DNA of 64,000 bases, taken from assembly GCA_963780345.1 (NCBI GenBank), contig CAWABU010000002.1, forward strand, positions 595,512 to 659,511. The letters are read 5' to 3'. The DNA comes from an uncultured Acidimicrobiaceae bacterium. Lineage in GTDB: Bacteria > Actinomycetota > Acidimicrobiia > Acidimicrobiales > Palsa-688. Every line of letters starts with the position of its first letter. Positions within the stretch are counted from its first letter, which is position 1. Below the pieces are notes generated by a model, which was given only the letters and a program-made list of their open reading frames with translations, did not search any database and was not told the DNA's origin. The position numbers and the translations under genes are program-made. This document shows positions 1 through 64,000 of the stretch, piece after piece.

Positions 1-996
1 GCCATGGAAGGTGTGCCCGCTCTCGGACTTATACCGACGGTCCCTGAATGGGTCTCGAGGCGCCGGGCCAAACGGGGTGGGCCCCACGTCATCGCCGAAG
101 GCGCCTCAGCGACATCCCCCGCCGCGGAAGCTTACCGGAGTCTGCGCACCTCCATCCAGTTCCTCCGTCTTGACAAAGAGGTCCGTTCGATCCTGGTCTC
201 GAGCCCGTACAGCAACGAGGGCAAGACCACCACCGTGGCCAACCTGGCTGCGACTATGGCTCAGGTCGGTCACCGGATCGGGGTTGTCTCTTGTGACCTG
301 CGCAAACCTGAACTGCATGCGGTTTTCGGTCTGACCAACGATACGGGTTTCACATCGGTGATTCTCGGGCAGACATCCCCAAGGAAGGCGCTACAACGGG
401 TGGACGGCTACGACGACCTGTGGGTCATGCCAGCCGGGCCGGTGCCCCCGAATCCGTCGGAACTGCTTGCCAGCCGTCAGGCCCAGCGACTCTTCAAGGT
501 GCTTGCCGATCGGTTCGAGATCGTGCTCATTGATTCACCACCAGTGCTGCCGGTCACCGACGCGGCCATCCTGGCGGCCTACGCCGATGCCACGCTCATG
601 GTCATCGCGGCAGGCAGTACTACAAAAAGGCAGGCTCGCCGCGCTGTCGAGATTCTGACTCAGGTGGATGCCGCCCCTGTGGGCGTGATCGTCAACCGCA
701 TCCCTCACCGAGGTGGCACCTTCTACTACGGCTACGGCTACGGTTACCGATACGGCCACCGGTCCAGCGCCCGTATGGCTACCGCCAAACCCGGCGTTAG
801 GTTCGACGCAGACATCCGGGAGCCGGATGGGCCGGACGGGGATTGGGACCCTGTCAGCCACAGCAATGGAGCTGCCGCCTCCGCTCCCGTCGCATCGCGG
901 CCTGCCAGCGCGAGCACCGACGATCCACCGAAATCGCCGACGGACAAGGGCCTTCCTGCTGACTGGTTCACGGAGGATTTCTTCGAGGACCGCTGA
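1..996 (+). CDS. BY-kinase (Wzc/CapB-like) cytoplasmic ATPase domain, 5'-partial (gene starts left of window)
   Basis: Walker A SPYSNEGKTTTV, Walker A' VVSCDLRKP, Walker B IVLIDSPP, C-terminal tyrosine cluster YYGYGYGYRYG, then an ~80-aa Pro/Ser/Asp-rich tail. The reading frame runs to the window edge. Confidence 0.85.
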   Translation, partial: AMEGVPALGLIPTVPEWVSRRRAKRGGPHVIAEGASATSPAAEAYRSLRTSIQFLRLDKEVRSILVSSPYSNEGKTTTVANLAATMAQVGHRIGVVSCDLRKPELHAVFGLTNDTGFTSVILGQTSPRKALQRVDGYDDLWVMPAGPVPPNPSELLASRQAQRLFKVLADRFEIVLIDSPPVLPVTDAAILAAYADATLMVIAAGSTTKRQARRAVEILTQVDAAPVGVIVNRIPHRGGTFYYGYGYGYRYGHRSSARMATAKPGVRFDADIREPDGPDGDWDPVSHSNGAAASAPVASRPASASTDDPPKSPTDKGLPADWFTEDFFEDR

Positions 997-1005
997 CCTA
1001 TACGC

Positions 1006-1578
1006 CTACGGCTGGGCCGAACTCCAAGACTTCCGTCGACGCCGCCTAGCTGTCAGCACCAGGAGACCACCAGCCCCGATGGCGACGGCCCCGGCCGCGG
1101 TAATACCGGCCACGTCGGCACCCGTGACCGGAAGAACTCCTGACGGGGCGACCGAAGCGGGCGAGGCGACCGCTAGGACGGTCACCCCGGCGGAAGCGGT
1201 GATGCTGGGATCGGCGATGTCGGTGGCGGTGACGACATGCGCTCCGGGCGCGGTACCGGCCGGGACCGTAAACACGCCTGAGCCCGTCCCGGCGGCGTCC
1301 GTTGTGACCGTTCCGAGGGTCACCGGGTCGCTGCGAAACACGATGGTGAAGGTCGCGTTGAAGACCGTCCCTCGCAGCGTTACGGTGATTGTCCCGCCCG
1401 GGAAGACGGTATTGGGCGTAATGGTGATAGTGACGATCTCGCACGGCCCGTAGGGCGGGCAACTAGCCGCAAAGGGCATCGCCCGCGCCGACGTCGACAA
1501 AGCAACTGTCATCGCCATCACGCCCACGGCAACGACCGATGCGGCCAAGCACTTCATCACCCGTGCCACCACTGCCAT
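1006..1578 (-). CDS. LPXTG-anchored cell-wall surface protein (sortase substrate)
   Basis: N-terminal signal peptide. C-terminal LPVTG motif, then a hydrophobic stretch and an RRRRRK tail. Central Thr/Val-rich beta-sandwich-like region. Confidence 0.75.
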   Translation of the reverse strand: MAVVARVMKCLAASVVAVGVMAMTVALSTSARAMPFAASCPPYGPCEIVTITITPNTVFPGGTITVTLRGTVFNATFTIVFRSDPVTLGTVTTDAAGTGSGVFTVPAGTAPGAHVVTATDIADPSITASAGVTVLAVASPASVAPSGVLPVTGADVAGITAAGAVAIGAGGLLVLTARRRRRKSWSSAQP

Positions 1579-1743
1579 TCCTCCTCGCCGGAAGCCAACC
1601 GCGCACTTTCACGGATGGCGAGCGAACGGCCATGTACAGCATGCCTCGCCTTGGCGGCGCTGTCCAGTCTTCTTCCCGTCAGTCGCGCAGATCCCGGCGC
1701 ACTTTCCGGCGTTAACACCGGTCGTCCTGGGACAAAGCCCAGG

Positions 1744-3543
1744 TCAGGCCCGTTGGTACCGCCAGATGTGCCGCTGGACGGCGTCGGAGCCCGCTGCCCA
1801 GTTCGTCGGCTGTCCGCCGGAGTCGGCCCAGCCGGCACCCGGTGTGACCGATACCGACATTGTGGGAGTACTGACCAGCGGCTGAAGGCGCAGGTCGATC
1901 CGGTAGGAAGGTCCGGGGTCGACGTGTCCCTCGAAAGCGAGAGTGACCGTCTCCGTGGTGTGGGCAGGGATGGTCACAAACATGCTGTAGGCGCGCACCC
2001 CCAATTCTGGTATCCAACCAGGACCCCCAACCTGCCGCCCGTCCACCTGGGCACCGACAGCGGTGAAAGGGCTGTATACCGAGAGCCAGGTATAGTTGCT
2101 CCCTAGCGCGAGGCCGCTGCCGCTATAGCTGCCGATGACCTGCTTGGGCAGGCCGTGGTCCGGGGCGGTGTTCTCCAGGCTAATAGTGACGGTGGACGCC
2201 ACCTTTCCATTCACCGGGTCGTAGTGGACGGAATCGACGACCCGCTCTTTCAAATATTCATCGATCTTGTTGTTGGCCGCGTTGGCGACCGTGACCGCGA
2301 GCACGTCGGTGCCCGAGCCCGGCCGGGGAAAGGCGCCTTCGAGGCCGAGCCGCTCCAAGAGGGGCTGGTCGTCCGGGTGGCGAGACCAGAAGAGCAGCCG
2401 CCCCTGATGAGTTTGCGGCGACAGTGTCATCGCCAGGGTTTCAGGCGACGGCAAGGAGCCGGCCGCGAGCCGGTGGAACGCAACCGCCAGAGCAGACTGC
2501 AAAAAGTCGTGACGCTGGACATTGCTGATTGCGCTGGCCTGCGCGGTCGTGTACTGCCCGCTGAGCAGGACCTGGGCGGCATTTGCAGGCGTGAGCTGGG
2601 TATTCAGCCCTGGGACCGAGACCGGCCCGGTGAACGTGAGCAGCGCCGCCAGCGCATACGGGTCGAGCGCAAGCACGCCGTCGACCCGATCACCACCCAC
2701 TTCCTTGTACAGGCCGGCGATCTCGTCCCCGACGGTCGGAAAGTCCGGCGAGTAGGTAAGATCCTCGAAGTGGTCCTGAGGTTTGAACACACCGTAGCGG
2801 GACAAATAGTCGGCCGGCCCAGTCAGGTGCAGCCCAGGTATCGGGTGCGCAGTTAGGTTGGTCGCCTGCCCCGAGCGGATCAGGGTGACGTGGCCCCGAT
2901 CGGCAGCCAACTCACCGTAGGCGCCGATGAAGCCATCAAGCCCGCGGGTCTCCGCCGGCGTCATGAAGGCCACGAAGTAGTGGCGGACCCCATCGGCGCC
3001 GAGCAGCGCCGGGGCGTCTTTCACGGCTAGAGCCGCCAGGTCGGCATACCGCCGGGCCTTGGCCAGCTCGGTTCCGAGTTGATCTCTGGGGTTCGCGAGT
3101 GGAGGGATCAGCCACGCAGAACTATCGCGTTGCACCACGGACTGCGTGGCCACGATCTGGGCGACAAGGGAGTTCACGAGAGCTTCGCGGGCTTGGAGGG
3201 CACGCAGGTCAATCTGGCCGTCGTGATAGCTGATCGTGTGGAAGTCGAGTGCACCTGCCTTCTTCGCAGTGCCGTTGGCCAGATCCCTCCCCGCGGAACT
3301 GATTTGGATGATCGCCCGCTGCTGCTGGGCGACGACTGGGACTAGGTAGGCGCCCAGGTTCCACCACTCAGCCGTTCGGTCGTGCGCACGCCCTAGATCC
3401 GCGGCCGTCAGTTGCAGATCGGCCACTGCCACGGGAGCGTGACCACTGGCGATGTCGTTGAGCGCTTGGCGGGCCGCGTCCGTCCCGGCGCTCACAGAGG
3501 TCCTGGCCATGAGCGCGCTGACAGCGGCTGGAGCGGACAGCAC
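1744..3543 (-). CDS. DUF4012-like extracytoplasmic protein, commonly found in actinobacterial polysaccharide loci
   Basis: 599-aa ORF with good coding character and a hydrophobic N-terminal segment. The overall composition resembles DUF4012 proteins found next to BY-kinase/LMW-PTP genes. The family assignment is from memory, not a search. Confidence 0.5.
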   Translation of the reverse strand: MLSAPAAVSALMARTSVSAGTDAARQALNDIASGHAPVAVADLQLTAADLGRAHDRTAEWWNLGAYLVPVVAQQQRAIIQISSAGRDLANGTAKKAGALDFHTISYHDGQIDLRALQAREALVNSLVAQIVATQSVVQRDSSAWLIPPLANPRDQLGTELAKARRYADLAALAVKDAPALLGADGVRHYFVAFMTPAETRGLDGFIGAYGELAADRGHVTLIRSGQATNLTAHPIPGLHLTGPADYLSRYGVFKPQDHFEDLTYSPDFPTVGDEIAGLYKEVGGDRVDGVLALDPYALAALLTFTGPVSVPGLNTQLTPANAAQVLLSGQYTTAQASAISNVQRHDFLQSALAVAFHRLAAGSLPSPETLAMTLSPQTHQGRLLFWSRHPDDQPLLERLGLEGAFPRPGSGTDVLAVTVANAANNKIDEYLKERVVDSVHYDPVNGKVASTVTISLENTAPDHGLPKQVIGSYSGSGLALGSNYTWLSVYSPFTAVGAQVDGRQVGGPGWIPELGVRAYSMFVTIPAHTTETVTLAFEGHVDPGPSYRIDLRLQPLVSTPTMSVSVTPGAGWADSGGQPTNWAAGSDAVQRHIWRYQRA

Positions 3544-4072
3544 GACAGCCAGTCCGACGAGGGCACCCGCCCCTCCGAGGGTGAGGGCGCGCTCGTCTCG
3601 ACGGCAGGGTGCGCCACGCCGAGACCAGTACGAGAGCCACCGTTAGCGCGGCCACCAGGGCCGTCGCCCCGTGGAAGCCCAGCGGCGGCCAGCGCAAAAT
3701 GACCTGGATGCTCACCGCGCCGATCATGGCTCCGACCCGCCGGTAGGACCGCGGTGCCAGGACGGCGGCGAAGGCTACGAATAGCACGACCCCCGCGGCC
3801 ACTGTCAGCCACCCTCGACTCATCACGACGGCCACCGTGGCAAGCAGCAGCAAGCTGGCCCGGCTGGCCGCGGCCGCCGCAAGTGTCACCATTGCCGCTA
3901 ACACGGCACCGTAGAGGGCGTCCAGCCCAGCTAATCCGGTGGGGTGGCAACCGGCAAGGGCGCCGCCTATGGCAGCCGCCGCCGTAAGTGCGGCGATCAC
4001 GCATCGGGCGCGTCGCCGATGGTGCCCCTGTCGGTCCCGCGTCTCCGCTTCGGTGGCGATTGCTCTGCTCAC
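3368..4072 (-). CDS. hypothetical polytopic membrane protein
   Basis: At least 4 hydrophobic helices (e.g. VIAALTAAAAIGGALAG, LLLLATVAVVMSRGWLTVAAGVVLFVAFAAVL). The 3' end overlaps the DUF4012 start in another frame, so the true stop or start is uncertain. Confidence 0.35.
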   Translation of the reverse strand: MSRAIATEAETRDRQGHHRRRARCVIAALTAAAAIGGALAGCHPTGLAGLDALYGAVLAAMVTLAAAAASRASLLLLATVAVVMSRGWLTVAAGVVLFVAFAAVLAPRSYRRVGAMIGAVSIQVILRWPPLGFHGATALVAALTVALVLVSAWRTLPSRRARPHPRRGGCPRRTGCRAVRSSRCQRAHGQDLCERRDGRGPPSAQRHRQWSRSRGSGRSATDGRGSRACARPNG

Positions 4073-4238
4073 GTGAGCACGGGCGGACGGGTCGTGTGCG
4101 GCGGCATCCCTCTTCCTGCTGTGCGATTCTGCGCCATCGCCGTTCAGATAGGGACGAATCTATCGGTTGAGATTCCTCCCTGCTGGTCGCTCTTCTGACC
4201 GTACCCCGACTCATGTGCGGCTGCCCTACCGTCGGTGC

Positions 4239-4796
4239 ATGCGCGTGCTGGTGATCTGCTCGGCGAACCGCTGTCGGTCACCGATGGCGGCCGGGCTGCT
4301 CCGGCGGCGGCTCAACCTCGCCGAGATCGAGGCCGAGATCCTGTCGGCCGGATTTGGGCCAGGCGGCCTGCCGGCCCTCGACGAGGCTGCGGAGGTAATG
4401 CTCGAGGTAGGGGTCGATTTGCGGCCGCACCGGAGCCGGCGGGTAGGGGAAGCCGATTTGATCGCCTCTGACCTGATTATCGTCATGACTCGCCAGCAGG
4501 CGATGGAGGTTGCGCTGCTCGATCCCCCGTCGTGGCCGCGTGCGTTCCCGATCGTAGACCTGGTTCGACGTGGCGCTCGCACCGGCCCGATGGAAGCGAA
4601 CGAGACCCTTCGGGACTGGGTCGCCCGGGTGCATGGAGGACGACAGCGCTCCGACCTGCTGGCTCTTCGCCGGAGCGACGACGTCGGCGATCCTGCCGGA
4701 TCGCCGGTGGCGGCTGTCAGGCGCACGCGGGATCTGCTCTCCACCCTGGTGGATGACTTCGTGCGCCTCATCTCGGCCGGCCCGGCTCGCGCTTGA
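4239..4796 (+). CDS. low-molecular-weight protein-tyrosine phosphatase (Wzb/PtpA family)
   Basis: P-loop VLVICSANRCRSPMAAG (C-X5-R signature) at the N-terminus and a DP general-acid motif (DVGDP) near the C-terminus. ATG at 4239, in frame with ORF 4167. Confidence 0.8.
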   Translation: MRVLVICSANRCRSPMAAGLLRRRLNLAEIEAEILSAGFGPGGLPALDEAAEVMLEVGVDLRPHRSRRVGEADLIASDLIIVMTRQQAMEVALLDPPSWPRAFPIVDLVRRGARTGPMEANETLRDWVARVHGGRQRSDLLALRRSDDVGDPAGSPVAAVRRTRDLLSTLVDDFVRLISAGPARA

Positions 4797-4809
4797 CCGG
4801 CCCTGGCCT

Positions 4810-5508
4810 TCAGGAGTGGATTCGCCCAGCACCACGCGGATTACGGGACCGGAAGGGCAGGTCGAGCACCAGGAAGAGGGTTAGGGCGATCCCGGCCGAG
4901 GACACGATGTACCAGGGCCAGGGACCGAGCAGGTTGAGGAGGCTCGACGACGGCGGCGGACGGCGGAGGTAGAGGTAGTCGCCGCCGGTCGCGGCGTCGA
5001 GGATGGCGCACAGGCCCGCGTAGGCAAAGCTGAGAAGGAAGACCCGCGCGACCGCTCCAGGTCGCGGGTAGATACGGAGACCCACGACCAGATAGAGCGC
5101 GGCGACGATGATTCCGAGGTGTTCTATTACGTAGTTATCGAAGGACAGATACGGGAAGGGCGTGTACTGGTCGGGCGTGATGACCGCCTGCAGAGTTCCA
5201 GCCAGTGCCCAGAACCAGGTCAGTTCCACAAGCACGGGGAGTTGCGTCCAGCACGCCATTGCCGCCACAAAGCAAGTGAAATCGCACAGGTCGAACGGGA
5301 GCGAGTTGAATCGGCTCCAGTCGTGGTGGATCAGAAACTGAAGCTGCCAGCTGAACTGTTCGCCGACGAGAATGACGGCCAGCGTCTTGCCCGCAACACG
5401 CGTCCACGGTCCCGGTCGCCAACGTGCGCCGACGCAGAGCGCCACCGCCATCAGGCCTGCGATCAAGATCGACAGACCGTAGGCGAGAGGCGAGACGCTG
5501 ATGGTCAA
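4810..5508 (-). CDS. integral membrane protein (TIGR02206/YwaF-like family)
   Basis: Six or more hydrophobic segments, Trp/Phe-rich. Family assignment from memory. Confidence 0.45.
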   Translation of the reverse strand: MTISVSPLAYGLSILIAGLMAVALCVGARWRPGPWTRVAGKTLAVILVGEQFSWQLQFLIHHDWSRFNSLPFDLCDFTCFVAAMACWTQLPVLVELTWFWALAGTLQAVITPDQYTPFPYLSFDNYVIEHLGIIVAALYLVVGLRIYPRPGAVARVFLLSFAYAGLCAILDAATGGDYLYLRRPPPSSSLLNLLGPWPWYIVSSAGIALTLFLVLDLPFRSRNPRGAGRIHS

Positions 5509-6917
5509 CGTTCGCCTTCGAATCGAAGCGATCGGACCTCGGCCTCCGCGGCCGCCGCGTCGACGTCAGTGCGTACCAGCAAGAGCAGCCCGACAACGAA
5601 GAGCACGACGAGCGAAAGTATGGCCTGGCGAAACGATCCAGTCACGTCGACAACCACGGTGAACAACAGCGGGGCTATGAAGGCCGTCCCCTGGCTGCAG
5701 ACCTCATAGAGGGAGAAAAATGAGGCCTCGTGGCCGGTGGGGACCATCTGAGAGAACAGCGAGCGCGCCAGCGGCACGGTGATCCCGAGCGACACGCCGG
5801 TGACAATCCCGGCCACGACCGCTTCGGCCTTGTCGTGTACGCCGGCCCAGGCGTACACGATCACTCCCAGCCACACGATCAGGGTGACGACCAGGACTCG
5901 CTGTGCTCCCAACCGGGCTGCCAGTCGACCGCCGAGCAGTGCACCGCCGAGGGCCACGAACTGAATAACCAGGATCAGTACCAGCAGGAACGGCGTCGCC
6001 TTCGTGGTGCTGTCGTCGAACAGTTCATGGGTCAGGAAGATGGCTGACAGCGAGATCACGGCGGAGACGGCGTCGCCGAAGAAGAGATAAGCGAGTACGT
6101 AACGGGCCGTGTTGGGCATGCCGGATAGCAGGCGAAGGTCGTGCCGGAGCCGCCGCCAGGTCTGAGCGGGCGCAGCAGCCCGGCGGCGCTGGTGGGGCTG
6201 GAGTCTCCGCAACGAGAGCAGGCCGAAGGACAGCCACCATGCACCGCAGGCGACGAAGCACAGGCGTACCGCGCCTTCCTTCGTTAGGCCGACCGAATCG
6301 TGCAGCTCGACGATGGCCAGATTGATGGCGAGAATCACGCCACCACCGAAATAGCCGATGGCTGAACCCCGCGCTGATAGGCCATCCCGTTCGGATGGTC
6401 CGGCGATCTCCGGCAGCATGCCCTGCCACGCCAGGTCCGACACCCCTTCCGCCAGACTGCCGAGAACGAAAAGGGCGCCAGCCGCGAACCAGGTCCAGCT
6501 GGTCGTCAGCCCAAGGGCGGCGCAGACGACTGACCCGCCAACGCACGCCTTCGTCAACCACCGCCGCTTGGTCGATCGGGCATCGATGTGGGCGCCGACC
6601 GCGGGCAACACGATCAGCTGGGCCACCGAGGCCACGGCGACCATGGCCGAAGGAAAGGCGTCGCCGCGAAGGACCAGCGGACCGACACCGATCACGACAC
6701 CACGCGAGCCGACGGCTTGTTTGACCAGGCTCAGCATCCACGGCCCTATCAGCGCCGCGGCAACCGGCGTAGCCCACGCATGGTTGGCCCAGTTATAAAG
6801 GCACCACGCTCGAGCCAGGCTGTCGTCGGATTCCGGCTGGGCGGCGGACACAAGGCGAATCGTACCTACGGGCCAGCGGTGACATCGGAGGACGGTGCCG
6901 GACGATCCGGGCAGCAA
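5505..6917 (-). CDS. MFS transporter (UMF1/Atg22-like subfamily)
   Basis: About 12 predicted TM helices and a YNWANHAW motif typical of the UMF1 family. It overlaps the neighbouring gene by 4 nt. Confidence 0.7.
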   Translation of the reverse strand: MLPGSSGTVLRCHRWPVGTIRLVSAAQPESDDSLARAWCLYNWANHAWATPVAAALIGPWMLSLVKQAVGSRGVVIGVGPLVLRGDAFPSAMVAVASVAQLIVLPAVGAHIDARSTKRRWLTKACVGGSVVCAALGLTTSWTWFAAGALFVLGSLAEGVSDLAWQGMLPEIAGPSERDGLSARGSAIGYFGGGVILAINLAIVELHDSVGLTKEGAVRLCFVACGAWWLSFGLLSLRRLQPHQRRRAAAPAQTWRRLRHDLRLLSGMPNTARYVLAYLFFGDAVSAVISLSAIFLTHELFDDSTTKATPFLLVLILVIQFVALGGALLGGRLAARLGAQRVLVVTLIVWLGVIVYAWAGVHDKAEAVVAGIVTGVSLGITVPLARSLFSQMVPTGHEASFFSLYEVCSQGTAFIAPLLFTVVVDVTGSFRQAILSLVVLFVVGLLLLVRTDVDAAAAEAEVRSLRFEGER

Positions 6918-6955
6918 TCACACCGCTCACGGTCGCCGGTGACCTGGCGAGCAAG

Positions 6956-8245
6956 TCAGATCCGACAGAGCTGCACGTGCTCTGCGGCGAGGACGTGCAG
7001 AGCTGCCGTGTCGAGGCGAGCAACCGAGATGGCTCCCTTCGTCGTCGCGGCCACGATCGCTCCGACGATCAGGTTGATGGTTCCAGAAAGGTTGGAAGGG
7101 CCGAGCAGGACGGTTTGGGACGAGGTGAGCGTAGAACCGAAAAGGATCATGTCGGCTCCCGCGTCGATAGCGGCGACCGCCGCCTCCGGAAGCTGGTAGC
7201 CAGCCTGGCTGATCGCTCCTGCCGAAAGGCTATCGGTGAGGACCAGCCCGGTGAAACCCAGTTCGTGTCGCAGTAGCCCGCTGATTACAGCGGGTGACAA
7301 CGCTGCGGGGAGCCCCGTCAGTCCCGGGACGGAGGCGTTGGCGATCATGACCGCAGGGGCTCCGGCAGCGATCGCAGCCCGAAAGGGAACAAGACCGCTG
7401 GTTTGCAGGGTCGCCAGGGGAAGGGTCGTTGCCGGTCCGTAGTCAGTGTTACCGGAGGCGCCTCCGAGGCCCGGAAAATGCTTCACCACCGGCACCACTC
7501 CTCCGGCTTCGGTCCCGGACATGAAGGACACTCCGTAACGAGCGGCTGTGGTGGGCACAACGCTAAACGATCGCAGCCCGTCCGGGTCAGTGGCGCTCGG
7601 ACCGGGCCTGGCGTCGAGGTCCAGGACAGGAGCAAGATTGACGTCAACTCCGAGCTGGCGCATTCCGGTCGCGACGCTCGTCGCCAGCGTTTCGACCTCC
7701 GCGGGAGTCATGGTTTGCGCCATGGTGCGGGGCCACGGCATCGTGGGCACCACCCCGGCAAGGCGCTGAACGCCGCCCCCCTCCTGGTCGGCCATGACCA
7801 GAGGTTCGAGGCCACTGCCGGCCGAAGAGAAACTGGCGTGCAACTTCGCCGCCAGGTCAGCAGGCGTGGGGGCGCCACCGAGGAAGAGGATCCCGCCAAC
7901 CCCCGCGGCGCTGGCGACCCGCATCGCGGCCGTATTGAAGTTGAGCACTGGCGCCACGACGAGTAGCGCGGCGCGACGGGCTAACGACCAGCCGCTGAGG
8001 ACGCTCAGATTGGAGCAGCTCTGGGTGGTCGTGGACGATGAAGTGGTCGGCACGGCAATCCGAGCTGACGTTGGCGGCGACGTGGTCGACACGGCAGCCG
8101 GCGGTGACTCGGCCGGCGCCGGTGTCGTGATGGCACCGGCACCCGGACTCCGGGCTGGCCGCGTTGTGCCGCACCCAGAAAGTGTCGACGTCATCGTCAG
8201 CGCGAGGACTGCTGCTACGGCGGTCGCCCGGGATCCCATGATCAC
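6956..8245 (-). CDS. GH3-family beta-N-acetylhexosaminidase-like lipoprotein (NagZ-like)
   Basis: Lipobox LSGC after the signal peptide, a Thr/Ser/Pro linker, then a GH3 N-terminal domain with KHFPGLG and a DQEGG-like region. Confidence 0.75.
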   Translation of the reverse strand: MIMGSRATAVAAVLALTMTSTLSGCGTTRPARSPGAGAITTPAPAESPPAAVSTTSPPTSARIAVPTTSSSTTTQSCSNLSVLSGWSLARRAALLVVAPVLNFNTAAMRVASAAGVGGILFLGGAPTPADLAAKLHASFSSAGSGLEPLVMADQEGGGVQRLAGVVPTMPWPRTMAQTMTPAEVETLATSVATGMRQLGVDVNLAPVLDLDARPGPSATDPDGLRSFSVVPTTAARYGVSFMSGTEAGGVVPVVKHFPGLGGASGNTDYGPATTLPLATLQTSGLVPFRAAIAAGAPAVMIANASVPGLTGLPAALSPAVISGLLRHELGFTGLVLTDSLSAGAISQAGYQLPEAAVAAIDAGADMILFGSTLTSSQTVLLGPSNLSGTINLIVGAIVAATTKGAISVARLDTAALHVLAAEHVQLCRI

Positions 8246-8381
8246 CGGCGCATGCTAGAAGCCACCAGCGCCGAAGTCCTGACGACGCCTACATGGGTCT
8301 AGGTCAGCCGTGCACCTGAAACGGTGCGGCGCGGTCAGTCCTGTCGACGAGAGGAGGTCTCTTCCGTCCTCGGGCTCCTCG

Positions 8382-8747
8382 TCACTGTCCAAGCCAGGCG
8401 GTAGTAACGCCGGGGATCTCGCCCAGGGGTCCAACGGCCAGGATGGTGGCGTCGTCGGGGTCCGCAACCCCACCGGTGTAGCCGCAGGTCAGGTAGCGAC
8501 CGTCGTGCTGTCGTATGATCTCGACCCAGTTATTGGTACCGGGCCGGCTGGCGACGATCACCGTGGGTCCCCCCTCCCTCCGGTCGACAGCGGGGTATAC
8601 ACCTGCCTCGTTCAGGGCCGCGACCACGAGACCGAGCTCATCGGCGGCGGTGGGATAGACGGGGCCTTCATCGTGCCTGCTTGCCGGACACATGACGTCG
8701 GTTTCCTTTCTCTGCGACCAGGTGCGATGGGGAGGGGGCGCCCCCAC
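8382..8747 (-). CDS. hypothetical small protein
   Basis: ORF only, and the start is uncertain (internal Met at 8693). No motif recognised. Confidence 0.25.
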   Translation of the reverse strand: MGAPPPHRTWSQRKETDVMCPASRHDEGPVYPTAADELGLVVAALNEAGVYPAVDRREGGPTVIVASRPGTNNWVEIIRQHDGRYLTCGYTGGVADPDDATILAVGPLGEIPGVTTAWLGQ

Positions 8748-9442
8748 TGGGAATGACGCATCGCGTCATCGGCCCGGCGGCGACGGGTCCGACTCCCGGC
8801 ACTGCAGACCCACCGCCTACCCGGTGACCTCGACTCATATGCACACGCTGCCTTCTCAATGGCCTTACCGCCCCTGTGTTCAGCGTTCCCTGCCATACCT
8901 ACGAGTGCCGGGCCATAGGAGATTGGGCGTGGCGAGTGATGGGGCCCATCGTGAGACTGAGGGTGTCGTGCGCCACGCCAAAAGTCCGATGAACTCGCCC
9001 TGCCCCGGTGCTACGCCCACCAGCGAGAGTGTCCGCAGCCGTTCCTCTTCGGCAAAGGGACCCGGAGTCCGCAGACGTCGACGACGCTGGCGAGTCCATC
9101 GGCGCGAAACGTGACGGAAGAGCTGACCGGGAAGAACCGGTCTCGGCGGCGACTGACCGACGACCCGGACGGGTCAGAATCCCCGGTAGAACCCGCTCGT
9201 TGGCGGTGCGAGCCGTTGGGTTCATTCACTCCCAGGGCCGATGGCAGCCGCCCTCACCCACCGCTTGTCCGCTGTTGGTCAGTTGACCCGCTGTCGAAGA
9301 GGAACGGAGGATCGCCGGTGAGGCCACGATGGCTTGCGCGACCAACGGTCTCTGGCTTCTACGCCCGCGGAGCCCGGGCGCTCGAAGTCTCCGTTCTTTA
9401 CCAGCCGAGGTGACGACCTGGAGTCACTGCGACGAGCGGGGG

Positions 9443-10510
9443 CTACCGCGCGCCATCCGGAAACCCCTCGTCACCCGGCTCGAGCTGGACGCCGTAGGCA
9501 TTAAGGGACATTGAGGTGGACCGGTACGAACTGGCGGTGAAGACCGCGCTCATTGCCCCGGCGAGTCCGTAGCGGTCGAGGATGGCGTCCCACGTGTCGT
9601 CCGACACCCTCGAGTCCTGGTGGAGATCGTCGGACACGCGCATCAGCACGGCGTCCTGGTCGGAAACAAGCGGCGCCGTTGGCCCGGTGGCTACCAGCCT
9701 GGGGTCTATGCCGTGGTCGCGGGCGTGTCCAACGCTACCGACATGCTTGGCCCACTCGTATTCTGCCTGGCAGTCCCAGCCAATACGCAAAATCAATGTC
9801 TCTCGGTCGTGGGGCGATAGAGGCGAGTTCGCGGTAATAAACGCGGCGCGCGGCCGACGCGCCTCGGCCATGACCGGGTGGCGAGCAAAAGTCCGTAAAA
9901 CGGCGATGCCTTTGCCCTGGATCGGCTCGATACGCGCCCTGGTCAGCGCCGGCTGGCGGCGAGGGACGGGCGGGCGGTCCGCGGGCGGAAGAGCCCAGCT
10001 TGAGGAGGCCGGCGGGACGTCGAACGAGCGAGCCAAGCAGCACAGGAACGACGCGTGGGCGACCGTCTCGACGGCATCCATCACCCAGGTGACGCCGGCG
10101 TGGTCGCCGACGAGGTTCGACCAGGTCGAGTCGGTCACAGACGTGTTCAACACCAGCTCGTCAGCGAGTCGAAGCAACTGCTGGTCCGCCAGGTCACTCC
10201 GGTCACTCTGACCCACCAGACGCGCCATATCAGGGAATTCGGCACCTGCGAGGGCCGCCAGCCCGGCCCACACCGCGTCGCTTCTTTCCAGCCAGGCCGT
10301 TCGCAGGCTGAGGAGGTGACGGTCCCTAGGCGACAGCGACGACTCCTCGATGACGTAGCGGGTCATGGGCAGCACGGCCTCGACCATCTCGGGCACGTGC
10401 AGGAGAGTCGCGATAAGGGGGTCGACGGGGTCATCCGGGGCGAGTCGGGCCAGGACGTCCCTGTGGATGTCCTGCCACTCCTCCTCGGGCAGAGGACGCA
10501 CGCGCGGCAT
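9443..10510 (-). CDS. carboxymuconolactone decarboxylase (AhpD-like) family protein, two tandem CMD domains
   Basis: N-terminus MPRVRPLPEEEWQDIHRDVL and two repeats of the CMD pattern (SPRDRHLLSLRTAW, SPHDRETLILRIGW). The ORF track extends it upstream to 11104 with non-protein-like sequence, so the ATG at 10508-10510 was chosen. Confidence 0.7.
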   Translation of the reverse strand: MPRVRPLPEEEWQDIHRDVLARLAPDDPVDPLIATLLHVPEMVEAVLPMTRYVIEESSLSPRDRHLLSLRTAWLERSDAVWAGLAALAGAEFPDMARLVGQSDRSDLADQQLLRLADELVLNTSVTDSTWSNLVGDHAGVTWVMDAVETVAHASFLCCLARSFDVPPASSSWALPPADRPPVPRRQPALTRARIEPIQGKGIAVLRTFARHPVMAEARRPRAAFITANSPLSPHDRETLILRIGWDCQAEYEWAKHVGSVGHARDHGIDPRLVATGPTAPLVSDQDAVLMRVSDDLHQDSRVSDDTWDAILDRYGLAGAMSAVFTASSYRSTSMSLNAYGVQLEPGDEGFPDGAR

Positions 10511-11297
10511 AGGCGAGTCTGTCGCAGAGATCCTGCAGCTGCACGGCAAATGCACTGAAACTGGTCCCGCCATCCTCATCCCTCGCCCTTTCGACTGGCG
10601 ACGGGAGCCATTTGAAGGAGACGGCATCCCAGCGGGCGGCAGCAGCCTCCGGGGATGAGAGCGTTCCGCCATCGTGTCGCCGATGACATTGAAAGGCGGC
10701 AGAGGTTCTCGACTCGTCGGTCGCACCGCCGGGCCGGAGGCGAAGGCGGGGCCCGCGTCATCGGTGCACTGTTGGAATAGGGGGCCGGTCCAGTCGTTGC
10801 ATAACCGGCATGCCGCAGGCGGGTGACGGTCTCGGTTTGCTTCGCCTGCCGACAGTCGGAAGTACCCACCCGCGAGCCCGCGAAGACTGACGCCCGACAA
10901 GCGGCAGAACCGGCCTTTTAAGCTCCTGACCGCGAGGACGAGGGGTCCCATTCGCCTGGAGGACCCGAGTCCGGTGTCAGCCCCCCGAATCGAGTTCGCG
11001 GGAGACCTGGCGACACTGTTGCCCACGGCCTGATCGAGGTTGAGATGGCGGCCAAGTTCCGGTCGTGTCCCCCGCCAGGCGACACGACCGAGCTCCGGGC
11101 ACATCGTTATGTAGAGCGCTGGACGAGCGGATCATTTTGTTCACTGGACATGTCGCCCGGTGTTGCTTTTCGTCCTGAGCCGTATCGAGGCATCGCCTTG
11201 GCCGCGATGGAGCGACAGGCCAAACCCAACACTTAGCCATGGTGGGATGTGGTGCACTCAATCGTTAGGCAAGCCGCCTACCAGGGGGGCCTTTGTG

Positions 11298-11370
11298 AGC
11301 CCGAGAGCGGAATCGAACCGCTGACCTACGCATTACGAGTGCGTTGCTCTGCCGGCTGAGCTACTCGGGC
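11298..11370 (-). tRNA. tRNA-Thr (anticodon CGU)
   Basis: Manual cloverleaf: acceptor GCCCGAG/CUCGGGC, D-stem GCUC/GAGC, anticodon stem ACGCA/UGCGU with loop CUCGUAA, T-stem AGCGG/CCGCU with loop UUCGAUU, discriminator U. CCA is not encoded. Confidence 0.85.
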
Positions 11371-11455
11371 CTGAGCTGCTCTTTTATGCTTAACTCACCC
11401 GACGATAGCACCTCTTGGACATGCTTTTGGACGTATGCTCGGTTCGGAGGAGAAG

Positions 11456-12607
11456 ATGCGAGGCTCGCTCAGCGAATGGGGTGGTCCAGGCAGCGGCAAG
11501 TGGAAGTTGCGGGTGTACACCGGTCGGGACAGTCGCAACCGGCCGAGCTACCTGTCGCGCAATTTCACCGGTTCCCGGCGCCAAGCCGAGAGCGCGCTGA
11601 GCAAGCTCGTTGCCGACGTCGAGCGAAGGCAGGCGACCACCAACCATGGTGGCAGCGTACGCGACCTGCTCACCCGCTGGCTCGCCGATATCGAGCCCAC
11701 CCACTCCCCCGGGACCATGCGCGAGCACCGGCGCAGCGTCGAGCGCAACATCCTCCCTGCCATCGGATCGGTACGCCTCGATCGACTCACGGCCCGGCAC
11801 CTTGACGACCTCTACCGGTCGCTGCTCGCCCGGGGGCTCTCCCCCGCCTCCGTCCGGCGTCATCACGCCATCCTCTCAGCGGCGCTCCGGCGGGCGGTGA
11901 AGTGGGATTGGCTGGCAAGCAACCCGGCGGACCGGGCTTCACCTCCGGGGATCAGACGTCACTCGACAACTACACCTTCGACCGAAGCCGTCCAGCACCT
12001 CGTCGTTGCCGCCCAGGAGGAGGACCCCCTACTCGCAGCTGCCATCGTGCTCGCAGCCGTGACGGGGGCTCGTCGAGGAGAACTGTGCGCTCTTCGCTGG
12101 TCGGACGTGGACTGGGGGCGCCGCACGCTCGCCGTGGCGCGATCCCTCACCGTCATCGGCCGACAAGCCAGCGAACGCCCAACGACGACCCATCAACGAA
12201 GGGACGTCGCCATTGACGACACGCTCTGCGCCTTCATCGCTCAACGACAGGTCGAGCAGCGAGCCTACGCAGAGACGGTCGCCGTGGAACTCGTCAAGGA
12301 CCCGTATCTTCTGAGCCGCTCGTCGGACGGGGCCATGCCTTGCCTGCCCGACGGGCTCACGCACGCATACAGTCGACTCGCTACCAAGATCGGCGTGGGC
12401 GGGCACTTCCACGAATTGCGGCATTACGCCGCCACGACATCCATAGCATCGAGAGCCGACGTAAATACCGTTGCCGGCAGACTTGGCCACGCCGACCCAT
12501 CGACGACGTTGCGCATATACGGGGACGCCCTCGAGGCCAGAGACCGCGAGCTAGCGGGCATGCTCGGGACGACCGTTCTCGAACCCGTGAACGGCATGGG
12601 CAGGTGA
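11456..12607 (+). CDS. int: tyrosine site-specific recombinase (phage-type integrase)
   Basis: Catalytic signature R..HELRHYAAT (HxxR) and LGHADPSTTLRIYGD (Tyr nucleophile). The N-terminus has the actinophage-integrase style MRGSLSEWGG..KWKLRVYTGRD. The start could also be 11435. Confidence 0.85.
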   Translation: MRGSLSEWGGPGSGKWKLRVYTGRDSRNRPSYLSRNFTGSRRQAESALSKLVADVERRQATTNHGGSVRDLLTRWLADIEPTHSPGTMREHRRSVERNILPAIGSVRLDRLTARHLDDLYRSLLARGLSPASVRRHHAILSAALRRAVKWDWLASNPADRASPPGIRRHSTTTPSTEAVQHLVVAAQEEDPLLAAAIVLAAVTGARRGELCALRWSDVDWGRRTLAVARSLTVIGRQASERPTTTHQRRDVAIDDTLCAFIAQRQVEQRAYAETVAVELVKDPYLLSRSSDGAMPCLPDGLTHAYSRLATKIGVGGHFHELRHYAATTSIASRADVNTVAGRLGHADPSTTLRIYGDALEARDRELAGMLGTTVLEPVNGMGR

Positions 12608-12866
12608 GGGCATGGCCAGTCCGACCAGGGCCCCGCTGCAGGCCAAAGGGGAAGCAGGGGTCATCATGGCATCGGTAACTCCGAAACGCCGGAGGAATTC
12701 AGGGCAGACGGGCCTCGGACCGGGTCGACGGCCGGGATGGTAGAGATGGCAAACGGGTTCAATCCGCTGCCGCTCCGATCCGATGCGGACTGCGGGCGGC
12801 CCCAGGCTAACCCATCGCCACCCCCCGGCGGTTCCCGATCGTCAACGTCTCGTTGATACGCCATGA

Positions 12867-13424
12867 CCCTGCCTTTTCGGCACCGCGCCGGATGCCCAGG
12901 TGCCAACGTTGGGAGCCAGCGGCGCCATCGCCGCCGTCCTGGGCGCCTTTTTCGTTCTCTGTCCACGCGCCCGGGTCCGTACCTACATCTTTCCGGTCTT
13001 TCTGATCTGGATTCCGGCCTGGATCTTTCTCGGACTGTGGTTCTTGTACCAGCTCGTCGCAGCCAACTTCGGGCTATTCAACGCCACGGCCAACGAGGGA
13101 GGCGTGGCCTTCTTCGCCCACGTAGGTGGATTCGGCTTCGGCCTGCTGATAACAGCGATCCTGGTTCGGACCGACGAGTCGCACCCAGCAAGTCTCGGAC
13201 TCGGTCACGTGGCCGCCTCGGTGCCGAGGAAGGCGCCGGCGCCTCGGGGCGGATTTCGCGGGCCGACGTTGAGCAGGCGCCACCGCCTACTCTGCCTTCT
13301 TGGCCGTTCGTTTTACCTTGAGCAGAGGAGGCCGGATGAAGCTCGAGACACTCAACGTGAGAGCCGAAGGAGCCGTTCTCTTCGTCGAAATCAGTGCCCC
13401 TCCAATGAATCTTCTGGGACCTGA
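12867..13424 (+). pseudogene. rhomboid intramembrane serine protease, 5'-truncated remnant (lacks TM1-3)
   Basis: Contains the GASGAI (GxSG) helix and the catalytic AHVGGFGFGLL His helix, but the frame is closed by a stop at 12864, so about 100 N-terminal residues are missing. The C-terminal 70 aa are Arg-rich nonsense-like. Confidence 0.55.
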
Positions 13425-14157
13425 ACTGGTCCGGGATCTCATCTCGCTCATCATCGATGCCGAGGCCGACGACAGTTGCGAGGTGCTGGTATTCACAAGC
13501 GCCGACCCCGACTATTTCATCTCCCATGTCGACGTAACCCGGATCAAGGAATATCGGGCCGAAGCGGCACGACTGACCGGCGAACCTTCGATCGCCTTGT
13601 TGTTCCGCCGCCTGAGCGCCAGCCGGCTCGTCAGTATCGCCCAGATCGAGGGCCGAGTGCGAGGAGCGGGCAGCGAGTTCGTGCTGGCGTGCGATATGCG
13701 CTTCGCCGCCAGGGAGTCCGCGATCTTCGCCCAGTTCGAGCCGGCGTTCGGCCAAGTACCCGGGGGCGGCGCCGTTCAACATCTGGCGCGGCTCATGGGC
13801 CGCGCCCGTGCCCTGGAAGTGATGTTGAGCGCGGAAGACTTCGACGCCGAGCTCGCGGAACGGTACGGTTGGATCAACCGGGCGCTGCCCGCAGGCACGC
13901 TCGGAGGGTTCGTCAGATCGCTCGCGCTCCGGATCGGAACCTTCCCGGCCGGCGCCCATGTCGCCGTCAAGGAGCGAGTCAACGCCGTCGCACTTGCACC
14001 GGAACGGGACTTCCGACGCGACTCAGAGCTGTTTGGCGACAGCTCGGCCAGACCCGAGGTACAACGGCGGCTCCGCACGGCCATGGAGCGAGGCTTTCAG
14101 ACGCGCCATGGGGAACTCACCTTCGACCGGATACTCGGGGAGCCCGCTGACGGCTGA
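13336..14157 (+). CDS. enoyl-CoA hydratase/isomerase (crotonase) family protein
   Basis: Crotonase-fold pattern: FTSADPDYFISHVDV, QIEGRVRGAGSEFVLACDMRFA, oxyanion-hole Gly-rich segment. ATG at 13336. Confidence 0.8.
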   Translation: MKLETLNVRAEGAVLFVEISAPPMNLLGPELVRDLISLIIDAEADDSCEVLVFTSADPDYFISHVDVTRIKEYRAEAARLTGEPSIALLFRRLSASRLVSIAQIEGRVRGAGSEFVLACDMRFAARESAIFAQFEPAFGQVPGGGAVQHLARLMGRARALEVMLSAEDFDAELAERYGWINRALPAGTLGGFVRSLALRIGTFPAGAHVAVKERVNAVALAPERDFRRDSELFGDSSARPEVQRRLRTAMERGFQTRHGELTFDRILGEPADG

Positions 14158-14325
14158 TCCGAGAGTCGCGCCGCAGGACCGGCTGACGTCAATCGGCGTC
14201 TGCGACATTCGCCGGATGTGCTGTTCTGAGGGGTTCGGTCCGACAGGCAGAGCTCGTGAATCTCCGAGAGCGGTTGATTTGCACGCGCTCAGCGGCCGAT
14301 CCCATAGCCTGTTTATCAGCCGCAC

Positions 14326-15069
14326 GTGCGCAAGGGGAGGATCAGCGTGGCAGGCACCCAGCCGACAATCGAGCAACAGGCCGACACTGCCATCCATACG
14401 TTGTCCGCGGCTCTACCGGAAGCGGCGCTCGACGACCTGCGGCGCCGCATTCCAGCTACCCGCTCGCCGAAGGGGGAAGTCGTCAACGACCGGTCACCGG
14501 ACGGGCAACTGGCCGCCATGCAGGGGGTCTTGCACTATTGGGCGGACGAGTACGACCTGGGCCGGTTCCTGGAGAGGCTAAACGCCCTTCCCCAGTTCAC
14601 AACCGAGGTCGACAGCGTGACATCCACTTCTTGCACCAGCACGAGGAAGCACCGCCGCTGATCATGGCGCACGACTGGCCCGGCTATGGCTTCTCCGCTA
14701 TGCCCGCCGAGGTCGGCTGGGATCTGGGCCGGACCGCCCGAGCCTGGGCGGAGCTGATGCGCCGCCTGGACTACACCCGCTTCGTGGCAAAGGGCGGCGA
14801 CGTCGGGGCCGGCGTCACTGACGCCATGGGGAGGCCTACGGACCGGACGCTCCGGCGGCGCAAAACCACACGGCGCCGGCCGCTGTCCCGGTCGGCTTCA
14901 CCACGTTCCCCGGCGAGATCTGGAAGACCCCGCGGAGATGGGCCGAGACTGCCTACCCCACGCTCAATTACTTCCATCAGGCCGAGAGGGGGGGCCACTT
15001 CGCGGCCTGGGAAGAGCCGGAACTCTTCGCCGCCGAGCTGCGAGCCGCGTTCCAACCGACGCGTCGTTG
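14326..15069 (+). pseudogene. epoxide hydrolase, disrupted by frameshifts and internal deletions
   Basis: The EH N-terminal domain (..YWADEYDLGRFLERLNALPQFTTEVD) is in frame 1. HFLHQHEEAPPLIMAHDWPGYGFS and GGDVGAG (nucleophile region) are in frame 0. The C-terminus LNYFHQAERGGHFAAWEEPELFAAELRAAF is in frame 2. The total span is about 400 nt shorter than an intact EH. Confidence 0.7.
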
Positions 15070-15104
15070 ATTCCTGACCACGACAGGCAGAAGGAAGGGG
15101 AACC

Positions 15105-16728
15105 ATGAATTCACACCGCCCGCGGCGCCTCCGGCGAGCTGCGATAGTTGCGGCGTCGGCGGCCAGTTTCGGCGCAACCGTACTGGGCGTCGGCACCGCT
15201 GGCCCGGCGGCGTCCGCCGCGCCAGGCTCGGCCAACCCGGTCGTGCACGTTCATGGCGGCTTCGTCCGCGGGTCGGAAGCTGCCGGGGGTGGACTCGTTC
15301 CTGGGCTTGCCGTACGCCGCCCCGCCGACGGGGAACCTGCGGTGGCGCCCACCCGAGCCGCCGTCGGCCTGGTCTGGAGTCCGGGACGCCACGACCTTCG
15401 GTCCAAGCTGCCCGCAGGTACCCTTCCCACAAGACCCGTTCGCGCCGCCCGGCCCGATGAGCGAGGACTGCCTGTACCTCAACGTCTATGGACCACCGGC
15501 ACGCGGTGGCGATGAAGGCGGCCGTCCGGTGCTGGTGTGGATCCACGGCGGCGGCCTCGTCCAGGAAGGCGCCCGCAACTACGACGGCACGAAGCTGGCC
15601 GCCGACGGCGTCGTCGTGGTCACGATCAACTACCGCCTCGGCGCTCTTGGGTTCCTGGCCCATCCGGCGCTCGCCTCGCGGCCGGGGGCCGCGGCCGGCA
15701 ACTACGGCCTGATGGACCAGCAAGCGGCCCTGCGCTGGGTCCAGCGCAACATCGCCAGGTTCGGGGGCGACCCTCACAACGTGACCATCGCCGGCCAGTC
15801 CGCCGGAGGCCTGTCGGTGCTCGCCCAGATGGTCTCGCCCGGCGCCCGCGGGCTTTTCCAGCGAGCCGTCGTGCAAAGCGGGACGTTCGCTCTGACCCAG
15901 CAGCCGCTCGCCACGGCCGAGGCCGCCGGCGAGAAGTTCGCCGCTGACGTCGGGTGCCCGGACCAGACCGCGGCGTGCCTGCGCCGCCTACCAGCCAGCG
16001 ACCTGGTCAGCCCCACCGTCATCGAGATTCCCGGCGTCGTGGACGGACAGGTGCTCACCCAGTCGATCGGAACGGCCCTGGCTCGTGGCCAGTTCGCCCG
16101 GGTGCCGCTCGTCAACGGCATCACCCACGATGAGGAACTGCTCTTCGTCGACGGCCTCCAACTCACCGTGAGTCAAGGGACGGACGTGCCACTGGTAAAG
16201 CCACTGAGCTCCGCCACCTATCAGACCGACATCGCCGGGGCCCTCGGTGTAACAGACGCACGGGCTGCAGCGATCGCCGGCGAATACCCGCTCGGCGCCT
16301 ACCCGGGGCCGGATGTGGCCTTCAGCACCTTGATCTCCGACGCCAGCTTCGCCTGCTCGGCCCTGCAAGTCGACCGCTGGACCGCGGCGCGTGCGCCGAC
16401 CTACGCCTACCAGTTGAACGACGACCTGGCGCCAGTGAATATCCTTGGTTTCACCCTGGGCTTGGCGACGCACGGGGCAGAACTCCCCTATCTCTTCGAT
16501 CAGCCCAACCCCCCGTTCCCTGCCACGCTCACCGCTGACCAGGCGGCGCTCGCCGCCAGCATGCGCACCGACTGGGCCCGTTTCGCCCGCACCGGCAACC
16601 CGTCGTCGCGGGTGCTGCCCTGGCCGTCGTTCCACGGAGCCAGGGTGCTCTCGCTCGTGCCGTTGCACTCGCAGGTCACGACCAACTTCGCCACCGCGCA
16701 CCACTGCTCATTCTGGGCCGCCGGCTGA
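15105..16728 (+). CDS. carboxylesterase type B (pnbA-like), apparent +1/-1 frameshift near the 5' end
   Basis: The signal peptide and ANPVVHVHGGFVRG are in frame 0 (15105). The rest (FLGLPYAAPPTG, EDCLYLNV, FGGDPHNVTIAGQSAGG nucleophile elbow) is in frame 1 from about 15280. It is intact from 15148 onward. Confidence 0.8.
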
Positions 16729-16795
16729 ACCACCGGACCGCATGACGAATATGACCGACAGAAGCCGCTACGCAGCTGTGACGCGGTGACGCCGA

Positions 16796-17662
16796 TCAGA
16801 CGAATTCGGCGCGGTACTCTTGAAGGAATTCGGCCACAGAGCGTGGGGGGCGGCTCGTGATCTGCTGGAAGGTGCCGGTCGTGTAGTCGTTCTCATCGGC
16901 GAGGATCGCCCACTCGCGTGTGATGAGCAGTTCAGCCGAGCCCGCCGGAACCCCGGCCCCGGTCAGTCGCTCAAGGAACTGCCGCTCGGTCGCGACCCGG
17001 AAGGTGACGGGCTCACCAAGTTCCGCCGAAAGCAGCTCGAGTGACTCCGGCCAGGACATGGGCACCGGTCCCGTCAGATCGTGGTGGGCGCCCCACAGCG
17101 CCGGGTCGGTGAGCACCCGCAGACCGGCCTCAGCCGCGTCGCGATGGTCGATCAAGGCCATACGGCCACTGCCGGCAAGACCCGTCCAGGTGCGCGAGGC
17201 ACGCACCTCCGGCGCCGCGGCGAGCAGCGACGCCGAGAAGATCGCGGGGCGGATCGTCGAGTACGGCAGGTCGGTCGAGGTGGCAAACTGGTCGATGCTG
17301 TAGTGGGCTCGCTGGTTTATGCCCAGTGAGTCCGCGGAGGCGTTGAGCACTGATAGCCGGGTGACCTGCGCGATCGAGGAGATCCTGGCGGCGGCGTTGA
17401 TCGCGATCCTCTGCAGGACGCCCTCGACCCCGATAGATCCCATCGCGATAAACGCCGTGCGGATCCCTTGAAGTGCTTCGATAAGGTCGCGCCAGTCGTC
17501 CAGGCGGGTAGGGCGGATGTGCAGCCCGGCGGATTCACCGAAGGCGTTGCGAGCTTTGCCGGGGTCGCGAACGAGCGCCGTGACAACATCGCCGCGCGCC
17601 AGTAGGCCGCGTACGATCTCGCTGCCGACGCGGCCGGTGGCGCCGATCACTGCAGAGGTCAT
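16796..17662 (-). CDS. NmrA-like NAD(P)-binding oxidoreductase/regulator family protein
   Basis: N-terminal Rossmann motif VIGATGRVGSEIVRGLLARGDVVTALVRDP and NmrA-like length and layout. Confidence 0.75.
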   Translation of the reverse strand: MTSAVIGATGRVGSEIVRGLLARGDVVTALVRDPGKARNAFGESAGLHIRPTRLDDWRDLIEALQGIRTAFIAMGSIGVEGVLQRIAINAAARISSIAQVTRLSVLNASADSLGINQRAHYSIDQFATSTDLPYSTIRPAIFSASLLAAAPEVRASRTWTGLAGSGRMALIDHRDAAEAGLRVLTDPALWGAHHDLTGPVPMSWPESLELLSAELGEPVTFRVATERQFLERLTGAGVPAGSAELLITREWAILADENDYTTGTFQQITSRPPRSVAEFLQEYRAEFV

Positions 17663-18152
17663 GATGTCTCCTTTCGGTCATGCTCGATCAGCTGCGCCGC
17701 CGACAACACGGCCGCTGCCCTGAAGGCAGCGACCATTGCCCGCTACTTCGGGTTGCGACCAACATTCAGGCCGCGTGTCAAACCAGTCTCAAATGTACCG
17801 TCGCAGTTTGCAAGCGACGGCCTCGCGGTGGGCGGGTGCCGCAGGCAGCGCGGGTCCTGCCCGGCCACGGGCCCTCGACCAGGATCGGGACTGAAGCATC
17901 CCTACCTGCAGGAGTGGACCGACCGGGTCTGGTAGACCGCGCCGGCCGGCGCCAAGAAGGGCAACTGTACCTCGGGGAGCTGCGGTTTGCGGCCTTCCAT
18001 CCAGTTCCTTGCGCCTGGCAACAATGGAGCCTCCCTCAGTCGCCCCGACAAATCTTTCGCTGACAGCGTCATGGCTAGCGCCTCGCTAACGGTGGTGCGG
18101 CAACCTGAGCCTGCCTTAGACGGCAGGAGAAGAAAGGAAGCGGGAGGTCGCG

Positions 18153-19706
18153 ATGACCCACAGTGCCGGGCTTGGCCCGTTGTTCGACGCGGCGGCCGGT
18201 GAGACAGAAGACGTGGTGTCATTCGACGGTCGGGCCTCGGCCCTCATCTCACAGTTGCCGTGGGCGGTGCCGCCGAGCGATCCGCGCGTGTGGGCCCATC
18301 GGCGTGAACTTGACCAGACGGTCCGGCGCCTGGCCGAGGAGTACGTGGCCGGGCAGATCCGTGCCGTGGCCTCGACGGGCGAGGCGCTGCTCCGGCTGGC
18401 CGACGATGACTCATTCCGCGCCGCCGCCGACCGCGCCCAGCGGCCGGCCCAGCTCGCCGGACGGGTGCTGCGGCCAGACGGGATTCCCGCCGAACGCCTG
18501 CAGGTGAGCTTCGGCCGTGGCGTCTCCGTGTCGGGTCCGATCCCCACGGCGTTCAGCGCGGCGGACGGTTCGTTCGTGCTGTCGGTGCCGTCGGACCTGC
18601 GGGAGGCGTCGAGTGCCGCGCCGGCGTTGGTGGTAACGGGAGCAATCGGCAGCGAGGTTATCTCGGACGCCCTGGCCGAGCTTCAGCCCAATGGATTTCT
18701 CGGTTCCCTTCGCCTGGCCCGGCAGCTGGACCCGCTGCCGCTGTCACTGCTCGGACGCCTCGAGACCATGGTGCAGAACACCACCTCCCTGACCGAGCAG
18801 GCGCCGCAGCACGCACAGCCGTCCGTGCTGATCGGCGAGGACGAATGCGAGATCGTCTTTCGCAAGGACACCTCGCTGGACCGCTTCCAGTTCCCGGTGT
18901 TCTTCCGGCTCACTGATCCGGCGCTGAGCGAGCCGACACTGGTGTACGGGCCGCGCAAGGGGCACGCCAAAGCCGGCCTTCCGCAGCTACCGGTGTACGG
19001 GCCCTACTCGCCGGCCACAGCCCTGATGGGTGGAGCCCAGGAGCTCGAGCTGCATCTCGCCGAGCGCGTGCCGATCGATCGTCCCGTGTCGGTTGACGCG
19101 TTCCGCGAAGGGCTCGCCAAAGTAAGGCCCGGGTGGTGGAACGGGGTGCCGATTGCGTCGTCGCTCGCACTTGGATATGTCGTGCAAATGGCGCAGCGTT
19201 GGACGCCGCTCGGTCTCGCACTCGGTGATCTCGTCTACTCCCTGCCACTCGCGCCCGGCGAGCAGCAGCGCGTTGCGGTCATCGAGCGAACGGCGACCTC
19301 CACCGTCCTGGAGAGCGAGACACTCGAACAGACCGAGGAACTGAGCTTCAGCGAGCAGGACGACACTTCGACCGCGGCAACCTTTGCCTCTGCGTACCAG
19401 GAGGCCGCAGGCGGCGGCAGCAGCTACGCCAGCGATGCCAGCTCGTTCGCCGCCGCGGCGGCGGGCGGGATCGGCGGCGTGTTCCCGTTCGGCGCCGCGG
19501 GGGGAGGTGTCTCCACCAGCTACGGCAGCGCCCAGGCCAGTGGCCAGACCGAGACGTGGATGTCCGGGACCCGGTCCGCGACATCGGACGCGGCCGAGCA
19601 AACGCAGCCGCGACCGAACGCCAAGCGGTCGGTCGGCGCCAGGCGGCGCGAACCGGGATGCGGATGGCCACTGCGACAGAGAACGACGCCGTCACTACCA
19701 AAGTGA
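18153..19706 (+). CDS. hypothetical large protein, gene 1 of the unknown operon
   Basis: 517-aa ORF with strong codon bias and an SD GGGAGG 8 nt upstream. No signal peptide. Central Cna-B/CarboxypepD_reg-like segment (GRVLRPDGIPAERLQVSFGRGVSVSGPIPTAFSAADGSFVLSVP). Gly/Ser/Ala-rich C-terminal third. No family recognised. Confidence 0.6.
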   Translation: MTHSAGLGPLFDAAAGETEDVVSFDGRASALISQLPWAVPPSDPRVWAHRRELDQTVRRLAEEYVAGQIRAVASTGEALLRLADDDSFRAAADRAQRPAQLAGRVLRPDGIPAERLQVSFGRGVSVSGPIPTAFSAADGSFVLSVPSDLREASSAAPALVVTGAIGSEVISDALAELQPNGFLGSLRLARQLDPLPLSLLGRLETMVQNTTSLTEQAPQHAQPSVLIGEDECEIVFRKDTSLDRFQFPVFFRLTDPALSEPTLVYGPRKGHAKAGLPQLPVYGPYSPATALMGGAQELELHLAERVPIDRPVSVDAFREGLAKVRPGWWNGVPIASSLALGYVVQMAQRWTPLGLALGDLVYSLPLAPGEQQRVAVIERTATSTVLESETLEQTEELSFSEQDDTSTAATFASAYQEAAGGGSSYASDASSFAAAAAGGIGGVFPFGAAGGGVSTSYGSAQASGQTETWMSGTRSATSDAAEQTQPRPNAKRSVGARRREPGCGWPLRQRTTPSLPK

Positions 19707-22651
19707 TCACCAACCACAACAAGACCCGCGCCCTGACCATGCAGTACTGGGAAGTGCTGCGCCTGTACGACGTGACCACGGCGGTGGACGGGGTCACCCT
19801 GGTTTGCTTGGTGCCGCTGGACCTGATCCGCTTCCTGCCGGCCGGCCACCCTCCCGATCTGCAGCAGGCTCCACCAGACCGGGCCGCAGTGCTGTCGCGG
19901 TACGGCGAATTGCTCAAGGACGCCGACGTGCTCACCCGCGTGCTGCCGCCCCGCTACCGGCAAGGACTGGCGCTGATCACGGAGTTCGCGGCCGACCCCA
20001 ACTCGACCGTACAAACCGGCTCGGACCCCGCCGAAGACGTGCTGAGTCTGAGCCTGCGCGGCTCGTTTCTGCCTATCGAGGATCTCTACGTCACGGTGGT
20101 CTCCAGGAGCGGGCTGCGCGCTGGCCCGGTCCCGCTCGCGCCACCGGCAGGTCTGACGCCCATACCTGGAACGGTGATGACCGATGCGGACAATGCGTTC
20201 GGTAGCGAGGCGGAGCTCTTCGGGTATCTTCGTGCCCGACGGGCCGACGACGATGTCGAGCTGACCGGCGAGTTGGTGCTGCCAGGATCGATCCCTCGGC
20301 AGGATGTGGTCGGGTTCGAGCTCTCCCGGCGCTTCCGACGCCTCGACTACCACTACCTGCCTCCGGTGGTGCGTGACATCGCCGTGGCCGAGTCGCTGCT
20401 CAATGGCGACGTCGACCTCGGTACCGCACTTGCGGATCTGACCCGCAAGCCTTCGAAGACGGCCTCCTACCAGCCCAACCGACTCGACGCGGAGCTGGGT
20501 GGCCCCCGTTTGAAGTCCTTCTCCGTAGTGATCCCGGCGCCGCCGAATCCCCAGTCGACGTCCAGCCCGGCACCGCTGCCCAGCGTCGTCTTCGCCAACG
20601 CGACCTGGGGAAGCATGGTGCAGCTGTCACGCAACCCGCTTCCCGTTGCATCGCGCGTGATCCCGCCGGTGCTGGGCTACAGCGCAGTACTGGAAATCGA
20701 GAAGACATTGCAGTGGGCGGTCCGTAACACCATGACTTGCAGTCTGGCGGTGTACGCGTCACTCACTGCCGAAGAGCGCGCCGTCCTGCTGGAGCGCTAC
20801 GAGATTCAGCTCCCACCGGACGAGGAGGGGAACATCGTCGGGGTTCCGCTGCTGTCGTGCGTTACTAACAACGCGCTGGGCTGGTTCGGCAACGCCATGG
20901 CGCTGCCGTTCCAGATCCCGGTCGCGGTCACCGCCGCCACGACCAAACGCGATCCACAGACGCATGAGGTGATCCGCCGCGGCCTGACCACGGGTGACAT
21001 TCAGGCCGCGCTGACCCGATTCCACACCGACGGCTTCGACCCGCCCCGCTCGACCATCGCCCTGCCGACCAAGGGCGTCCTCGGGGAGGCGGTCCTGGGC
21101 CACTGCCCAGCGGCGGAGACGATCGACCTCACCCGGTTCTGGAACTGGCAGGATTCTCCCGGCGACGCGGCCACCGACATTTCCCCGGTCACGGTGCCCA
21201 CCGACTCGCTCACAGCCGGCCTGGCGGCGCCATCCAGCCTCGCCGGAATGAGTCCGATCTTCAACAACTTCAGCACCACCCCGGCGACTCCGGACTCCTC
21301 GCTCGCCGCCACCGTCGCCCAAACGGCGGGCGCCCAAGCACCGTTCGATGTCGCCGCGCTCACCAACGCCGGACCACTCACCGGCGTGATCGGGCAAACA
21401 CTCACCTCCGCCGAGTCGGCGCGCGCCGACGCCCTGAACTCGGCCACGCAGATCGCGACCAAGGCGATCGATGCTGCGACGGCGATCTCCACCGGGGGTG
21501 CGAAAGACACCGGGACGAATCCGCCCATGGCCAACCCGCCCACGAGTGGTCCCGCAGGAATCGGTTCTACCGGCTCGGCCGGGCCGGGCGCAGGCTCCGA
21601 CACAGGCGGACCAGGCGACGCCAGGTCTGGAGCGGTCGTGCCTGGCATGCCCGGCTTGATCCCGGGCGACCCGATGGCGATCTACTTCAACTTCGACGAC
21701 GCGCACCTCGTGGACACCCCCGCTGACCTGGGCGGACTACAGTTGAACGCCCTGAATTTGATCGCCTACTGGGCGCAGGGCAAGGCGAAATCGATTTCTG
21801 TGACGGGATTTGCCTCCCCGGAGGGAGAGGAAAACCACAACGCCACCCTGGCCCAGGACCGGGCCATCGCCGTGGCGAGCTACCTGAAGGAGCAATTGGA
21901 CGGGGTAGGCATCCTTACCCTGAATGGCGGAACCCTGGACGGCGATCCTGAGGACTACCCGAAGCTTCGTCGAGCTGATGTCAAGGTCCTCGAATGGCTG
22001 CCCGGCGTCACGTTCGACCCGGACATGGACTACTGGCCTGATGTTCCGCCCGGTGTCGGTGACGGCTCGGGCCCGGGCCACACAAGTGACCAGCCCGGAT
22101 CGGGTGACCAGCCCGGATCGGGTGACCAGCCCGGATCGGGTGACGCCTCGGGCCAGCCGGGATCGGATGACCAGCCCGGATCGGGTGACGCCTCGGGCCA
22201 GCCTGGCTCGGGCAACCAACCGGGCCCGGGTAGTGAGCCCAACTTCCCGGGCGTGGACGCAAACAACCCACTGCCGATCTACTTCGACATCGACGAAGCC
22301 GCCCTTGTCGACGAAACCGCCGACGGCTTCGCGACCGGGCAGCATGCTTTGCTGGATGCGTTCGCATCCAACGCTACGCCGCTGGCCACCGAGATCGCCG
22401 TCCGTGGGTTCGCCGCACCGGACGACGACCTCGAGGGCAACGCCACGCTGACAATGGATCGGGCCAACACCGTCGCGAACTACCTGCGACCAAAATTCTC
22501 CCGCCACATGGATTTCTGGGCGGACAACGGCGGGAAGCTTCCCGGGGCTCCGGATCAGTTCCCGCGGCTACGCCGGGTTGAGGTGTACATCGACCAGGAG
22601 TTCGTCCCGATGGAACCTCCTACCACACCGAGTCTGAGGAGCACGCCATGA
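19658..22651 (+). CDS. hypothetical large protein with two C-terminal OmpA-like peptidoglycan-binding domains, gene 2
   Basis: About 560-aa N-terminal domain of unknown family, then a Gly/Ser/Thr linker. OmpA-like domain 1 (..SVTGFASPEGEENHNATLAQDRAIAVASYL..). A (P)GSGDQ repeat. OmpA-like domain 2 (..AVRGFAAPDDDLEGNATLTMDRANTVANYL..). ATG at 19658 overlaps the end of gene 1 by 49 nt. The upstream part of ORF 19556 is nonsense-like. Confidence 0.65.
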   Translation: MRMATATENDAVTTKVITNHNKTRALTMQYWEVLRLYDVTTAVDGVTLVCLVPLDLIRFLPAGHPPDLQQAPPDRAAVLSRYGELLKDADVLTRVLPPRYRQGLALITEFAADPNSTVQTGSDPAEDVLSLSLRGSFLPIEDLYVTVVSRSGLRAGPVPLAPPAGLTPIPGTVMTDADNAFGSEAELFGYLRARRADDDVELTGELVLPGSIPRQDVVGFELSRRFRRLDYHYLPPVVRDIAVAESLLNGDVDLGTALADLTRKPSKTASYQPNRLDAELGGPRLKSFSVVIPAPPNPQSTSSPAPLPSVVFANATWGSMVQLSRNPLPVASRVIPPVLGYSAVLEIEKTLQWAVRNTMTCSLAVYASLTAEERAVLLERYEIQLPPDEEGNIVGVPLLSCVTNNALGWFGNAMALPFQIPVAVTAATTKRDPQTHEVIRRGLTTGDIQAALTRFHTDGFDPPRSTIALPTKGVLGEAVLGHCPAAETIDLTRFWNWQDSPGDAATDISPVTVPTDSLTAGLAAPSSLAGMSPIFNNFSTTPATPDSSLAATVAQTAGAQAPFDVAALTNAGPLTGVIGQTLTSAESARADALNSATQIATKAIDAATAISTGGAKDTGTNPPMANPPTSGPAGIGSTGSAGPGAGSDTGGPGDARSGAVVPGMPGLIPGDPMAIYFNFDDAHLVDTPADLGGLQLNALNLIAYWAQGKAKSISVTGFASPEGEENHNATLAQDRAIAVASYLKEQLDGVGILTLNGGTLDGDPEDYPKLRRADVKVLEWLPGVTFDPDMDYWPDVPPGVGDGSGPGHTSDQPGSGDQPGSGDQPGSGDASGQPGSDDQPGSGDASGQPGSGNQPGPGSEPNFPGVDANNPLPIYFDIDEAALVDETADGFATGQHALLDAFASNATPLATEIAVRGFAAPDDDLEGNATLTMDRANTVANYLRPKFSRHMDFWADNGGKLPGAPDQFPRLRRVEVYIDQEFVPMEPPTTPSLRSTP
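22066..22215 (+). repeat. in-frame 18-nt tandem repeat (gaccagcccggatcgggt and variants) encoding (GSGDQP)n between the two OmpA-like domains
   Basis: Direct reading: about 7 units, perfect to near-perfect. Confidence 0.75.
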
Positions 22652-23643
22652 CCGATATCACCGGCCCCAGCCAGGCTGCTGTCGACGGGTTGCTGGCAGC
22701 CCTGACCGACACCATCAAGAGCGCCACGTCCCCGCAAGTCCAGGCGGGACAGGCTCTCCTGCTTCGCCGGCTGGCGCTGGCAGGGGACGTCATCCCCTCC
22801 CGTCTGCCCGCGCCCCGGAACGTCACCGAGATCGGCGGCTATCTCAACTTGGTGACGCGGCTCGGCCGCGACGACCTGCGCACCCAGATGCTGACGGCCG
22901 TGCTGGGCGTTGCTGGCCCCAGTCCACTGGCCGGGTGGGAGCGGCCGGCGCCGCAACTCCCGCTGGTGGCGGTGGCGAATGACCGTCCGTCCGGTGGGAG
23001 CGGCTCGTCCGTGAGCGCCGCGGTGTACGTCCGGACCGACCTGGCCGAAGGACTGATCTCGGCCCAGAACGGCATTCATGCCGCCGGCGGCCTTCTGCCG
23101 TTATGGTCGCCTCCGCCCGCGCTCCCGGCTGCGTCACCCGGCGTGGCCAGTGCGGCGGTGCCCGACCCGCTGCTCTATCTCGGCCGCACCCTGTGGATTG
23201 CGCCGGCCGCCGCACTCATCGATCCCGAGACCGACCCCGTCGTGGTCGGCCGCACCGCGGCGGACCCCGGTACCGGTTACCGGCTGGCTGTGCGGGTCAA
23301 TAGCAACACACCTGGCGCACCACCCGCCGACTGGACGGCGCTGCAATGGGATCAAGGGAGCGGCGCCACGGTGGACCTTCACCTCGGCACGGCGGAACTG
23401 CTGGCCCTGGACCAGGCGCTGGCCCCCGCCGGGTACGCCCCGCCCTCGTCAATCGACCGTCCCCAGAGCCGTACCGACTACACGTGGGCGAGACTGGTCA
23501 ATGCCGCAGGTCTCCTGCCCGGCGTCACGCGCCTTTATGACGAGCTTTCCCTTGTCTACTCCGCGGCCACTATCGCCAGCAGCGTCTTTGCGGTGATGGC
23601 GGACTGGGTCTGGGACGGCATCGCGTTTTCACCCAGGACGTAA
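22648..23643 (+). CDS. hypothetical protein, gene 3 of the unknown operon
   Basis: ATGA start/stop overlap with gene 2. 331 aa, Ala/Pro/Leu-rich, no recognisable motif, no signal peptide. Confidence 0.5.
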   Translation: MTDITGPSQAAVDGLLAALTDTIKSATSPQVQAGQALLLRRLALAGDVIPSRLPAPRNVTEIGGYLNLVTRLGRDDLRTQMLTAVLGVAGPSPLAGWERPAPQLPLVAVANDRPSGGSGSSVSAAVYVRTDLAEGLISAQNGIHAAGGLLPLWSPPPALPAASPGVASAAVPDPLLYLGRTLWIAPAAALIDPETDPVVVGRTAADPGTGYRLAVRVNSNTPGAPPADWTALQWDQGSGATVDLHLGTAELLALDQALAPAGYAPPSSIDRPQSRTDYTWARLVNAAGLLPGVTRLYDELSLVYSAATIASSVFAVMADWVWDGIAFSPRT

Positions 23644-23741
23644 AGCGGCGTGGTTGTTTCGGGGTGGAGCACCGATGGGCGCGCGGATCGCCGTCGCATG
23701 CCTCCTTTTGCCCAGCCGGAAAGAGTGGGAGACTGGCGGTC

Positions 23742-23942
23742 ATGCCGATACAGGCTTCGTTCGGTCGGAAATCAACCTTTCGGGTCTATAGCGTGAGCGG
23801 ACAACTACTGGGCTCCCAGGACCTGGAGTCCGACGAGGAAGCCATCGCGTGGGCCCAACGGCTCATCAAGGACGGCCTCTCCGTCGGACGTCTGAGCCGA
23901 GAACTTACCGCCGGCTTCGGTATGGACATCCCCCTGCCCTGA
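23742..23942 (+). CDS. hypothetical small protein (66 aa), possible gene 4 of the operon
   Basis: MPIQASFGRKSTFRVYSVSGQLLGSQDLESDEEAIAWAQRLIKDGL.. has protein-like composition. It lies 100 nt downstream of gene 3 on the same strand. Confidence 0.3.
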   Translation: MPIQASFGRKSTFRVYSVSGQLLGSQDLESDEEAIAWAQRLIKDGLSVGRLSRELTAGFGMDIPLP

Positions 23943-23952
23943 CGGCGCAGAG

Positions 23953-25005
23953 TCAGTAGCCCCGGTGCCGGTCCACCAGGTTGCGCAACGGCTGTCCGTC
24001 GAGAAACCGCCGCAAGTTGTCGGCGAAGAGGCGTTTGGTCGGTTCGAGGCCAGCCCGGTCGCCCGACCCCGAGATATGCGGCGTCAGGATGACCTCAGGA
24101 GCGTCGAGGAGCTCTTGACGGGGCGGTCGGCCCGCCAACTCCCCGTCGTAAACGTCGAGCAAGGCCCCTCGCAGCCGGCCCCTGCGAATGGCATCGAGCA
24201 GCGCGGATTCGTCGACTTCCTCGCCCCGGGCGATGTTGATGAGCACCGCGCCGGGCTTCATGGCCGCGAAAACCTCGCCGTCGATCATCCCGCGGGTCTC
24301 CTCGGTGAGCTGGGAGCACACGACCACGTAGTCGCTCTCGGCCGCCAGGTCCAACAGGCGCGAGGCGGGTAGAAGCAGATCGGCGCCGCCCGCACCGGAC
24401 TGAGCCTCGGTCACGCTCCGCCGCGTGCCAATGACGCGCATCCCGACGGATCGGCCCAACCGGGCCACCTCCTGGCCAATGCCACCAAGTCCCACCACCC
24501 CGAGTGTCGCCCCGGCGACGCTCGTCAGGTCATAGCCCTCACGGCGGAGCGGTTCGCCGGCGGGCCGGTGCAGGGCAGTGTGCAGACCTCGCCCAAAATG
24601 GAAGACGCCGGCCATGACGAATTCGGCGATCGCCGTAACAGCAACGGCACCTCGGCTCGAGGTCAGCGGCACCGACGACGCCCAGAGATCGGATTGCAGC
24701 AGGTTCGACACTCCGGCCTGGGTGTGGTGGGCCCACCCGAGCGACGCGGCCCGGTTGGCCAGGCGGGGCGGGACTGGATACCCGACCAGGAGGACCTCCG
24801 CTTCGGCCAGAATCCGATCCCGCTCGGCCCGGGAAGGCGCGCCGGTCGGGATGGGCCCGCTGGCCCGGCCTTGCTCGACGAGTTCAGCGCCAAACACCAG
24901 ATTCCCGTCGAGCACCCGGACCCGGGCGTCAACCTCACTGACGTAGCTGAGGTCCGGCCCGAGCTGGGGCGCCATCACCAGAACTTTCACCGACGACGAC
25001 GCCAT
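23953..25005 (-). CDS. D-isomer-specific 2-hydroxyacid dehydrogenase family (SerA/PdxB-like)
   Basis: NAD-binding GVVGLGGIGQEVARLG and the catalytic His region ILTPHISG. Start chosen at MASSSVKVLVMAP. Confidence 0.8.
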   Translation of the reverse strand: MASSSVKVLVMAPQLGPDLSYVSEVDARVRVLDGNLVFGAELVEQGRASGPIPTGAPSRAERDRILAEAEVLLVGYPVPPRLANRAASLGWAHHTQAGVSNLLQSDLWASSVPLTSSRGAVAVTAIAEFVMAGVFHFGRGLHTALHRPAGEPLRREGYDLTSVAGATLGVVGLGGIGQEVARLGRSVGMRVIGTRRSVTEAQSGAGGADLLLPASRLLDLAAESDYVVVCSQLTEETRGMIDGEVFAAMKPGAVLINIARGEEVDESALLDAIRRGRLRGALLDVYDGELAGRPPRQELLDAPEVILTPHISGSGDRAGLEPTKRLFADNLRRFLDGQPLRNLVDRHRGY

Positions 25006-26160
25006 CGTCGCCAACCGTACCGCCTGGCCACTGGCCCCTCGGCCGCCCTTCGAATCCACGTCTTGAGGCCTCGAGGGATCGATGCGCACGCCGGCCGAGG
25101 CGCATGTGATGATCCCTCAGCGGTTCGGCCGCGTGGCGTACCATTCCCGGTCGTGGGCTGGGTCGGCGACCAACTGACCGTATGGAAAAAGCTTCGCCAG
25201 AGGGCCGGTGTGCCGTACCGCCCGGTCACCGTCGCGGGTATCACCCATCGGCTGATCTGGCTCGATCGGCGCCCTGGCTACCGGATCCGCTGCTCCTGTG
25301 GTTGGGCGGATTCCAGGGTCCGCTGGACCGGGAGGCGGGCCATGCAGGTCGGCAAAGCGCACATCCGTTCGGCCCGATCCTCGGCCCGACGTCGGGCCAA
25401 GAGCAGGCCCCTGGTACCACGACGCCGCCCGATTCGATCGCCGGAGCACTGAGGCTCCAAATCCCCAGCAATATCCACAAGCTTTCCTCTGGCCGTCCGG
25501 GAAGGGTTGTGTTTTCATCAACTGACATCGAGACCGAGGCTGACGGCACCGAAAGGAAAACGTTCGGCCTGGCGGTAGCAGGGATGGCCCCGGAGTTCCG
25601 GGACCATCCCTGGCTGCCCGTTGCCGGCCGACCGAAGGAGGTATACCAGTGGCGTCTTTCGCGGTGATGCTCCGTTCGAAGCCGACGATCCTCGAATCCA
25701 TCCTTCTCATGGTCGACGAGCGCCGGGACGCGGAAGAGATCGCGGTCGAACTACGGCGCAAGGGCCATCAGGTAGACGTGCGCGAGGTCACCTTGCCGTT
25801 GACGGCCGACTCACTCCGGCCGGCAACTCCGATCGGCGAATAGGCGGCCGCGCTCCTGGACCGCCGGGTCGGACCTGCGATGTCTCGTCCGCCGTCGACG
25901 GTCCGTCTCGGACCGGAGACGATTCCCGTCAAGGTACTGGTGAGCACTGAAATGTAGTGGAACGCCTTGTCGGGGCGGGCCCTGATGTGGGGCCACAGAA
26001 ACTCTGACGGGTTCTGCCAAGGTCTATCCTGGCGTCACCCCGACGAACCGCGGCCATCGACGTCGACTGACTTCGCCGCCGGTTGTTCCCCTCCCGGGCT
26101 CGATGTATTTTTGCCGGGCCGAGGCGCTCAGGTTCCTGTGCAGACTGTCCGTTGGCCGCA

Positions 26161-26754
26161 ATGAGGGGCCGGGTGGCGGGATCGCCAGTCCAAGACCAGA
26201 CCGAAACGGGTCAGGCGGCGGGCCCAGGGCGGCGCTTCCGGGCCCGCTGGCTGTTGCTCGGCCTGGCCGTGGCGGTGGTGCTCGCCATCACCGCCAGCGG
26301 GGTGCTCTTCGTCTGGCCGCCAACCGACCAGCCGACCCACGCCGACGCCATCGTCAGCCTCAACGGCCGCAACGAAGCCGCTCGAGAGGCTCTGGCCGTC
26401 TCGCTCGCGGAGCGGGGTTATGCACCGGTGCTGCTCTTCTCTCAGGGCAACTCGTACACGACCCCCTGCCCGGTCGTTCCGCACGTCCGGGTCATCTGCT
26501 TCGAGCCCAAGCCCGGACGAACGGTCGGTGAAGCCGAGTTCGCCGCTCGCTACGCCCGGGCCAGAGGCTGGCGGCACCTCATTGTCGTCGCCAGCCGGGC
26601 CCAGTCGGTCCGGGCCCGGCTCCTGATGGGGCGGTGCTTGTCCGGGTCGGTGACGATGGTGGCGGCTCCGGTGAAGACCTCACAGCTCTTCTACGAGGTG
26701 GCTTACGAATGGGGGGCACTCGGCAAGGCGCTGCTCGTGGATCGGCACTGCTAG
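26161..26754 (+). CDS. DUF218 (YdcF/SanA/ElyC-like) domain protein
   Basis: TM anchor, then the DAIVSLNGRNEAAREALAVSL...HLIVVAS pattern typical of DUF218. Start uncertain (ORF from 26083). Confidence 0.5.
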   Translation: MRGRVAGSPVQDQTETGQAAGPGRRFRARWLLLGLAVAVVLAITASGVLFVWPPTDQPTHADAIVSLNGRNEAAREALAVSLAERGYAPVLLFSQGNSYTTPCPVVPHVRVICFEPKPGRTVGEAEFAARYARARGWRHLIVVASRAQSVRARLLMGRCLSGSVTMVAAPVKTSQLFYEVAYEWGALGKALLVDRHC

Positions 26755-26769
26755 TAGCCGACCGGTGCG

Positions 26770-28281
26770 TCAGCTCAGATTGAACGTCAACCCGGTCAGC
26801 GGGAACGTCTCCGGCCCGTTCGTCGAGCAGATCTCGACTCCGTACTCGAGCTGGGTTGGCACGTCGGACGACTTCACCAGACCCTGCGACACCAGATAGT
26901 TGAGATGGGCGAGGATGTCCACCGAGCCGGACTTCACCTGCGTGTGGCGGATGAAGATGAACTCGTCACCGAGGTTGACGAACTGGTAGGCAACGCCCCC
27001 GATGGTCACCGCAATGCCCTGGGTATTCCAGAAGGTCTGGCTCCCGCTGTCCTCGTTCCAGATCATGATCTCGGTCGACCAATTGTTCAGCCAGAGGTCG
27101 TAAGCGGCGTCGATCGACCCGTCGGTGGGGAAAGCCTCTGAGAAGGTCGAAGTGATCGACTGGTAGGCGGAGATCGGCTTCGTCGCGACTCCGTTGTCCC
27201 GGCCACCGACGTCGTACTCGCTGTTCGGGTACGTCTCGACCTGGCCCTGGACGTCCGGCTGGTCGGACACCGCATACCAACTGGCCTGGTTGCACACATA
27301 GATCGACTGCGGGCCATGACTGCCCGACCAGGCGTCGTTGTCCACCCACCAGGTGCCGGTGCTGTCGAGGCCTTGAGTACCGGTCGCCTCGTTGGTCGAA
27401 AAGGACGGCTGGGTGCAGTTCGCGCCCCCGACAGACGGCGGCCCGGTCGTCGGCGGTGGTGAACCGCCCGAAAGTGAGCCCAATGAGAAGATCTGATGAA
27501 TTGTGTTGACGACCCACGGATTGCCGGCGGGACCAACCGCGATCCGGACGGCACCGCCCAAAACTGATGTCCACCTGGATCCAGTCCAATGAAAGATGCC
27601 AAACCCACCGGGCCGAGGATTGGTGCCGACAACCCACGCCAACCCGTTGGCGCCGACTCCCACATCGATCGCCCGGCCCGTCAACAACGTCCAGCCATGG
27701 CCGTTCCAGTGATAGATATGGCCGGACGAATTCACCACCCACGGGTCGCCGCCGGGACCGACCGCGATCCGGACGGCACCACCCGCGACGGCCGCCCACC
27801 CGGTGCCGGTCCAATGAAAGATTTCGAACCCGCCCGCCCGCGGGTTGGTGCCGATCATCCACACCGACCTGTTGGCGCCGACTCCGACATCGATCGCCCG
27901 GCCCGTCAACAACGTCCAGCCATGGCCGTTCCAGTGGTAGATATGGCCGGACGAATTCACCACCCACGGGTCGCCGCCGGGACCGACCGCGATCCGGATG
28001 GCCCCACCCGCCACTGCTGCCCACCCGGTACCAGACCAACGAAAGATGCCGAAGCCGCCAGGCCGAGGATTAGTGCCGACAACCCAGGCCGACCCGTTGG
28101 CGCCCACGGCCACATCCGTCGCTCCGCCCGGGCGGGGGGTGAAGCCCGACAAGGTCGTGTCGGCGTTGACGAGGCTGTCACCCGGCGTAGTAGCAATCCT
28201 CATTATCGCCGTGCCCAGCATTCCGACCGAGACGGCGATGGCCACTACGGCCAACTTTCGAGTTCGGTTCTTCACAGTCAC
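26770..28281 (-). CDS. secreted GH12 glycoside hydrolase with an N-terminal tectonin-like beta-propeller repeat domain
   Basis: Signal peptide. At least 3 near-identical ~80-aa repeats (WAAVAGGAVRIAVGPGGDPWVVNSSGHIYHWNGHGWTLL..) like tectonin/hemolytic-lectin blades. C-terminal GH12 catalytic domain with the TEIMIWN motif. Confidence 0.75.
   Translation of the reverse strand: MTVKNRTRKLAVVAIAVSVGMLGTAIMRIATTPGDSLVNADTTLSGFTPRPGGATDVAVGANGSAWVVGTNPRPGGFGIFRWSGTGWAAVAGGAIRIAVGPGGDPWVVNSSGHIYHWNGHGWTLLTGRAIDVGVGANRSVWMIGTNPRAGGFEIFHWTGTGWAAVAGGAVRIAVGPGGDPWVVNSSGHIYHWNGHGWTLLTGRAIDVGVGANGLAWVVGTNPRPGGFGIFHWTGSRWTSVLGGAVRIAVGPAGNPWVVNTIHQIFSLGSLSGGSPPPTTGPPSVGGANCTQPSFSTNEATGTQGLDSTGTWWVDNDAWSGSHGPQSIYVCNQASWYAVSDQPDVQGQVETYPNSEYDVGGRDNGVATKPISAYQSITSTFSEAFPTDGSIDAAYDLWLNNWSTEIMIWNEDSGSQTFWNTQGIAVTIGGVAYQFVNLGDEFIFIRHTQVKSGSVDILAHLNYLVSQGLVKSSDVPTQLEYGVEICSTNGPETFPLTGLTFNLS
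27640..28120. repeat. two near-identical ~240-bp tandem repeats (part of a longer, more diverged series from ~27540) encoding the tectonin-like blades
   Basis: Two ~240-bp blocks (27640-27880 and 27880-28120) differ at only a handful of positions. Confidence 0.7.
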
Positions 28282-28509
28282 CTGGCCCCTCCAAAAAGAT
28301 AGGCCTGCCCGGATTCCTCGGTGGCCGCCGCCCCTAGCTTAACAACGACCTCCTCTGGGCTCAATCAGCGCTGATGGCCGAACGCGAGGACGGGGAAGGA
28401 GGGCTGTCCTCAGGAGCCGGTCATGGCCTCCTCTCCGGTGGCGACCGCCCATCCGCGAAGCCTATACCGGCCGAGCGGCCGAACAACACGCGGCGCGCTC
28501 CTGACGGTG

Positions 28510-29604
28510 TCAGCTCAAGTTGAACGTCAAGCCGGTAAGCGGGAACGTCTGAGAGCCGGTAGTCGAGCAAATCTCGACCCCGTACTCGAGTTGGGTCGGC
28601 ACGTCGGACGACTTCACCAGGCTCTGCGACACCAAATATTTGAGCGCGGAGAGGATGTCCACCGAGCCGGACTTCACCTGCGACTGGCGGATGAAGATGA
28701 ACTCGTCGCCGAGGTTGACGAACTCGTAGGCAACGCCTCCGACGGTGACCGGGGTGCCCTGGGTGTTCCAGTACGTCTGGCTACCGCTGTCCTCGTTCCA
28801 GATCATGATCTCCGTGCCCCAATTGTTGAGCCAGAGGTCGTAAGCGGCATCCATGCTGTCGCCGCTCGTGGGGTACTGCTCCGCGAACGAGGACGTGATC
28901 GACTGGTAGGCGGAGATGGGCTTCGTCGACACTCCGTTATTACGGCCGCCGACGTCGTACTCGGAGTTCGGGTACGTCTCGACCTGGCCCTGGATGTTCG
29001 GCTGGTTCGACACGGCATACCAACTGGCCTGGTTGCACACATAGATCGACTGCGGACCATGACTGCCCGACCAGGCGTCATTGTCCACCCACCAGGTGCC
29101 AGTGTTGTCAAGGCTTTCTGTCCCGGTAGCCTGGCTGCTCGACCAGGACGGCTGGGTGCAGTTACCACCCCCGACAGGCGGAACCGCCGTGGTCGTCGTG
29201 GACGGCGCCACCGTGGTGGTGGTCCGCGGCACCGTGGTGGTGGTCGTCCGCGGCACCGTGGTGGTGGTGGTCGACGCCACCGTCGTCGTGGTGGACCGCG
29301 GGACGGTGGTCGTAGTGGTCGACGCGGCCGTGGTCGTCGTACTCTGCGGCACCGTGGTCGTGGTGGTCGATCCCGAGTTGGAACCGCAATTCCGACTGTG
29401 CCTCCAGCACGACGGATACGTCCGGAACGGGACGGAACGCATATTGACGCGAGCCGCCTGGTAACTCGGCCCGGCGGTGGGGACGAAGAAGCCAGAGAAC
29501 CCGAAGAGCAGGAAGGTGGCCATGCTTACGCCCAAGGCTGGTCGGACTGAGCGCAACCTCCTCCCGTGGGTCACAGCCTGAATGAGACGTCGATACATCG
29601 ACAT
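28510..29604 (-). CDS. secreted GH12 glycoside hydrolase (endo-beta-1,4-glucanase/xyloglucanase family) with a Thr-rich linker
   Basis: Signal peptide, a long (TTTTTVPRS)n linker, and a GH12 domain about 90% identical to the C-terminus of 26770-28281, with the same TEIMIWN motif. Confidence 0.8.
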   Translation of the reverse strand: MSMYRRLIQAVTHGRRLRSVRPALGVSMATFLLFGFSGFFVPTAGPSYQAARVNMRSVPFRTYPSCWRHSRNCGSNSGSTTTTTVPQSTTTTAASTTTTTVPRSTTTTVASTTTTTVPRTTTTTVPRTTTTVAPSTTTTAVPPVGGGNCTQPSWSSSQATGTESLDNTGTWWVDNDAWSGSHGPQSIYVCNQASWYAVSNQPNIQGQVETYPNSEYDVGGRNNGVSTKPISAYQSITSSFAEQYPTSGDSMDAAYDLWLNNWGTEIMIWNEDSGSQTYWNTQGTPVTVGGVAYEFVNLGDEFIFIRQSQVKSGSVDILSALKYLVSQSLVKSSDVPTQLEYGVEICSTTGSQTFPLTGLTFNLS

Positions 29605-30730
29605 TTCCTACTCCTGGGTTAGACCGTCAAGTACGCCCCGTTGTTGCATATGTGGATGGATGTCCGCACTCCCTCATTTCCACTGCACTCACCGGACGCG
29701 CCCGCCAGGTGGGAGTCAGAAGAGCCGCTTCGAGCGCGACAAACACATTGGTCAACTACGGTGAAGATTCTCGTGACCACACGCGGTGCGGGAATCACGG
29801 CCAACTGACGAGCGCGGCTGCGCTACGACCGACAGGCCGATGCGAGAAACCGTAACCGGATGAAGTCGATGAACGGCAGAGTTACCGTGTCGACGGAAAC
29901 CCTGCGAAGATCCTCTACGGGACGACGAAGCACGACCGGACGGCACAGGCCTTGCCGCAATCAATCTGTCCATTCGTGCTCAGGGGCAACTGGCCATCCC
30001 GTAGCAATATTCTTATTGATGAGCTCTCGTCACCGCAGCTGGAGGGCTGCGACTCGGCCGATCCGAGTGCTCGCTTCCGTGACCGGTCACCCTGGGTACG
30101 GTCGCCGAAGGGCCATCGCGGCACCAGTGGACAAGGGGCCGGCGAACTTGCACCAGATCAGGGCTTGCACGCATATGCCATGAACTCATTGAAATTGAAT
30201 CAGTGTCATGCCAGCCACCTTGGCTCCGAGGGATGAGCTTCGGGGCTGGCTGATCAACCCCGACACTTGCTAGCGCGGTTCGCGGGGCGCGCGCAAGGGG
30301 TACAGATGGTTTTGACGCGCTTGCTGGCGCCAACTGATCGCTTCAGATGAGTGGGGCCTGCACCCTTATTCCGGCGCGGTCTGGAGCCAGCCATGCGGGG
30401 ATAGTAGCCGATCGTCTCAGCGGTCCAAACGGCGTGGACGCATAGAGACCGAAACCGCGTGAGGCATACAAGCCAATGTCCCGACCTGCCATTGAGTTGA
30501 TATGTCAGGAGCGGCGGAGCGGCACTGACAGCCGGCGGGGTGCGACGGGCGGGCGGCAGGGCAGGGCCGTGCCTATCCTCTGTTCAGTTTCCGGCAACTC
30601 ATCGCATTCCGGAGGTCCCGGTCCTCTGGAATATCCGATTTGACCGGATTCTCACGTCGTTCAGCGGCCGCCTCCTCTCTGCGAGGTCTCGACGGTACGG
30701 GGCGCGGTTGGAGCGCTGGGGCCCCCGGGT

Positions 30731-30800
30731 TCCACTTATCGGGCTCAGTTTGGCTATCGGGCTCAGTTTGGCTGCCGGGCTCAGTTTGGCCGGTGGGCGT
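30731..30800. repeat. 18-bp tandem repeat (gggctcagtttggctnnc) x3-4 in a non-coding region
   Basis: Direct reading of the sequence. Confidence 0.6.
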
Positions 30801-31084
30801 CAGTCGGGCGCCGCCGGGGTGGGCGGGTCCGCCCGGCCGGCCGCCGGCACGATGCCGGCGAGGCCGCTGAGGGCGAGCAGTTGGGCCAGTTCGGGGCCGG
30901 GGTGGTGCAACTGAACGGAACATCCCAGCCGGCGAGCGGTCAACTGCAAGCGGGCCAAGCCCTCGATCAGGCCCATGTCGACCCGGCTGGCGCCAGCCAG
31001 CGGCCAGCTGGTCATGACCACACCACCGCACAGGAGCACAATGACGGCGCGTCCCGGTGAGCTGTCGGTCTCTCCAGATGGCAT
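30800..31084 (-). CDS. possible STAS-domain (anti-sigma-factor antagonist-like) small protein or fragment
   Basis: The C-terminal half matches the STAS pattern (..VDMGLIEGLARLQLTARRLGCSVQLHHPGPELAQLLALSGL..). The N-terminal half is short or atypical. Confidence 0.25.
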   Translation of the reverse strand: MPSGETDSSPGRAVIVLLCGGVVMTSWPLAGASRVDMGLIEGLARLQLTARRLGCSVQLHHPGPELAQLLALSGLAGIVPAAGRADPPTPAAPD

Positions 31085-31144
31085 TTCTTCGTAGGACGAT
31101 CAAGACTGGCCGGGTTCATCGGCGCGTTCGGATGCCTCAAAGTC

Positions 31145-31375
31145 GTGCGGCTAGCTTCGCGGCCCATGTCTCCCGATGATCCGGTTGTCGGCAAGATCGG
31201 CACCGTGATCCATGCCATCCGGGCGGGCCGGCCGGGCGAGATCGTCGTGCACATTCGGGGGGGCACGGAGACGTACATGGCCTACTGCGACACCGACCTG
31301 CCCGAGCAGGCTGAGGTGCTGGTCATCGCTAAACGATCGGCCAGAACTGTCGAGGTCACGCCGTTCGCTAGCTGA
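31145..31375 (+). CDS. NfeD-like OB-fold protein (short form, flotillin partner)
   Basis: VVGKIGTVIHAIRAGRPGEIVVHIRGGTETYMAYCDTDLPEQAEVLVIA matches the NfeD C-terminal beta-barrel pattern. Located immediately upstream of the flotillin gene. Confidence 0.6.
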   Translation: MRLASRPMSPDDPVVGKIGTVIHAIRAGRPGEIVVHIRGGTETYMAYCDTDLPEQAEVLVIAKRSARTVEVTPFAS

Positions 31376-31414
31376 GTCGCGGCGCGATGATGGGGTTCGA
31401 CAAGGAGGCTCACC

Positions 31415-32587
31415 ATGTTTGGTTGGCATGTTCCTGCGCCGGATGAGGCGATGCTCATCAGCGGCAAGCTGCATACGGAGAATGGGCTGCCATTCAAGAT
31501 CGTGACCGGCCACGGCGCCTTCGTCGTTCCCATCCGGAACCGGGTCAGCACCCTCACGCTGGCCATGCAGGAGTCCGAGGTGGCCGAAGAGTGCGTCACC
31601 AAACAGGGGATCGCCCTCCTCTGCCGCTCGGTCATCGCCTTCAAGGTCGGTGACGACCACGAGAGCATCGCCAATGCAGCCCGGCGCTTCCTCGAGGACC
31701 AGGACCACATGTCGGTGCTCACTGGAAGAATCTTCGCCGGTCACCTCCGGTCCATCATCGGCTCCATGACCGTGGAAGAGATCATCCGGGAGCGCCAGCG
31801 GCTGGCGGAGGAGGTGCTGGACGCCTCCAAACCAGAAATGGAAAAGATCGGCCTGGTGGTGGACTCGCTGCAGATCCAATCCATCGACGATCGCGGCTCG
31901 GGCTACATCGCCGCACTGGCGGCGCCCTATCAAGCGGCCGTTCAGCGAGATGCTCGCATCGCTCAAGCCCAGGCCGAACAGGCCGCCGCTCAGGCTCACC
32001 AGGAGTCGCTCCGGAACCAGGCAGAATACGAACGCCAGACCGAGGTGACCAAAGCCGGATACAAAGCCGAGATCGATCGAGCCCAGTCCCAGGCCGCGCA
32101 GTCCGGGCCGCTGGCCCAGGCTCAGGCTCAGGCAGCCGTGCTGGAGGCCCAGCGGGAGTTGGCCGTGCGCAATGCCGAGCTCAAGGAGAAGGAGCTCATC
32201 GCCAGCGTCGAGAAGCCCGCGGAGGCGGAAGCCTTTCGGATCCGGACCATCGCCGAGGCCGAAGCCAGGCGCACCAGGCTGCAGGCCGAGGCAACCGCCA
32301 CGGGGCAGGGCATTGCCCTGCAACGCATGCTGGTGGAGAAGATGCCCGAGATCATCGGCGCGGCCGCGTCGGAGCTGGCCAACGCCAACGTCACCGTGCT
32401 CAACGGGGCGGACGGCATGGGTCAGCTACTCGCCGGCCTGGCCGGGCAGGCGAGCCAGCTCATGAAGCTGGTGCAAAACGGCGTCAATCTCAACGGCCAA
32501 AGTGCCCTACCTGGGGGCGACGCCGACGCCGACGCCAAGCAGAGCGGCACGCCGGACTCAGCGTCAACCCGGGCGCCGGCCGGGTAG
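31415..32587 (+). CDS. flotillin-like SPFH/band-7 protein
   Basis: SPFH domain, then a long Ala/Gln/Glu-rich coiled-coil (AQAQAEQAAAQAHQES...EAEAFRIRTIAEAEA). Confidence 0.85.
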   Translation: MFGWHVPAPDEAMLISGKLHTENGLPFKIVTGHGAFVVPIRNRVSTLTLAMQESEVAEECVTKQGIALLCRSVIAFKVGDDHESIANAARRFLEDQDHMSVLTGRIFAGHLRSIIGSMTVEEIIRERQRLAEEVLDASKPEMEKIGLVVDSLQIQSIDDRGSGYIAALAAPYQAAVQRDARIAQAQAEQAAAQAHQESLRNQAEYERQTEVTKAGYKAEIDRAQSQAAQSGPLAQAQAQAAVLEAQRELAVRNAELKEKELIASVEKPAEAEAFRIRTIAEAEARRTRLQAEATATGQGIALQRMLVEKMPEIIGAAASELANANVTVLNGADGMGQLLAGLAGQASQLMKLVQNGVNLNGQSALPGGDADADAKQSGTPDSASTRAPAG

Positions 32588-32596
32588 CTGCTCAGC

Positions 32597-33130
32597 ATGA
32601 TCGACGGAGCCTCCCCGGGAGGCGGCCCGCTCTTCCCGGGGCGTGGCCGGGACGGGCAGGAACTTCAGGCGAACTGGCTGCAACCATCGCCGCGGCTGCG
32701 CCTGGTCCGGCGAGGACAACTGGTGGTGGCGACCCTGCCGGTCCTCGTCGTCGCGGTCGCGGTCGGGGTCGCCGTCAGCGGCGCGGTGGCGGCCGTCCTG
32801 GCGGCGATCGGCGTTCTGGTGGTCGCCGGTGTCGTCGACCTCTTCCTCGGCCGCCGAATTCGGGCCTGGGGCTACGCCGAGCGGGACGACGATCTGCTGG
32901 TACGGCGCGGGGTCATGATCAGGCGGCTCTCGGTTGTCCCGTACGGTCGCATGCAATTTGTAGACGTGACCGCCGGGCCGGTGGAGCGCTCCTTCGGGCT
33001 GGCCACCGTGCGGATGCACACCGCAGCGGCGGCTTCGGACGCCCGCGTCCCCGGGCTGCCGGCCACCGAGGCCGCCCGCCTCCGCGACAACCTCACGGCA
33101 CTGGGGGAAGCCCGGGCCGCCGGCCTGTGA
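32597..33130 (+). CDS. YdbS-like membrane protein with a bacterial PH (bPH_2) domain
   Basis: Two TM helices followed by the RRGVMIRRLSVVPYGRMQFVDVTAGPVERSFGLATVRMHTA bPH pattern. Confidence 0.65.
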   Translation: MIDGASPGGGPLFPGRGRDGQELQANWLQPSPRLRLVRRGQLVVATLPVLVVAVAVGVAVSGAVAAVLAAIGVLVVAGVVDLFLGRRIRAWGYAERDDDLLVRRGVMIRRLSVVPYGRMQFVDVTAGPVERSFGLATVRMHTAAAASDARVPGLPATEAARLRDNLTALGEARAAGL

Positions 33131-33305
33131 CCGGTCCTGGGCTTGCGGCCGGCTCCCCGCTCGTGACCAGCCCCGCGCTCGTGACCAGCCCTGGGCTTGT
33201 GACCAGCCCCGGGGTTGTGACCAGTCCCGGGGCTGTGACCAGCCCCGGCGTTGTGACCGGTCTTGGCCGGTGACCGGTCCTGAGCTTCTGACCAGCCCCG
33301 GCGGG
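33126..33305. repeat. 18-bp tandem repeat array (gtgaccagccccgggnnt) about 9 copies, spanning the ydbS-like/ydbT-like intergenic region
   Basis: Direct reading: consecutive units at 33163, 33181, 33199, 33217, 33235, 33253, 33270 and others. Confidence 0.75.
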
Positions 33306-34718
33306 CGGCCGGCCGAGGCGTCCCCGCGCTGGCGACGGGTGCACCCGCTCTCGCCCCTGGTTCGCACCGGCGGACCGCTCGGCGGCCTGCTGGTCCTGGC
33401 CATCACCGGGGCGCGCCGCCACGGCAACTACACGGCCGTCCTGGCCGAGGTCGGGGTGATCGTGGCCCTCCTGCTCGTCGGCTTCGTTTCCTGGCTGGTC
33501 ACGCGCTGGCGGATCGAAAACGGGGTCTTGCGGATCGAAAGCGGGCTGTTGCGACGGACTTCTCGCCGTTTCCCTGCTGATCAGATCCAGGCCGTCGATA
33601 CCGTCCGCCCGGTGCTCGCCCGGGTCTTCGGGTTGGCAGAGGTGCGAGTGCGGATGGCCGCCTCCACGGGCGAGCACGGTCGCCTCTCCTACCTGACCGA
33701 CAACGAAGCCGAGCAGGTGCGAGCCCGCCTGCTGGCGCTGGCGCATGGTGTCGCCGAGCACGCACCCCCGCCGTCCGAGCACGTGCTGATCACCACCCCT
33801 ACCCGCCGGCTGATCCCATCGATCCTGCTGAGCGGCATCGGCCTGGTGCTGGAAGCGGTGATCGTGGCCCTGGTCATCCTGGTGGCGGTCACGCCGTCGG
33901 CCGTGGGACCGGCCTTGAGCGTCACGGCGACGGCGCTGATCGGCCTGGTGGCGAGCGTGTTCCGCCGGCTCAACAGCGACTACCACCTGACCGTGGCCGA
34001 GGCTCCGGATGGGCTCCGGCTGCGATCGGGGCTGCTGCAGACCGCGGCCGAGACGATCCCACGCGGGCGGGTGCAGGGTGTCCGTATGGTCGAGCCGTGG
34101 CTCTGGCGGCCTTTCGGCTGGTGCCGGTTGGTGGTCGACGTCGCCGGAAAACAGCGAGCGGGTCGCGAGAGCCGTTCCATCTCCGAAGCGCTCCGGACCG
34201 TCCTGCCGGTCGGCTCCAGGGAGCAAGCGGCGTGGCTCCTGGAGCGGATCCTCCCGGACGTGCCACAGCATCGCTCCCGCCCGCCATCGCGGGCCCGCTG
34301 GAAGTCGCCATTGCGTTACCGCTATCTCTCGTGGGGCGGCGACCGGTCCTACGCCGTCACCACCAGTGGCCGGATCCGCCGGGTCACCGACTGGGTGCCG
34401 CTCGCAAAAGTGCAAAGCATCCGCCAGGTGGAAGGGCCCCTGCAGCGTCGCCTGCACCTCGCCACCGTGCACCTCGACACTGCCGGTCGCAACATCCATG
34501 CCGCCCTCCGCGACCGTGATCACGAGGAGTGCGAAGGGCTGATGGCATCACTGCCGGAGTTGTGCCGGGTAGCCCGGGCGGCGGCGTACGGGCTGCCGGG
34601 CAGGAGGGCGGCGGGGGCGGCGGCGGCGAACCCGGCGGGAGGATCGTCACGGGTGGATCCGGCGGGGGCAACCGACCCGGCGGGGGGAAGCGGAGTCGCC
34701 CCGGCGGATGGGGCATAG
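33270..34718 (+). CDS. YdbT-like membrane protein with three bPH domains
   Basis: TM hairpins plus repeated bPH motifs (RIESGLLRRTSRRFPADQIQAVD; RLRSGLLQTAAETIPRGRVQGVRM; TTSGRIRRVTDWVPLAKVQSI). The 5' end overlaps the 18-bp repeat array, so the true start may be downstream. Confidence 0.7.
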   Translation: MTGPELLTSPGGRPAEASPRWRRVHPLSPLVRTGGPLGGLLVLAITGARRHGNYTAVLAEVGVIVALLLVGFVSWLVTRWRIENGVLRIESGLLRRTSRRFPADQIQAVDTVRPVLARVFGLAEVRVRMAASTGEHGRLSYLTDNEAEQVRARLLALAHGVAEHAPPPSEHVLITTPTRRLIPSILLSGIGLVLEAVIVALVILVAVTPSAVGPALSVTATALIGLVASVFRRLNSDYHLTVAEAPDGLRLRSGLLQTAAETIPRGRVQGVRMVEPWLWRPFGWCRLVVDVAGKQRAGRESRSISEALRTVLPVGSREQAAWLLERILPDVPQHRSRPPSRARWKSPLRYRYLSWGGDRSYAVTTSGRIRRVTDWVPLAKVQSIRQVEGPLQRRLHLATVHLDTAGRNIHAALRDRDHEECEGLMASLPELCRVARAAAYGLPGRRAAGAAAANPAGGSSRVDPAGATDPAGGSGVAPADGA

Positions 34719-34752
34719 GGGGCGGTCCTTCCGGCGCCGCGCGCCGTCGGAT

Positions 34753-35142
34753 TCAGTCGCTACCCTCCGGCTGGTGACAGACCGCTTCGACATTGTTGCC
34801 GTCGGGGTCCCGCACGAAAGCGCCGTAATAGTTGGGGTGGTACTCAGGCCAGACCCGCGGCGAGTGGAGCACCTCCGCGCCGCGGCCGGTCGCGGCCTCG
34901 AAGAAGGCTCGCACCGCCGCCCGGTCCGCAGCTACGAAGGCCAGGTGTGATTCCCGGAAGCCTTCTCCAGTCCGGGCGGCGCCGATCCAGAAGTCGGGTC
35001 TGGGCGGCACCCCGTAGCCGAGGACCTCGCCGAAGTCCATGATCCGTTGCCCGCCGAGGGGCGCGAGGACGGCGTCGTAGAACGCCGCGCTCTCGGCGAC
35101 GTCCTGACACTGGATGGAGACGTGGTCGAGCATGGGCCTCAT
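34753..35142 (-). CDS. VOC/glyoxalase-family protein
   Basis: MLDHVSIQCQDVAESAAFYDAVL...DPDGNNVEAV glyoxalase-fold pattern. ATG at 35140-35142. Confidence 0.75.
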   Translation of the reverse strand: MRPMLDHVSIQCQDVAESAAFYDAVLAPLGGQRIMDFGEVLGYGVPPRPDFWIGAARTGEGFRESHLAFVAADRAAVRAFFEAATGRGAEVLHSPRVWPEYHPNYYGAFVRDPDGNNVEAVCHQPEGSD

Positions 35143-35476
35143 ATTGCCCGGTGAGGGCTCGGAGCGTTGGAGGGTCAGCCCGCGCCCACCAGCCGGCGGG
35201 CTATCCATGGGCGGGGGCCGGCACAGTGGCGGCTGAGGCGGCGGGCCCAGGCGTCGCGCCGCCTGGCGCCCCCGCCTCACCTGCTCCCTGCCTCCCGACG
35301 ACCTCGCGGCGCGCCGCCGGCCCGGCACCGCAGGGCGAACGGTGCCGGGCCGGGGAGTGGTCCGGCACCCGGGGGGCGATGTACCGGACCGGCTCGGGCG
35401 GGCGCTGGAACGGGCAGCGCCCGGCCCGAGCGGCCAGCCGGATGCCTGACGCAGTACCCGGCCGGCGATCTTGGGC

Positions 35477-37666
35477 CTATCCCTTGGAGCCGACTTCCAC
35501 CAGAAGCGGCTCGTCGACCGGCTGCCCATCGACGGGCGGCGCGTCGCCGGGATGAGACGGCCGGCCGACACGGGTGGGCAGGGGCGCCGGCTCCCGGACG
35601 AAGAGGGCCTGGCCCAGCCAGCCCGGGAGGTACCAGTTCCACCGCCCGAGGACGCCGATCAGCGACGGCACGAGCAGGGATCGGATCACCAGGGCGTCGA
35701 GGAGGATCCCGGCGCCGAGCCCGGTTGCCATCACTTTGAGGTCGGTCATCGGTGCCGTCGACAGGGACAGGAAGGCGAGGAAGAGGATCAAGGCGGCGCT
35801 GGTGACCAGCCGGCCGGTCCGCCCGATTCCAACCAGCACGGCGCCGTCGGTCGATCCGGTGCGGTCGTACTCCTCCCGGATGCGGGAGAGGATGAAGACC
35901 TCGTAGTCCATCGAGAGGCCAAACAAGAAGGCGAACACCATGATCGGCACCCACACGGTGATCGACCCGGTGGCGGGAATCGACCACACCGCCTGACTGC
36001 CGTGCCCCTGCTGCCAGACGAGGACCATGACGCCGTAGGCGGCGGCCACGGAGAGCAGGTTGAACAGTACGGCCTTGACCGCCAGTACCACCGACCGGAA
36101 CGCCCGGGTCAGGAGGAGCAGGGTGGCGACCCCGATGAGCGCCAGCATCAGCGGAAACGATCCGTATACGGCGTGGACGAAGTCGACCTGTTCCGGGCCG
36201 CTGCCGCCCACGCCAATGACACCCGGCAGGTGGGCCGCCGTCGACCGCACGGCTGCGACGGTGGACCCGCCGGAGGAGGTGGAAGGCTCGGCGGAGGGCA
36301 GGACCTCGACCAGAGCCGTGCCCCCATGGTGAAATTCGGGGCCGGTCGGAGCCACGGCCGTGTCGACGCCTTTGACCGTGGCCAGCTCGGCCGCCACCCG
36401 CGGCGCGGCGTCGGCCTCCACCAGGACGTCGATCGGCTCCAGGATCCCGGAGGGAACCCCGCCGGCTTCGAGACCGGCCAGGGCGCGGTGGGCCGGACCG
36501 GACTGAGCCAGGACCGAGCTCTTCGGCTCACCCAGGTTGAGGGCGAAGACCGGTATGACAAGGGCGACGAGGAGGGCGCCCCCGATGAGCGCCGCGGCCT
36601 TCCGCCGCCGGAGCACCAGGCGGGCCCAGGCCGTCCAGGGGCGGCTGGCATGGACCTCGTGCCGTAGCCGCGGCCGGTCGAGCCAGGGTCCGATGCTGGC
36701 CAGGAGGGCCGGGACCAGGGTCAGCGCCACCGCTACCGACACGATCGGGATGAGGAATCCGGCCACCCCGATGGTGGCGAGGAAGGTCACCGGCAGGACG
36801 ACCAGCGCCAGGAGACTGATCCCGACGGTCAAGCCGGAGAACACCACGGCCCGTCCAGCGGAATTCATGGCCCGCGCCACGGCCTCGTGGTTGTCGTAGC
36901 CGTGCGCACGCTCCTCCCGCCAGCGGGTGACGACCAGCAGCGAATAGTCGATGGCCACCCCCAGCCCGATCAGGGCGATCAGGAACTCGACGATGACGCT
37001 GACCGACGTGAGGTGGGTCAGGCCGCCGACGATGAGAAAGGTCGACGGGATGGCGACCATCGCCATGAGCATGGGGACGACGGCGATGAAGCTGGCGAAG
37101 ACGAAGGCCAGAACGGCCAGGGCGCCGATACCTCCGAGCGTGGTCTCGGTCAGGGCACTCACGCCCTTGCCGGAGCCGCCGGCCTGCAGCTGACCGAGGC
37201 CGGTGACGCCCGTGTGCCATGCGGCCGGGGCGGCGGCGGCCGCGGCGGCGGTGATCGTGGGAGTGATGCTGTCCCGCATCCCGTTCTGCTCCGGGGTGTA
37301 GACCAGGCCGAAGCCGGTCCGGCCATCGGCGGTGGCGAAGTGGGCGTCGCCGGTGTTCTGCTGGTCAACAACCCGCGCCCCGGGGATGGAGGCGGCGGCC
37401 GCAGTGAGGACGCGGTCAGTCGCGGCCGGTGACGCCACCTGGCCCGTGGGGGCCGTGACGGTCACCACCGTGGGCGAGCCCATGGTGTGGTAGAGGGCCA
37501 GGATCTTGCTGTCGGCGACGAAGCTGGGCTCGCCGGGCATTTTGAACTGCGTCGACAGCCGTTTGGTCGTCGACCCGAGGGTGGCCGCTCCGGCCAGGGC
37601 CACGATGAGCCACGCCAGCATGACCAGGCGGCGATGACGGAGGACGAGGGCGGTCAGTCCGTTCAT
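35477..37666 (-). CDS. MMPL-family (RND superfamily) membrane transporter
   Basis: 729 aa with 12 TM helices in two bundles and two large loop domains. The N-terminus MNGLTALVLRHRRLVMLAWLIVALAGAATLG is typical of MmpL proteins. Confidence 0.85.
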   Translation of the reverse strand: MNGLTALVLRHRRLVMLAWLIVALAGAATLGSTTKRLSTQFKMPGEPSFVADSKILALYHTMGSPTVVTVTAPTGQVASPAATDRVLTAAAASIPGARVVDQQNTGDAHFATADGRTGFGLVYTPEQNGMRDSITPTITAAAAAAAPAAWHTGVTGLGQLQAGGSGKGVSALTETTLGGIGALAVLAFVFASFIAVVPMLMAMVAIPSTFLIVGGLTHLTSVSVIVEFLIALIGLGVAIDYSLLVVTRWREERAHGYDNHEAVARAMNSAGRAVVFSGLTVGISLLALVVLPVTFLATIGVAGFLIPIVSVAVALTLVPALLASIGPWLDRPRLRHEVHASRPWTAWARLVLRRRKAAALIGGALLVALVIPVFALNLGEPKSSVLAQSGPAHRALAGLEAGGVPSGILEPIDVLVEADAAPRVAAELATVKGVDTAVAPTGPEFHHGGTALVEVLPSAEPSTSSGGSTVAAVRSTAAHLPGVIGVGGSGPEQVDFVHAVYGSFPLMLALIGVATLLLLTRAFRSVVLAVKAVLFNLLSVAAAYGVMVLVWQQGHGSQAVWSIPATGSITVWVPIMVFAFLFGLSMDYEVFILSRIREEYDRTGSTDGAVLVGIGRTGRLVTSAALILFLAFLSLSTAPMTDLKVMATGLGAGILLDALVIRSLLVPSLIGVLGRWNWYLPGWLGQALFVREPAPLPTRVGRPSHPGDAPPVDGQPVDEPLLVEVGSKG

Positions 37667-37821
37667 GAGTCGATGATCCTCGGCCGCGGGCCCTTTGGCG
37701 TCGGCCCCGGGATGGTTTCCGGTATCCGACGTGAGGAGGACGAAACAGCCATCGCCTACACCCCAGGCGCTAGGCCCCGGCTCCGGAAGGACGAGCTGGT
37801 GAGCCGCTCGGTACGGGCCGC

Positions 37822-38937
37822 TTAGCCGACCGCGTCGCGGCCCAGCCGGGTGAGCAAGGCCTGCACCTGCAGCAGCTCCCCCGGGTTGTACTGCAGGTCC
37901 CGCCCGACGCGGTCGATGCGGTCGACGGCCTGCAGAGATGGGGCCAGACGACGGTCGTCCTCGGCCCGGCCCAACCGGTCCCGGTAGGCGCCCGCCAGGG
38001 CGGCCAGACCGGCGCGAAGCTCATCGGTGCGCTGGCGGCGCACTTCACGGCGGTGGCGGGTCTCCATTTCGGTCATCCCCGCGGTCAGCATGGCCTTGGC
38101 GGCCCTGGCCCCGGCCTGGCCCGAACGCCCGGCGCCCGCCGCGCCGGCGGCCCGGGCGTTGCGCTCCTCCAGGGCGGCCCGTTCGGCGTTATGGCGCGCT
38201 CGCAGGGGCTGGACGCTGGCCTCGAGCAGGGCCACAAGCTCGTCGGCGACGGTGGCGGCCGTCGCCCCGGTGCCATCGAGGCGGGCCGGCACCTCCAGCC
38301 AGGCCCGCCGCCGGAGCTCGAAATCCGGGTCGGTGGCCAGCAGGCGGGCCCGGTCCAGGCGACCGCCGGCGGCCTCCGCCAGCATCAGGGCCCGGGCCGG
38401 CTCGGTGCCCTCCTCCTCGAGGACCTGAGCGACCGCTTCGGCGCTCAGGGCCTGGAAGTCGATCCGCACGCAGCGGCTGGCGATGGTGACGAGCGCCGGC
38501 GGCACGTACTCCGCCAGGATGATGAAGACGGTAGTGGCCGGCGGCTCCTCGATGGTCTTGAGGAGGGCGGGGCCGGCGTCTTCGACCAGGTGAAAGTCGT
38601 GCAGGATGATCACTTTGCGGTCGCCCTCGACCGGGCTGGTGGCGGCCAGCCGGGACACGCGGCGGGCGGCGTCGATGCTGATGGCGGCACCCTCTCGTTC
38701 CACCTCGATGACGTCGGGGTGGACGGCTCCGAGCGCCCGCCGGCAGACGTCGCACGTGCCGTCGGGCGGACGGGTCTGACAGAGCAGAGCAGCCGCGAAG
38801 CCCCGGGCCGCGGCGGCTTTGCCTGATCCGGGCGGACCTACGAAGAGGTAGGCGTGCACGGGCCGGGCTACCGCCGCGTTGAGCGCGGCGATGGCCTGGT
38901 CCTGGCCGGCCACGGCTGCGAAGAACCCTCCTGTCAT
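37822..38937 (-). CDS. holB: DNA polymerase III subunit delta' (HolB)
   Basis: AAA+ P-loop HAYLFVGPPGSGK, a C-x-x-C zinc module (CQTRPPDGTCDVCRRAL), box II SIDAARRV, and DEAD-like ILHDFHLVED. Confidence 0.8.
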   Translation of the reverse strand: MTGGFFAAVAGQDQAIAALNAAVARPVHAYLFVGPPGSGKAAAARGFAAALLCQTRPPDGTCDVCRRALGAVHPDVIEVEREGAAISIDAARRVSRLAATSPVEGDRKVIILHDFHLVEDAGPALLKTIEEPPATTVFIILAEYVPPALVTIASRCVRIDFQALSAEAVAQVLEEEGTEPARALMLAEAAGGRLDRARLLATDPDFELRRRAWLEVPARLDGTGATAATVADELVALLEASVQPLRARHNAERAALEERNARAAGAAGAGRSGQAGARAAKAMLTAGMTEMETRHRREVRRQRTDELRAGLAALAGAYRDRLGRAEDDRRLAPSLQAVDRIDRVGRDLQYNPGELLQVQALLTRLGRDAVG

Positions 38938-39083
38938 TGAGGCCTCAGTCTGCCATCGGGATGGGTCGATGCCGCGGAGCGCCGCCCGGTGTATCTCCCC
39001 GCGGTTAGTCGACTCGTAGCCGGGGGACGGGCTCTGGCTCGGTCCGATGGCCGCATCCCCTCGCCGTGCACAGGAGGAGTGTC

Positions 39084-39293
39084 ATGAAGAAACTTACGCA
39101 GCAGTTCGTCGTCATGGCCAACGGTGACGTTCGCATTCCCGAAGGGACCTCGGAGGTTGGCCACGGTCACCGGGCTCCCGACGAGAAGATCAAGATTGTG
39201 GTGCCGGCGGCGAAGCACTCGGTCCTCGTTGAGGTGGAGGTCGAGCTCGAAGAGCCCGCGACCCCCGGGATCGCCACCAGGCTCCCGGCCTAG
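39084..39293 (+). CDS. hypothetical small protein
   Basis: ORF only (MKKLTQQFVVMANGDVRIPEG...). Confidence 0.25.
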   Translation: MKKLTQQFVVMANGDVRIPEGTSEVGHGHRAPDEKIKIVVPAAKHSVLVEVEVELEEPATPGIATRLPA

Positions 39294-39367
39294 ACGCCGA
39301 CCATCCACCGCCCCTTTTCGGAGCCGGTGCCTCCGCTCCTCTACCGGGTCCCGTCGGTGCAGCCTCT

Positions 39368-40630
39368 CTAGGGAAGGAAGGCCAGGAAGGCCCCGCTATT
39401 CACCTTGCTGCCACCGCCGCCACCGCCTCCACCACTCCCCGCAGCCACCGCGACCTCGAGGTCGATGTAGTAATTGTCGCCGTCGTTCTCGACCGTATTG
39501 GGGTAGACCCACGAGCCGCTCGAGTCCTGGGCGCAGGGGGTCAGCGGATTCGGTTGAAGGCCGCAGGGGACGCACGCAATGATGCCATTCCCAGCCCCAT
39601 GGGCGGCACCGATTCCCTGCGACGGGAATCCCCCTCCGTTGGTCAGCCAGTAGCCCTGATCGCCCGAATACCACACGTAACCCGGCGTGTACATGCCGGT
39701 GGCGACCCGATAGTTGTGGTTGGCCTTGAGGGTAAGTCCGGTCGACGAGTAGTCGCAATAGCACCACCCATCGCCCGGGGCCGCGGCTGAACCGTTGGGC
39801 AACACCCACTTCGGTGATTCGGTTACCGAACCAGGCACTACCTGCTGCGTCGCCGTGTCCCAGATCCCACAGATGCTCGGTAGTTTCCCGTTCCCGGTCT
39901 GCGACATGAACCACAGTTTGAGGACCTGACCCGGCTGGGACAAGGCGATCTGGGTCGAGACGGTGAAGGGGAGCGCCGCCTCGGGGGGGTAGAGAGGGTT
40001 TGGCTGGTTTGGCCAGCACCGATAGGTGATTCCGGCAGGGACCTGGTCGGTGACCTGCATGTCCATCCACAGGTTGAGTCCGTTGTAGGTCAATCCGGGA
40101 TAAACGGAGCTTGGATCGAGGGTGTTCTCCTGGTACGTCGAGTTGCCCGGCTGGAAGAAATCGACGTCGCTCTGGTTGCCGGAGGTGGCGTCGGCGAAGG
40201 CAAAGAGCGGTCCGTTGGCGATGCCCCGGGCGTAGATGCCACCCGCGCCGAACTGACCATTGGTGGCCGGAGCATACCGAGGAGACGCCGTCGCCGCCCG
40301 GTAGGCGATGTACTGCGTCAGCGGAATGGGTGCCGGCAGTGGAACGTAATTCCATTGTCCGGCGAGAAGGGTGCCAGACGTGACGACGGAATTCTGGACG
40401 AGCGTCCCGTACTCGCCCTTTTGGTCGGCATCGCCCGTGTCCTGCCACAGACAGAAGGTCTGCGGGGCGGTCGATTGTTGGGAACCACAGACCCACCACC
40501 AGTAACCCTCGAAGTACATGGTGTTCTGGGTCAACCAGAATCCGGTCGCCGACACGAACTCGACGCCTGCGCCAAAATCAACCGGAGTGGTCGGGCCGTC
40601 TGTGCCCGGGAACAGCCGGTAGGCCGTCAT
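39368..40630 (-). CDS. DUF4082 tandem-domain protein (no signal peptide)
   Basis: Two copies of the DUF4082-like pattern (..FEGYWWWVCGS..TFCLWQ..GQWNYVPLPAPIPL..YIA..). Paralogous to the C-terminal two-thirds of 40645-42453. Ends in a poly-Gly tract. Confidence 0.55.
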   Translation of the reverse strand: MTAYRLFPGTDGPTTPVDFGAGVEFVSATGFWLTQNTMYFEGYWWWVCGSQQSTAPQTFCLWQDTGDADQKGEYGTLVQNSVVTSGTLLAGQWNYVPLPAPIPLTQYIAYRAATASPRYAPATNGQFGAGGIYARGIANGPLFAFADATSGNQSDVDFFQPGNSTYQENTLDPSSVYPGLTYNGLNLWMDMQVTDQVPAGITYRCWPNQPNPLYPPEAALPFTVSTQIALSQPGQVLKLWFMSQTGNGKLPSICGIWDTATQQVVPGSVTESPKWVLPNGSAAAPGDGWCYCDYSSTGLTLKANHNYRVATGMYTPGYVWYSGDQGYWLTNGGGFPSQGIGAAHGAGNGIIACVPCGLQPNPLTPCAQDSSGSWVYPNTVENDGDNYYIDLEVAVAAGSGGGGGGGGSKVNSGAFLAFLP

Positions 40631-40644
40631 CGTCGACTCATCTA

Positions 40645-42453
40645 TCAGCTCGCGGTGACTTCGATGTCAACCCACAAGTTCTCGCCGTTGCCGGCCGGGT
40701 TGTAGGTCAACGGGTAAGCCCACGAGCCGAGGTTGTACGTCGCCTGGCCCGGGGCGGTGGCCCCGGAGGTCCCCGGCGCGGCCAGCGGACCGTTGACGAT
40801 ACCGCTGGCGGCCGGGCCTCCACCTCCCCAATAGCTGACGGCGGCGTGGTACCACTGCGCGCCGCCGGCAGAGAACACCGCTACCTTGTAATCACCGGCG
40901 GGCAGCGTCACGCCACTGTAGGCGCACGAGACCCATCCGGAGGCGGCCCCGCCCGACCATGAAGGGGCGGCGTTGTCAGTGCCTGCGACGACGGCCTGGG
41001 TGTTGACGTTCCATATCGCGCACCGCGTCGGGAGCACAGCGGCGCCCGTGGCCGAGTAAAACCAGATGCGGTCAAGGCTGCAGGGCTGCGACAGTTGGAA
41101 CTCGGTCGCGACCGTGTAACCAGCTGTGTCGGAGGACGCGGTACCCGGCAGGACGGGATAGTTGGGCCAGAGCCGGTACGACGCTCCCTTTGGAGGGGTT
41201 GTCCCAACCTGAACGTCCATCCAGAAGTTGGCCGACTGATAGTTGTTGTTGGGCATGTTGGCGGTGGGATCGGTGCCGGCCGTGCTGAAGAGTCCCTGCC
41301 CCATCTGGAAGAGGTCCGGTCTCGATCCCGACCCGTCCGAGTAGGCCACTATCGGACCACTGGAGATTCCGGCAGCATATGGTTGGCCCGAGCCGAACTC
41401 CCCACTGGAGATAGGAAAGCTGTCGCTGAAACCGGTTGACGCCACATATGTCGCATTGGGTGCCAGCGCGACGGGCGCCGGCAGGGAGATGTAGTTCCAT
41501 TGGCCGGGCGTCAGGGCGCTCGAGGTCACCGAGGCCGTCGCGACCACGGTGCCGGCTCGAGGTCCGGAGACCTGCCAGAGGGCGAATCCCTGAGCAGCCG
41601 TGCTCTGACCTGAGGGGCAGACCCACCACCAGTAACCCTCCAGCCAGGTGCCTCCGGTGACGGCCTCGAACATGATGCCGGCCAGAAACGGCCCGGCGTA
41701 GGACGCCGGTGCCGAGGGCCCGTTCGTCGCCGAGAAGAAGCGGAACGTGCCCGATGGCGGCGGGGCGCTGGCCGAGCTGAACCCCAGGGCGTACGCCACC
41801 AGGAGCCATTTGCCCATCGCCGCGTTGTAGATAAATGCCAACAGGTCGGTCTCGCCGGCGGCGGTGCTCAGGGCGGGCTGGGGCAGACCCGTTGAGAACA
41901 GGTAGCTGCCGCCCCAGGTCAGCGTGAAAGCGCCGCCGGCACCCTGCGTCACCTGGAACACGATCTTCTGGCCGTCAGCCGGGTTCGCCGGGTTGCCCAT
42001 GGCGCGATCGCCGGCGATCGCGACGCGAAAGTCGTTGCCCAGAGAGGCGTCGACGGCGATGATGGCGGCGTCGCTGAGGGTGACGACAGAGGGGGCGATG
42101 GCGCCGGTTTCGGTGACGGTCGCCGCCGACGCTGGTGACGTGAAGGTCTCCGTCAACACCGCTCCTCCAGCCACACCGGCGGCGGCGATGCCGACGGTCT
42201 TGAGCATGCGCCTCCGGCTCCAGGCCCGGTCCGGGGCGGCTGTCTCCGGGAGGGCCGGCTCCGGGAAGAGAGCCTCCGGGAGGGCAGGCTCGGGGAGGAG
42301 AGGCCCCGGGGCGACGGACTCCGGGGCGACGGGCTCCGGGGCGACGGACTCCGGGGCGACGGACTCCGGGGCGACAGACTCCGCGAGGACGGGATCGTCG
42401 GTCGAGGGGCTCGAACCTGATCCTCGGCCCCGAATCAGCAATCGCTTGTTCAC
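40645..42453 (-). CDS. TAT-secreted protein: unknown N-domain + 2x DUF4082
   Basis: Twin-arginine motif SRRRMLKTVGIAAAGVAG preceded by (ESVAP)n repeats. The N-domain is homologous to 42490-43071. It is followed by WLEGYWWWVCPSGQ..ALWQV.. and a second DUF4082 copy. Confidence 0.65.
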   Translation of the reverse strand: MNKRLLIRGRGSGSSPSTDDPVLAESVAPESVAPESVAPEPVAPESVAPGPLLPEPALPEALFPEPALPETAAPDRAWSRRRMLKTVGIAAAGVAGGAVLTETFTSPASAATVTETGAIAPSVVTLSDAAIIAVDASLGNDFRVAIAGDRAMGNPANPADGQKIVFQVTQGAGGAFTLTWGGSYLFSTGLPQPALSTAAGETDLLAFIYNAAMGKWLLVAYALGFSSASAPPPSGTFRFFSATNGPSAPASYAGPFLAGIMFEAVTGGTWLEGYWWWVCPSGQSTAAQGFALWQVSGPRAGTVVATASVTSSALTPGQWNYISLPAPVALAPNATYVASTGFSDSFPISSGEFGSGQPYAAGISSGPIVAYSDGSGSRPDLFQMGQGLFSTAGTDPTANMPNNNYQSANFWMDVQVGTTPPKGASYRLWPNYPVLPGTASSDTAGYTVATEFQLSQPCSLDRIWFYSATGAAVLPTRCAIWNVNTQAVVAGTDNAAPSWSGGAASGWVSCAYSGVTLPAGDYKVAVFSAGGAQWYHAAVSYWGGGGPAASGIVNGPLAAPGTSGATAPGQATYNLGSWAYPLTYNPAGNGENLWVDIEVTAS

Positions 42454-42489
42454 GGTGTGTTCCCTCTCAGATCGGGGGCTAGGAGGTGA

Positions 42490-43071
42490 TCAGCCGAACC
42501 CATTTACGAACGCCGCCAGCAGCCAGTTTCGATTGGCCGCGTTATAGAGAAAACCCAGCAGGTCGGTTTGGCCCGCCGCACTGCTGAGCGTCGGCTGGGG
42601 GAGGCCGGACGAGAACTCATAGTTGCTCCCCCAGGTCAAGGCGAACGGTCCCCCGGCTCCCTGGGTGATCTGGAAGATGATCTGCTGACCCGGTGCCGGA
42701 TTGGACGGGTTGCCCATGATGCGATCGCCGCCCAGAGTCAGGCGGAAGTCGTTGCCGAGCGACGCGTCCACGGCGACGGTCGGCGCGTCGACCAAATGGA
42801 CCACCGCAGGCGCGACCGCTCCCTGCTGGGTGGTCGTCTGGGCGGATGCCGCGGTGGGTGCCGCCTCGGCCAACACCGACCCGCCGGCCACGCCGACCGC
42901 GGCCAGCCCGACTGCGGCCGTGAGGATCCGCCTGCGGCTCAGGGCCTGATCTCCGTCCGTAGCCGCTTCCTCCGGATCTGCGCTCGCGGCGCTCGCCGCG
43001 ACCTTGCGCCGATCTGCCAGCCGTCGTCGATCTGCCAGCCGTCGTCGATCTGCCAGTGATCGTCCCGCCAT
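42490..43071 (-). CDS. TAT-secreted stand-alone N-domain paralogue
   Basis: TAT motif SRRRILTAAVGLAAVGVAGG. The segment TQQGAVAPAVVHLVDAPTVAVDASLGNDFRLTLGGDRIMGNPSNPAPGQQIIFQITQGAGG aligns residue-for-residue with the N-domain of 40645-42453. It is preceded by (RRRLAD)x3. Confidence 0.55.
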   Translation of the reverse strand: MAGRSLADRRRLADRRRLADRRKVAASAASADPEEAATDGDQALSRRRILTAAVGLAAVGVAGGSVLAEAAPTAASAQTTTQQGAVAPAVVHLVDAPTVAVDASLGNDFRLTLGGDRIMGNPSNPAPGQQIIFQITQGAGGPFALTWGSNYEFSSGLPQPTLSSAAGQTDLLGFLYNAANRNWLLAAFVNGFG

Positions 43072-43347
43072 GGGTCTCCTCTCTCCAGCCGATCAGCCCG
43101 ATGCCCCAAAGCGCACCGCGTTCGACGGCGCGCCGTCACTGCCTCTCATCGTGCCAGTCTCGGCCCGGCAGGCGGCGTTCGGCCTCATCGTCCTCGTGCT
43201 CCTTACCGCTCCCTAACCTTTGGCCCGACGTCACGTAGAGCGTGACGATCGGGCGCAGATACGGTGAGTTTCCGGTGGAGGCAGGCCAACCGTGGATTCA
43301 GGGGCCCAGTTCCACGGTTCGGGCCGGAAGCGAGGTGCCGCGGGGCC

Positions 43348-44631
43348 TCAGACCGCGCCTTCTCGCCGGTTGACCACCGATTCGGAGTCGGTGAGAGCAG
43401 GCCCCGCGGCGAGGGGTCGACGCCCCGCCGCGGTTCCGGCCGGATTTCCCATCGCGAACTCGTAGATGGACAGCAGCTGCCGGACGTTGTCATCCGGATC
43501 GAACCTCGACTCGTAGGCCCGGCGCGCTTGACGCCCATACCGCTCATAGCGGTCGGCTGACCTCTCCGCGTCATGCAGCAGCCCGGCCAGACTCCCGGCG
43601 TTGCCCGGCTCGAACAGCCGGCCTTCCTCCCGATCAACGAGCAACTCGGGGAACGCGCCGCTGGCCGGGGCGATGAGCGCTACGCCGGCCGCCATGGCTT
43701 CGACCACCACCAGACCGAATGGTTCCAACCACTCCGCCGGAGCGACGGCGACCCGGGCTGTGGCCATCAGGGCGCGACATTCCTCGGGGCTGAGCAGGCC
43801 GGCCACCACCACGTCGGAGCGGTCTCTGGCCCATGCCGACACGGCGTCGCCAAGCGGACCGGCACCGGCGATGACCAGACGCAGGGGGCGTGCTCCGGCC
43901 TCGGACGAGTAGCGGTCCCATGCCGCCATGAGGAGCGGAACCCCTTTGGCCTCATCCAGGCGTCCCGCGAATACGACGGTGTCTCCCGCCGTGGATCTCG
44001 GCGGAGGCGGGTCGACGAACGGCACCAGATTGGACTTGACGAAGACCCGGTCGTCAGGAAGGCCAAACGGGGCGAGGAGGTCACGCTGGGACCGGGACAG
44101 GCAGATGTAAGCGGAAACCATCGTCCGCCAGGCGTGACGGTGGGCATGTCCAGCCACTGCGACCGGCACCGTGGCCAGCTTCGATCCCCGGTAGCAACCG
44201 TGCCGGATGGCCGGCGCCGGCAGGTGCCCAACGCAGTCGGTACAGGTGGCGCCGTCCCGGAACAAGCTGCCCGACGCGCACAGCAGACGATAGTTATGGA
44301 GCGTCACGACCACGGGCACGCGCTCTCGGGCGCACGCGTACAGGACCGACGAGCTCAGCAGCGGGTACACATTGTGGACGTGGACCACATCCGGGCGATG
44401 ATCTCTGAGGGCGGCGATGAGGCCCCGGTAGGCGTCCTGACTCCACAGGACGCGCCCGGCCACCAGGGTTCGTCTCGCCAGCGGCCAGGTCTCGATGACG
44501 TCGCTCGAACGTTCGAACTGCTCGACCTCGTGTCCGTGAAGGCGCAGGCTCCCGGCCTCCCGGTCAACGACCCGATTTTCGCCGCTCGGTAGCGACGAGC
44601 GGTACCGGTTATGGACCTGCAGGACCTTCAC
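43348..44631 (-). CDS. GT4-family glycosyltransferase
   Basis: VKVLQVHNRY N-terminus, and the EX7E region ..EPFGLVVVEAMAAGVALIAPASGAFPELL.. . GTG start chosen at 44629-44631. The ORF extends to 44703. Confidence 0.8.
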   Translation of the reverse strand: MKVLQVHNRYRSSLPSGENRVVDREAGSLRLHGHEVEQFERSSDVIETWPLARRTLVAGRVLWSQDAYRGLIAALRDHRPDVVHVHNVYPLLSSSVLYACARERVPVVVTLHNYRLLCASGSLFRDGATCTDCVGHLPAPAIRHGCYRGSKLATVPVAVAGHAHRHAWRTMVSAYICLSRSQRDLLAPFGLPDDRVFVKSNLVPFVDPPPPRSTAGDTVVFAGRLDEAKGVPLLMAAWDRYSSEAGARPLRLVIAGAGPLGDAVSAWARDRSDVVVAGLLSPEECRALMATARVAVAPAEWLEPFGLVVVEAMAAGVALIAPASGAFPELLVDREEGRLFEPGNAGSLAGLLHDAERSADRYERYGRQARRAYESRFDPDDNVRQLLSIYEFAMGNPAGTAAGRRPLAAGPALTDSESVVNRREGAV

Positions 44632-45018
44632 GAAGAACTCCTCGATGGTCGGTCGGATGAGATCTGATGGGGGCCGACGCCGCCAGCTGCTCGCGACCGA
44701 CAACCCCTACCGGGAGTCTCGCCCTCGGAGCCCGGGCGGCTCCGCGCCACTCCACCACCGGGAAGGAGGGCCCAGCGCGGGCCGTGATACGGGCCCATGT
44801 CGTGACCGTCGAGAGCTGGACCGGCCCGCGCCAACCAGCCCAGGACCGTTCCTGTGGCAGCTGTTGACCGGAAGTTGTTGGTTCCTGGTGAGCCAGTGGA
44901 TGGAGCCCGATCAAGATCGTGCCCGTCGAAGCGTTGGATGAAGGGGTGTAGCCACGATGGGTAAACCGTGGGATGACGACGGGGCCGCAGGACTGTGGCC
45001 CGTCGGAGGTGAGGCATA

Positions 45019-45687
45019 GTGTCCGTTTCTCTCTCAGGAGCGACGGCTCCGATGACCGAGGACAGTCGGACGCTCCAACTTGCGACCGACTCGAACGAAG
45101 GGTCTCGTAGTTCTGACCAACCCGACGTAGCCAGGCTGGTCGCGGCGGCCGCCTCGGGTGATGGAACCGCATGGAATGCGCTGGTCGACAAGTTCTCGCC
45201 AACGGTCTGGGCGATTGCCCGGGGCCATCGGCTCTCGTCGGCCGACGCCGCGGACGTGTCACAGACGACGTGGCTGCGACTGGTCGAGAACCTGCATCGG
45301 ATCCAACAGCCGGAACGGGTAGGCGCCTGGTTGGCGGTGACGGCGCGCCGCGAGTCATTGCGGGTCCTGCGCGTTGGCGCCCGCCAGACGCCCACGGGCT
45401 ACGACTTCGACGTCCTGCCGGCTCCGGTGCCCGTCCGGCCGCCGGAGCACGCCATGGCCACCCAGGCGTGGGGAGCCGTCGTCGCCGAGCTGGTCCAGCA
45501 ACTTCCGACCCGGTCGCAGGTGTTGCTCCGGCTGCTGAGCGCGGACTCGCCGCTCAGCTATCGAGATATCAGCGAGGCCCTGGACATGCCCATCGGCAGC
45601 ATCGGTCCTACCCGGGCCCGAGCCCTCGAGCAACTCCGCCGGCTCGCGGTCAAGGCCGGGATCAACCCGGCTGACGTTTTCACCTGA
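45019..45687 (+). CDS. ECF-subfamily RNA polymerase sigma-70 factor
   Basis: Region 2 (..VWAIARGHRLSSADAADVSQTTWLRLVENL..) and region 4 HTH (..LSYRDISEALDMPIGSIGPTRARALEQLRR). Confidence 0.8.
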   Translation: MSVSLSGATAPMTEDSRTLQLATDSNEGSRSSDQPDVARLVAAAASGDGTAWNALVDKFSPTVWAIARGHRLSSADAADVSQTTWLRLVENLHRIQQPERVGAWLAVTARRESLRVLRVGARQTPTGYDFDVLPAPVPVRPPEHAMATQAWGAVVAELVQQLPTRSQVLLRLLSADSPLSYRDISEALDMPIGSIGPTRARALEQLRRLAVKAGINPADVFT

Positions 45688-45879
45688 GGAGGCCGGCCCG
45701 TCCCGCGGGTCGCGGTGCGGTGACTTTCCGCGGTTAACCGTGGACAGTCACCGGTTTGCGATGTCCTCGCCCCTCTTTCCGTATCAAAGTCCCATTTGTC
45801 GCCTCTGAGCAGCGAGAAACCACTGTTCACCTATTCGAGATCTCACCACCCCTGGTGATATTCGGCCCCGGAGACCCGA

Positions 45880-46587
45880 TTGGCCTGCACCGAAGCACAA
45901 ATCCTCCTACCAAGGCTCATGGAGCCGACGGACGGTGGCGGCCGCCCCGGCTGGCCGATCTCCGTGCTGGTGCTCGACCCCCAGACTCTCTTCCGGACCG
46001 GCATGGCGCGGCTGTTGAGCGAAGACGACCGCCTGCTCGTGGTCGGGGTGTCCGATGGCGGAGATGACGTGCCCGAACGGTGCGCCTCTCAGTCCATCGA
46101 CGTCGTCCTGACCGATATCGAGATCCGCCAGTGGAGCGCGGTCGCCCTCACCCGGAGCATCGCCGCCGTCTCGCCGGACACCCGGGTGGTCATCCTGGCC
46201 TCCACCGTGGACTGGCGGGTCCTCCCGGCGATGGCCTCGGGGGCAGCCGGCTTTCTGGTCAAGGACACCGAGCCCGAGGCCTTGAGGTCCGCGGTACTTT
46301 CCGCCCACCTGGGTGAGCAGGTTCTCTGCCGGGAGGCGGCACGATGGCTGCTGCAGGACGAGCCCGACTATCGCCTGACCCGCCGCGAACACGATGTGCT
46401 CGGGCTGATGGCCGAGGGAGCCGGCAACAGTGAGATCGCCGACTCTCTCCGACTCGGCGACAAGACGGTCCGCAACTACGTGAGCCGTCTGTATCGCAAG
46501 CTGGCCATGCACGACCGGGCCGAGATCAGCTCACTGGGGCTTCACACCCAGGCCGTGGCCGGCCAGCACCGGGAAGCCAGGCCATGA
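45880..46587 (+). CDS. NarL/FixJ-family response regulator (REC + LuxR HTH)
   Basis: REC domain with the acceptor Asp in VVLTDIEI. LuxR HTH LTRREHDVLGLMAEGAGNSEIADSLRLGDKTVRNYVSRLYRKL. Confidence 0.8.
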   Translation: MACTEAQILLPRLMEPTDGGGRPGWPISVLVLDPQTLFRTGMARLLSEDDRLLVVGVSDGGDDVPERCASQSIDVVLTDIEIRQWSAVALTRSIAAVSPDTRVVILASTVDWRVLPAMASGAAGFLVKDTEPEALRSAVLSAHLGEQVLCREAARWLLQDEPDYRLTRREHDVLGLMAEGAGNSEIADSLRLGDKTVRNYVSRLYRKLAMHDRAEISSLGLHTQAVAGQHREARP

Positions 46588-47931
46588 GAGAACAGCCCCT
46601 GGACCTGCGGTCCTCGCTCGGCGCCCTGCGCCGCCGGTGGACCGTCATCGTCGCCCTGGCGGTGGTAGGCCTCCTGGGCGGGGTCGTCTTCGCCAGCCTC
46701 CATGTTCCGCAGCCCCGCGCCGCCGCCCAACTCGTGCTGCCCACCACGACGGCGTCGGGCGCCGACGTCACCGCGACCGACACCAAGACCCAGGTCGCAA
46801 TTGTCACCAGCGGCGTCGTGCTGGCGCCGGCGGCAAAATCGGCGAAGCCCCCGATCGCCCTCGACCAGCTGGAGAAAGTCGTGTCCGCCGGCGCAGTGGG
46901 CAACAACATCCTCCGCATCGAGGCCCGGGCTCCGACGGCCGGACGAGCAGTCCAGCTGGTCGCCGCCGTCACGAGCCAGTACCAGACCTACGTCAAAGCC
47001 CACCCCGCCGTGGTGCACGGGACTCCAGTAGTCATCCAGAGCCCAGCCGCGGTGACCCCGCCTTCCACCACCTCGCTCCTGTTGAAATACGGCTTGCTCG
47101 GCCTGGTCGCCGGACTGCTCGTGGGCGTCGCTGTGGTCCTGATCCGGGCCCGCCGGGACCACCGGCTTGCGCCAGCGGGACCAGATCGCGGGTGCCATCG
47201 GCGTGCCGGTCCTGGCCTCGCTGGAAGCCGAGCACTACAAGAGCGTGTCCGACTGGATTCGGGTGCTGGAGCGCTTCGACCCTTCCGCCATGAAGGCCTG
47301 GACCCTGCGCCGCGTCTTGCGGAACCTGATCCCCACCGATCTCGAAGGCCAGGCCACGATTCACGTGGTCTCCTTCGTCGGCGACCGGGCGGCCCTCGCC
47401 ACCGGTCCGGAGCTGGCCCTCTTCGCCGCCGGATCCGGCATTCCGACCCGACTGGCGCCCGACGAGAACGTGGCCCTCGAGCCTCTGATCGCGGCGTGCG
47501 CCGCCCTCCGGACTTCCATCCATACGGATCAGTTGCTCTCGTTTGGCACCGAGACCGAAACGTGGCACGGACCGATGGGGCGGCCGATCCGATGGGATGA
47601 CGATCCGGCCCTGGTCGAGGCCCATCTGGTCGTCTCCGTGGTCGCCGTGGAGCCCTCGCGGCCCGAGCTGACTTCGATCGTCGGACCCACCATCCTGGCC
47701 GTCTCCTCCGGGTTCGCGGTGGTCGACGACCTGGCCCGGGTGGCGCTCGCCGCCACCAAGGCCGGACTCGGGATTGACGGGATTGTGGTGGTCAACCCTG
47801 ACCCGGGCGACACGACCACCGGCTTGCTGCCCGATCGCATGGCCGGCGGCTGGCGGGCCCACGACAGCGGTGCGCAACAGGGCCCGGGATCGACGGCCCA
47901 TCTGACAGGAGGAACGACGTGGCGGGCATAG
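46584..47931 (+). CDS. Wzz/CapA-like polysaccharide co-polymerase fused to a P-loop-less BY-kinase-like domain, interrupted by an apparent frameshift near 47160
   Basis: Frame 0 (46584-47190): TM1, periplasmic domain, TM2 and RARRDHRL. The continuation (R)QRDQIAGAIGVPVLASLEAEH.. and a ~250-aa CapB-like domain lacking GKT are in frame 1 (ORF 47167-47931). Confidence 0.5.
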
Positions 47932-48773
47932 ACCACTGGGCGGCCGAAGCGTTCACCGCCGAGGAGTTCGAGGATCCGTTCGATCCCGGTCCCACCGTGA
48001 GCATCCGGTCGTTGAAATCAGCGGTCAAGCGACGGAAGCGGCTGTGGATTGCGACGGCCTTCGCGGGACTGATTCTGGGCGCCAGCCTCCACGTCCTCCT
48101 CCCGAGCAAGGTGGCGGCGGTTTCCAGGCTGTATCTGATCCAACCAGCGGGGGCCGACCCGACCATCGCCATCACCAATGACCTCAACCTGCTCGGGACT
48201 CGCACGGTGGCGGTCGCCGCGTCGGGCGTACTGCAGTCTGGCGCCACTCAGCCCCTGACTTCCTACAAGGGGTCGGCCCAGGGCAGCGCCCTGCTGGCGA
48301 TCAAGGCCACCGGCCCGACCGGAACCGAGGCCGCGGCCAGGGCCAACGCCGTGGCCAAGGCCTTCCTCCAGGTTCGCGCTCAGGTCCAGAAGCAGGCGAC
48401 GGACGCCGAGATCACAACGCTCAGCGCCGAAATCCAGTCCCGCCAGGCCGACATGGCGTCATCCAGGAACGCGGCCCAGCAAAGCCAGGACCGGTACCAG
48501 ATCGGGATATTCCAGGACCAGATAGCCCAGGACAAAGCCGGTCAATCTGCGGTGGTTCGCAACAGCGTCGTGCTCGACCCGGCGTATGTCGTGGTGGTGT
48601 CGGCCAAGAAGACCGCCATCAAGGACGGGCTGGCCGGGCTGATCGCGGGGCTCGCCCTCGGCATCACCATCGTGATCCTGGGTGAGTTGCTGTCCGACCG
48701 GGTCCGCGGCCGTTCTGACGTGGCGTCCGCGCTCGGCGCGCCGGTCGAGTTGAGCGTGGGCCGGCTCAAGTGA
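47919..48773 (+). CDS. Wzz/CapA-like chain-length-determinant membrane protein
   Basis: N-terminal TM (LWIATAFAGLILGASLHVLL), a coiled periplasmic domain, C-terminal TM (GLAGLIAGLALGITIVILG) and the RGRSDVASALGAPVEL linker motif. GTGA overlap with the next gene. Confidence 0.6.
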   Translation: MAGIDHWAAEAFTAEEFEDPFDPGPTVSIRSLKSAVKRRKRLWIATAFAGLILGASLHVLLPSKVAAVSRLYLIQPAGADPTIAITNDLNLLGTRTVAVAASGVLQSGATQPLTSYKGSAQGSALLAIKATGPTGTEAAARANAVAKAFLQVRAQVQKQATDAEITTLSAEIQSRQADMASSRNAAQQSQDRYQIGIFQDQIAQDKAGQSAVVRNSVVLDPAYVVVVSAKKTAIKDGLAGLIAGLALGITIVILGELLSDRVRGRSDVASALGAPVELSVGRLK

Positions 48774-49423
48774 CCCGGTGGTGGAAGGCTGCCCGGCTCC
48801 GGCGGCGATTGAACCATCCCACGCCCGCGTTGCAGTTGATCGTGCGGCGGCTGCGGGTTCAGCTCCAGAACGCGCCCGGTGAAGCGCTGGCCCTGGTGGA
48901 GATCGGGTCGGCCGAACCGGCCGCTGTCGCCCTGGCGTCGCTGGCCCACCTCCTGGCGTCGGACGGCCAACGGGTGGTCCTGGCCGACACCGCCGAGGGC
49001 CGCCCCTTGTCCACCCTCGTCCGCGGATCCTGCGAGGCGGGATCGCTCTGCATGGTGTCGGTGAAGGGGCAACCGGTCGGTCTCTTCGTCGCTCCGGCCG
49101 ACCCAACCCGGATGGCGGACCTGGACGCCGGCGAGGACGCCGATGTGGTCCTGGTCCTGGCCAGCATCGATCCCGCCCTGGGCGCGGACCACGTGGCGGC
49201 CTGGGCCGGAGATGCCGTCGTGATGGTACGGGCCGGCGAAGCGACGTCCTCGCGGATCGACGGGGTGGCCAAGCAGCTTCGCGAGGCGCGCGTCCTCATT
49301 CGCTCAGCGGTGCTCATCGGGACCGACTCCGACGACTACAGCTCCGGCCTTCCTGCCCCTCGCCCCCACGGGCCCGACCCTGCCGACCTTCTCCTCCAGT
49401 CCCTCAATGCCTCCGGGCACTGA
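48770..49423 (+). CDS. CapB/BY-kinase-like domain protein lacking Walker A (predicted pseudo-ATPase)
   Basis: Block-by-block similarity to the BY-kinase at 1-996 (ALVEIGSAEP..RVVLADTAEGRP ~ ILVSSPYSNEGKT..RIGVVSCDLRKP; DADVVLVLASIDP ~ FEIVLIDSPP), but GKT is replaced by AEP. About 55% identical to 60208-60872. Confidence 0.55.
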   Translation: MTRWWKAARLRRRLNHPTPALQLIVRRLRVQLQNAPGEALALVEIGSAEPAAVALASLAHLLASDGQRVVLADTAEGRPLSTLVRGSCEAGSLCMVSVKGQPVGLFVAPADPTRMADLDAGEDADVVLVLASIDPALGADHVAAWAGDAVVMVRAGEATSSRIDGVAKQLREARVLIRSAVLIGTDSDDYSSGLPAPRPHGPDPADLLLQSLNASGH

Positions 49424-49429
49424 CGCCGA

Positions 49430-51079
49430 TCAGGGCCGGTAGACACTCTCCTGGTCCTGGGGGGCGAAGCGATCCCCTGAGCCGTTGGTGTTGGTCGTCC
49501 CGGCCGTCCACTGCGACCACGTCGAGAAGTCGCCCTGCGAAAAGGCGACAAACCGCCATGGCCCGTTGTACGTGTTGTGCTCGAAGTGATTGTTCTGCTG
49601 GTTGGAGATGGCGTTGGGGACAACCCAGGCCCGGTATGGCGCCAGGGTGCCGAAGATGCCAAAAAGGGCGTTGTAGCCACACCCGGTGCTGCTGCCCGGA
49701 TGGGCGATGGCCCGGGTGCAAGCGGCACCGAGCGCCGCCGGGTTGAAGTTGAACGTATTGCCGCTGACCGTCACGTTCTGGGTCTTCCACCGACAATTGT
49801 CGAAGTAGTCGGGGTTGGCACCCGGCGTATCGGCCGGCAGGTGCTGGGCGCAGGTGGCCCGCGTGTAGCGGCCTGGTTCGATCAGGGTGCAGACCGCGTC
49901 CACGCTGACCCCGCAAACCCGGCCGGGGCTGTCGTACAGCGTTACTCCACCCCAGTTGTTCGTCAGGACGTTCCCGGCCACGAGAAACTGCCCGCTGTAC
50001 TCGCCAGGTACTCTCCGGTCGGAGCCGGACTCCGAGATGTAGATGGCCGAGCCCGGGAAGTCTGGTGTGTCGTTGTGGGTGCCAGCACCGATGTCATTGC
50101 CGATCAGAGTGTTGTCGGTGATGCGGGCGTTATAGGAGATCTCGTACATGATCCCTTCGCCGTAGTTGTTGGCGATGTAGTTGTGGGAGATGTCGAATCC
50201 GGCGTTGTTGGTGTCCGCCCACAGCCCCGGATCTCCGTTGTCATGGACATAGTTCCCGGTGACGACGCCGCCGATCGTCTCCCAGAACTTGCCGCCGCCC
50301 GCGCAACCACAGTCAGGATTGGCTCCGCCCGGGTGGTCGTACGCACCCGCGGTGTCGTTGTAGGAGATCTCGTTGTTGGTCAGCGTGACGTGCCGGGACT
50401 CAAAGCTGATGAAGCCGTACTCGCCGTTGTGGGTCAGGCAGTTATTCGTGACCGTCGAGTTCGTGCCGACCAGGACGCCTGCCCCATTGACGTTATCCTT
50501 GATCAGGTTGTATTCGATGCGCCAGTTGCTGTAGCCGCCTTCCCCGACGACCGCCGCCCCCTCGCCGGCCATGAAGTCCTCGATCGTCAGATACTTGATC
50601 GTCACGTTGGTGTCCGCAGCCTCGGCGTAGGTGCTGTTGGATTCCACGGCGTAGTTGTTCTGGCCTTGACCGCTCAGGATGGCCCCTGGCGCACCGACGA
50701 AGGTGTCGCCCGGCGCGGCCTGAATCTGGGCGTACGGACCGGAGCCGAGGGTGTGAACGCCCGGCGCGAACCAGTAGACGGTGTTCGGCCGGATGCGATA
50801 GTTGATGACAATTTCGGAGTTGCTGTTGTCGCCGGCGGGAATCGTCACCGCGCCGGTCGGGGGGGTTCGGTAAGGGCTGGTGAACCCGGTTTCGCACCAG
50901 GTCACAGGCGGGGACAGGGGGGCCGCGTCAGCCCCGGTGCCGGGAGAGGGAGAGGGGGGTCGGGCGGAGACGGTCGTCGGGGGTGAGCCGCGGGTCGAGT
51001 CCGCGAACGGCGCGCACGCGGTCAGACCCAGGCCCCCGCCGAAGGCCAGCGCCGCGATCAGAAGAAAGGCGCGCTTCAC
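49430..51079 (-). CDS. right-handed parallel beta-helix repeat lipoprotein (pectate-lyase-fold; putative polysaccharide lyase/hydrolase)
   Basis: Lipobox LTAC after a signal peptide (GTG start at 51077-51079). Repeated NNxIxxN beta-helix rungs (TNNCLTHNGEYGF, TNNEISYNDTAG, SHNYIANNYGEG, TDNTLIGNDIGAG). Confidence 0.7.
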   Translation of the reverse strand: MKRAFLLIAALAFGGGLGLTACAPFADSTRGSPPTTVSARPPSPSPGTGADAAPLSPPVTWCETGFTSPYRTPPTGAVTIPAGDNSNSEIVINYRIRPNTVYWFAPGVHTLGSGPYAQIQAAPGDTFVGAPGAILSGQGQNNYAVESNSTYAEAADTNVTIKYLTIEDFMAGEGAAVVGEGGYSNWRIEYNLIKDNVNGAGVLVGTNSTVTNNCLTHNGEYGFISFESRHVTLTNNEISYNDTAGAYDHPGGANPDCGCAGGGKFWETIGGVVTGNYVHDNGDPGLWADTNNAGFDISHNYIANNYGEGIMYEISYNARITDNTLIGNDIGAGTHNDTPDFPGSAIYISESGSDRRVPGEYSGQFLVAGNVLTNNWGGVTLYDSPGRVCGVSVDAVCTLIEPGRYTRATCAQHLPADTPGANPDYFDNCRWKTQNVTVSGNTFNFNPAALGAACTRAIAHPGSSTGCGYNALFGIFGTLAPYRAWVVPNAISNQQNNHFEHNTYNGPWRFVAFSQGDFSTWSQWTAGTTNTNGSGDRFAPQDQESVYRP

Positions 51080-51237
51080 GCCTAGTGGGCCGGCCAGAAA
51101 CTCGACGCCGGAAACTCGGCAGTCAGAACGCCTGATTGCATGGCGACACCAGGCCGCGAGTTTCCGGCGTCGAGTTCGCAGGCAGCCCACTAGCCCGCGG
51201 CCGGACCTTGCCCGGTGCGGACCTCCCGACGCCGACC

Positions 51238-52140
51238 CTACCGGCCGCGTCTCCACGCGGCACCAATACCGTCGCCGGGCCACCAATGATTGCGAGGCTG
51301 CTCACTGAAGAAGAGGTACTGACGCCCGGTCCGCTCGGCCCAATCGGAGAGGGCCGATGAATCGTGGGCATTGTCAGAGAGAATGATGGCGTCGTCGCGG
51401 AGACGACTTTCGACCGCGGCCAGTTCCCTGGTTTCGTAGTCGTAGGTGTGAAGGCTGTCGTGAAGGAACATGTCCACGCCCTCAGCGCCCGCGAGCACCT
51501 CGGTCGAGTCGCCCGTGCGGCGGTCTATGACCTCAGCCCACGGCCCTCCGATGAGGTACCCGGCCTCCGGATCGATATCGATCGTCGTCAGCCGACCGTG
51601 CCCATTTCGGAGCAGGGCGGCAGCGATGGCACACGAACCAAGGCCCAGGTGGGTGCCGGTCTCGATGATGCAATCGGGCTGCTTGGCCCGGACGAGGGCA
51701 TACCATCCGAGCCGCCGCGCCCACCGCGGCTCCTTCGGGGATATGCCGCGGCGCGGACCGGACGACAATCGATCCGTCAGATGGTCGAAGAGGCCGCGGT
51801 CGTCCTCGAGTTCCTGCATCCACGCCCGCACCTGTTTGACGTCCGCTCCGGATACAGCCGCGACAAACCAGGCCAGCTGGTCACGGTTGAGCGAATCCAG
51901 CTCGTACGTGAAGTTGGTCGTCTCGCGGTCACGGACCAGCCAATCGACCGACCGCCCGATGACGTGGGCATCGTAGCGCGCCACCAGCAAGGTGCGCAGG
52001 GGGAACGCCGCCCCTCTGGCTGCGGATGAGTTTGCGAGCCGGTGTCGGACTCTCGACTGCATGGCGCTGGCACCCTTTGCGACTGTGATCATGGGGTTCG
52101 TGCTCACCTCGTGTGGAAGGTCTTCATTGATGGCGGACAT
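51238..52140 (-). CDS. class I SAM-dependent methyltransferase (TylF/MycF macrocin-O-methyltransferase-like family)
   Basis: ..CIIETGTHLGLGSCAIAAAL.. SAM-binding motif and ..MFLHDSLHTYDYE.. typical of TylF-like enzymes. The start may be internal (52062). Confidence 0.6.
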   Translation of the reverse strand: MSAINEDLPHEVSTNPMITVAKGASAMQSRVRHRLANSSAARGAAFPLRTLLVARYDAHVIGRSVDWLVRDRETTNFTYELDSLNRDQLAWFVAAVSGADVKQVRAWMQELEDDRGLFDHLTDRLSSGPRRGISPKEPRWARRLGWYALVRAKQPDCIIETGTHLGLGSCAIAAALLRNGHGRLTTIDIDPEAGYLIGGPWAEVIDRRTGDSTEVLAGAEGVDMFLHDSLHTYDYETRELAAVESRLRDDAIILSDNAHDSSALSDWAERTGRQYLFFSEQPRNHWWPGDGIGAAWRRGR

Positions 52141-52172
52141 AGGCTACGGGCCGGTGACGGCGTTCTGGCTCC

Positions 52173-53420
52173 CTAATGGGCGGGGTGCGGACTGAGCCAG
52201 AAGCCATCTCGAGCTTCCGACCTGCGGCCGGCGCGGGGGACAAGGAGGGACGCCGCCAGCGTGAGATCGAGCAAGTAGATGGTGGGTTCACCCATCCCCG
52301 TATCGGTGTACGAAGCGAACAGGCAATAGGCGATCAGGAAGAGGGCAAGAGCGCTGGTGGGCCCCCGGGGTCGCAGCAGAGCCGTGATCAAGAGAACGAG
52401 GAAGATGGCCGCTTCGAGAACACAGCCCACGATTCCCTGGTTCTGGTAGGTGGCGACCCAACTGTTGTCAATCGGGAGTCCGTTGTCGACCGTTTGGTTG
52501 ATCACAGAGTCATTGGTCATCCCGGAGCCGAGAATCTTGTTGGTCTCCGGACGAGACTCGGTGAAAACCAGATGCCAGGCGTTGGTACGGCCGGACAGAT
52601 TAGAGAGAGCCTGGGCGTTCTGGCCCCGGACGAGCCACGCCGTGATCGCCGGGGAGAGGGGCACCAGGACGGTCAGGATCACGACCAGAGAAATCGCAAA
52701 GGTCCGGCGAACCCGTTGCTTGGTGACGAACAGGCTCAGGGCTGCGACGAGGAGGCCGACCACGAGGCCGCCCAGGGCAGTGCGCGTGTGCGTCGCGAGC
52801 AGAGCGATGAAGCCCCCGCCAATCAGCAGCATGGCCGGCTTGCGGCGAATCATGCCGCACAGCCACAGCACCACGGTCAAGCCAGTGAGCTCGGCCGTAT
52901 AATGCGCCGCTTGCGGGGCGGTCATCGGCCAAATTACCCCATTGAGCCGAGGGCTGCCGTAGTTCAGAGAAAAGGCCCGGCTCGGCGAGATGAGAATCCC
53001 CAGGAACAACGATCCGAGGATGGCGGTCAGCACCAGGAGCTGACCGCGTAGCAGGACCAGTCCTCGATCCCGGAACCAGGGGGTGAGCAGCCAGATGACG
53101 GCGAGGAAGACCAGAAAGCGAACACTTCTGTAGGTCGTCCCGAGCCCGACGAACCTGACGCTCATCATAAAGGCGAGGAGACCCATCAGGGTGTAGAGGC
53201 CGAGAAACAGATTCGGACGGATGATGCCCTTTCGATTGACCGTCAACGCCACTATCAGCGCGGCCACCAGGGCACCCTGGGTCAGCAGCTGCCCAAACTT
53301 GTGCGGGATAGGAAGCACCAGCGTCGGCTTCGCAAAAGCGAGCGTGTTCAGGAACAGGAGGGCCCAGACCGCGGTGACGTGCCGCAGGCGGCGCCTGTCG
53401 ACGGGGGCCTCCAACTGCAT
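52173..53420 (-). CDS. O-antigen ligase/Wzy-like polymerase family membrane protein
   Basis: About 10-12 TM helices with one large extracytoplasmic loop, in a polysaccharide locus. Start chosen at MQLEAPVDRR. The ORF extends to 53573. Confidence 0.6.
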   Translation of the reverse strand: MQLEAPVDRRRLRHVTAVWALLFLNTLAFAKPTLVLPIPHKFGQLLTQGALVAALIVALTVNRKGIIRPNLFLGLYTLMGLLAFMMSVRFVGLGTTYRSVRFLVFLAVIWLLTPWFRDRGLVLLRGQLLVLTAILGSLFLGILISPSRAFSLNYGSPRLNGVIWPMTAPQAAHYTAELTGLTVVLWLCGMIRRKPAMLLIGGGFIALLATHTRTALGGLVVGLLVAALSLFVTKQRVRRTFAISLVVILTVLVPLSPAITAWLVRGQNAQALSNLSGRTNAWHLVFTESRPETNKILGSGMTNDSVINQTVDNGLPIDNSWVATYQNQGIVGCVLEAAIFLVLLITALLRPRGPTSALALFLIAYCLFASYTDTGMGEPTIYLLDLTLAASLLVPRAGRRSEARDGFWLSPHPAH

Positions 53421-53520
53421 GGGGGCAGGTGCGCTCAGCAAGGTCACGGACCGACTCCTTCCGCCCTGCTGAGAGACGCTGGACGCCGGTTTGATACACG
53501 GCCTTCGCGGACCTCGACAC

Positions 53521-55713
53521 TCACCGTCGTGGTCCGATCGCTCTGCGTGTTCCAGGTGCATCGGTGGCGCCACCGCGAACCCGGTGCAGCTTGGAAGGCC
53601 GGCGCCGCACGAGAGGTTCGCCTACGAGCAGGCCGGACCCACCGTCGAGACGGATCTGGCCGCGCCGGCGAGAAGCGGCGGATGGCCAGTGTCGCCCACC
53701 GGATCGAATTGCAGCGAGGTCGCCAGCCGAGTTGTGGCCGGTACAGATCCCCTGGCCGAGAACGGTCGTAATCGGCTCCCGCTCACCAAAGGCTCTCGAG
53801 TACCAGCCGAGCACGGGGTCGGTTGCTCCCCTGACCAGGGACCAGGTCAGATCGCCCGGCAGCTCCAGTGTGGCCGAACGGCCGCCACTCTCCTGGTCAT
53901 CCCAGTCGAGATGCACCCTGCGACCGTTGATCACGGCGTTCACGGCCGGACCGAGGTGAAAGGCCACCTGCAGCCGATGGGCGCCGCCCGTCCACACCTG
54001 GTCCATGATCTCGATGCGCCTCTCGGCGCTCAGGAGCCGAACCGTGCGCCGATGACGCGCCGGGGGATCGAGCGCGGCGTAGCCATCATGTTCGGCCGAC
54101 CAGTGCGTCACCCGACCTTCGGCGTCGGAGCGAACCTCGAGACATCGGGTTCGAGCCGACCGGATCCAGAGGGTCGGACCACCTGAAGTCGATTGGTCCC
54201 GGCCGGCTATCTCGACGGTGTTGTGCCCGAGCGTGGACTTGAAGTAGCGGCGCCAGCTGGGCTCGCTGCTGTAACAGTAGGTTCCCGGGTCGACCAGGAT
54301 CTCGGTCCCGCCGTGCCGGACCTCGACCGCCAGGGCGTCGGCGTGAGCGTGGGCGGCGATCGACAGGAATCCGTGGGGACCGCCGTCGCAGCGACACCAG
54401 ATTTCGGGACCGTGGCCGGGAACACTTCGCATGATGGTCAGGCCGGCGTCGTCGAAGTGGTCCGGGCGCGGCGAGGGACGTCGCGCCTGCGGGTGGAATC
54501 CGACCAGGGCTGCCACCAGGGTGCTCATGGCGTCGGGTGGGGCAACGGGCCACCAGTCCGCGGCGCCGAATACCGCGGCGCCGAGGGCCAGAAGGCTGGC
54601 CCACCGGTTGGAACCCTGACCTTCGAGCACCAGCGCCCGGCCGTCGTCGCTGTCGCCCTGGCGCGGGGCGTGCAGCTCGATGTCGACGACCGATGCGACG
54701 ACGTCGAGCATGCGGCCCAGCTCTTCCCAGATGCCCGCCGGCAGAACGTAGCCGGCTGTCTCGGCCTCGGCGGCGGCCAGGAGGCCGAGCTCGGCGACGA
54801 AACCGTGGTAGTCAAAAGCCATCTCGCGGTTGACGCCGCTCGGAAACGTATTGTTCGCCAGCTGGTCACCCAGGAGGGCGGCGGCATCAGCCGCCCACTT
54901 CTGACTGTCCTCGAACCAGTTGAAGGCCAGAGCGGCCGCGAGCTGCCCGGCCGCCTCCGCGATCACGTGGTTGTTGGCCGACGACCCGCGACTCTGGAAG
55001 TTGGCCAGGTAGTGCTGGTGCCACCAGATCTGCGCCAACGCGTCGGGGTTGTCTTCGAACAGCTCCGGCGCGCCCGCCCAGCCGTCCAACAACCGGCGGA
55101 CCCATACCCAGGAGATGAGGCGCACTCCGAGCTCTATGCCGCTGGTCCAGTGGATTCCGGACAGGACCGGGTTCTGCCCCCACCACGATCGCAGCTGACG
55201 GGCGGCTCCCTCGGCGTATTTCTCGTCTCGCGAGAAGGCGAAGGCCGCCGCCAGCACCGTCACGTGATGAAGGCGGGACATTTCCCACACCTGCTTGACG
55301 TTGCCGGTTACCCGGGTATCGCGATGATCGACCGAAAAGCAATACTCGTGTTGAGGGGCCCGCGTCCCCGATACCGGATCGAGGAACCAGTCCGGTGCGG
55401 CCACGTCGGGACGCGGCACACCCAGCACGGTCCACCGCCCGGCCAGAATCTCCTCGGCCGCGGCGACAACGGCCTGGCGAGAGTCGCCGGGAACGGCCGC
55501 CAGCGCTCCGGAGGGAAGGATGGCAGTGAACGCGCCAGCCGGGCCGGCCGGGTGGTCCAGCGGCACACTGTCGATCCGGGGCTGCCGGCCCGGGCGGACC
55601 TGGTACCGCATCCAGGCTCGTTGCCGGGCGTAGTCCGACAGGCGCCAGCCAACCTCCTGGAGGGACATCCGCTGAAGCCGCCGGAGGTACCACTCCAGTC
55701 TGGACGTCCTCAC
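53521..55713 (-). CDS. heparinase II/III-like family protein (alginate-lyase-like N-domain + Hepar_II_III C-domain)
   Basis: N-terminus MRTSRLEWYLRRLQRMSLQEVGWRL, the (alpha/alpha)-toroid region with NNHVIAEAAGQLAAALAF, and the C-terminal beta-sandwich with AHAHADALAVEV. The last ~90 aa are low-complexity and overlap the Wzy-like gene. Confidence 0.7.
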   Translation of the reverse strand: MRTSRLEWYLRRLQRMSLQEVGWRLSDYARQRAWMRYQVRPGRQPRIDSVPLDHPAGPAGAFTAILPSGALAAVPGDSRQAVVAAAEEILAGRWTVLGVPRPDVAAPDWFLDPVSGTRAPQHEYCFSVDHRDTRVTGNVKQVWEMSRLHHVTVLAAAFAFSRDEKYAEGAARQLRSWWGQNPVLSGIHWTSGIELGVRLISWVWVRRLLDGWAGAPELFEDNPDALAQIWWHQHYLANFQSRGSSANNHVIAEAAGQLAAALAFNWFEDSQKWAADAAALLGDQLANNTFPSGVNREMAFDYHGFVAELGLLAAAEAETAGYVLPAGIWEELGRMLDVVASVVDIELHAPRQGDSDDGRALVLEGQGSNRWASLLALGAAVFGAADWWPVAPPDAMSTLVAALVGFHPQARRPSPRPDHFDDAGLTIMRSVPGHGPEIWCRCDGGPHGFLSIAAHAHADALAVEVRHGGTEILVDPGTYCYSSEPSWRRYFKSTLGHNTVEIAGRDQSTSGGPTLWIRSARTRCLEVRSDAEGRVTHWSAEHDGYAALDPPARHRRTVRLLSAERRIEIMDQVWTGGAHRLQVAFHLGPAVNAVINGRRVHLDWDDQESGGRSATLELPGDLTWSLVRGATDPVLGWYSRAFGEREPITTVLGQGICTGHNSAGDLAAIRSGGRHWPSAASRRRGQIRLDGGSGLLVGEPLVRRRPSKLHRVRGGATDAPGTRRAIGPRR

Positions 55714-56954
55714 CTTTTGTCAGACTTCACTGGCTCCCGTTCGACGCCGTCGCCGCCAGTCGCCAGAAGGTGCTCGTAGACGCCGAGATATCTCGGCGCC
55801 TGGTGGGTCCAGGCCAGTTCTTGCTCCACCCGGGCGCGTCCAGCCGCACCCATCGACCGCCGTCGTGCTTCGTCGTCGACGAGGTCGATCACCAGGGCAG
55901 CCAGTTCCTCGACGTCGTTTGGAGTGGCATAGGCCCCGGCCTCGGCTGCCGATGCCCTCGTCTCGAGGAGATCGAAGGCCACGACCGGAAGACCAAAGGC
56001 CATGTACTCCATGGTCTTGTTCATGGTTGAGAGATCGTTGAGGGGATTCTTCGGATCCGGCGAAATCCCGACGGCCGCGCTCGACAAGATGGCGGCGACC
56101 GTCTCATCCGGGACTCGTCCGGTGAACTCCACCGCGTCAACCAGGTTGAGACGGTCTCGAGTCTCGATCAGCTCGTTGAAGCAGTCGCCTGCTCCGATCA
56201 GCGTGAAGGCGATGTCCCTCCTCTGCAGGCGGTTGACGATGATATCGGCGGCCTCGAGGACGATGTGAACTCCGTCCTGGGGCCCCATCACACCGATATA
56301 CGCAACCAGGTGCTGTCGACCTCGCCGGAGGCTCGGGTCGACCGACCGGGGCTTGAGCCGGGTTGGGTCCGGACCGGTGCGGACCACGGTGACCCGATCG
56401 GGCGCCAATCCGTGCCGCTGGATCACGACGCCCCGATAGGAGCCGTTGGTCGAGATGACGTGGTCCGCGGCTCTCACGGTTCGCCGCTCGAGGAAGCGCA
56501 GGGCCCGGTAGAGCAGCCGGGACCCTTCCGGGAAACGGGACTGGTAGGTCTCGGGGCAGAGGTCGTGGTGATCGAAGACGAATCGGGACCCCCACAACCA
56601 ACGGCAGAGCAGGCCGATGGGCCAGAAGATATCGGGAGGATTGCAGCTTTGCACCGCAGCAAACCCCCGGCCGCGGCTCGCCCGGAGGGCCAGCCACAAG
56701 GTGGCCACAAAGGAGTAGAGGTACTCGGCGAAGAACGATGCTACGCCGCCACTGGACGCAAACGGCCGGTACTTGAACAACTCGACGCCTTCGACCACGG
56801 CATGGCCTGGATCGCCCGGGCCCTTGGGACAGACCACGGCCACCTGATACCCGGCGTCCCGCAGGGTCCGGCATTCCAGCCAGACCCGCCGGTCGAACGG
56901 TACAGGAAGATTCTGGACGATGATCAGGATGCGCTTGTTGTTGCCGGCATTCAT
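55710..56954 (-). CDS. GT4-family glycosyltransferase
   Basis: N-terminus [28 protein letters not shown]-domain with ..EYMAFGLPVVAFDLLETR.. . Confidence 0.8.
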   Translation of the reverse strand: MNAGNNKRILIIVQNLPVPFDRRVWLECRTLRDAGYQVAVVCPKGPGDPGHAVVEGVELFKYRPFASSGGVASFFAEYLYSFVATLWLALRASRGRGFAAVQSCNPPDIFWPIGLLCRWLWGSRFVFDHHDLCPETYQSRFPEGSRLLYRALRFLERRTVRAADHVISTNGSYRGVVIQRHGLAPDRVTVVRTGPDPTRLKPRSVDPSLRRGRQHLVAYIGVMGPQDGVHIVLEAADIIVNRLQRRDIAFTLIGAGDCFNELIETRDRLNLVDAVEFTGRVPDETVAAILSSAAVGISPDPKNPLNDLSTMNKTMEYMAFGLPVVAFDLLETRASAAEAGAYATPNDVEELAALVIDLVDDEARRRSMGAAGRARVEQELAWTHQAPRYLGVYEHLLATGGDGVEREPVKSDKR

Positions 56955-58597
56955 TCCGGACTCCCGGCGTCGACGCCCGCCAGGTCCGGAACGGTCAGCG
57001 GCGCGGCCATCAGGCCCCCCGGTGCCGGGCCATCCTGCTCGTCCCCCCGGTTCGGAAGAACGGCCCGGATGGCACGGACCGCGACCGCGTGGGCCGTGTT
57101 GGCGAGGATCGACAGATCCAGGCCGATCGACCAGTTGTCCACGTAAAACAGATCGAGGCGTTGGTACGCACTGAAGGCCGGGTTGTCGCGGGCCTCGCTT
57201 TGCCAGAGACCGGTCAGCCCGGGGCGCATTTGATACCGGCGCCGGAGCTCCGTATCAAAATGGAGATCCTCGTGCGGCAGGGCCGGCCTCGGCCCTACCA
57301 GGCTCATGGTGCCGGTGAGAACGTTCCAGAGCTGGGGGAGCTCGTCGATGCTCGTCGCCCGCAGGAGCCGGCCGATCCGGGTCACGCGAGGATCGTGCGA
57401 GGCTTTGAAGAGCGGCCCTCCCGTTCTCTCGTTCATCGCCTGCAGGTCGGCCAGCATCTGGGCGGCGTTGGGCACCATGGTGCGGAGCTTCAAGACGGTG
57501 ATCGGCTTGGCGTCCTGACCGACAACGGTGTTGTGGTACAGGACCGGGCCGCCGTCCTCGAGCTTGATACGCAGAGCTGCCACCAGCACGACGGGTATCA
57601 CTACAGGAGCCACCGCGACCGTAAGGAAGACGTCGATGGCCCGTTTGATCAATTTCTGCCACGTCGGGGCCCGGGGTGGTTCGACGCGAAGGACCGGGAT
57701 TCCGGATACGGGAGTGAGCTGAAGGCGCCGGCTCGACAGGCTCGGAAGACCAGGCCAGATCTGCACGTCCAGGCCCGCAGCCAGGCCCTCGCTGACCGCG
57801 GCGCTGGTCGCATCGGCTCGCAGCGCCCCGGCCACCACGATGACGGCGCTGGCGCCGGTACGCCTCGCCATATCAGGAAGGGCGCCGACGTCGAAAGGCC
57901 GTGAGACCTTGTCCATCCGTTCGCACCCCTGTCGCTCCCCCACGACACCCACGACGCGGTAGCCGAGCTCGGGCTCATCGGACAACATCTGCCACAACGC
58001 CGCCGCATCCTCGTTGCTCCCAACCAGGATGGTAGGCCGAAGGAGACGCCCCCTCGAATATCGGCCCTTGAGCCACCGACCAAAGCGCCATCGAAGGGCG
58101 AGAATCAGCCCGGCGCTGATGGCCGCGCCCGCGAGTGCGACGCCAGCCGGGTCCGCACCCGCCAGCCAGGCGCAGGCCGCATACACGAACCCTCCGGCCA
58201 GGGCAGAGAACAGCACCCGCACTACCTCCCGCGAGTGCAGGGCGCACACCCGCGAGCGGTAGAGCCCGGCCTGCTGCATCGCGGCCAGAGTCGACCCGAT
58301 AGCTGCGGCCGCGCCGAGGAACTGTCGGCCCGTGCCGGCCCCCTGAGCGAGCAGGGCCAACGGCACCCAGGCGAGGGTCAGGGCGAGGGCGTCGCTCAGC
58401 GTCAGGTGATGCCGGAGGGACAGCCCTGACACTCCCGCCTTGGGGCCGGCGCCGGCAGGCGCGCCCTCTGTGACGACAGCAAGCGGTACTGATCCCGCGT
58501 CAGAGGAGCCGTCCTGGTGGTTCTTTGCCCCCGAAGGGAGTGAATCGATCATTGAGGCCACGTTGCGCTCCTCGCCATTCCCGAGTCCCGGACCCAC
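56951..58597 (-). CDS. polyprenyl-phosphate glycosyl-1-phosphate transferase (WbaP/CpsE-like priming sugar transferase)
   Basis: C-terminal bacterial sugar-transferase domain [16 protein letters not shown]...[32 protein letters not shown], and an N-terminal 4-5 TM region. Confidence 0.85.
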
Positions 58598-58829
58598 AGC
58601 AAACGCCGTCGGGCAGTGGTGAGATCCATTACTCAGGAGGACCGGGCGCGGGACGTGATACGGCGACCGTTGATGTATTTAATTAAGTCCCCCCGGCTCA
58701 TGCCACCGTGCTTTGCGTTTGTCGCGCCCATCGGGGCTTCGCCAGCCTCCGGACGCGGCGCGCTCGCTGGGGACCTGACCTCAGGCCACCGGCGGGCCTG
58801 ACCGGGTCGGCGGGTGTGGTGACGCTCCC

Positions 58830-60872
58830 ATGGCGGTGACATCGCCTACCCGGCCACCGGCCGTCTCTGATACGGGATCCGGCCCAGCCACACCCGCGGC
58901 GAGCACCGGAATCCGCGGCAGTCGCCGGGCCGCCACGACCCTCCTCGACCAGGGCTTCTCCTCGGTCTCGAACTTCGCAGTCGGCGTCGCGGTCGCCAGG
59001 GTAGCGGGCGCGGCCGGTCTTGGTGCCTTTGCCTTTGCGTACGCCGGCTGGCTGGTCCTCGCCGACATGCACCGGGCCCTCATCACCGACCCCATGGCCA
59101 TCGAGGGTGACGTCCGCGTGGGAGGGACGAATGGCATCGAGCGGGGCTTCGCCGCCGAGGTCCTGTTGGGCTCGGGTGCTGCGGTGGTGTTTGCGGCGCT
59201 CGGAGCGGCTCTGATGCTGGTCCATGCGCATACCTTCGCGACCGCCATGCTCTTCCTGGCCCCGTGGCTGCCGATGCTCCTGGTCCAGGACTACTGGCGA
59301 TGGGTGAGCTTCATGAGCCAGCAACCCGGGCGGGCCCTCGCCAACGACACTGTCTTCAACTGCGTGCAGGGCGCCGCCTTCATCGCCATCTACGTCACCC
59401 ATCTGCGCTCGGTGGCGGCCGTAATCACGGCATGGGGACTCGGGGGCGCGGCCGGAGCGATCTTCGGTCTCTGCCAGTACCGGGTGATTCCGACGCTCCG
59501 GGGCGGACTATCGCTGCTGCGCAGCCGTTGGGGCATGAGCAAATGGCTGGCCGCCACGTCGTTGATGGGGTGGGGCTCGAGCCAGGCCTATGTGTACGTG
59601 GCCGGAGCCATCCTGGGGCCGGCGGGTCTCGGCGGGCTGAAGGCGGCCCAGACATTGGTGGCCGGTCCGGCCGGGGTGCTGATTCAAGCCGGCGGGAGCA
59701 TCGGGCTGCCGGAAGCGAGCAAAGCCCACGCCGAAAAGGGCTGGGCTGGCCTGGTCAAGGTGTCGCGAATGGTGACGGCAGCCGGTGTCGTGAGCTTCGC
59801 GGCCGGTGCCCTGGTGATCCTGATCTGGGGGCGGGTCCTGCTCTCCAAGATCTACGGACCACAGTTCGCCCATGAGGAGCTCGCGGCCCTGCTGATCGCG
59901 ATCGCCTACATCTTCATGGGGATATCCGTAGGCCCGGTGCTCGTCCTGAAGCAAACCCGCAACGCGCATCGAATCTTCTACACCCAGGTGCTCACCCTGG
60001 TCGTCTCGGTGTCCACGGTCACGCTGCTCTCAATCCGCTACGGGGTGACGGGGGCCGCGATGGCCACCATTGCGACCTACGTGGCCGCCTCCGCCGGCGT
60101 CCTCTGGTATCAGCACCGCGTACGCGGTGCGGAGGCCGAGCGGCCCGAGGAGGCCACGGTGGCGGCCGAGGAACCCGTCCTTCCGGTGGTCCAACCGCAT
60201 GTGGCCGTCCAGCCGCCATTGCTCACCTGGTTGAAGACCGCCCGGCTCCGGCGGCGCTTGAGCCGACCAACACCGGTCCTCCAACTGGTCGAACGCCAGC
60301 TGAGGGCCCAGCTCGAAGCCGCGGGCAGCGGATCGCTCGCGCTGGTCGAGGTCAACGCGGCCGAGCCGGCGGCGCTGGCGATCGGCGCGCTGGCTCGGTC
60401 GCTGGCGTCGGAGGGCCGGCGGGTGGTCATGGCCGACGCCGCCGCGGGCCGGCCCCTGGCGGCGCTGCTTGGCGGTCACATGGCCGCCGGGGCCGTGACC
60501 ATGGTGTCGATCGAGGGACACCCGGTGGGGCTGTTTGTGGCCCCGGATGACCCGGCCCAGATGGCGCAAGAGGAGGCCGGCGAGGACGCTGACGCCATCC
60601 TGGTCCTGGCGACCGCGGACCCGGCCCTCGGAGCCGACCACATCGCCGCATGGGCGAGCGACGCGGTGGTCATGGTCCGGGCCGGCCGAACCAGCGCCAC
60701 CTGGATCGAAACCGTTCGCCGCCAGCTGCGCGAGGCGGATATCACCATCAGGTCCGCGGTACTGGTGGGCGCCGATCCGACCAGCCGATCCTCCGGCCTG
60801 CCGGGTGCCTACGAGTTGATGGGTGACCCCACCGAACATCCGCTGACGGTGGCGCTCAGAGCGGTCGGGTGA
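58830..60872 (+). CDS. Wzx-like MOP-superfamily polysaccharide flippase fused to a C-terminal P-loop-less BY-kinase-like domain
   Basis: Residues 1-460 are a ~12-TM polysaccharide-biosynthesis-protein fold. Residues 460-680 (LLTWLKTARLRRRLSRPTPVLQL..ALVEVNAAEP..DADAILVLATADP..) are paralogous to 48770-49423. Confidence 0.65.
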   Translation: MAVTSPTRPPAVSDTGSGPATPAASTGIRGSRRAATTLLDQGFSSVSNFAVGVAVARVAGAAGLGAFAFAYAGWLVLADMHRALITDPMAIEGDVRVGGTNGIERGFAAEVLLGSGAAVVFAALGAALMLVHAHTFATAMLFLAPWLPMLLVQDYWRWVSFMSQQPGRALANDTVFNCVQGAAFIAIYVTHLRSVAAVITAWGLGGAAGAIFGLCQYRVIPTLRGGLSLLRSRWGMSKWLAATSLMGWGSSQAYVYVAGAILGPAGLGGLKAAQTLVAGPAGVLIQAGGSIGLPEASKAHAEKGWAGLVKVSRMVTAAGVVSFAAGALVILIWGRVLLSKIYGPQFAHEELAALLIAIAYIFMGISVGPVLVLKQTRNAHRIFYTQVLTLVVSVSTVTLLSIRYGVTGAAMATIATYVAASAGVLWYQHRVRGAEAERPEEATVAAEEPVLPVVQPHVAVQPPLLTWLKTARLRRRLSRPTPVLQLVERQLRAQLEAAGSGSLALVEVNAAEPAALAIGALARSLASEGRRVVMADAAAGRPLAALLGGHMAAGAVTMVSIEGHPVGLFVAPDDPAQMAQEEAGEDADAILVLATADPALGADHIAAWASDAVVMVRAGRTSATWIETVRRQLREADITIRSAVLVGADPTSRSSGLPGAYELMGDPTEHPLTVALRAVG

Positions 60873-60933
60873 CGATCACTGCTCCGCAACGAGCCACCGG
60901 AGCGTAGTTTCGTTGGCCGACGGACGCGGTGGG

Positions 60934-63138
60934 TTACAGGCGCACGGCTAGCCCGCTCGCCAGGCTGGGGTTGACGGCGAGCGTGGCGCGGGTCGTCGCG
61001 ACCAGGGAGGACAGCGATATCGGCATCGGCCCGCCCGTGCGAACGGCGTGGAGAAAGGCGTCGATCTCGGCCCGCTGACCCTTGTCGGGCGAGCCGAAGG
61101 CCAACCGTGAGCGCTTCCGCCGACCGGTCCACACCGTGGCTCGCTTGAAGTTGTCCAGGCGAGCGCTGCGACCACCCCGAGACACCTCGAAGGTCTCCTT
61201 CGGAAAGCGGCGGTGGCCGTTGGTCACATAGGTGACCGATGCCAGGGAGCCATCGGGATAGCGCAGCACCACCTGGAGGTCGCGGGCATCGCGTCCGCCC
61301 AGGGCGGAGACTTCGATCGGATCGGCTCCGATCCACCAGGAGACCGTGTCGATGAAATGACCGCCTTCGCCCACGAACCGCGATCCTTCCAGGTCTTCGT
61401 TCCCGTACCAGCTGTCCGCTGATAACGGTCCGGCGTTGACCAGGTACCTGGCCACGGCGGGATCCGCCGTGGCGCCAAAACGGGCCCGCATCTCCGTGAG
61501 CATGGGGGCGAATCGTCGGTTGAAGCCGACCGTCACCCGGTCGTTCCCGGTCGCATCCACGGTCTGCAACACCCGGTCGAGTTCTGCGCCGGTCAGCGCC
61601 AGTGGCTTCTCGACAAAGACCGCCTGGTTGGACTCGAGGGCCCGGCAGACCAGGTCGGCATGCGAGCTGTGGCGGGTGACGATGAACACCGCGTCGAGGC
61701 TGTCGTCGGCCAGCACGACCTCAGGATCGGTGGAGGTATTCGCGAAGCCGAACTTCCGCTGGGCGTTCACCGCGCCGAGCGATCGCCTGGTCGCGACCTG
61801 CGCCAGCTGCACGTCCTGGCGGCCCACGAGGTGTGGCAGCAGCATCGACGAGGCGTAGTTGCCTGCGCCGATGAAGCCGAGCCGGACCGGACGCCCATCC
61901 ACGGCCGGACGGCCCTGGCCGCGGCGAGGTCCGCCCAGCACGGCTCGCGGGCTGGGATCGGCAACGCGGGCTGCCGGCGAGGAACCCCCGTCTGCGGCCG
62001 GGCCGGTCGGGTACTCGAAGAGGAAACCGATACCGCGGAGGGCGTGCGTCTGGAGCCGCTCGTAGACGTCCACCGCCTCGGTGACGGGATAAACCCCGGA
62101 CATCAGCGGCTCCAGGTCGATGTCACCCTTGGCCACCAGGTCGATGAAGCAGGCCAGATTGCGCCGCTCGGTCCAGCGCACGTAGCCCACCGGGTAATCG
62201 TGGCCCTGGACCTCGTAGCCCTCGTCGTAGCGACCGGGACCATACGAACGCGAGAAACGGAGGTCCAGCTCCTTTTCGTAATACGCGTTCCATGGCAGGT
62301 CGAGCTTGGTCTTGCCGATATCGACCACCGTGGCGCGATCCCGGGCGATCCGGGCGGCGATCTCGGTGGGGCCGTTGGATGAGCTCCCGGCGACCAGCAG
62401 AACGCGGTCGGCACCGAAGCCGCCAGAGGCCTCGGCGATGGCGGACTCGATGGCGGCCACCCCCTCGTCATCCGGTGCGGCGGCCAGGACAGCCCCCGTC
62501 TTCTCGGCCAGCCGGCATCGCTCCGCCACGACGTCGAGGCCGAAGACCCGCGCTCCGGAGGCGACCAGGAGCTGGACCACCAGCTGCCCGACCAATCCCA
62601 GACCGATGACGCACGCGGTATCGCCGAGTTGGGCCTCGGCCTGGCGGACGCCCTGCAGAGCAATGGCACCCACGGTGCTGAACGCCGCGAACTGGGGAGC
62701 CACGCCATCGGGCACCGGTACGCAGAGGTTGACGGGAACCCAGTTCAACTCGGCGTGAAAGGCGAATTCGTTACCGGCGCAGGCTACGACCTGCCCGACC
62801 GAAAACTCCTCGGCACCCGGCCCGACCTCCTCGACCACGCCGGCCAACGAGTACCCGAGCGGGGTGTAGGAGTCCAGGCGGTTCATCGCCTTCCGGTAGG
62901 CGCTGACCGGTCCCTGCTGGACCACCGTGTCCAGGACCTTTTTGGCCTGCTCGGGCCGGGCTCTCGCCATGCCGAGCAGCGACATCTTGGACTCGTTCAC
63001 CTTCATCAGCTCGGTCCCGGTGGAGATCAGGGAGTAGAGCGAACGGACCAGCACCCCGCCCGGGGCGCAGGCCGGCGGAGGCACATCCAGTACCGTCAGC
63101 TCGCCGGAGCGATAGTTTTGGGCTACTTGCTTCATCTC
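60934..63138 (-). CDS. bi-domain oxidoreductase: zinc-type MDR alcohol dehydrogenase + Gfo/Idh/MocA NAD(P)-dependent oxidoreductase
   Basis: N-terminal half has the MDR pattern (GVLVRSLYSLISTGTE, Rossmann VIGLGLVGQLVVQLL). C-terminal half is Gfo/Idh/MocA (VRLGFIGAGNYA, DAVFIVTRHSSHADL, EKPLALT). Start chosen at MKQVAQNY. Confidence 0.75.
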   Translation of the reverse strand, partial: EMKQVAQNYRSGELTVLDVPPPACAPGGVLVRSLYSLISTGTELMKVNESKMSLLGMARARPEQAKKVLDTVVQQGPVSAYRKAMNRLDSYTPLGYSLAGVVEEVGPGAEEFSVGQVVACAGNEFAFHAELNWVPVNLCVPVPDGVAPQFAAFSTVGAIALQGVRQAEAQLGDTACVIGLGLVGQLVVQLLVASGARVFGLDVVAERCRLAEKTGAVLAAAPDDEGVAAIESAIAEASGGFGADRVLLVAGSSSNGPTEIAARIARDRATVVDIGKTKLDLPWNAYYEKELDLRFSRSYGPGRYDEGYEVQGHDYPVGYVRWTERRNLACFIDLVAKGDIDLEPLMSGVYPVTEAVDVYERLQTHALRGIGFLFEYPTGPAADGGSSPAARVADPSPRAVLGGPRRGQGRPAVDGRPVRLGFIGAGNYASSMLLPHLVGRQDVQLAQVATRRSLGAVNAQRKFGFANTSTDPEVVLADDSLDAVFIVTRHSSHADLVCRALESNQAVFVEKPLALTGAELDRVLQTVDATGNDRVTVGFNRRFAPMLTEMRARFGATADPAVARYLVNAGPLSADSWYGNEDLEGSRFVGEGGHFIDTVSWWIGADPIEVSALGGRDARDLQVVLRYPDGSLASVTYVTNGHRRFPKETFEVSRGGRSARLDNFKRATVWTGRRKRSRLAFGSPDKGQRAEIDAFLHAVRTGGPMPISLSSLVATTRATLAVNPSLASGLAVRL

Positions 63139-63157
63139 TTCGAAGTGTCCTTCCGGA

Positions 63158-64000
63158 TTACAGCGCAACCCCGGCGGCGCGCATCTGCGTGTACCAAATC
63201 TCAAGGGTCAACAGCTGCCAGATCTGCTTCGAACGATCTTCACGACCGTTCCGGTCATCGGCGATCAGCGCCTCGAGCGGACCGCGTTGCAGGAAGCCGG
63301 CATCCACCAGCTCACCCCGAACGAGCTTTTCATCAATCAGCCCCCGGAGATCGTGGGAGATCCAGGCCCGCAGAGGGGCGGAGAAGGAGGCCTTGGGTCG
63401 GTGGACGATCTCGGCCGGCAGCCAGGCCAGGGCGGCTTCCTTGAGGGCCGCTTTCTGGGTCCGGCCCCTGACTTTCTGCTCGCCGGCGAGGGAGAAGGCG
63501 GCCTGGAACACCATCGGATCGACGAACGGCACCCGAACCTCAGTGGACGCGGCCATGCTGGCCCGGTCCGTGTAGGTCAGGTTGAGACCGGGGAGAAAGA
63601 GGCGGGCGTCGGCGAGACACATGCGATTGACATGGTCGGCAAGGCGGTTGTCGGTGTAGATCTCGAGATGCTCGTTCAGCACATCATCCACATCCGGACC
63701 GAGCTTCGGGTCGAGAAGGGCGCCGAGCTCCCGCGAGTCGTAGAGGGTATAGCTGCGGCGGAAGGCGGCTTCCTCGGGTAGCTCGGAGAAGGTCAGGAAC
63801 CGTTTGGCCCAGCGGGAGTAGCGCAGACCGCGGCCCGCCACGGCCACAGGAAGCCGGTCGACGGTGCCGGAAGCCGCCCCGCGCACGAATCCGGGGAGGC
63901 GCCGGTAGCGGGCCGCCATCACGCAGGCCAGATGCTTACGATAGCCGCCGAAAAGCTCGTCGGCACCCATGCCGGAGAGGATGACCTTGACTCCCGCGTC
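63158..64000 (-). CDS. asnB: asparagine synthase (glutamine-hydrolysing)-like amidotransferase, 5'-partial (runs off the window)
   Basis: The C-terminal synthetase domain, with GADELFGGY and the downstream region, matches AsnB-family enzymes. The frame is open to position 64000. Confidence 0.8.
   Translation of the reverse strand, partial: DAGVKVILSGMGADELFGGYRKHLACVMAARYRRLPGFVRGAASGTVDRLPVAVAGRGLRYSRWAKRFLTFSELPEEAAFRRSYTLYDSRELGALLDPKLGPDVDDVLNEHLEIYTDNRLADHVNRMCLADARLFLPGLNLTYTDRASMAASTEVRVPFVDPMVFQAAFSLAGEQKVRGRTQKAALKEAALAWLPAEIVHRPKASFSAPLRAWISHDLRGLIDEKLVRGELVDAGFLQRGPLEALIADDRNGREDRSKQIWQLLTLEIWYTQMRAAGVAL

Follow-up and report, generated by a model that had tools for sequence, protein, structure and literature searches.

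Adjacent co-polymerase modules with predicted BY-pseudokinase domains in an Acidimicrobiaceae polysaccharide cluster

The locus and its genes

The DNA analyzed here, referred to as the window, is a stretch of 64,000 nucleotides of contig CAWABU010000002.1 from an uncultured Acidimicrobiaceae bacterium. A run of four plus-strand genes in it is headed by a LuxR-type response regulator (45880..46587; Pfam Response_reg and GerE), and two modules follow, each combining a Wzz-like co-polymerase part (PCP) with a BY-kinase-like domain. The stop codon of the response regulator overlaps the ATG of PCP1 (ATGA), which suggests that the two would be co-translated. A sigma-70 region-2 protein (45019-45687; Pfam Sigma70_r2) is encoded upstream of the response regulator. 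The regulator genes are not conserved with the module, being found in 4 and 8 of 80 related loci.

Beyond the modules lie six cluster partners on the minus strand (49430..58597), assigned with Pfam. They encode a beta-helix protein (49430-51286), a methyltransferase (51238-52140), a Wzy-like polymerase/ligase (52173-53573), a heparinase II/III-like protein (53521-55713), a GT4 enzyme (55710-56954) and an initiating sugar transferase, Bac_transf (56951-58597). Four of these recur in the 80 related loci: the heparinase-like protein in 55, the Wzy-like protein in 52, GT4 in 46 and the beta-helix protein in 32. The region from 40.6 to 64 kb of the window contains PGT, GT4, Wzy-like and, with a weak match, flippase-like genes.

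The first module begins with PCP1 (46584..47166, plus strand). At the start of the open reading frame from 46584, Pfam PF02706 (Wzz) scores 27.9 bits against a cut-off of 25.5, and TIGR01006 matches weakly. Hydropathy places two transmembrane segments at residues 17-43 and 162-191, and the protein belongs to the Wzz/PCP group, with its two helices flanking an extracytoplasmic domain. PCP1 aligns end to end with homologues of 423-444 residues (P0003-P0011). Frame 0 encodes the Wzz part as far as about 47166, and frame +1 encodes the kinase-like part, PK1 (47167..47931, plus strand; family 1), from 47167, including the juxtamembrane strand IGVPVLASL. One extra T separates the two frames at 47166..47168 (CGG CTT GCG): the window reads CGGCTTGCG, whereas contig L001, which is 98.6% identical, reads CGGCTGCG (CGGC-TGCG). 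The frame-0 reading frame continues out of frame to 47600 through 145 arginine-rich codons. NCBI gene calling gave the downstream part of module 1 as a separate product of 242 residues, P0001.

Because of the extra T, 46584-47931 is not one open reading frame in the window. The first-pass annotation, which had described a CapA-like protein fused to a CapB-like domain here, was right about the Wzz and kinase-like parts and wrong about the single reading frame. All homologues run in frame through the junction (...RRDHRLRxRDxIAxxIGVPVLAS...), and with the extra T removed the gene would encode a PCP-pseudokinase fusion of 448 residues. Module 1 is normally one protein of roughly 440 residues, broken in this assembly by a single-base insertion. 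Programmed frameshifting was ruled out, as there is no slippery sequence and the relatives are all in frame. Being frameshifted in the window, module 1 may be non-functional in this strain. A true pseudogene, with the frameshift a mutation and only module 2 functional, would agree with the inserted T, with the out-of-frame codons that follow and with the separately called P0001, but it seems somewhat unlikely. Every other homologue is in frame, and the other genes of the window are intact. Compared with the 98.6%-identical strain without the insertion, the PK1 frame differs at 4 synonymous and 0 non-synonymous positions, and a T run longer by one base would be a common type of assembly error.

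Module 2 consists of two genes, as had been recognized at first pass. PCP2 (47919..48773, plus strand) is a stand-alone Wzz-like co-polymerase of 284 residues. Although its PF02706 score of 19.8 bits is below the cut-off of 25.5, it is placed in the Wzz/PCP group by two transmembrane segments from hydropathy (residues 42-62 and 233-260) and by a TIGR01006 match (E 1.1e-6) across the second segment and the tail region. A PCP2 homologue is present in 73 of the 80 related loci. Its C-terminus, ...SALGAPVELSVGRLK, is the counterpart of the CapA tail that contacts CapB. PK2 (48770..49423, plus strand), a stand-alone BY-pseudokinase of family 2 with 217 residues, starts at a GTG that overlaps the PCP2 stop codon (GTGA). 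Module 2 is a genuine CapA/CapB-style split, and the split point equals that of CapA/CapB. Family-2 members outside the Acidimicrobiaceae are mostly fused with a PCP, whereas module 2 is naturally split here.

The window also includes the C-terminal part of a canonical fused BY-kinase (1..996, plus strand), used here for comparison only; the window edge truncates the gene. It matches TIGR01007 (E 2.5e-50) and has the motifs NEGKT, VLIDSPP and YYGYGYGYRYG. Of the features originally listed for it, GKT and the Tyr cluster are present, but its Walker A' is S-C-D-L-R, not D-x-D. The LMW-PTP reported with it is genuine (ORF 4167-4796; PF01451, E 6.8e-17). These two genes do not belong to the exopolysaccharide locus: they are about 45 kb from the module, and unrelated genes, including an integrase, lie between. 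No att-like repeat of at least 14 nt was found for the tRNA-Thr/integrase junction.

Kinase motifs and fold of PK1 and PK2

Conservation of E-x-x-R-x-x-R, G-K-T/S, D-L-R, D-x-P-P and the Tyr cluster is 89-100% among 59 canonical actinobacterial kinases; in families 1 and 2 these motifs are absent or changed. GK[ST] occupies the P-loop column in 59/59 canonical kinases, 0/153 family-1 domains and 0/75 family-2 domains, and the loss of Walker A proposed for the two CapB-like domains thus extends to both families. A regular expression found GK[ST] in a few family members, and on inspection none was at the P-loop column. The columns aligned to Walker A (GxxxxGK[ST]) are GDRAALAT in PK1 and GS---AEPAA in PK2. 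The Walker A place of PK1 is taken by the motif GDRAALATGPELA (47380..47418, plus strand), for which the family-1 consensus is D(100%)-x-x-A-L-A-x-G-P-Q-L-A, with Ala in the Walker Lys column in 90% of members. In PK2 it is replaced by GSAEPAA (48905..48925, plus strand); the profile alignment puts AEP under the GKT of the window's true kinase, as the first-pass annotation had it, and the loop is 3 residues shorter.

Neither domain has Walker A' or Walker B (hhhhDxDxR, hhhhDxxP). The corresponding regions of PK1 are LAPDEN and VVAVEPSRP. The Walker A' region of PK2, VVLADTAEGRP, keeps its Asp (100% in the family) without D-x-R, and at Walker B the column for Asp holds Leu or a gap, and an Asp is displaced (..LASIDP). 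The tails are altered as well. Where canonical kinases start the Tyr cluster, PK1 has NPDPGDTTTG (47794..47823, plus strand; P-D/E-P-x-D98%-x-T-T-G97% in the family) and zero Tyr in its tail. PK2 has GTDSDDYSSG (49319..49348, plus strand; D94%-x-x-D96%-E-S-x-G96% in family 2), with one non-conserved Tyr. A tail with at least 3 Tyr per 12 residues is found in 100% of canonical kinases and in 0% of families 1 and 2, which confirms that the Tyr cluster is missing. Since the P-loop lysine and the tyrosine tail are gone, ATP-driven autophosphorylation is not expected in PK1 or PK2.

Despite these losses, PK1 and PK2 belong to the P-loop NTPase fold, BY-kinase subtype. With enlarged alignments, hhalign related family 2 to the canonical kinases (probability 96%, E 1.6e-9) and family 1 to family 2 (probability 94%, E 2.8e-8); results with the first small alignments were weak (probability 6%) and became significant after enlargement from the representative search and the loci. 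Family 1 against the canonical kinases is weak at the profile level (E 0.001-0.01), and its BY-kinase fold is assigned from the predicted structure, with family 2 as the bridge. The PK1 model is of moderate confidence (pLDDT 70). Pairwise BLASTP was not significant for PK1 against PK2 or for PK2 against the true kinase, and Pfam and NCBIfam searches of PK1 and PK2 gave zero matches and recognized no known nucleotide-binding motif. Faint CbiA matches were seen in 4 of 13 family-2 members (best E 0.036). Profile searches against PDB sequences were non-significant, though they pointed the right way (CapAB E 1.7, FtsY 0.18, BceF 0.26). PK1 and PK2 are BY-kinase-fold domains without Walker A and the Tyr cluster, as are their families.

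New motifs are strongly conserved where the active site used to be, and they could indicate a different ligand instead of an empty site. The domains would then be alive, binding a nucleotide or small ligand through D-x-x-A-L-A-x-G-P-Q in PK1 and through A-D-L-x-x-G-x-P and G-A-D-H in PK2, and serving as ligand-controlled switches. The Walker A replacements are among the most conserved residues of family 1 (D 100%, G 92%, P 85%, Q 86%), and family 2 retains the first Walker A' Asp (D73, 100%) together with an Asp near Walker B. However, the phosphate-binding positions are without Lys, Ser or Thr, helix alpha1 of the PK2 model begins at the shortened P-loop, and the domain databases recognize no nucleotide-binding motif. 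Ligand-controlled switching is therefore quite improbable.

Spread and pairing of the two families

The PK1 profile identified 669 protein clusters (50% identity) at E<=1e-3 among 1.84 billion representatives. The source names are just 'capsular polysaccharide biosynthesis protein' or 'hypothetical'. A scan of metagenomes with family 2 confirmed no relatives. Of the 71 loci that left room, 63 have a family-2 domain directly downstream in the same orientation, and 2 further loci have both domains in one ORF. The tandem pair is therefore present in about 65 of 71 informative loci, in Actinomycetota. Two proteins of about 1030 residues, P0072 and P0144, are PCP1-PK1-PCP2-PK2 fusions; some two-module fusions come from Microflora Danica (MFD) MAGs, in which indel errors are possible. 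Cultured carriers of the pair are found in Intrasporangium, Terrabacter, Pedococcus and Knoellia.

The PK1 and PK2 genes do not appear to be decaying, judging from the 669 clusters, from replacement motifs that are invariant (such as D73, 100%) and from the two strains compared, whose PK1 and PK2 together differ by 13 synonymous changes and 0 non-synonymous ones. The modules had been described as duplicated split modules. Paralogy is supported by the profile match between the families, but the split is confined to module 2. At about 20% identity, the modules are long-diverged paralogues that have stayed together as a pair, not products of a recent duplication.

Relation to known pseudokinases and proposed role

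EcpK and HfsB are BY pseudokinases. Both bind a kinase-less PCP-2 at its C-terminus, and polymer synthesis requires them (PMC12004946). GumC has been termed a 'pseudo-BY-kinase' (PMC9800525). Fused PCP-2a proteins with degenerate kinase domains include GumC of Xanthomonas, SMc01795 of Sinorhizobium and others (Cuthbertson et al. 2009, cited in PMC12004946 and PMC9800525). PK1 and PK2 are probably of the same kind: they are BY-kinase-like, their Walker motifs and Tyr tail are missing, and they are adjacent or fused to PCPs free of an active kinase in a Wzx/Wzy-type cluster. To take them as pseudokinase partners of polymerization, as had been suggested, is a fair reading.

By description, EcpK/EpsV of Myxococcus xanthus is similar in its BY-kinase-like fold without Walker A, A', B and Tyr tail (PMC12004946), its Wzx/Wzy cluster and a partner PCP with a short cytoplasmic C-terminal tail, and the two-protein layout recurs in PK2 with PCP2. 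In contrast to the proteins described here, EcpK comes from a Gram-negative bacterium and acts together with an OPX/outer-membrane export step. Its domain is trimmed, without alpha1, alpha2, beta1, alpha6, alpha7, beta4 and beta5, whereas PK1 and PK2 keep the N-terminal helices. The ecpK gene lies apart from epsV, and each pathway has one PCP-pseudokinase set; in the actinobacterial locus two different modules are adjacent. HfsB/HfsA of the Caulobacter crescentus holdfast pathway is likewise described as a stand-alone pseudokinase without catalytic residues or Tyr tail and a kinase-less PCP-2 (PMC12004946), but as a single Gram-negative pair without a second paralogous module. The GumC type, by description, joins PCP and pseudokinase in one polypeptide, as do module 1 and most family-2 members outside the Acidimicrobiaceae. 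The described examples are all Gram-negative, with large periplasmic domains contacting an OPX protein, whereas the actinobacterial proteins form a two-paralogue set and their extracytoplasmic domains are short (about 120-170 residues). Among active systems, CapB of the Staphylococcus aureus CapA/CapB pair (PCP-2b, PDB 2ved) has Walker A, A', B, the Tyr cluster, autophosphorylation and a cognate phosphatase, all of which PK1 and PK2 appear to lack. Wzc of E. coli and the window's BY-kinase share with the modules the architecture of a PCP and a P-loop-fold domain; PK1 and PK2 keep the central beta-sheet order, and PK2 keeps R-x-x-R as a remnant of the ExxRxxR helix.

We consider it probable that these are two paralogous PCP-2 type modules in which the BY-kinase domain has turned into a conserved pseudokinase, a phosphorylation-independent scaffold of the EcpK/HfsB/GumC kind. 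The earlier idea that the pseudokinases act on the true BY-kinase 45 kb away or compete with it, through mixed rings or phosphatase titration for instance, draws on the presence of the canonical kinase and LMW-PTP in the same window and on eukaryotic pseudokinases, which are often paired with active kinases (discussion of PMC12004946), but is highly improbable: a canonical BY-kinase or LMW-PTP occurs within 8 kb on either side in 0/80 related loci, unrelated genes and the integrase separate the two loci here, each pseudokinase has its own PCP, and EcpK works without dependence on true kinases or phosphatase (PMC12004946).

In the favored scaffold, which is proposed to work without true kinases, as EcpK does, the PCP2 tail probably docks on PK2, since module 2 is split at the CapA/CapB point. 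Modules 1 and 2 are inherited together, and adjacency and the rare fusions are indirect signs that they most likely share a single assembly in the cytoplasm, a ring or scaffold beneath a mixed PCP cage. This structure would support Wzy-dependent polymerization of the cluster's polysaccharide without a cycle of phosphorylation and dephosphorylation, as proposed for EcpK/EpsV and HfsB/HfsA. The tail motif D-x-x-D-x-S/T-x-G, common to PK1 and PK2, stands where the Tyr cluster began. A more specific and rather unlikely version is an obligate mixed ring of both dead-kinase PCPs, with this shared acidic tail docking in the remodeled former active site of the neighboring paralogue. If true, monoderm Actinomycetota would have evolved a hard-wired, phosphorylation-free substitute for the assembly cycle of kinase and phosphatase, and the ratio between the two modules might tune it.

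In the textbook view, phosphorylation cycles of BY-kinases control how capsule and exopolysaccharide are assembled in Wzy-dependent pathways. To our knowledge, pseudokinase versions have been shown to work only recently and only in Gram-negative bacteria, from which pseudokinase co-polymerases are known; the actinobacterial family and its two-gene arrangement look undescribed. In practical terms, the PK1 and PK2 domains are invisible to Pfam and NCBIfam, and one is split by a one-base frameshift in this assembly. The finding points to a sizeable unannotated actinobacterial family with pseudokinase co-polymerases, and with the added feature that two divergent PCP-pseudokinase paralogues are kept together. 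With cultured carriers available, the tandem pair is a natural setting in which to study how PCP oligomers organize without phosphorylation.

Gene layout and the frame change in module 1

The modules lie in a Wzx/Wzy-type cluster at 40.6-64 kb of the window, which has a G+C content of 65-70%. The cluster encodes a DUF4082 protein, a GT4, a sigma factor, a response regulator, the two modules, a beta-helix protein, a methyltransferase, a Wzy-like protein, a heparinase II/III-like protein, a second GT4, a Bac_transf initiating transferase, a weak flippase-like protein, oxidoreductases and an Asn-synthase-like protein. On the + strand, a LuxR-type response regulator (45880-46587) is followed by four reading frames, 46584-47600 (338 aa), 47167-47931 (254 aa, in a different frame from the first), 47919-48773 (284 aa) and 48770-49423 (217 aa). 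The stop of the regulator overlaps the start of PCP1, the Wzz-like polysaccharide co-polymerase (PCP) of module 1, as ATGA at 46584, and further stop-start overlaps occur at 47919-47931 (13 nt) and 48770 (GTGA). The receiver of the regulator begins with D-P (VLVLDPQ), where the usual acidic pair is D-D, and retains a putative phospho-acceptor (VVLTD) and Lys. A sigma-70 region-2 protein (45019-45687) is directly upstream; elsewhere, response regulators and sigma factors seldom adjoin the module (4 and 8 of 80 loci). The closest relatives of the module are in Acidimicrobiaceae MAGs, at 67% protein identity.

The first-pass annotation read 46584-47931 as one CapA-CapB fusion gene. The order of a co-polymerase followed by a kinase-like part holds, but not the single uninterrupted gene. 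Frame 46584-47600 is a Wzz-type co-polymerase to about residue 194 and then an Arg/Pro-rich out-of-frame stretch, whereas the genuine coding signal resumes in the +1 frame at 47167, so that a frame change is required. The separate CapA-like gene (PCP2, 47919-48773) and the stand-alone CapB-like gene that it overlaps (PK2, 48770-49423) were both recovered as annotated.

Homologues of 47167-47931 (PK1) are 423-444 aa long and cross the junction in frame as ...ARRDHRLRxRDxIAxxIGVPVLAS.... A 98.6% identical metagenome contig, L001, reads CGGC-TGCG at the junction, against CGGCTTGCG in the window. L001 lacks the extra T of window 47167, but it has its own 1-bp insertion within PCP2 (window ~48547) and 23 gap openings over 14 kb against window 40001-54000. 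It looks like an error-prone assembly, since its indels break its GT4, beta-helix and DUF4082 genes, which are intact in the window. Past the frameshift, 4 synonymous codon differences and no non-synonymous one separate the window from L001, so the insertion in the window is either an assembly error or a very recent event. In the extracytoplasmic part of PCP1 (46584-47160), non-synonymous changes outnumber synonymous ones (11 to 7), and selection on this exposed loop may be diversifying or relaxed.

Fold and motifs of the BY-kinase-like domains

Sequence methods alone are nearly blind to the kinship of PK1 and PK2. Neither domain has a match in Pfam or NCBIfam, pairwise BLAST of the C-terminal domains gave nothing significant, and PDB sequence-profile matches were non-significant, though directed at CapAB, BceF and FtsY. 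Structure prediction settles the modelled fold as BY-kinase-like. The predicted PK1 structure (pLDDT 70, pTM 0.73) best matches BceF (14.1), Wzc (13.8), CapAB (13.2) and Wzc (12.9); ArsA (10.0) comes next. Alignments enlarged to 153 family-1 (PK1) domains, 75 family-2 (PK2) domains and 59 canonical actinobacterial kinases were compared by profile-profile search. Family 2 matches the canonical kinases (probability 96%, E 1.6e-9) and family 1 (94%, E 2.8e-8); family 1 matches the canonical kinases weakly even with the enlarged alignments (E 0.001-0.01). The BY-kinase scaffold noted initially is retained.

In the 59 canonical kinases, the motifs E-x-x-R-x-x-R, E-G-K-T/S, D-L-R, D-S-P-P...D and the Y-G-Y-G-Y tail are all 89-100% conserved. 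At the P-loop column, GK[ST] occurs in 0/153 domains of family 1 and 0/75 of family 2. The Walker A site of family 1 reads D(100%)-x-x-A(90)-L-A-x-G(92)-P(85)-Q(86)-L-A(94), with GDRAALATGPELA in the window, and family 2 has a loop shortened by 3 residues (GSAEPAA in the window), with AEP under GKT as initially described. Walker A' is lost in family 1, and family 2 keeps its first Asp (100%) and has lost the remainder. Both families lack the Tyr cluster, in agreement with the earlier reading, and share a conserved acidic motif where it would begin (P-D/E-P-x-D-x-T-T-G in family 1, D-x-x-D-E-S-x-G in family 2). The old motifs were therefore lost long ago and throughout both families, with new conserved motifs occupying their sites. 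Across PK1 and PK2, window and L001 show 13 synonymous differences and no non-synonymous one, and the two observations together mark both domains as putative conserved pseudoenzymes rather than decaying genes. The new motifs at the former active sites may have a ligand-binding role.

Distribution and pairing of the modules

A PK1 profile search against 1.84 billion representatives, clustered at 50% identity, recovered 669 clusters at E<=1e-3 and 562 at E<=1e-10, mostly of 420-450 or 500-535 aa, the lengths of PCP fusions. The species-representative genomes yielded 124 confirmed relatives, and 80 loci were retrieved. All are from Actinomycetota except two short contigs binned to one Gemmatimonadales MAG. 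Carriers include Acidimicrobiales, Streptosporangiaceae, Nocardioidaceae and Trebonia, and isolates of Pedococcus, Intrasporangium, Terrabacter and Knoellia.

Of the 80 loci, 68 contain a family-2 domain, as does L001. Downstream sequence was sufficient in 71 loci, and in 63 of these the domain follows immediately on the same strand. It is joined to its own PCP in 44 of the 63 and lies in short ORFs in 19, some of which are probably fused too (~590-aa ORFs in which a spurious partial match displaced the domain start). Two loci beyond the 63 carry both modules within one ORF, and the homologous proteins P0072 and P0144 (~1030 aa) have the order PCP1-PK1-PCP2-PK2. This single chain of ~1020-1040 aa, also seen at L004 7181-10232 and L009 7163-10295, is a Rosetta-stone-type fusion of both modules in some Acidimicrobiales. 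Many related loci (L018, L046, L055, L079, L035/L037 and others) have two family-1/family-2 pairs or an additional family-2 gene a few kb away on the opposite strand. A stand-alone PK2 (~217 aa) occurs in the window, L001 and the Acidimicrobiaceae loci L002 and L003, and most family-2 homologues in the first protein search were also ~217 aa. PCP2 and PK2 are divided just past the ...LGAPVxxSVG strand, the same point at which CapA and CapB are split.

Within 8 kb on each side of the 80 modules, recurrent neighbours are PCP2 (73), PK2 (68), Wzy-like (52) and GT4 (46) proteins. Heparinase II/III-like and right-handed beta-helix proteins, at 53521-55713 (-) and 49430-51286 (-) in the window, recur in 55 and 32 loci, which points to enzymes that modify or cleave the polymer as a constant component of the pathway.

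The distant canonical kinase and the role of the modules

The first-pass annotation proposed that the pseudokinases act on, or compete with, the canonical BY-kinase of the window, but this link is not supported, because the same 80 neighbourhoods contain neither a canonical BY-kinase (0/80) nor an LMW-PTP (0/80) and unrelated genes intervene in the window. The kinase (1-996, cut by the window edge) and its LMW-PTP (4167-4796) are grouped with a DUF4012 protein (1744-3543, -), which lies between them. Between them and the cluster lie an MFS transporter, a GH3 enzyme, a tRNA-Thr and integrase, an esterase, an OmpA-domain protein, flotillin, an MMPL protein, a DNA polymerase III delta'-type (DNA_pol3_delta2) protein and other genes. 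The tRNA-Thr (CGT, -) adjoins the phage-type integrase (11435-12607, +; region 11297-12607), and no island boundary could be set, since no junction repeat of at least 14 nt occurs elsewhere in the window. The DxD ascribed to this kinase is in fact S-C-D-L-R rather than D-x-D-x-R. In the 59 related actinobacterial kinases, the first Walker A' position is S (50%), C (30%) or D (16%), so this clade does not conserve the first Asp of the textbook motif.

BY pseudokinases are an established class of protein. In Myxococcus xanthus, EcpK interacts with EpsV and is required for EPS synthesis (PMC12004946); in Caulobacter, HfsB works with HfsA. The same paper lists degenerate PCP-2a fusions, among them SMc01795 (PMC12004946), and GumC was termed a 'pseudo-BY-kinase' (PMC9800525). 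The concept as such is therefore not novel. The described cases are all Gram-negative, and our literature search found no paper on actinobacterial BY pseudokinases. Source databases name these proteins 'capsular polysaccharide biosynthesis protein' or 'hypothetical'. What appears undescribed so far is the actinobacterial families themselves, together with their replacement motifs and their conserved arrangement as two paralogues.

From gene adjacency, the fusion proteins and the CapA/CapB and EcpK precedents, we infer that the modules would form a hetero-oligomer, that the PCP2 tail would dock on PK2 and that the acidic tail motif may have a role. The modules probably constitute a phosphorylation-independent PCP-2 system, in which the pseudokinase domains would act as a scaffold on the cytoplasmic side of a PCP assembly that combines the two modules, thereby supporting Wzy-dependent polymerisation.

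Follow-up and report, generated by a model that had tools for sequence, protein, structure and literature searches.

A Wzx-type flippase joined to a predicted BY-pseudokinase domain in a Wzy-type cluster of an Acidimicrobiia-type actinobacterium

In the 64-kb stretch of actinobacterial DNA analyzed here (the window), a single gene encodes a protein whose N-terminal part is best read as a Wzx-type flippase and whose C-terminal part, here called DOM, is predicted to be a catalytically dead domain of the BY-kinase fold (BY pseudokinase). A paralogue of DOM stands alone in the same cluster beside the small co-polymerase Wzz2. A Wzx carrying a duplicate of a co-polymerase scaffold domain suggests that the two machines are physically linked.

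The fusion bears on how lipid-linked repeat units are handed over from Wzx to Wzy, a question made sharper by the placing of Wzy inside an octameric co-polymerase cage. Proposals of a Wzx-Wzy-Wzz complex go back almost twenty years, although such a complex is not known to have been seen. The proposal has its basis in genetic and two-hybrid evidence (PMC4182512). A conserved and selected covalent link between Wzx and a scaffold duplicate would point to a specific contact surface, namely the pseudokinase domain and the PCP-tail groove, and the recently defined, phosphorylation-independent class of PCP-2/BY-pseudokinase systems would now extend to Actinomycetota.

Table 1. Coordinates of the fusion gene, its parts, and its cluster neighbors in the window
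Feature	Position	Strand	Basis or remark
Fusion gene: Wzx-type flippase, linker, predicted BY-pseudokinase domain	58830..60872	+	Single ORF, 680 aa, ATG
MOP/Wzx flippase module (residues 1-440; helical core ~25-436)	58830..60149	+	AF2, Foldseek, weak PF13440, homologues
Pro/Ala/Glu-rich variable linker, predicted disordered (~residues 430-463; ~25-35 residues)	60117..60218	+	pLDDT, dN, alignment
Predicted BY-pseudokinase domain DOM (residues 464-680)	60219..60869	+	
Walker A-equivalent short loop NAAEP	60354..60368	+	Strand β1 (LALVEV) to helix α1; no GxxxxGK[ST]
Walker A'-equivalent RRVVMADAAAGRPL	60417..60458	+	HMMER alignment to BceF KRVLLIDADMRRGL; conservation in A1
Walker B-equivalent DAILVLATADPALGADH	60591..60641	+	HMMER alignment to BceF YDVVLIDSPPVLAVTDA; A134 invariant in A1
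Stand-alone predicted BY-pseudokinase paralogue, 217 aa	48770..49423	+	GTG start
Wzz2, small PCP-type co-polymerase	47919..48773	+	Weak Pfam Wzz, TIGR01006/EpsF; hydropathy
Wzz1 with second, divergent pseudokinase-like domain DOM' (47167-47931)	46584..47931	+	Pfam Wzz on N-terminal part
Priming sugar-phosphate transferase (Bac_transf)	56951..58597	-	Pfam PF02397, E 2.9e-56; divergent from fusion
Wzy-like polymerase/O-antigen ligase family membrane protein	52173..53573	-	Pfam Wzy_C E 1e-6, below curated cut-off

The fusion gene and its flippase module

The fusion ORF is real and constitutes one gene. It runs uninterrupted from its ATG through the flippase (residues 1-440) to the end of the domain (residues 464-680), exactly the arrangement of the initial annotation, which had described a MOP flippase with a C-terminal cytoplasmic BY-kinase-like module in a single ORF. 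The frame retains a GC3 of 0.80-0.90 from end to end, junction included, and thus gives no sign of the frameshift or missed stop that the annotation had named as a finding that would refute its reading; the same architecture also occurs in separate assemblies. The ATG is supported as the start since the product shares the N-terminal extension MAV(T/S)xPTRxPAxSDTGSG with P0287, a fusion recovered from a Logan short-read assembly. BLASTP of the 680-aa ORF against the 217-aa stand-alone product returned 121/206 identities (59%) with 0 gaps (E 3e-71), pairing fusion residues 464-669 with stand-alone residues 1-206. The likeness between the two copies seen by the annotation is therefore upheld, while its estimate of ~55% identity was slightly low; its description of the stand-alone protein as lacking a P-loop also stands, with no GK[ST] in either window copy.

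The AlphaFold2 model has a pLDDT above 90 across residues 30-440, and Foldseek searches of the PDB returned exclusively MATE (6fhz), MurJ, and WzxE (9g9p/9g9n) matches, with E values down to 4.6e-7 and a best target TM-score of 0.77. On both grounds, residues 1-440 have the MOP transporter fold. The match of the protein to Pfam Polysacc_synt_3 (PF13440) is weak, at 19.1 bits against a curated cut-off of 23. Among its homologues with 50-79% identity, many have precomputed PF13440 or PF01943 matches and are named flippase or oligosaccharide flippase. The product is best read as a Wzx-type lipid-linked oligosaccharide flippase, for which translocation of Und-PP-linked units is predicted. Approximately 320 flippase-only homologues come from Acidimicrobiales.

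The linker, which in the stricter sense spans residues 441-463, is the variable part of the protein. Its residues 444-462 have a pLDDT below 50, its dN is 0.66 compared with 0.19-0.24 for the flippase and pseudokinase domains, and its sequences are unrelated among the homologous fusions P0001-P0006. The idea that it retains a piece of the tail of Wzz2 (ALGAPVELSVG) was dropped because the linkers of seven fusions have no motif in common. In the full-length monomer model (pTM 0.68), the linker is disordered, and the model is silent on docking and oligomers. This model was built on alignment A3, from which stand-alone rows were excluded, and its domain part is less confident since it rests on only 7 sequences. 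A mixed alignment of fusions, flippases, and stand-alone domains was discarded, as the stand-alone rows were misplaced across the flippase region.

Fold and lost motifs of the C-terminal domain

Canonical BY-kinases are marked by the Walker A motif GxxxxGK[ST], the Walker A' motif hhhhDxDxR, the Walker B motif hhhhD, and a C-terminal Tyr cluster. Identification of DOM from sequence alone failed, and fold comparison was therefore needed: Pfam and NCBIfam returned nothing at E values up to 1, a phmmer search of PDB sequences with the domain gave no match, and the A1 profile found in the same sequences only sub-threshold matches to FtsY and BceF (BceF E 0.17). Fold comparison assigned DOM to the BY-kinase fold, a variant of the P-loop NTPase fold, and other P-loop NTPases fell clearly behind.

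The motifs are largely gone from this fold. GK[ST] is absent at the Walker A position from the window copies and from 163 of 164 family members, and the β1-α1 connection in DOM comprises only ~4 residues, too short for a phosphate-binding loop. At the Walker A' site, the first Asp is kept and the second is Ala, followed by a family-specific GRPL motif. At the Walker B site, an invariant Ala stands in place of the catalytic Asp, followed by a family-specific DPAxGADH motif. In the BceF alignment, LLIDADMRR lies opposite VVMADAAAGR and VVLID opposite ILVLA, so DOM does not retain the acidic residues that Walker A' and Walker B together demand. Each window copy has a single Tyr in its last 40 residues and hence no Tyr cluster. 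The combination of a BY-kinase fold with lost Walker motifs and a lost Tyr tail agrees with the published definition of a BY pseudokinase (PMC12004946), which is the class predicted for DOM on fold and motifs. No canonical BY-kinase, LMW-PTP, or PHP phosphatase was found in the 64-kb window.

Cluster context and origin of the fusion

The window comes from a soil actinobacterium and holds a sugar-polymer gene cluster. A 12-kb span contains Bac_transf, GT4, a weak Wzy_C, and two Wzz-like genes, as in a Wzy-dependent cluster. The scan of window ORFs showed no OPX partner. The synteny of the cluster is kept in L015 and on the P0002 contig, including the adjacency of Bac_transf to the fusion gene, and the L015 cluster also holds a Wzy_C gene.

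By hydropathy, Wzz2 has TM segments at 42-69 and 233-262, a very short periplasmic part of ~165 aa, and a cytoplasmic tail of 22 aa. The GTG start of the stand-alone pseudokinase overlaps the Wzz2 TGA stop by 4 nt (GTGA), an arrangement that points to translational coupling to this two-TM Wzz-like gene and makes the stand-alone protein the predicted partner of Wzz2. This split stand-alone state is kept in L015, L002, and JGI proteins of 212-218 aa. Pairing or fusion with a PCP-2 module is found for the stand-alone copy and for the family, whereas the flippase-borne copy is fused to Wzx instead. DOM' of Wzz1 is a more distant relative (hhalign to DOM, E 1.9e-5 over 143 columns). Wzz1 is interrupted in the window by a probable 1-nt frameshift near 47163-47170: in tblastn, the 517-aa L001 orthologue matches Wzz1 in two different frames, and the GC3 signal switches frame at ~47100.

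An exhaustive profile search gave 782 representatives of the domain family at 50% identity, and the family is unrecognized by Pfam and NCBIfam. An earlier impression of an orphan domain, based on 14 matches in a word-indexed protein search, was wrong. Architectures were inspected for the best 150 of the 782 representatives; the dominant one, with the domain C-terminal to a Wzz-type co-polymerase, accounts for 124 of 170 retrieved members. Direct fusion to a flippase is rare among the best 150 representatives and the flippase homologues, and occurs in seven diverged lineages (~60-80% identity) of one uncultured Acidimicrobiaceae-like clade. The full-length homologues P0001-P0006 are 64-79% identical to the window protein; P0001, P0002, P0004, and P0006 come from JGI metagenomes, and three contigs of different sample origin carry P0003 intact. 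Within this scope, the search across genomes called for by the initial annotation confines the architecture to a single clade, and the prospect that it was a widespread, already described family is not borne out: a literature search for Wzx-kinase fusions or Acidimicrobiia EPS systems found no description. The word "fused" in a Sphingomonas paper refers to cloning and was rejected as a report of such a fusion.

Three candidates for independent fusions were also rejected. P0029 (Wzx-Wzz-domain) occurs in one contig only, and its GC3 jumps from ~0.67 to ~0.95 at the junction; P0225 belongs to the same clade and carries frameshift junk; and P0246 (Wzz-domain-Wzx) is known from one representative only, with repeated sequence of low complexity at its junction.

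In the domain tree, the flippase-fused copies are monophyletic, group with the stand-alone copies, and are nested within the Wzz-fused ones, which indicates that the flippase fusion arose once, by duplication. The fused domain is under purifying selection, with a dN/dS ratio of ~0.25 compared with ~0.20 for the flippase part. Wzz2 and its domain are split in all three fusion genomes examined (the window, L002, and L015) and form one ORF in the flippase-only relatives L001, L010, L011, and L012. This association between fusion and split rests on a single evolutionary event, represented by three genomes.

Proposed role and known systems

With slightly better than even confidence, DOM is taken to work independently of phosphorylation, as a tether between Wzx and the co-polymerase assembly. 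The coupling that the initial annotation had suggested is thus supported as an interpretation. The flippase-borne domain is a duplicate of the pseudokinase predicted to serve Wzz2, hung on a flexible cytoplasmic linker. Since canonical ATP binding and hydrolysis appear to be lost along with the Tyr cluster, its role would be that of a protein-protein scaffold rather than an enzyme, and it would share its partners with the stand-alone paralogue. It may receive the Wzz2 tail (cytoplasmic, C-terminal) in trans, or it may be a protomer in a pseudokinase ring below the Wzz2 oligomer. In either case, Wzx would be tethered to the co-polymerase and polymerase, and flipped units would be delivered beside Wzy with no phosphorylation. 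Because Wzz2 and its own pseudokinase are split in this clade, such an exchange of partners would be possible. In Rhizobium, a PCP has been proposed as a bridge between Wzx and Wzy (PMC4182512).

The most serious alternative, though still an unlikely one, is that a single spacer indel joined wzx to a translationally coupled duplicate of the pseudokinase gene directly downstream and that the domain scaffolds Wzz2 just as the stand-alone protein does, its attachment to Wzx being meaningless. In members of the P0003 cluster, a single 1-nt linker indel separates the fused from the split state, giving a flippase of 453 aa and a domain of 214 aa whose genes overlap at TGA/ATG, and another strain has flippase and domain split as 434 + 224 aa. 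Because the overlapping two-gene state is one linker indel away from fusion, covalent linkage may not be essential. The fast-evolving, low-complexity linker and the restriction of the fused state to one small clade point the same way. However, the fused state persists in seven lineages at 60-80% identity with the constrained domain noted above, and the split cases come from long-read MAGs rich in obvious frameshift errors (L016, L017, and L002). Even when split, the domain gene still adjoins wzx, which suggests a functional link, and serving Wzz2 alone would make another copy next to wzx superfluous.

Somewhat less probable again is a cis-acting module that works without the co-polymerase, either gating Wzx or recruiting the priming transferase and glycosyltransferases so that finished units are channeled to it. 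The fusion gene always adjoins a GT4 gene and that of the priming transferase (Bac_transf). Fusions to GT4 or Wzy_C domains occur elsewhere in the same flippase family (P0106, P0119, P0013, P0028) and show that Wzx tends to become joined to partners from its pathway; contacts between glycosyltransferases and the PCP have been reported in Rhizobium (PMC4182512). Yet PCP proteins are the only known partners of the domain in characterized systems (PMC12004946; PMC13434223), the nearest paralogue is the Wzz2-coupled copy, and the AlphaFold2 model gives no hint of docking onto the transporter.

It is very improbable that the domain is an active nucleotide-dependent kinase or ATPase using non-canonical residues, which would give the flippase its own regulatory kinase. 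The overall NTPase fold, one Walker A' Asp, and the conserved GADH motif remain, but these are outweighed by the short β1-α1 connection with no Lys/Ser-Thr pair, the invariant Ala in place of the Walker B Asp, the lone Tyr, the lack of a nearby phosphatase gene, and the comparable PslE, which has no kinase activity biochemically (PMC13434223). An assembly or sequencing artifact, in which a lost stop or an indel falsely joined two genes, was tested and rejected as practically negligible: at least one probable 1-nt indel does lie nearby, in Wzz1 (~47165), and related long-read MAGs are frameshift-rich, but the architecture is identical in seven separately assembled, diverged sequences (JGI, ENA, NCBI, and Logan), and the GC3 signal is continuous in a single frame.

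The tether reading can be taken a step further, as a Rosetta stone, although this extension is doubtful: the flippase may be a physical part of the co-polymerase machine in Wzx/Wzy pathways, docking through the (pseudo)kinase ring or the tail-binding groove of the PCP. If so, Wzx and PCP alike would assemble on the kinase-like layer as a general hub, and in this clade a mixed ring of stand-alone and flippase-borne domains would set the Wzx:PCP stoichiometry.

Among known systems, the flippase part resembles WzxE (PDB 9g9n/9g9p; target TM-scores 0.73-0.77) and MurJ in its helical MOP core, and the fusion gene resembles those of Wzx/PST flippases in lying in a Wzy-type cluster and adjoining a priming transferase. 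Described Wzx proteins stop soon after the last TM helix, whereas the window protein has ~240 extra C-terminal residues that fold independently. In contrast to Wzc and Etk (PCP-2a) and to CapA/CapB (PCP-2b), the window domain has no P-loop, Walker B Asp, Tyr cluster, or nearby cognate phosphatase, so it is predicted to be unable to run the phosphorylation cycle that defines BY-kinases.

PslE of Pseudomonas aeruginosa contains an inactive kinase-like domain, showed no kinase activity in biochemical tests, and forms an octamer, with Wzy probably in its lumen (PMC13434223). PCP-2 proteins of the SMc01795 type, as cited in PMC12004946, also have a fused inactive kinase-like domain (Cuthbertson et al., 2009). 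This joining of a PCP to a dead domain, with the catalytic Lys and Tyr cluster absent, is the dominant architecture of the window family and the state of the Wzz2 orthologues in flippase-only relatives. In the window, by contrast, Wzz2 and the domain are separate proteins, and it is Wzx that carries a duplicate.

Stand-alone counterparts are EcpK of Myxococcus xanthus, which acts with the PCP-2 protein EpsV, and HfsB of Caulobacter crescentus, which acts with the PCP-2 protein HfsA; both are BY pseudokinases, each of which binds its PCP at the C-terminal tail and has been proposed to be a scaffold (PMC12004946). The likeness lies in fold, motifs, and layout as described, with a BY-kinase fold lacking Walker A, A', and B and the Tyr-rich tail and encoded in a Wzx/Wzy-dependent cluster, and the layout of a pseudokinase with a kinase-less PCP is exactly that of Wzz2 and the stand-alone domain. 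The GRPL and DPAxGADH motifs are the window family's own, and the EcpK and HfsB cases are Gram-negative, whereas the host of the window is an Acidimicrobiia-type actinobacterium. Unlike in these systems, the second copy in the window is covalently joined to Wzx and not to the PCP.

Integrity of the fusion gene and identity of its parts

The fusion gene is one ORF of 680 codons (58830-60872, + strand) in a window of 67% G+C, and its third-position G+C (GC3) lies at 0.80-0.90 in a single frame over the full length, the junction of the two parts included. Neither the ORF nor the GC3 scan of this interval gives any sequence sign of the hidden frameshift or stop that the initial annotation had named as a possible flaw. 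The C-terminal part aligns without gaps by BLASTP to the product of the stand-alone pseudokinase gene (121 of 206 identities, 59%, E 3e-71), with fusion residues 464-669 matching residues 1-206 of the 217-aa protein. Therefore, the paralogy that had been claimed is real and far beyond chance. In addition, three contigs from separate samples carry an unbroken P0003 version of the fusion, and P0002, from a JGI metagenome, has the same gene neighborhood as the window fusion. Thus, an assembly artefact is excluded as the source of the fusion.

Against Pfam Polysacc_synt_3, the window fusion scores 19.1 bits, below the cut-off of 23. It has more than 300 homologues; most of them are ~450 aa long and derive from Acidimicrobiales MAGs, with PF13440 or PF01943 matches and annotations as oligosaccharide flippase or O-antigen/teichoic acid export protein. 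In an AlphaFold2 model of the full-length fusion, built on 60 homologues, residues 30-440 are confidently modelled (pLDDT mostly > 90), and the only PDB matches of the flippase model are MOP-superfamily transporters, namely MATE, MurJ, and the lipid III flippase WzxE, with target TM-scores of 0.73-0.77. On this predicted structure, the N-terminal module is accepted as a Wzx-type flippase. Members of the same flippase family are also fused to a Wzy_C polymerase/ligase domain (P0013 and P0028, 974-982 aa) or to GT4 glycosyltransferase domains (P0106 and P0119, ~900 aa), and fusion of Wzx to pathway proteins appears recurrent in Acidimicrobiia.

The C-terminal domain has no match in Pfam or NCBIfam at E up to 1 and none among PDB sequences by phmmer, and a profile from 15 family members gives sub-threshold matches only, the BY-kinase BceF among them (E 0.17). 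The fold is settled as that of a BY-kinase by the predicted domain model (pLDDT 82.7, pTM 0.81), whose first 44 PDB matches in Foldseek are exclusively BY-kinase domains (Wzc, Etk, CapA2B2, BceF), with MinD next. The connection between β1 (LALVEV) and α1 is a short NAAEP (60354-60368) in place of GxxxxGK[ST], the Walker A′ DxD is D-A-A, the Walker B Asp is replaced by an Ala that is invariant across the family, and GK[ST] is absent in 163 of the 164 family members aligned over the Walker A region. Each window copy of the domain has only one Tyr in its last 40 residues. With its catalytic apparatus gone, the domain is a BY pseudokinase, and the descriptions "P-loop-less CapB-like" and "pseudo-BY-kinase" were correct.

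The pseudokinase family and the polysaccharide locus

An orphan domain, suggested by 14 matches in a word-indexed search, was ruled out by an exhaustive profile search of 1.84 billion representatives, which yields 782 proteins at an E cut-off of 1e-3 and 613 at 1e-10. Architectures were inspected in 170 domain-containing proteins; 124 also match the Wzz-like proteins of the window, and those of the 124 that were tested carry Pfam Wzz N-terminally and the domain C-terminally (~500-580 aa). Stand-alone proteins or fragments account for ~38 of the 170. Thus, the usual architecture is a "pseudo-Wzc", a PCP-2 polysaccharide co-polymerase with a dead kinase domain, which is an already known kind. 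In the window, the Wzx/Wzy-type polysaccharide locus spans from ~40.6 kb to the window end.

Genes in and around the polysaccharide locus of the window
Feature	Coordinates	Strand	Remarks
Sigma-70-like factor	45013-45687	+	
LuxR-type response regulator	45880-46587	+	
Wzz1	46584-47931	+	1-nt frameshift near 47163-47170
Wzz2	47919-48773	+	two TM segments, 22-residue cytoplasmic tail
Stand-alone pseudokinase	48770-49423	+	GTG start overlaps Wzz2 TGA stop
Beta-helix protein (right-handed, NosD-like)	49430-51286	-	
Methyltransferase	51238-52140	-	
Wzy_C protein	52173-53573	-	
Heparinase II/III-like protein (lyase)	53521-55713	-	
GT4 glycosyltransferase	55710-56954	-	
Bac_transf priming transferase	56951-58597	-	
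Fusion (flippase-pseudokinase)	58830-60872	+	
ADH/GFO oxidoreductase, 756 aa	60934-63204	-	ADH_N/ADH_zinc_N + GFO/IDH/MocA domains
Asparagine synthase-like gene	63158 to window end	-	

The ORFs of the 64-kb window include no canonical BY-kinase-type ATPase and no LMW-PTP or PHP phosphatase, and none of its credible coding frames contains a Walker A motif. This is consistent with a phosphorylation-independent system, the search having covered 64 kb of the genome only.

The β-helix and heparinase-like genes lie inside the biosynthetic cluster and are kept in relatives; by analogy with the glycosidase PslG of the Psl system, their products may trim or degrade the polymer. The ADH/GFO oxidoreductase gene adjoins the asparagine synthase-like gene in fusion genome L015 and on the P0002 contig too, and DUF4082-containing proteins flank such clusters (window 40645-42453, - strand; unrelated contig L018, 1-2564). 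The priming transferase and the fusion diverge from a 232-bp intergenic region (58598-58829) in which a conspicuously AT-rich stretch, TGATGTATTTAATTAAGT, stands out against the 67% G+C; this region is probably a shared promoter or operator region. Elsewhere, a 521-aa protein with Tectonin repeats (PF19193), which are known mainly from eukaryotic lectins, is encoded at 26770-28338 (- strand) with an unusually low first-position G+C of 0.57.

The reading frame of Wzz1 is broken in the window by its 1-nt frameshift. The intact 517-aa orthologue of the relative L001 matches 46581-46994 and 47167-47832 in different frames, a GC3 frame switch coincides with the break, and the 338-aa ORF 46584-47600 is out of frame after LIRARRDHRL, the true continuation being 47167-47931. 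The orthologues in L001, L010, L011, and L012 are single proteins of ~517 aa, and the break may reflect either a sequencing indel or genuine pseudogenization. In the C-terminal half of Wzz1 (window 47167-47931, + strand; L001 18957-19697) lies a second, divergent domain, kept in the same relatives, that lacks a P-loop, is not recognised by Pfam, and has its own conserved motifs, AVSSGFA and NPDPxDxTTG. In hhalign, it aligns with the pseudokinase domain from β1 to the C-terminal PDPxDxTTG/TDxxDxSSG motif (E 1.9e-5, probability 78%, 143 collinear columns). By this profile comparison the two are distantly related, and the locus therefore encodes three degenerate BY-kinase-like domains.

Distribution and origin of the fusion

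Full-length matches among the 120 best flippase homologues are limited to P0001-P0006 (64-79% identity), and P0007 is a frameshifted copy. In species-representative genomes, the fusion occurs in one other only, L002 (an uncultured Acidimicrobiaceae MAG, 78% identical, with assembly frameshifts), and twelve others encode the flippase without the domain.

Three further apparent flippase-containing architectures were set aside on inspection. P0029 (Wzx-Wzz-domain, 1021 aa; L018 8001-11066) is known from one contig only, with GC3 of about 0.65-0.80 in the flippase part, 0.90-0.97 elsewhere, and a jump at the junction from ~0.67 to ~0.95, which may reflect chimeric assembly or read-through; P0225 belongs to the same clade and contains frameshifted debris. 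For P0246 (Wzz-domain-Wzx, 1266 aa) there is one unverified representative with a repeated low-complexity junction, in the order Wzz-like module, pseudokinase domain, duplicated fragment PLVSTVLVGAD, MOP flippase, and long Pro/Ala-rich repeat tail.

A neighbor-joining tree of the domain unites the seven flippase-borne copies in one clade, which groups with stand-alone copies, both being nested among Wzz-fused copies. This monophyly and nesting points to one duplication and one fusion as the likely origin. In the flippase-only relatives L001, L010, L011, and L012, Wzz1 precedes a single ORF that encodes Wzz2 together with the domain, whereas Wzz2 and the domain are encoded apart in each of the three fusion genomes examined (window, L002, L015). 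Thus, detachment of the pseudokinase from Wzz2 accompanies attachment of the duplicate to Wzx, although phylogenetically this counts as one event only.

Comparison of the window with L015 gives a dN/dS of ~0.25 in the domain and ~0.20 in the flippase part, ratios that are approximate at a dS (~0.93-0.95) near saturation; the linker sequence is almost unconstrained (dN 0.66). In two members of the P0003 cluster the gene is split (453 + 214 aa in one, 434 + 224 aa in the other; P0285/P0286 and P0291/P0290), both breaks falling inside the short linker. In the 453 + 214 aa case, a 1-nt linker indel brings the flippase frame to a TGA overlapping the ATG of the domain ORF, which begins MRAAVLRRRL. 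These splits may be errors because frameshift errors abound in the long-read MAGs concerned (L016, L017). Should they be genuine, a single mutation separates the fused state from the translationally coupled one, and covalent linkage may be dispensable. A functionally neutral joining of adjacent coupled genes, to be weighed with these splits on one side and the conserved domain on the other, is unlikely.

Proposed mechanism and comparison with known systems

The fusion very probably consists of a Wzx flippase, a flexible cytoplasmic linker, and a folded, conserved, catalytically dead BY-kinase-like domain, which is a paralogue of the pseudokinase serving Wzz2. In the full-length model, the linker is disordered (residues 444-462, pLDDT < 50), and the domain is less confident because only seven sequences cover it; on docking, the model is uninformative.

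The BY pseudokinases described so far act by binding the C-terminal tail of their PCP, and in PCP-2 octamers the kinase-like domains form a cytoplasmic ring (PMC12004946; PMC13434223). The flippase-borne domain would most likely use the same surfaces, either capturing the Wzz2 tail in trans or standing in for one protomer of a ring built mostly from the stand-alone paralogue. In both cases the domain would act as a tether between Wzx and the co-polymerase/polymerase assembly, and the concurrent split of Wzz2 and domain would permit partner exchange. By analogy, such tethering through the pseudokinase domain has about an even chance of being right, and the identity of the parts and the tethering mechanism, taken together, are slightly favored. 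A role that does not involve the PCP, either in cis-regulation or in recruiting glycosyltransferases, to be set beside the GT4 fusions of the same flippase family and the kinship with the Wzz2-serving pseudokinase, is more doubtful than a neutral joining. Residual enzymatic activity is highly improbable given the lost Walker motifs, and an artefact is scarcely credible.

Full-text literature searches returned no description of a Wzx-kinase or Wzx-Wzc fusion, and none is mentioned in the articles about EcpK, PslE, and PssP2. In architecture the fusion is a variant that is new, though not categorically so, known here from one clade. It has been proposed that the PCP bridges Wzx and Wzy (PMC4182512), and the fusion is a natural construct suggestive of one specific contact between Wzx and the PCP.

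Stand-alone BY pseudokinases are represented by EcpK (M. xanthus) and HfsB (C. crescentus), which bind their PCP partners and are proposed to serve as phosphorylation-independent scaffolds (PMC12004946), and PCP-fused BY pseudokinases are listed by Cuthbertson et al. (as cited in PMC12004946). PslE of P. aeruginosa, whose kinase-like domain lacks the catalytic Lys and activity, is an octamer with the Wzy polymerase probably in its lumen (PMC13434223). The gene overlap of Wzz2 and the stand-alone pseudokinase is the layout of CapA/CapB or EpsV/EcpK, and the pair adds a new member, from an actinobacterial lineage, to the PCP-2 subfamily already known to be phosphorylation-independent.
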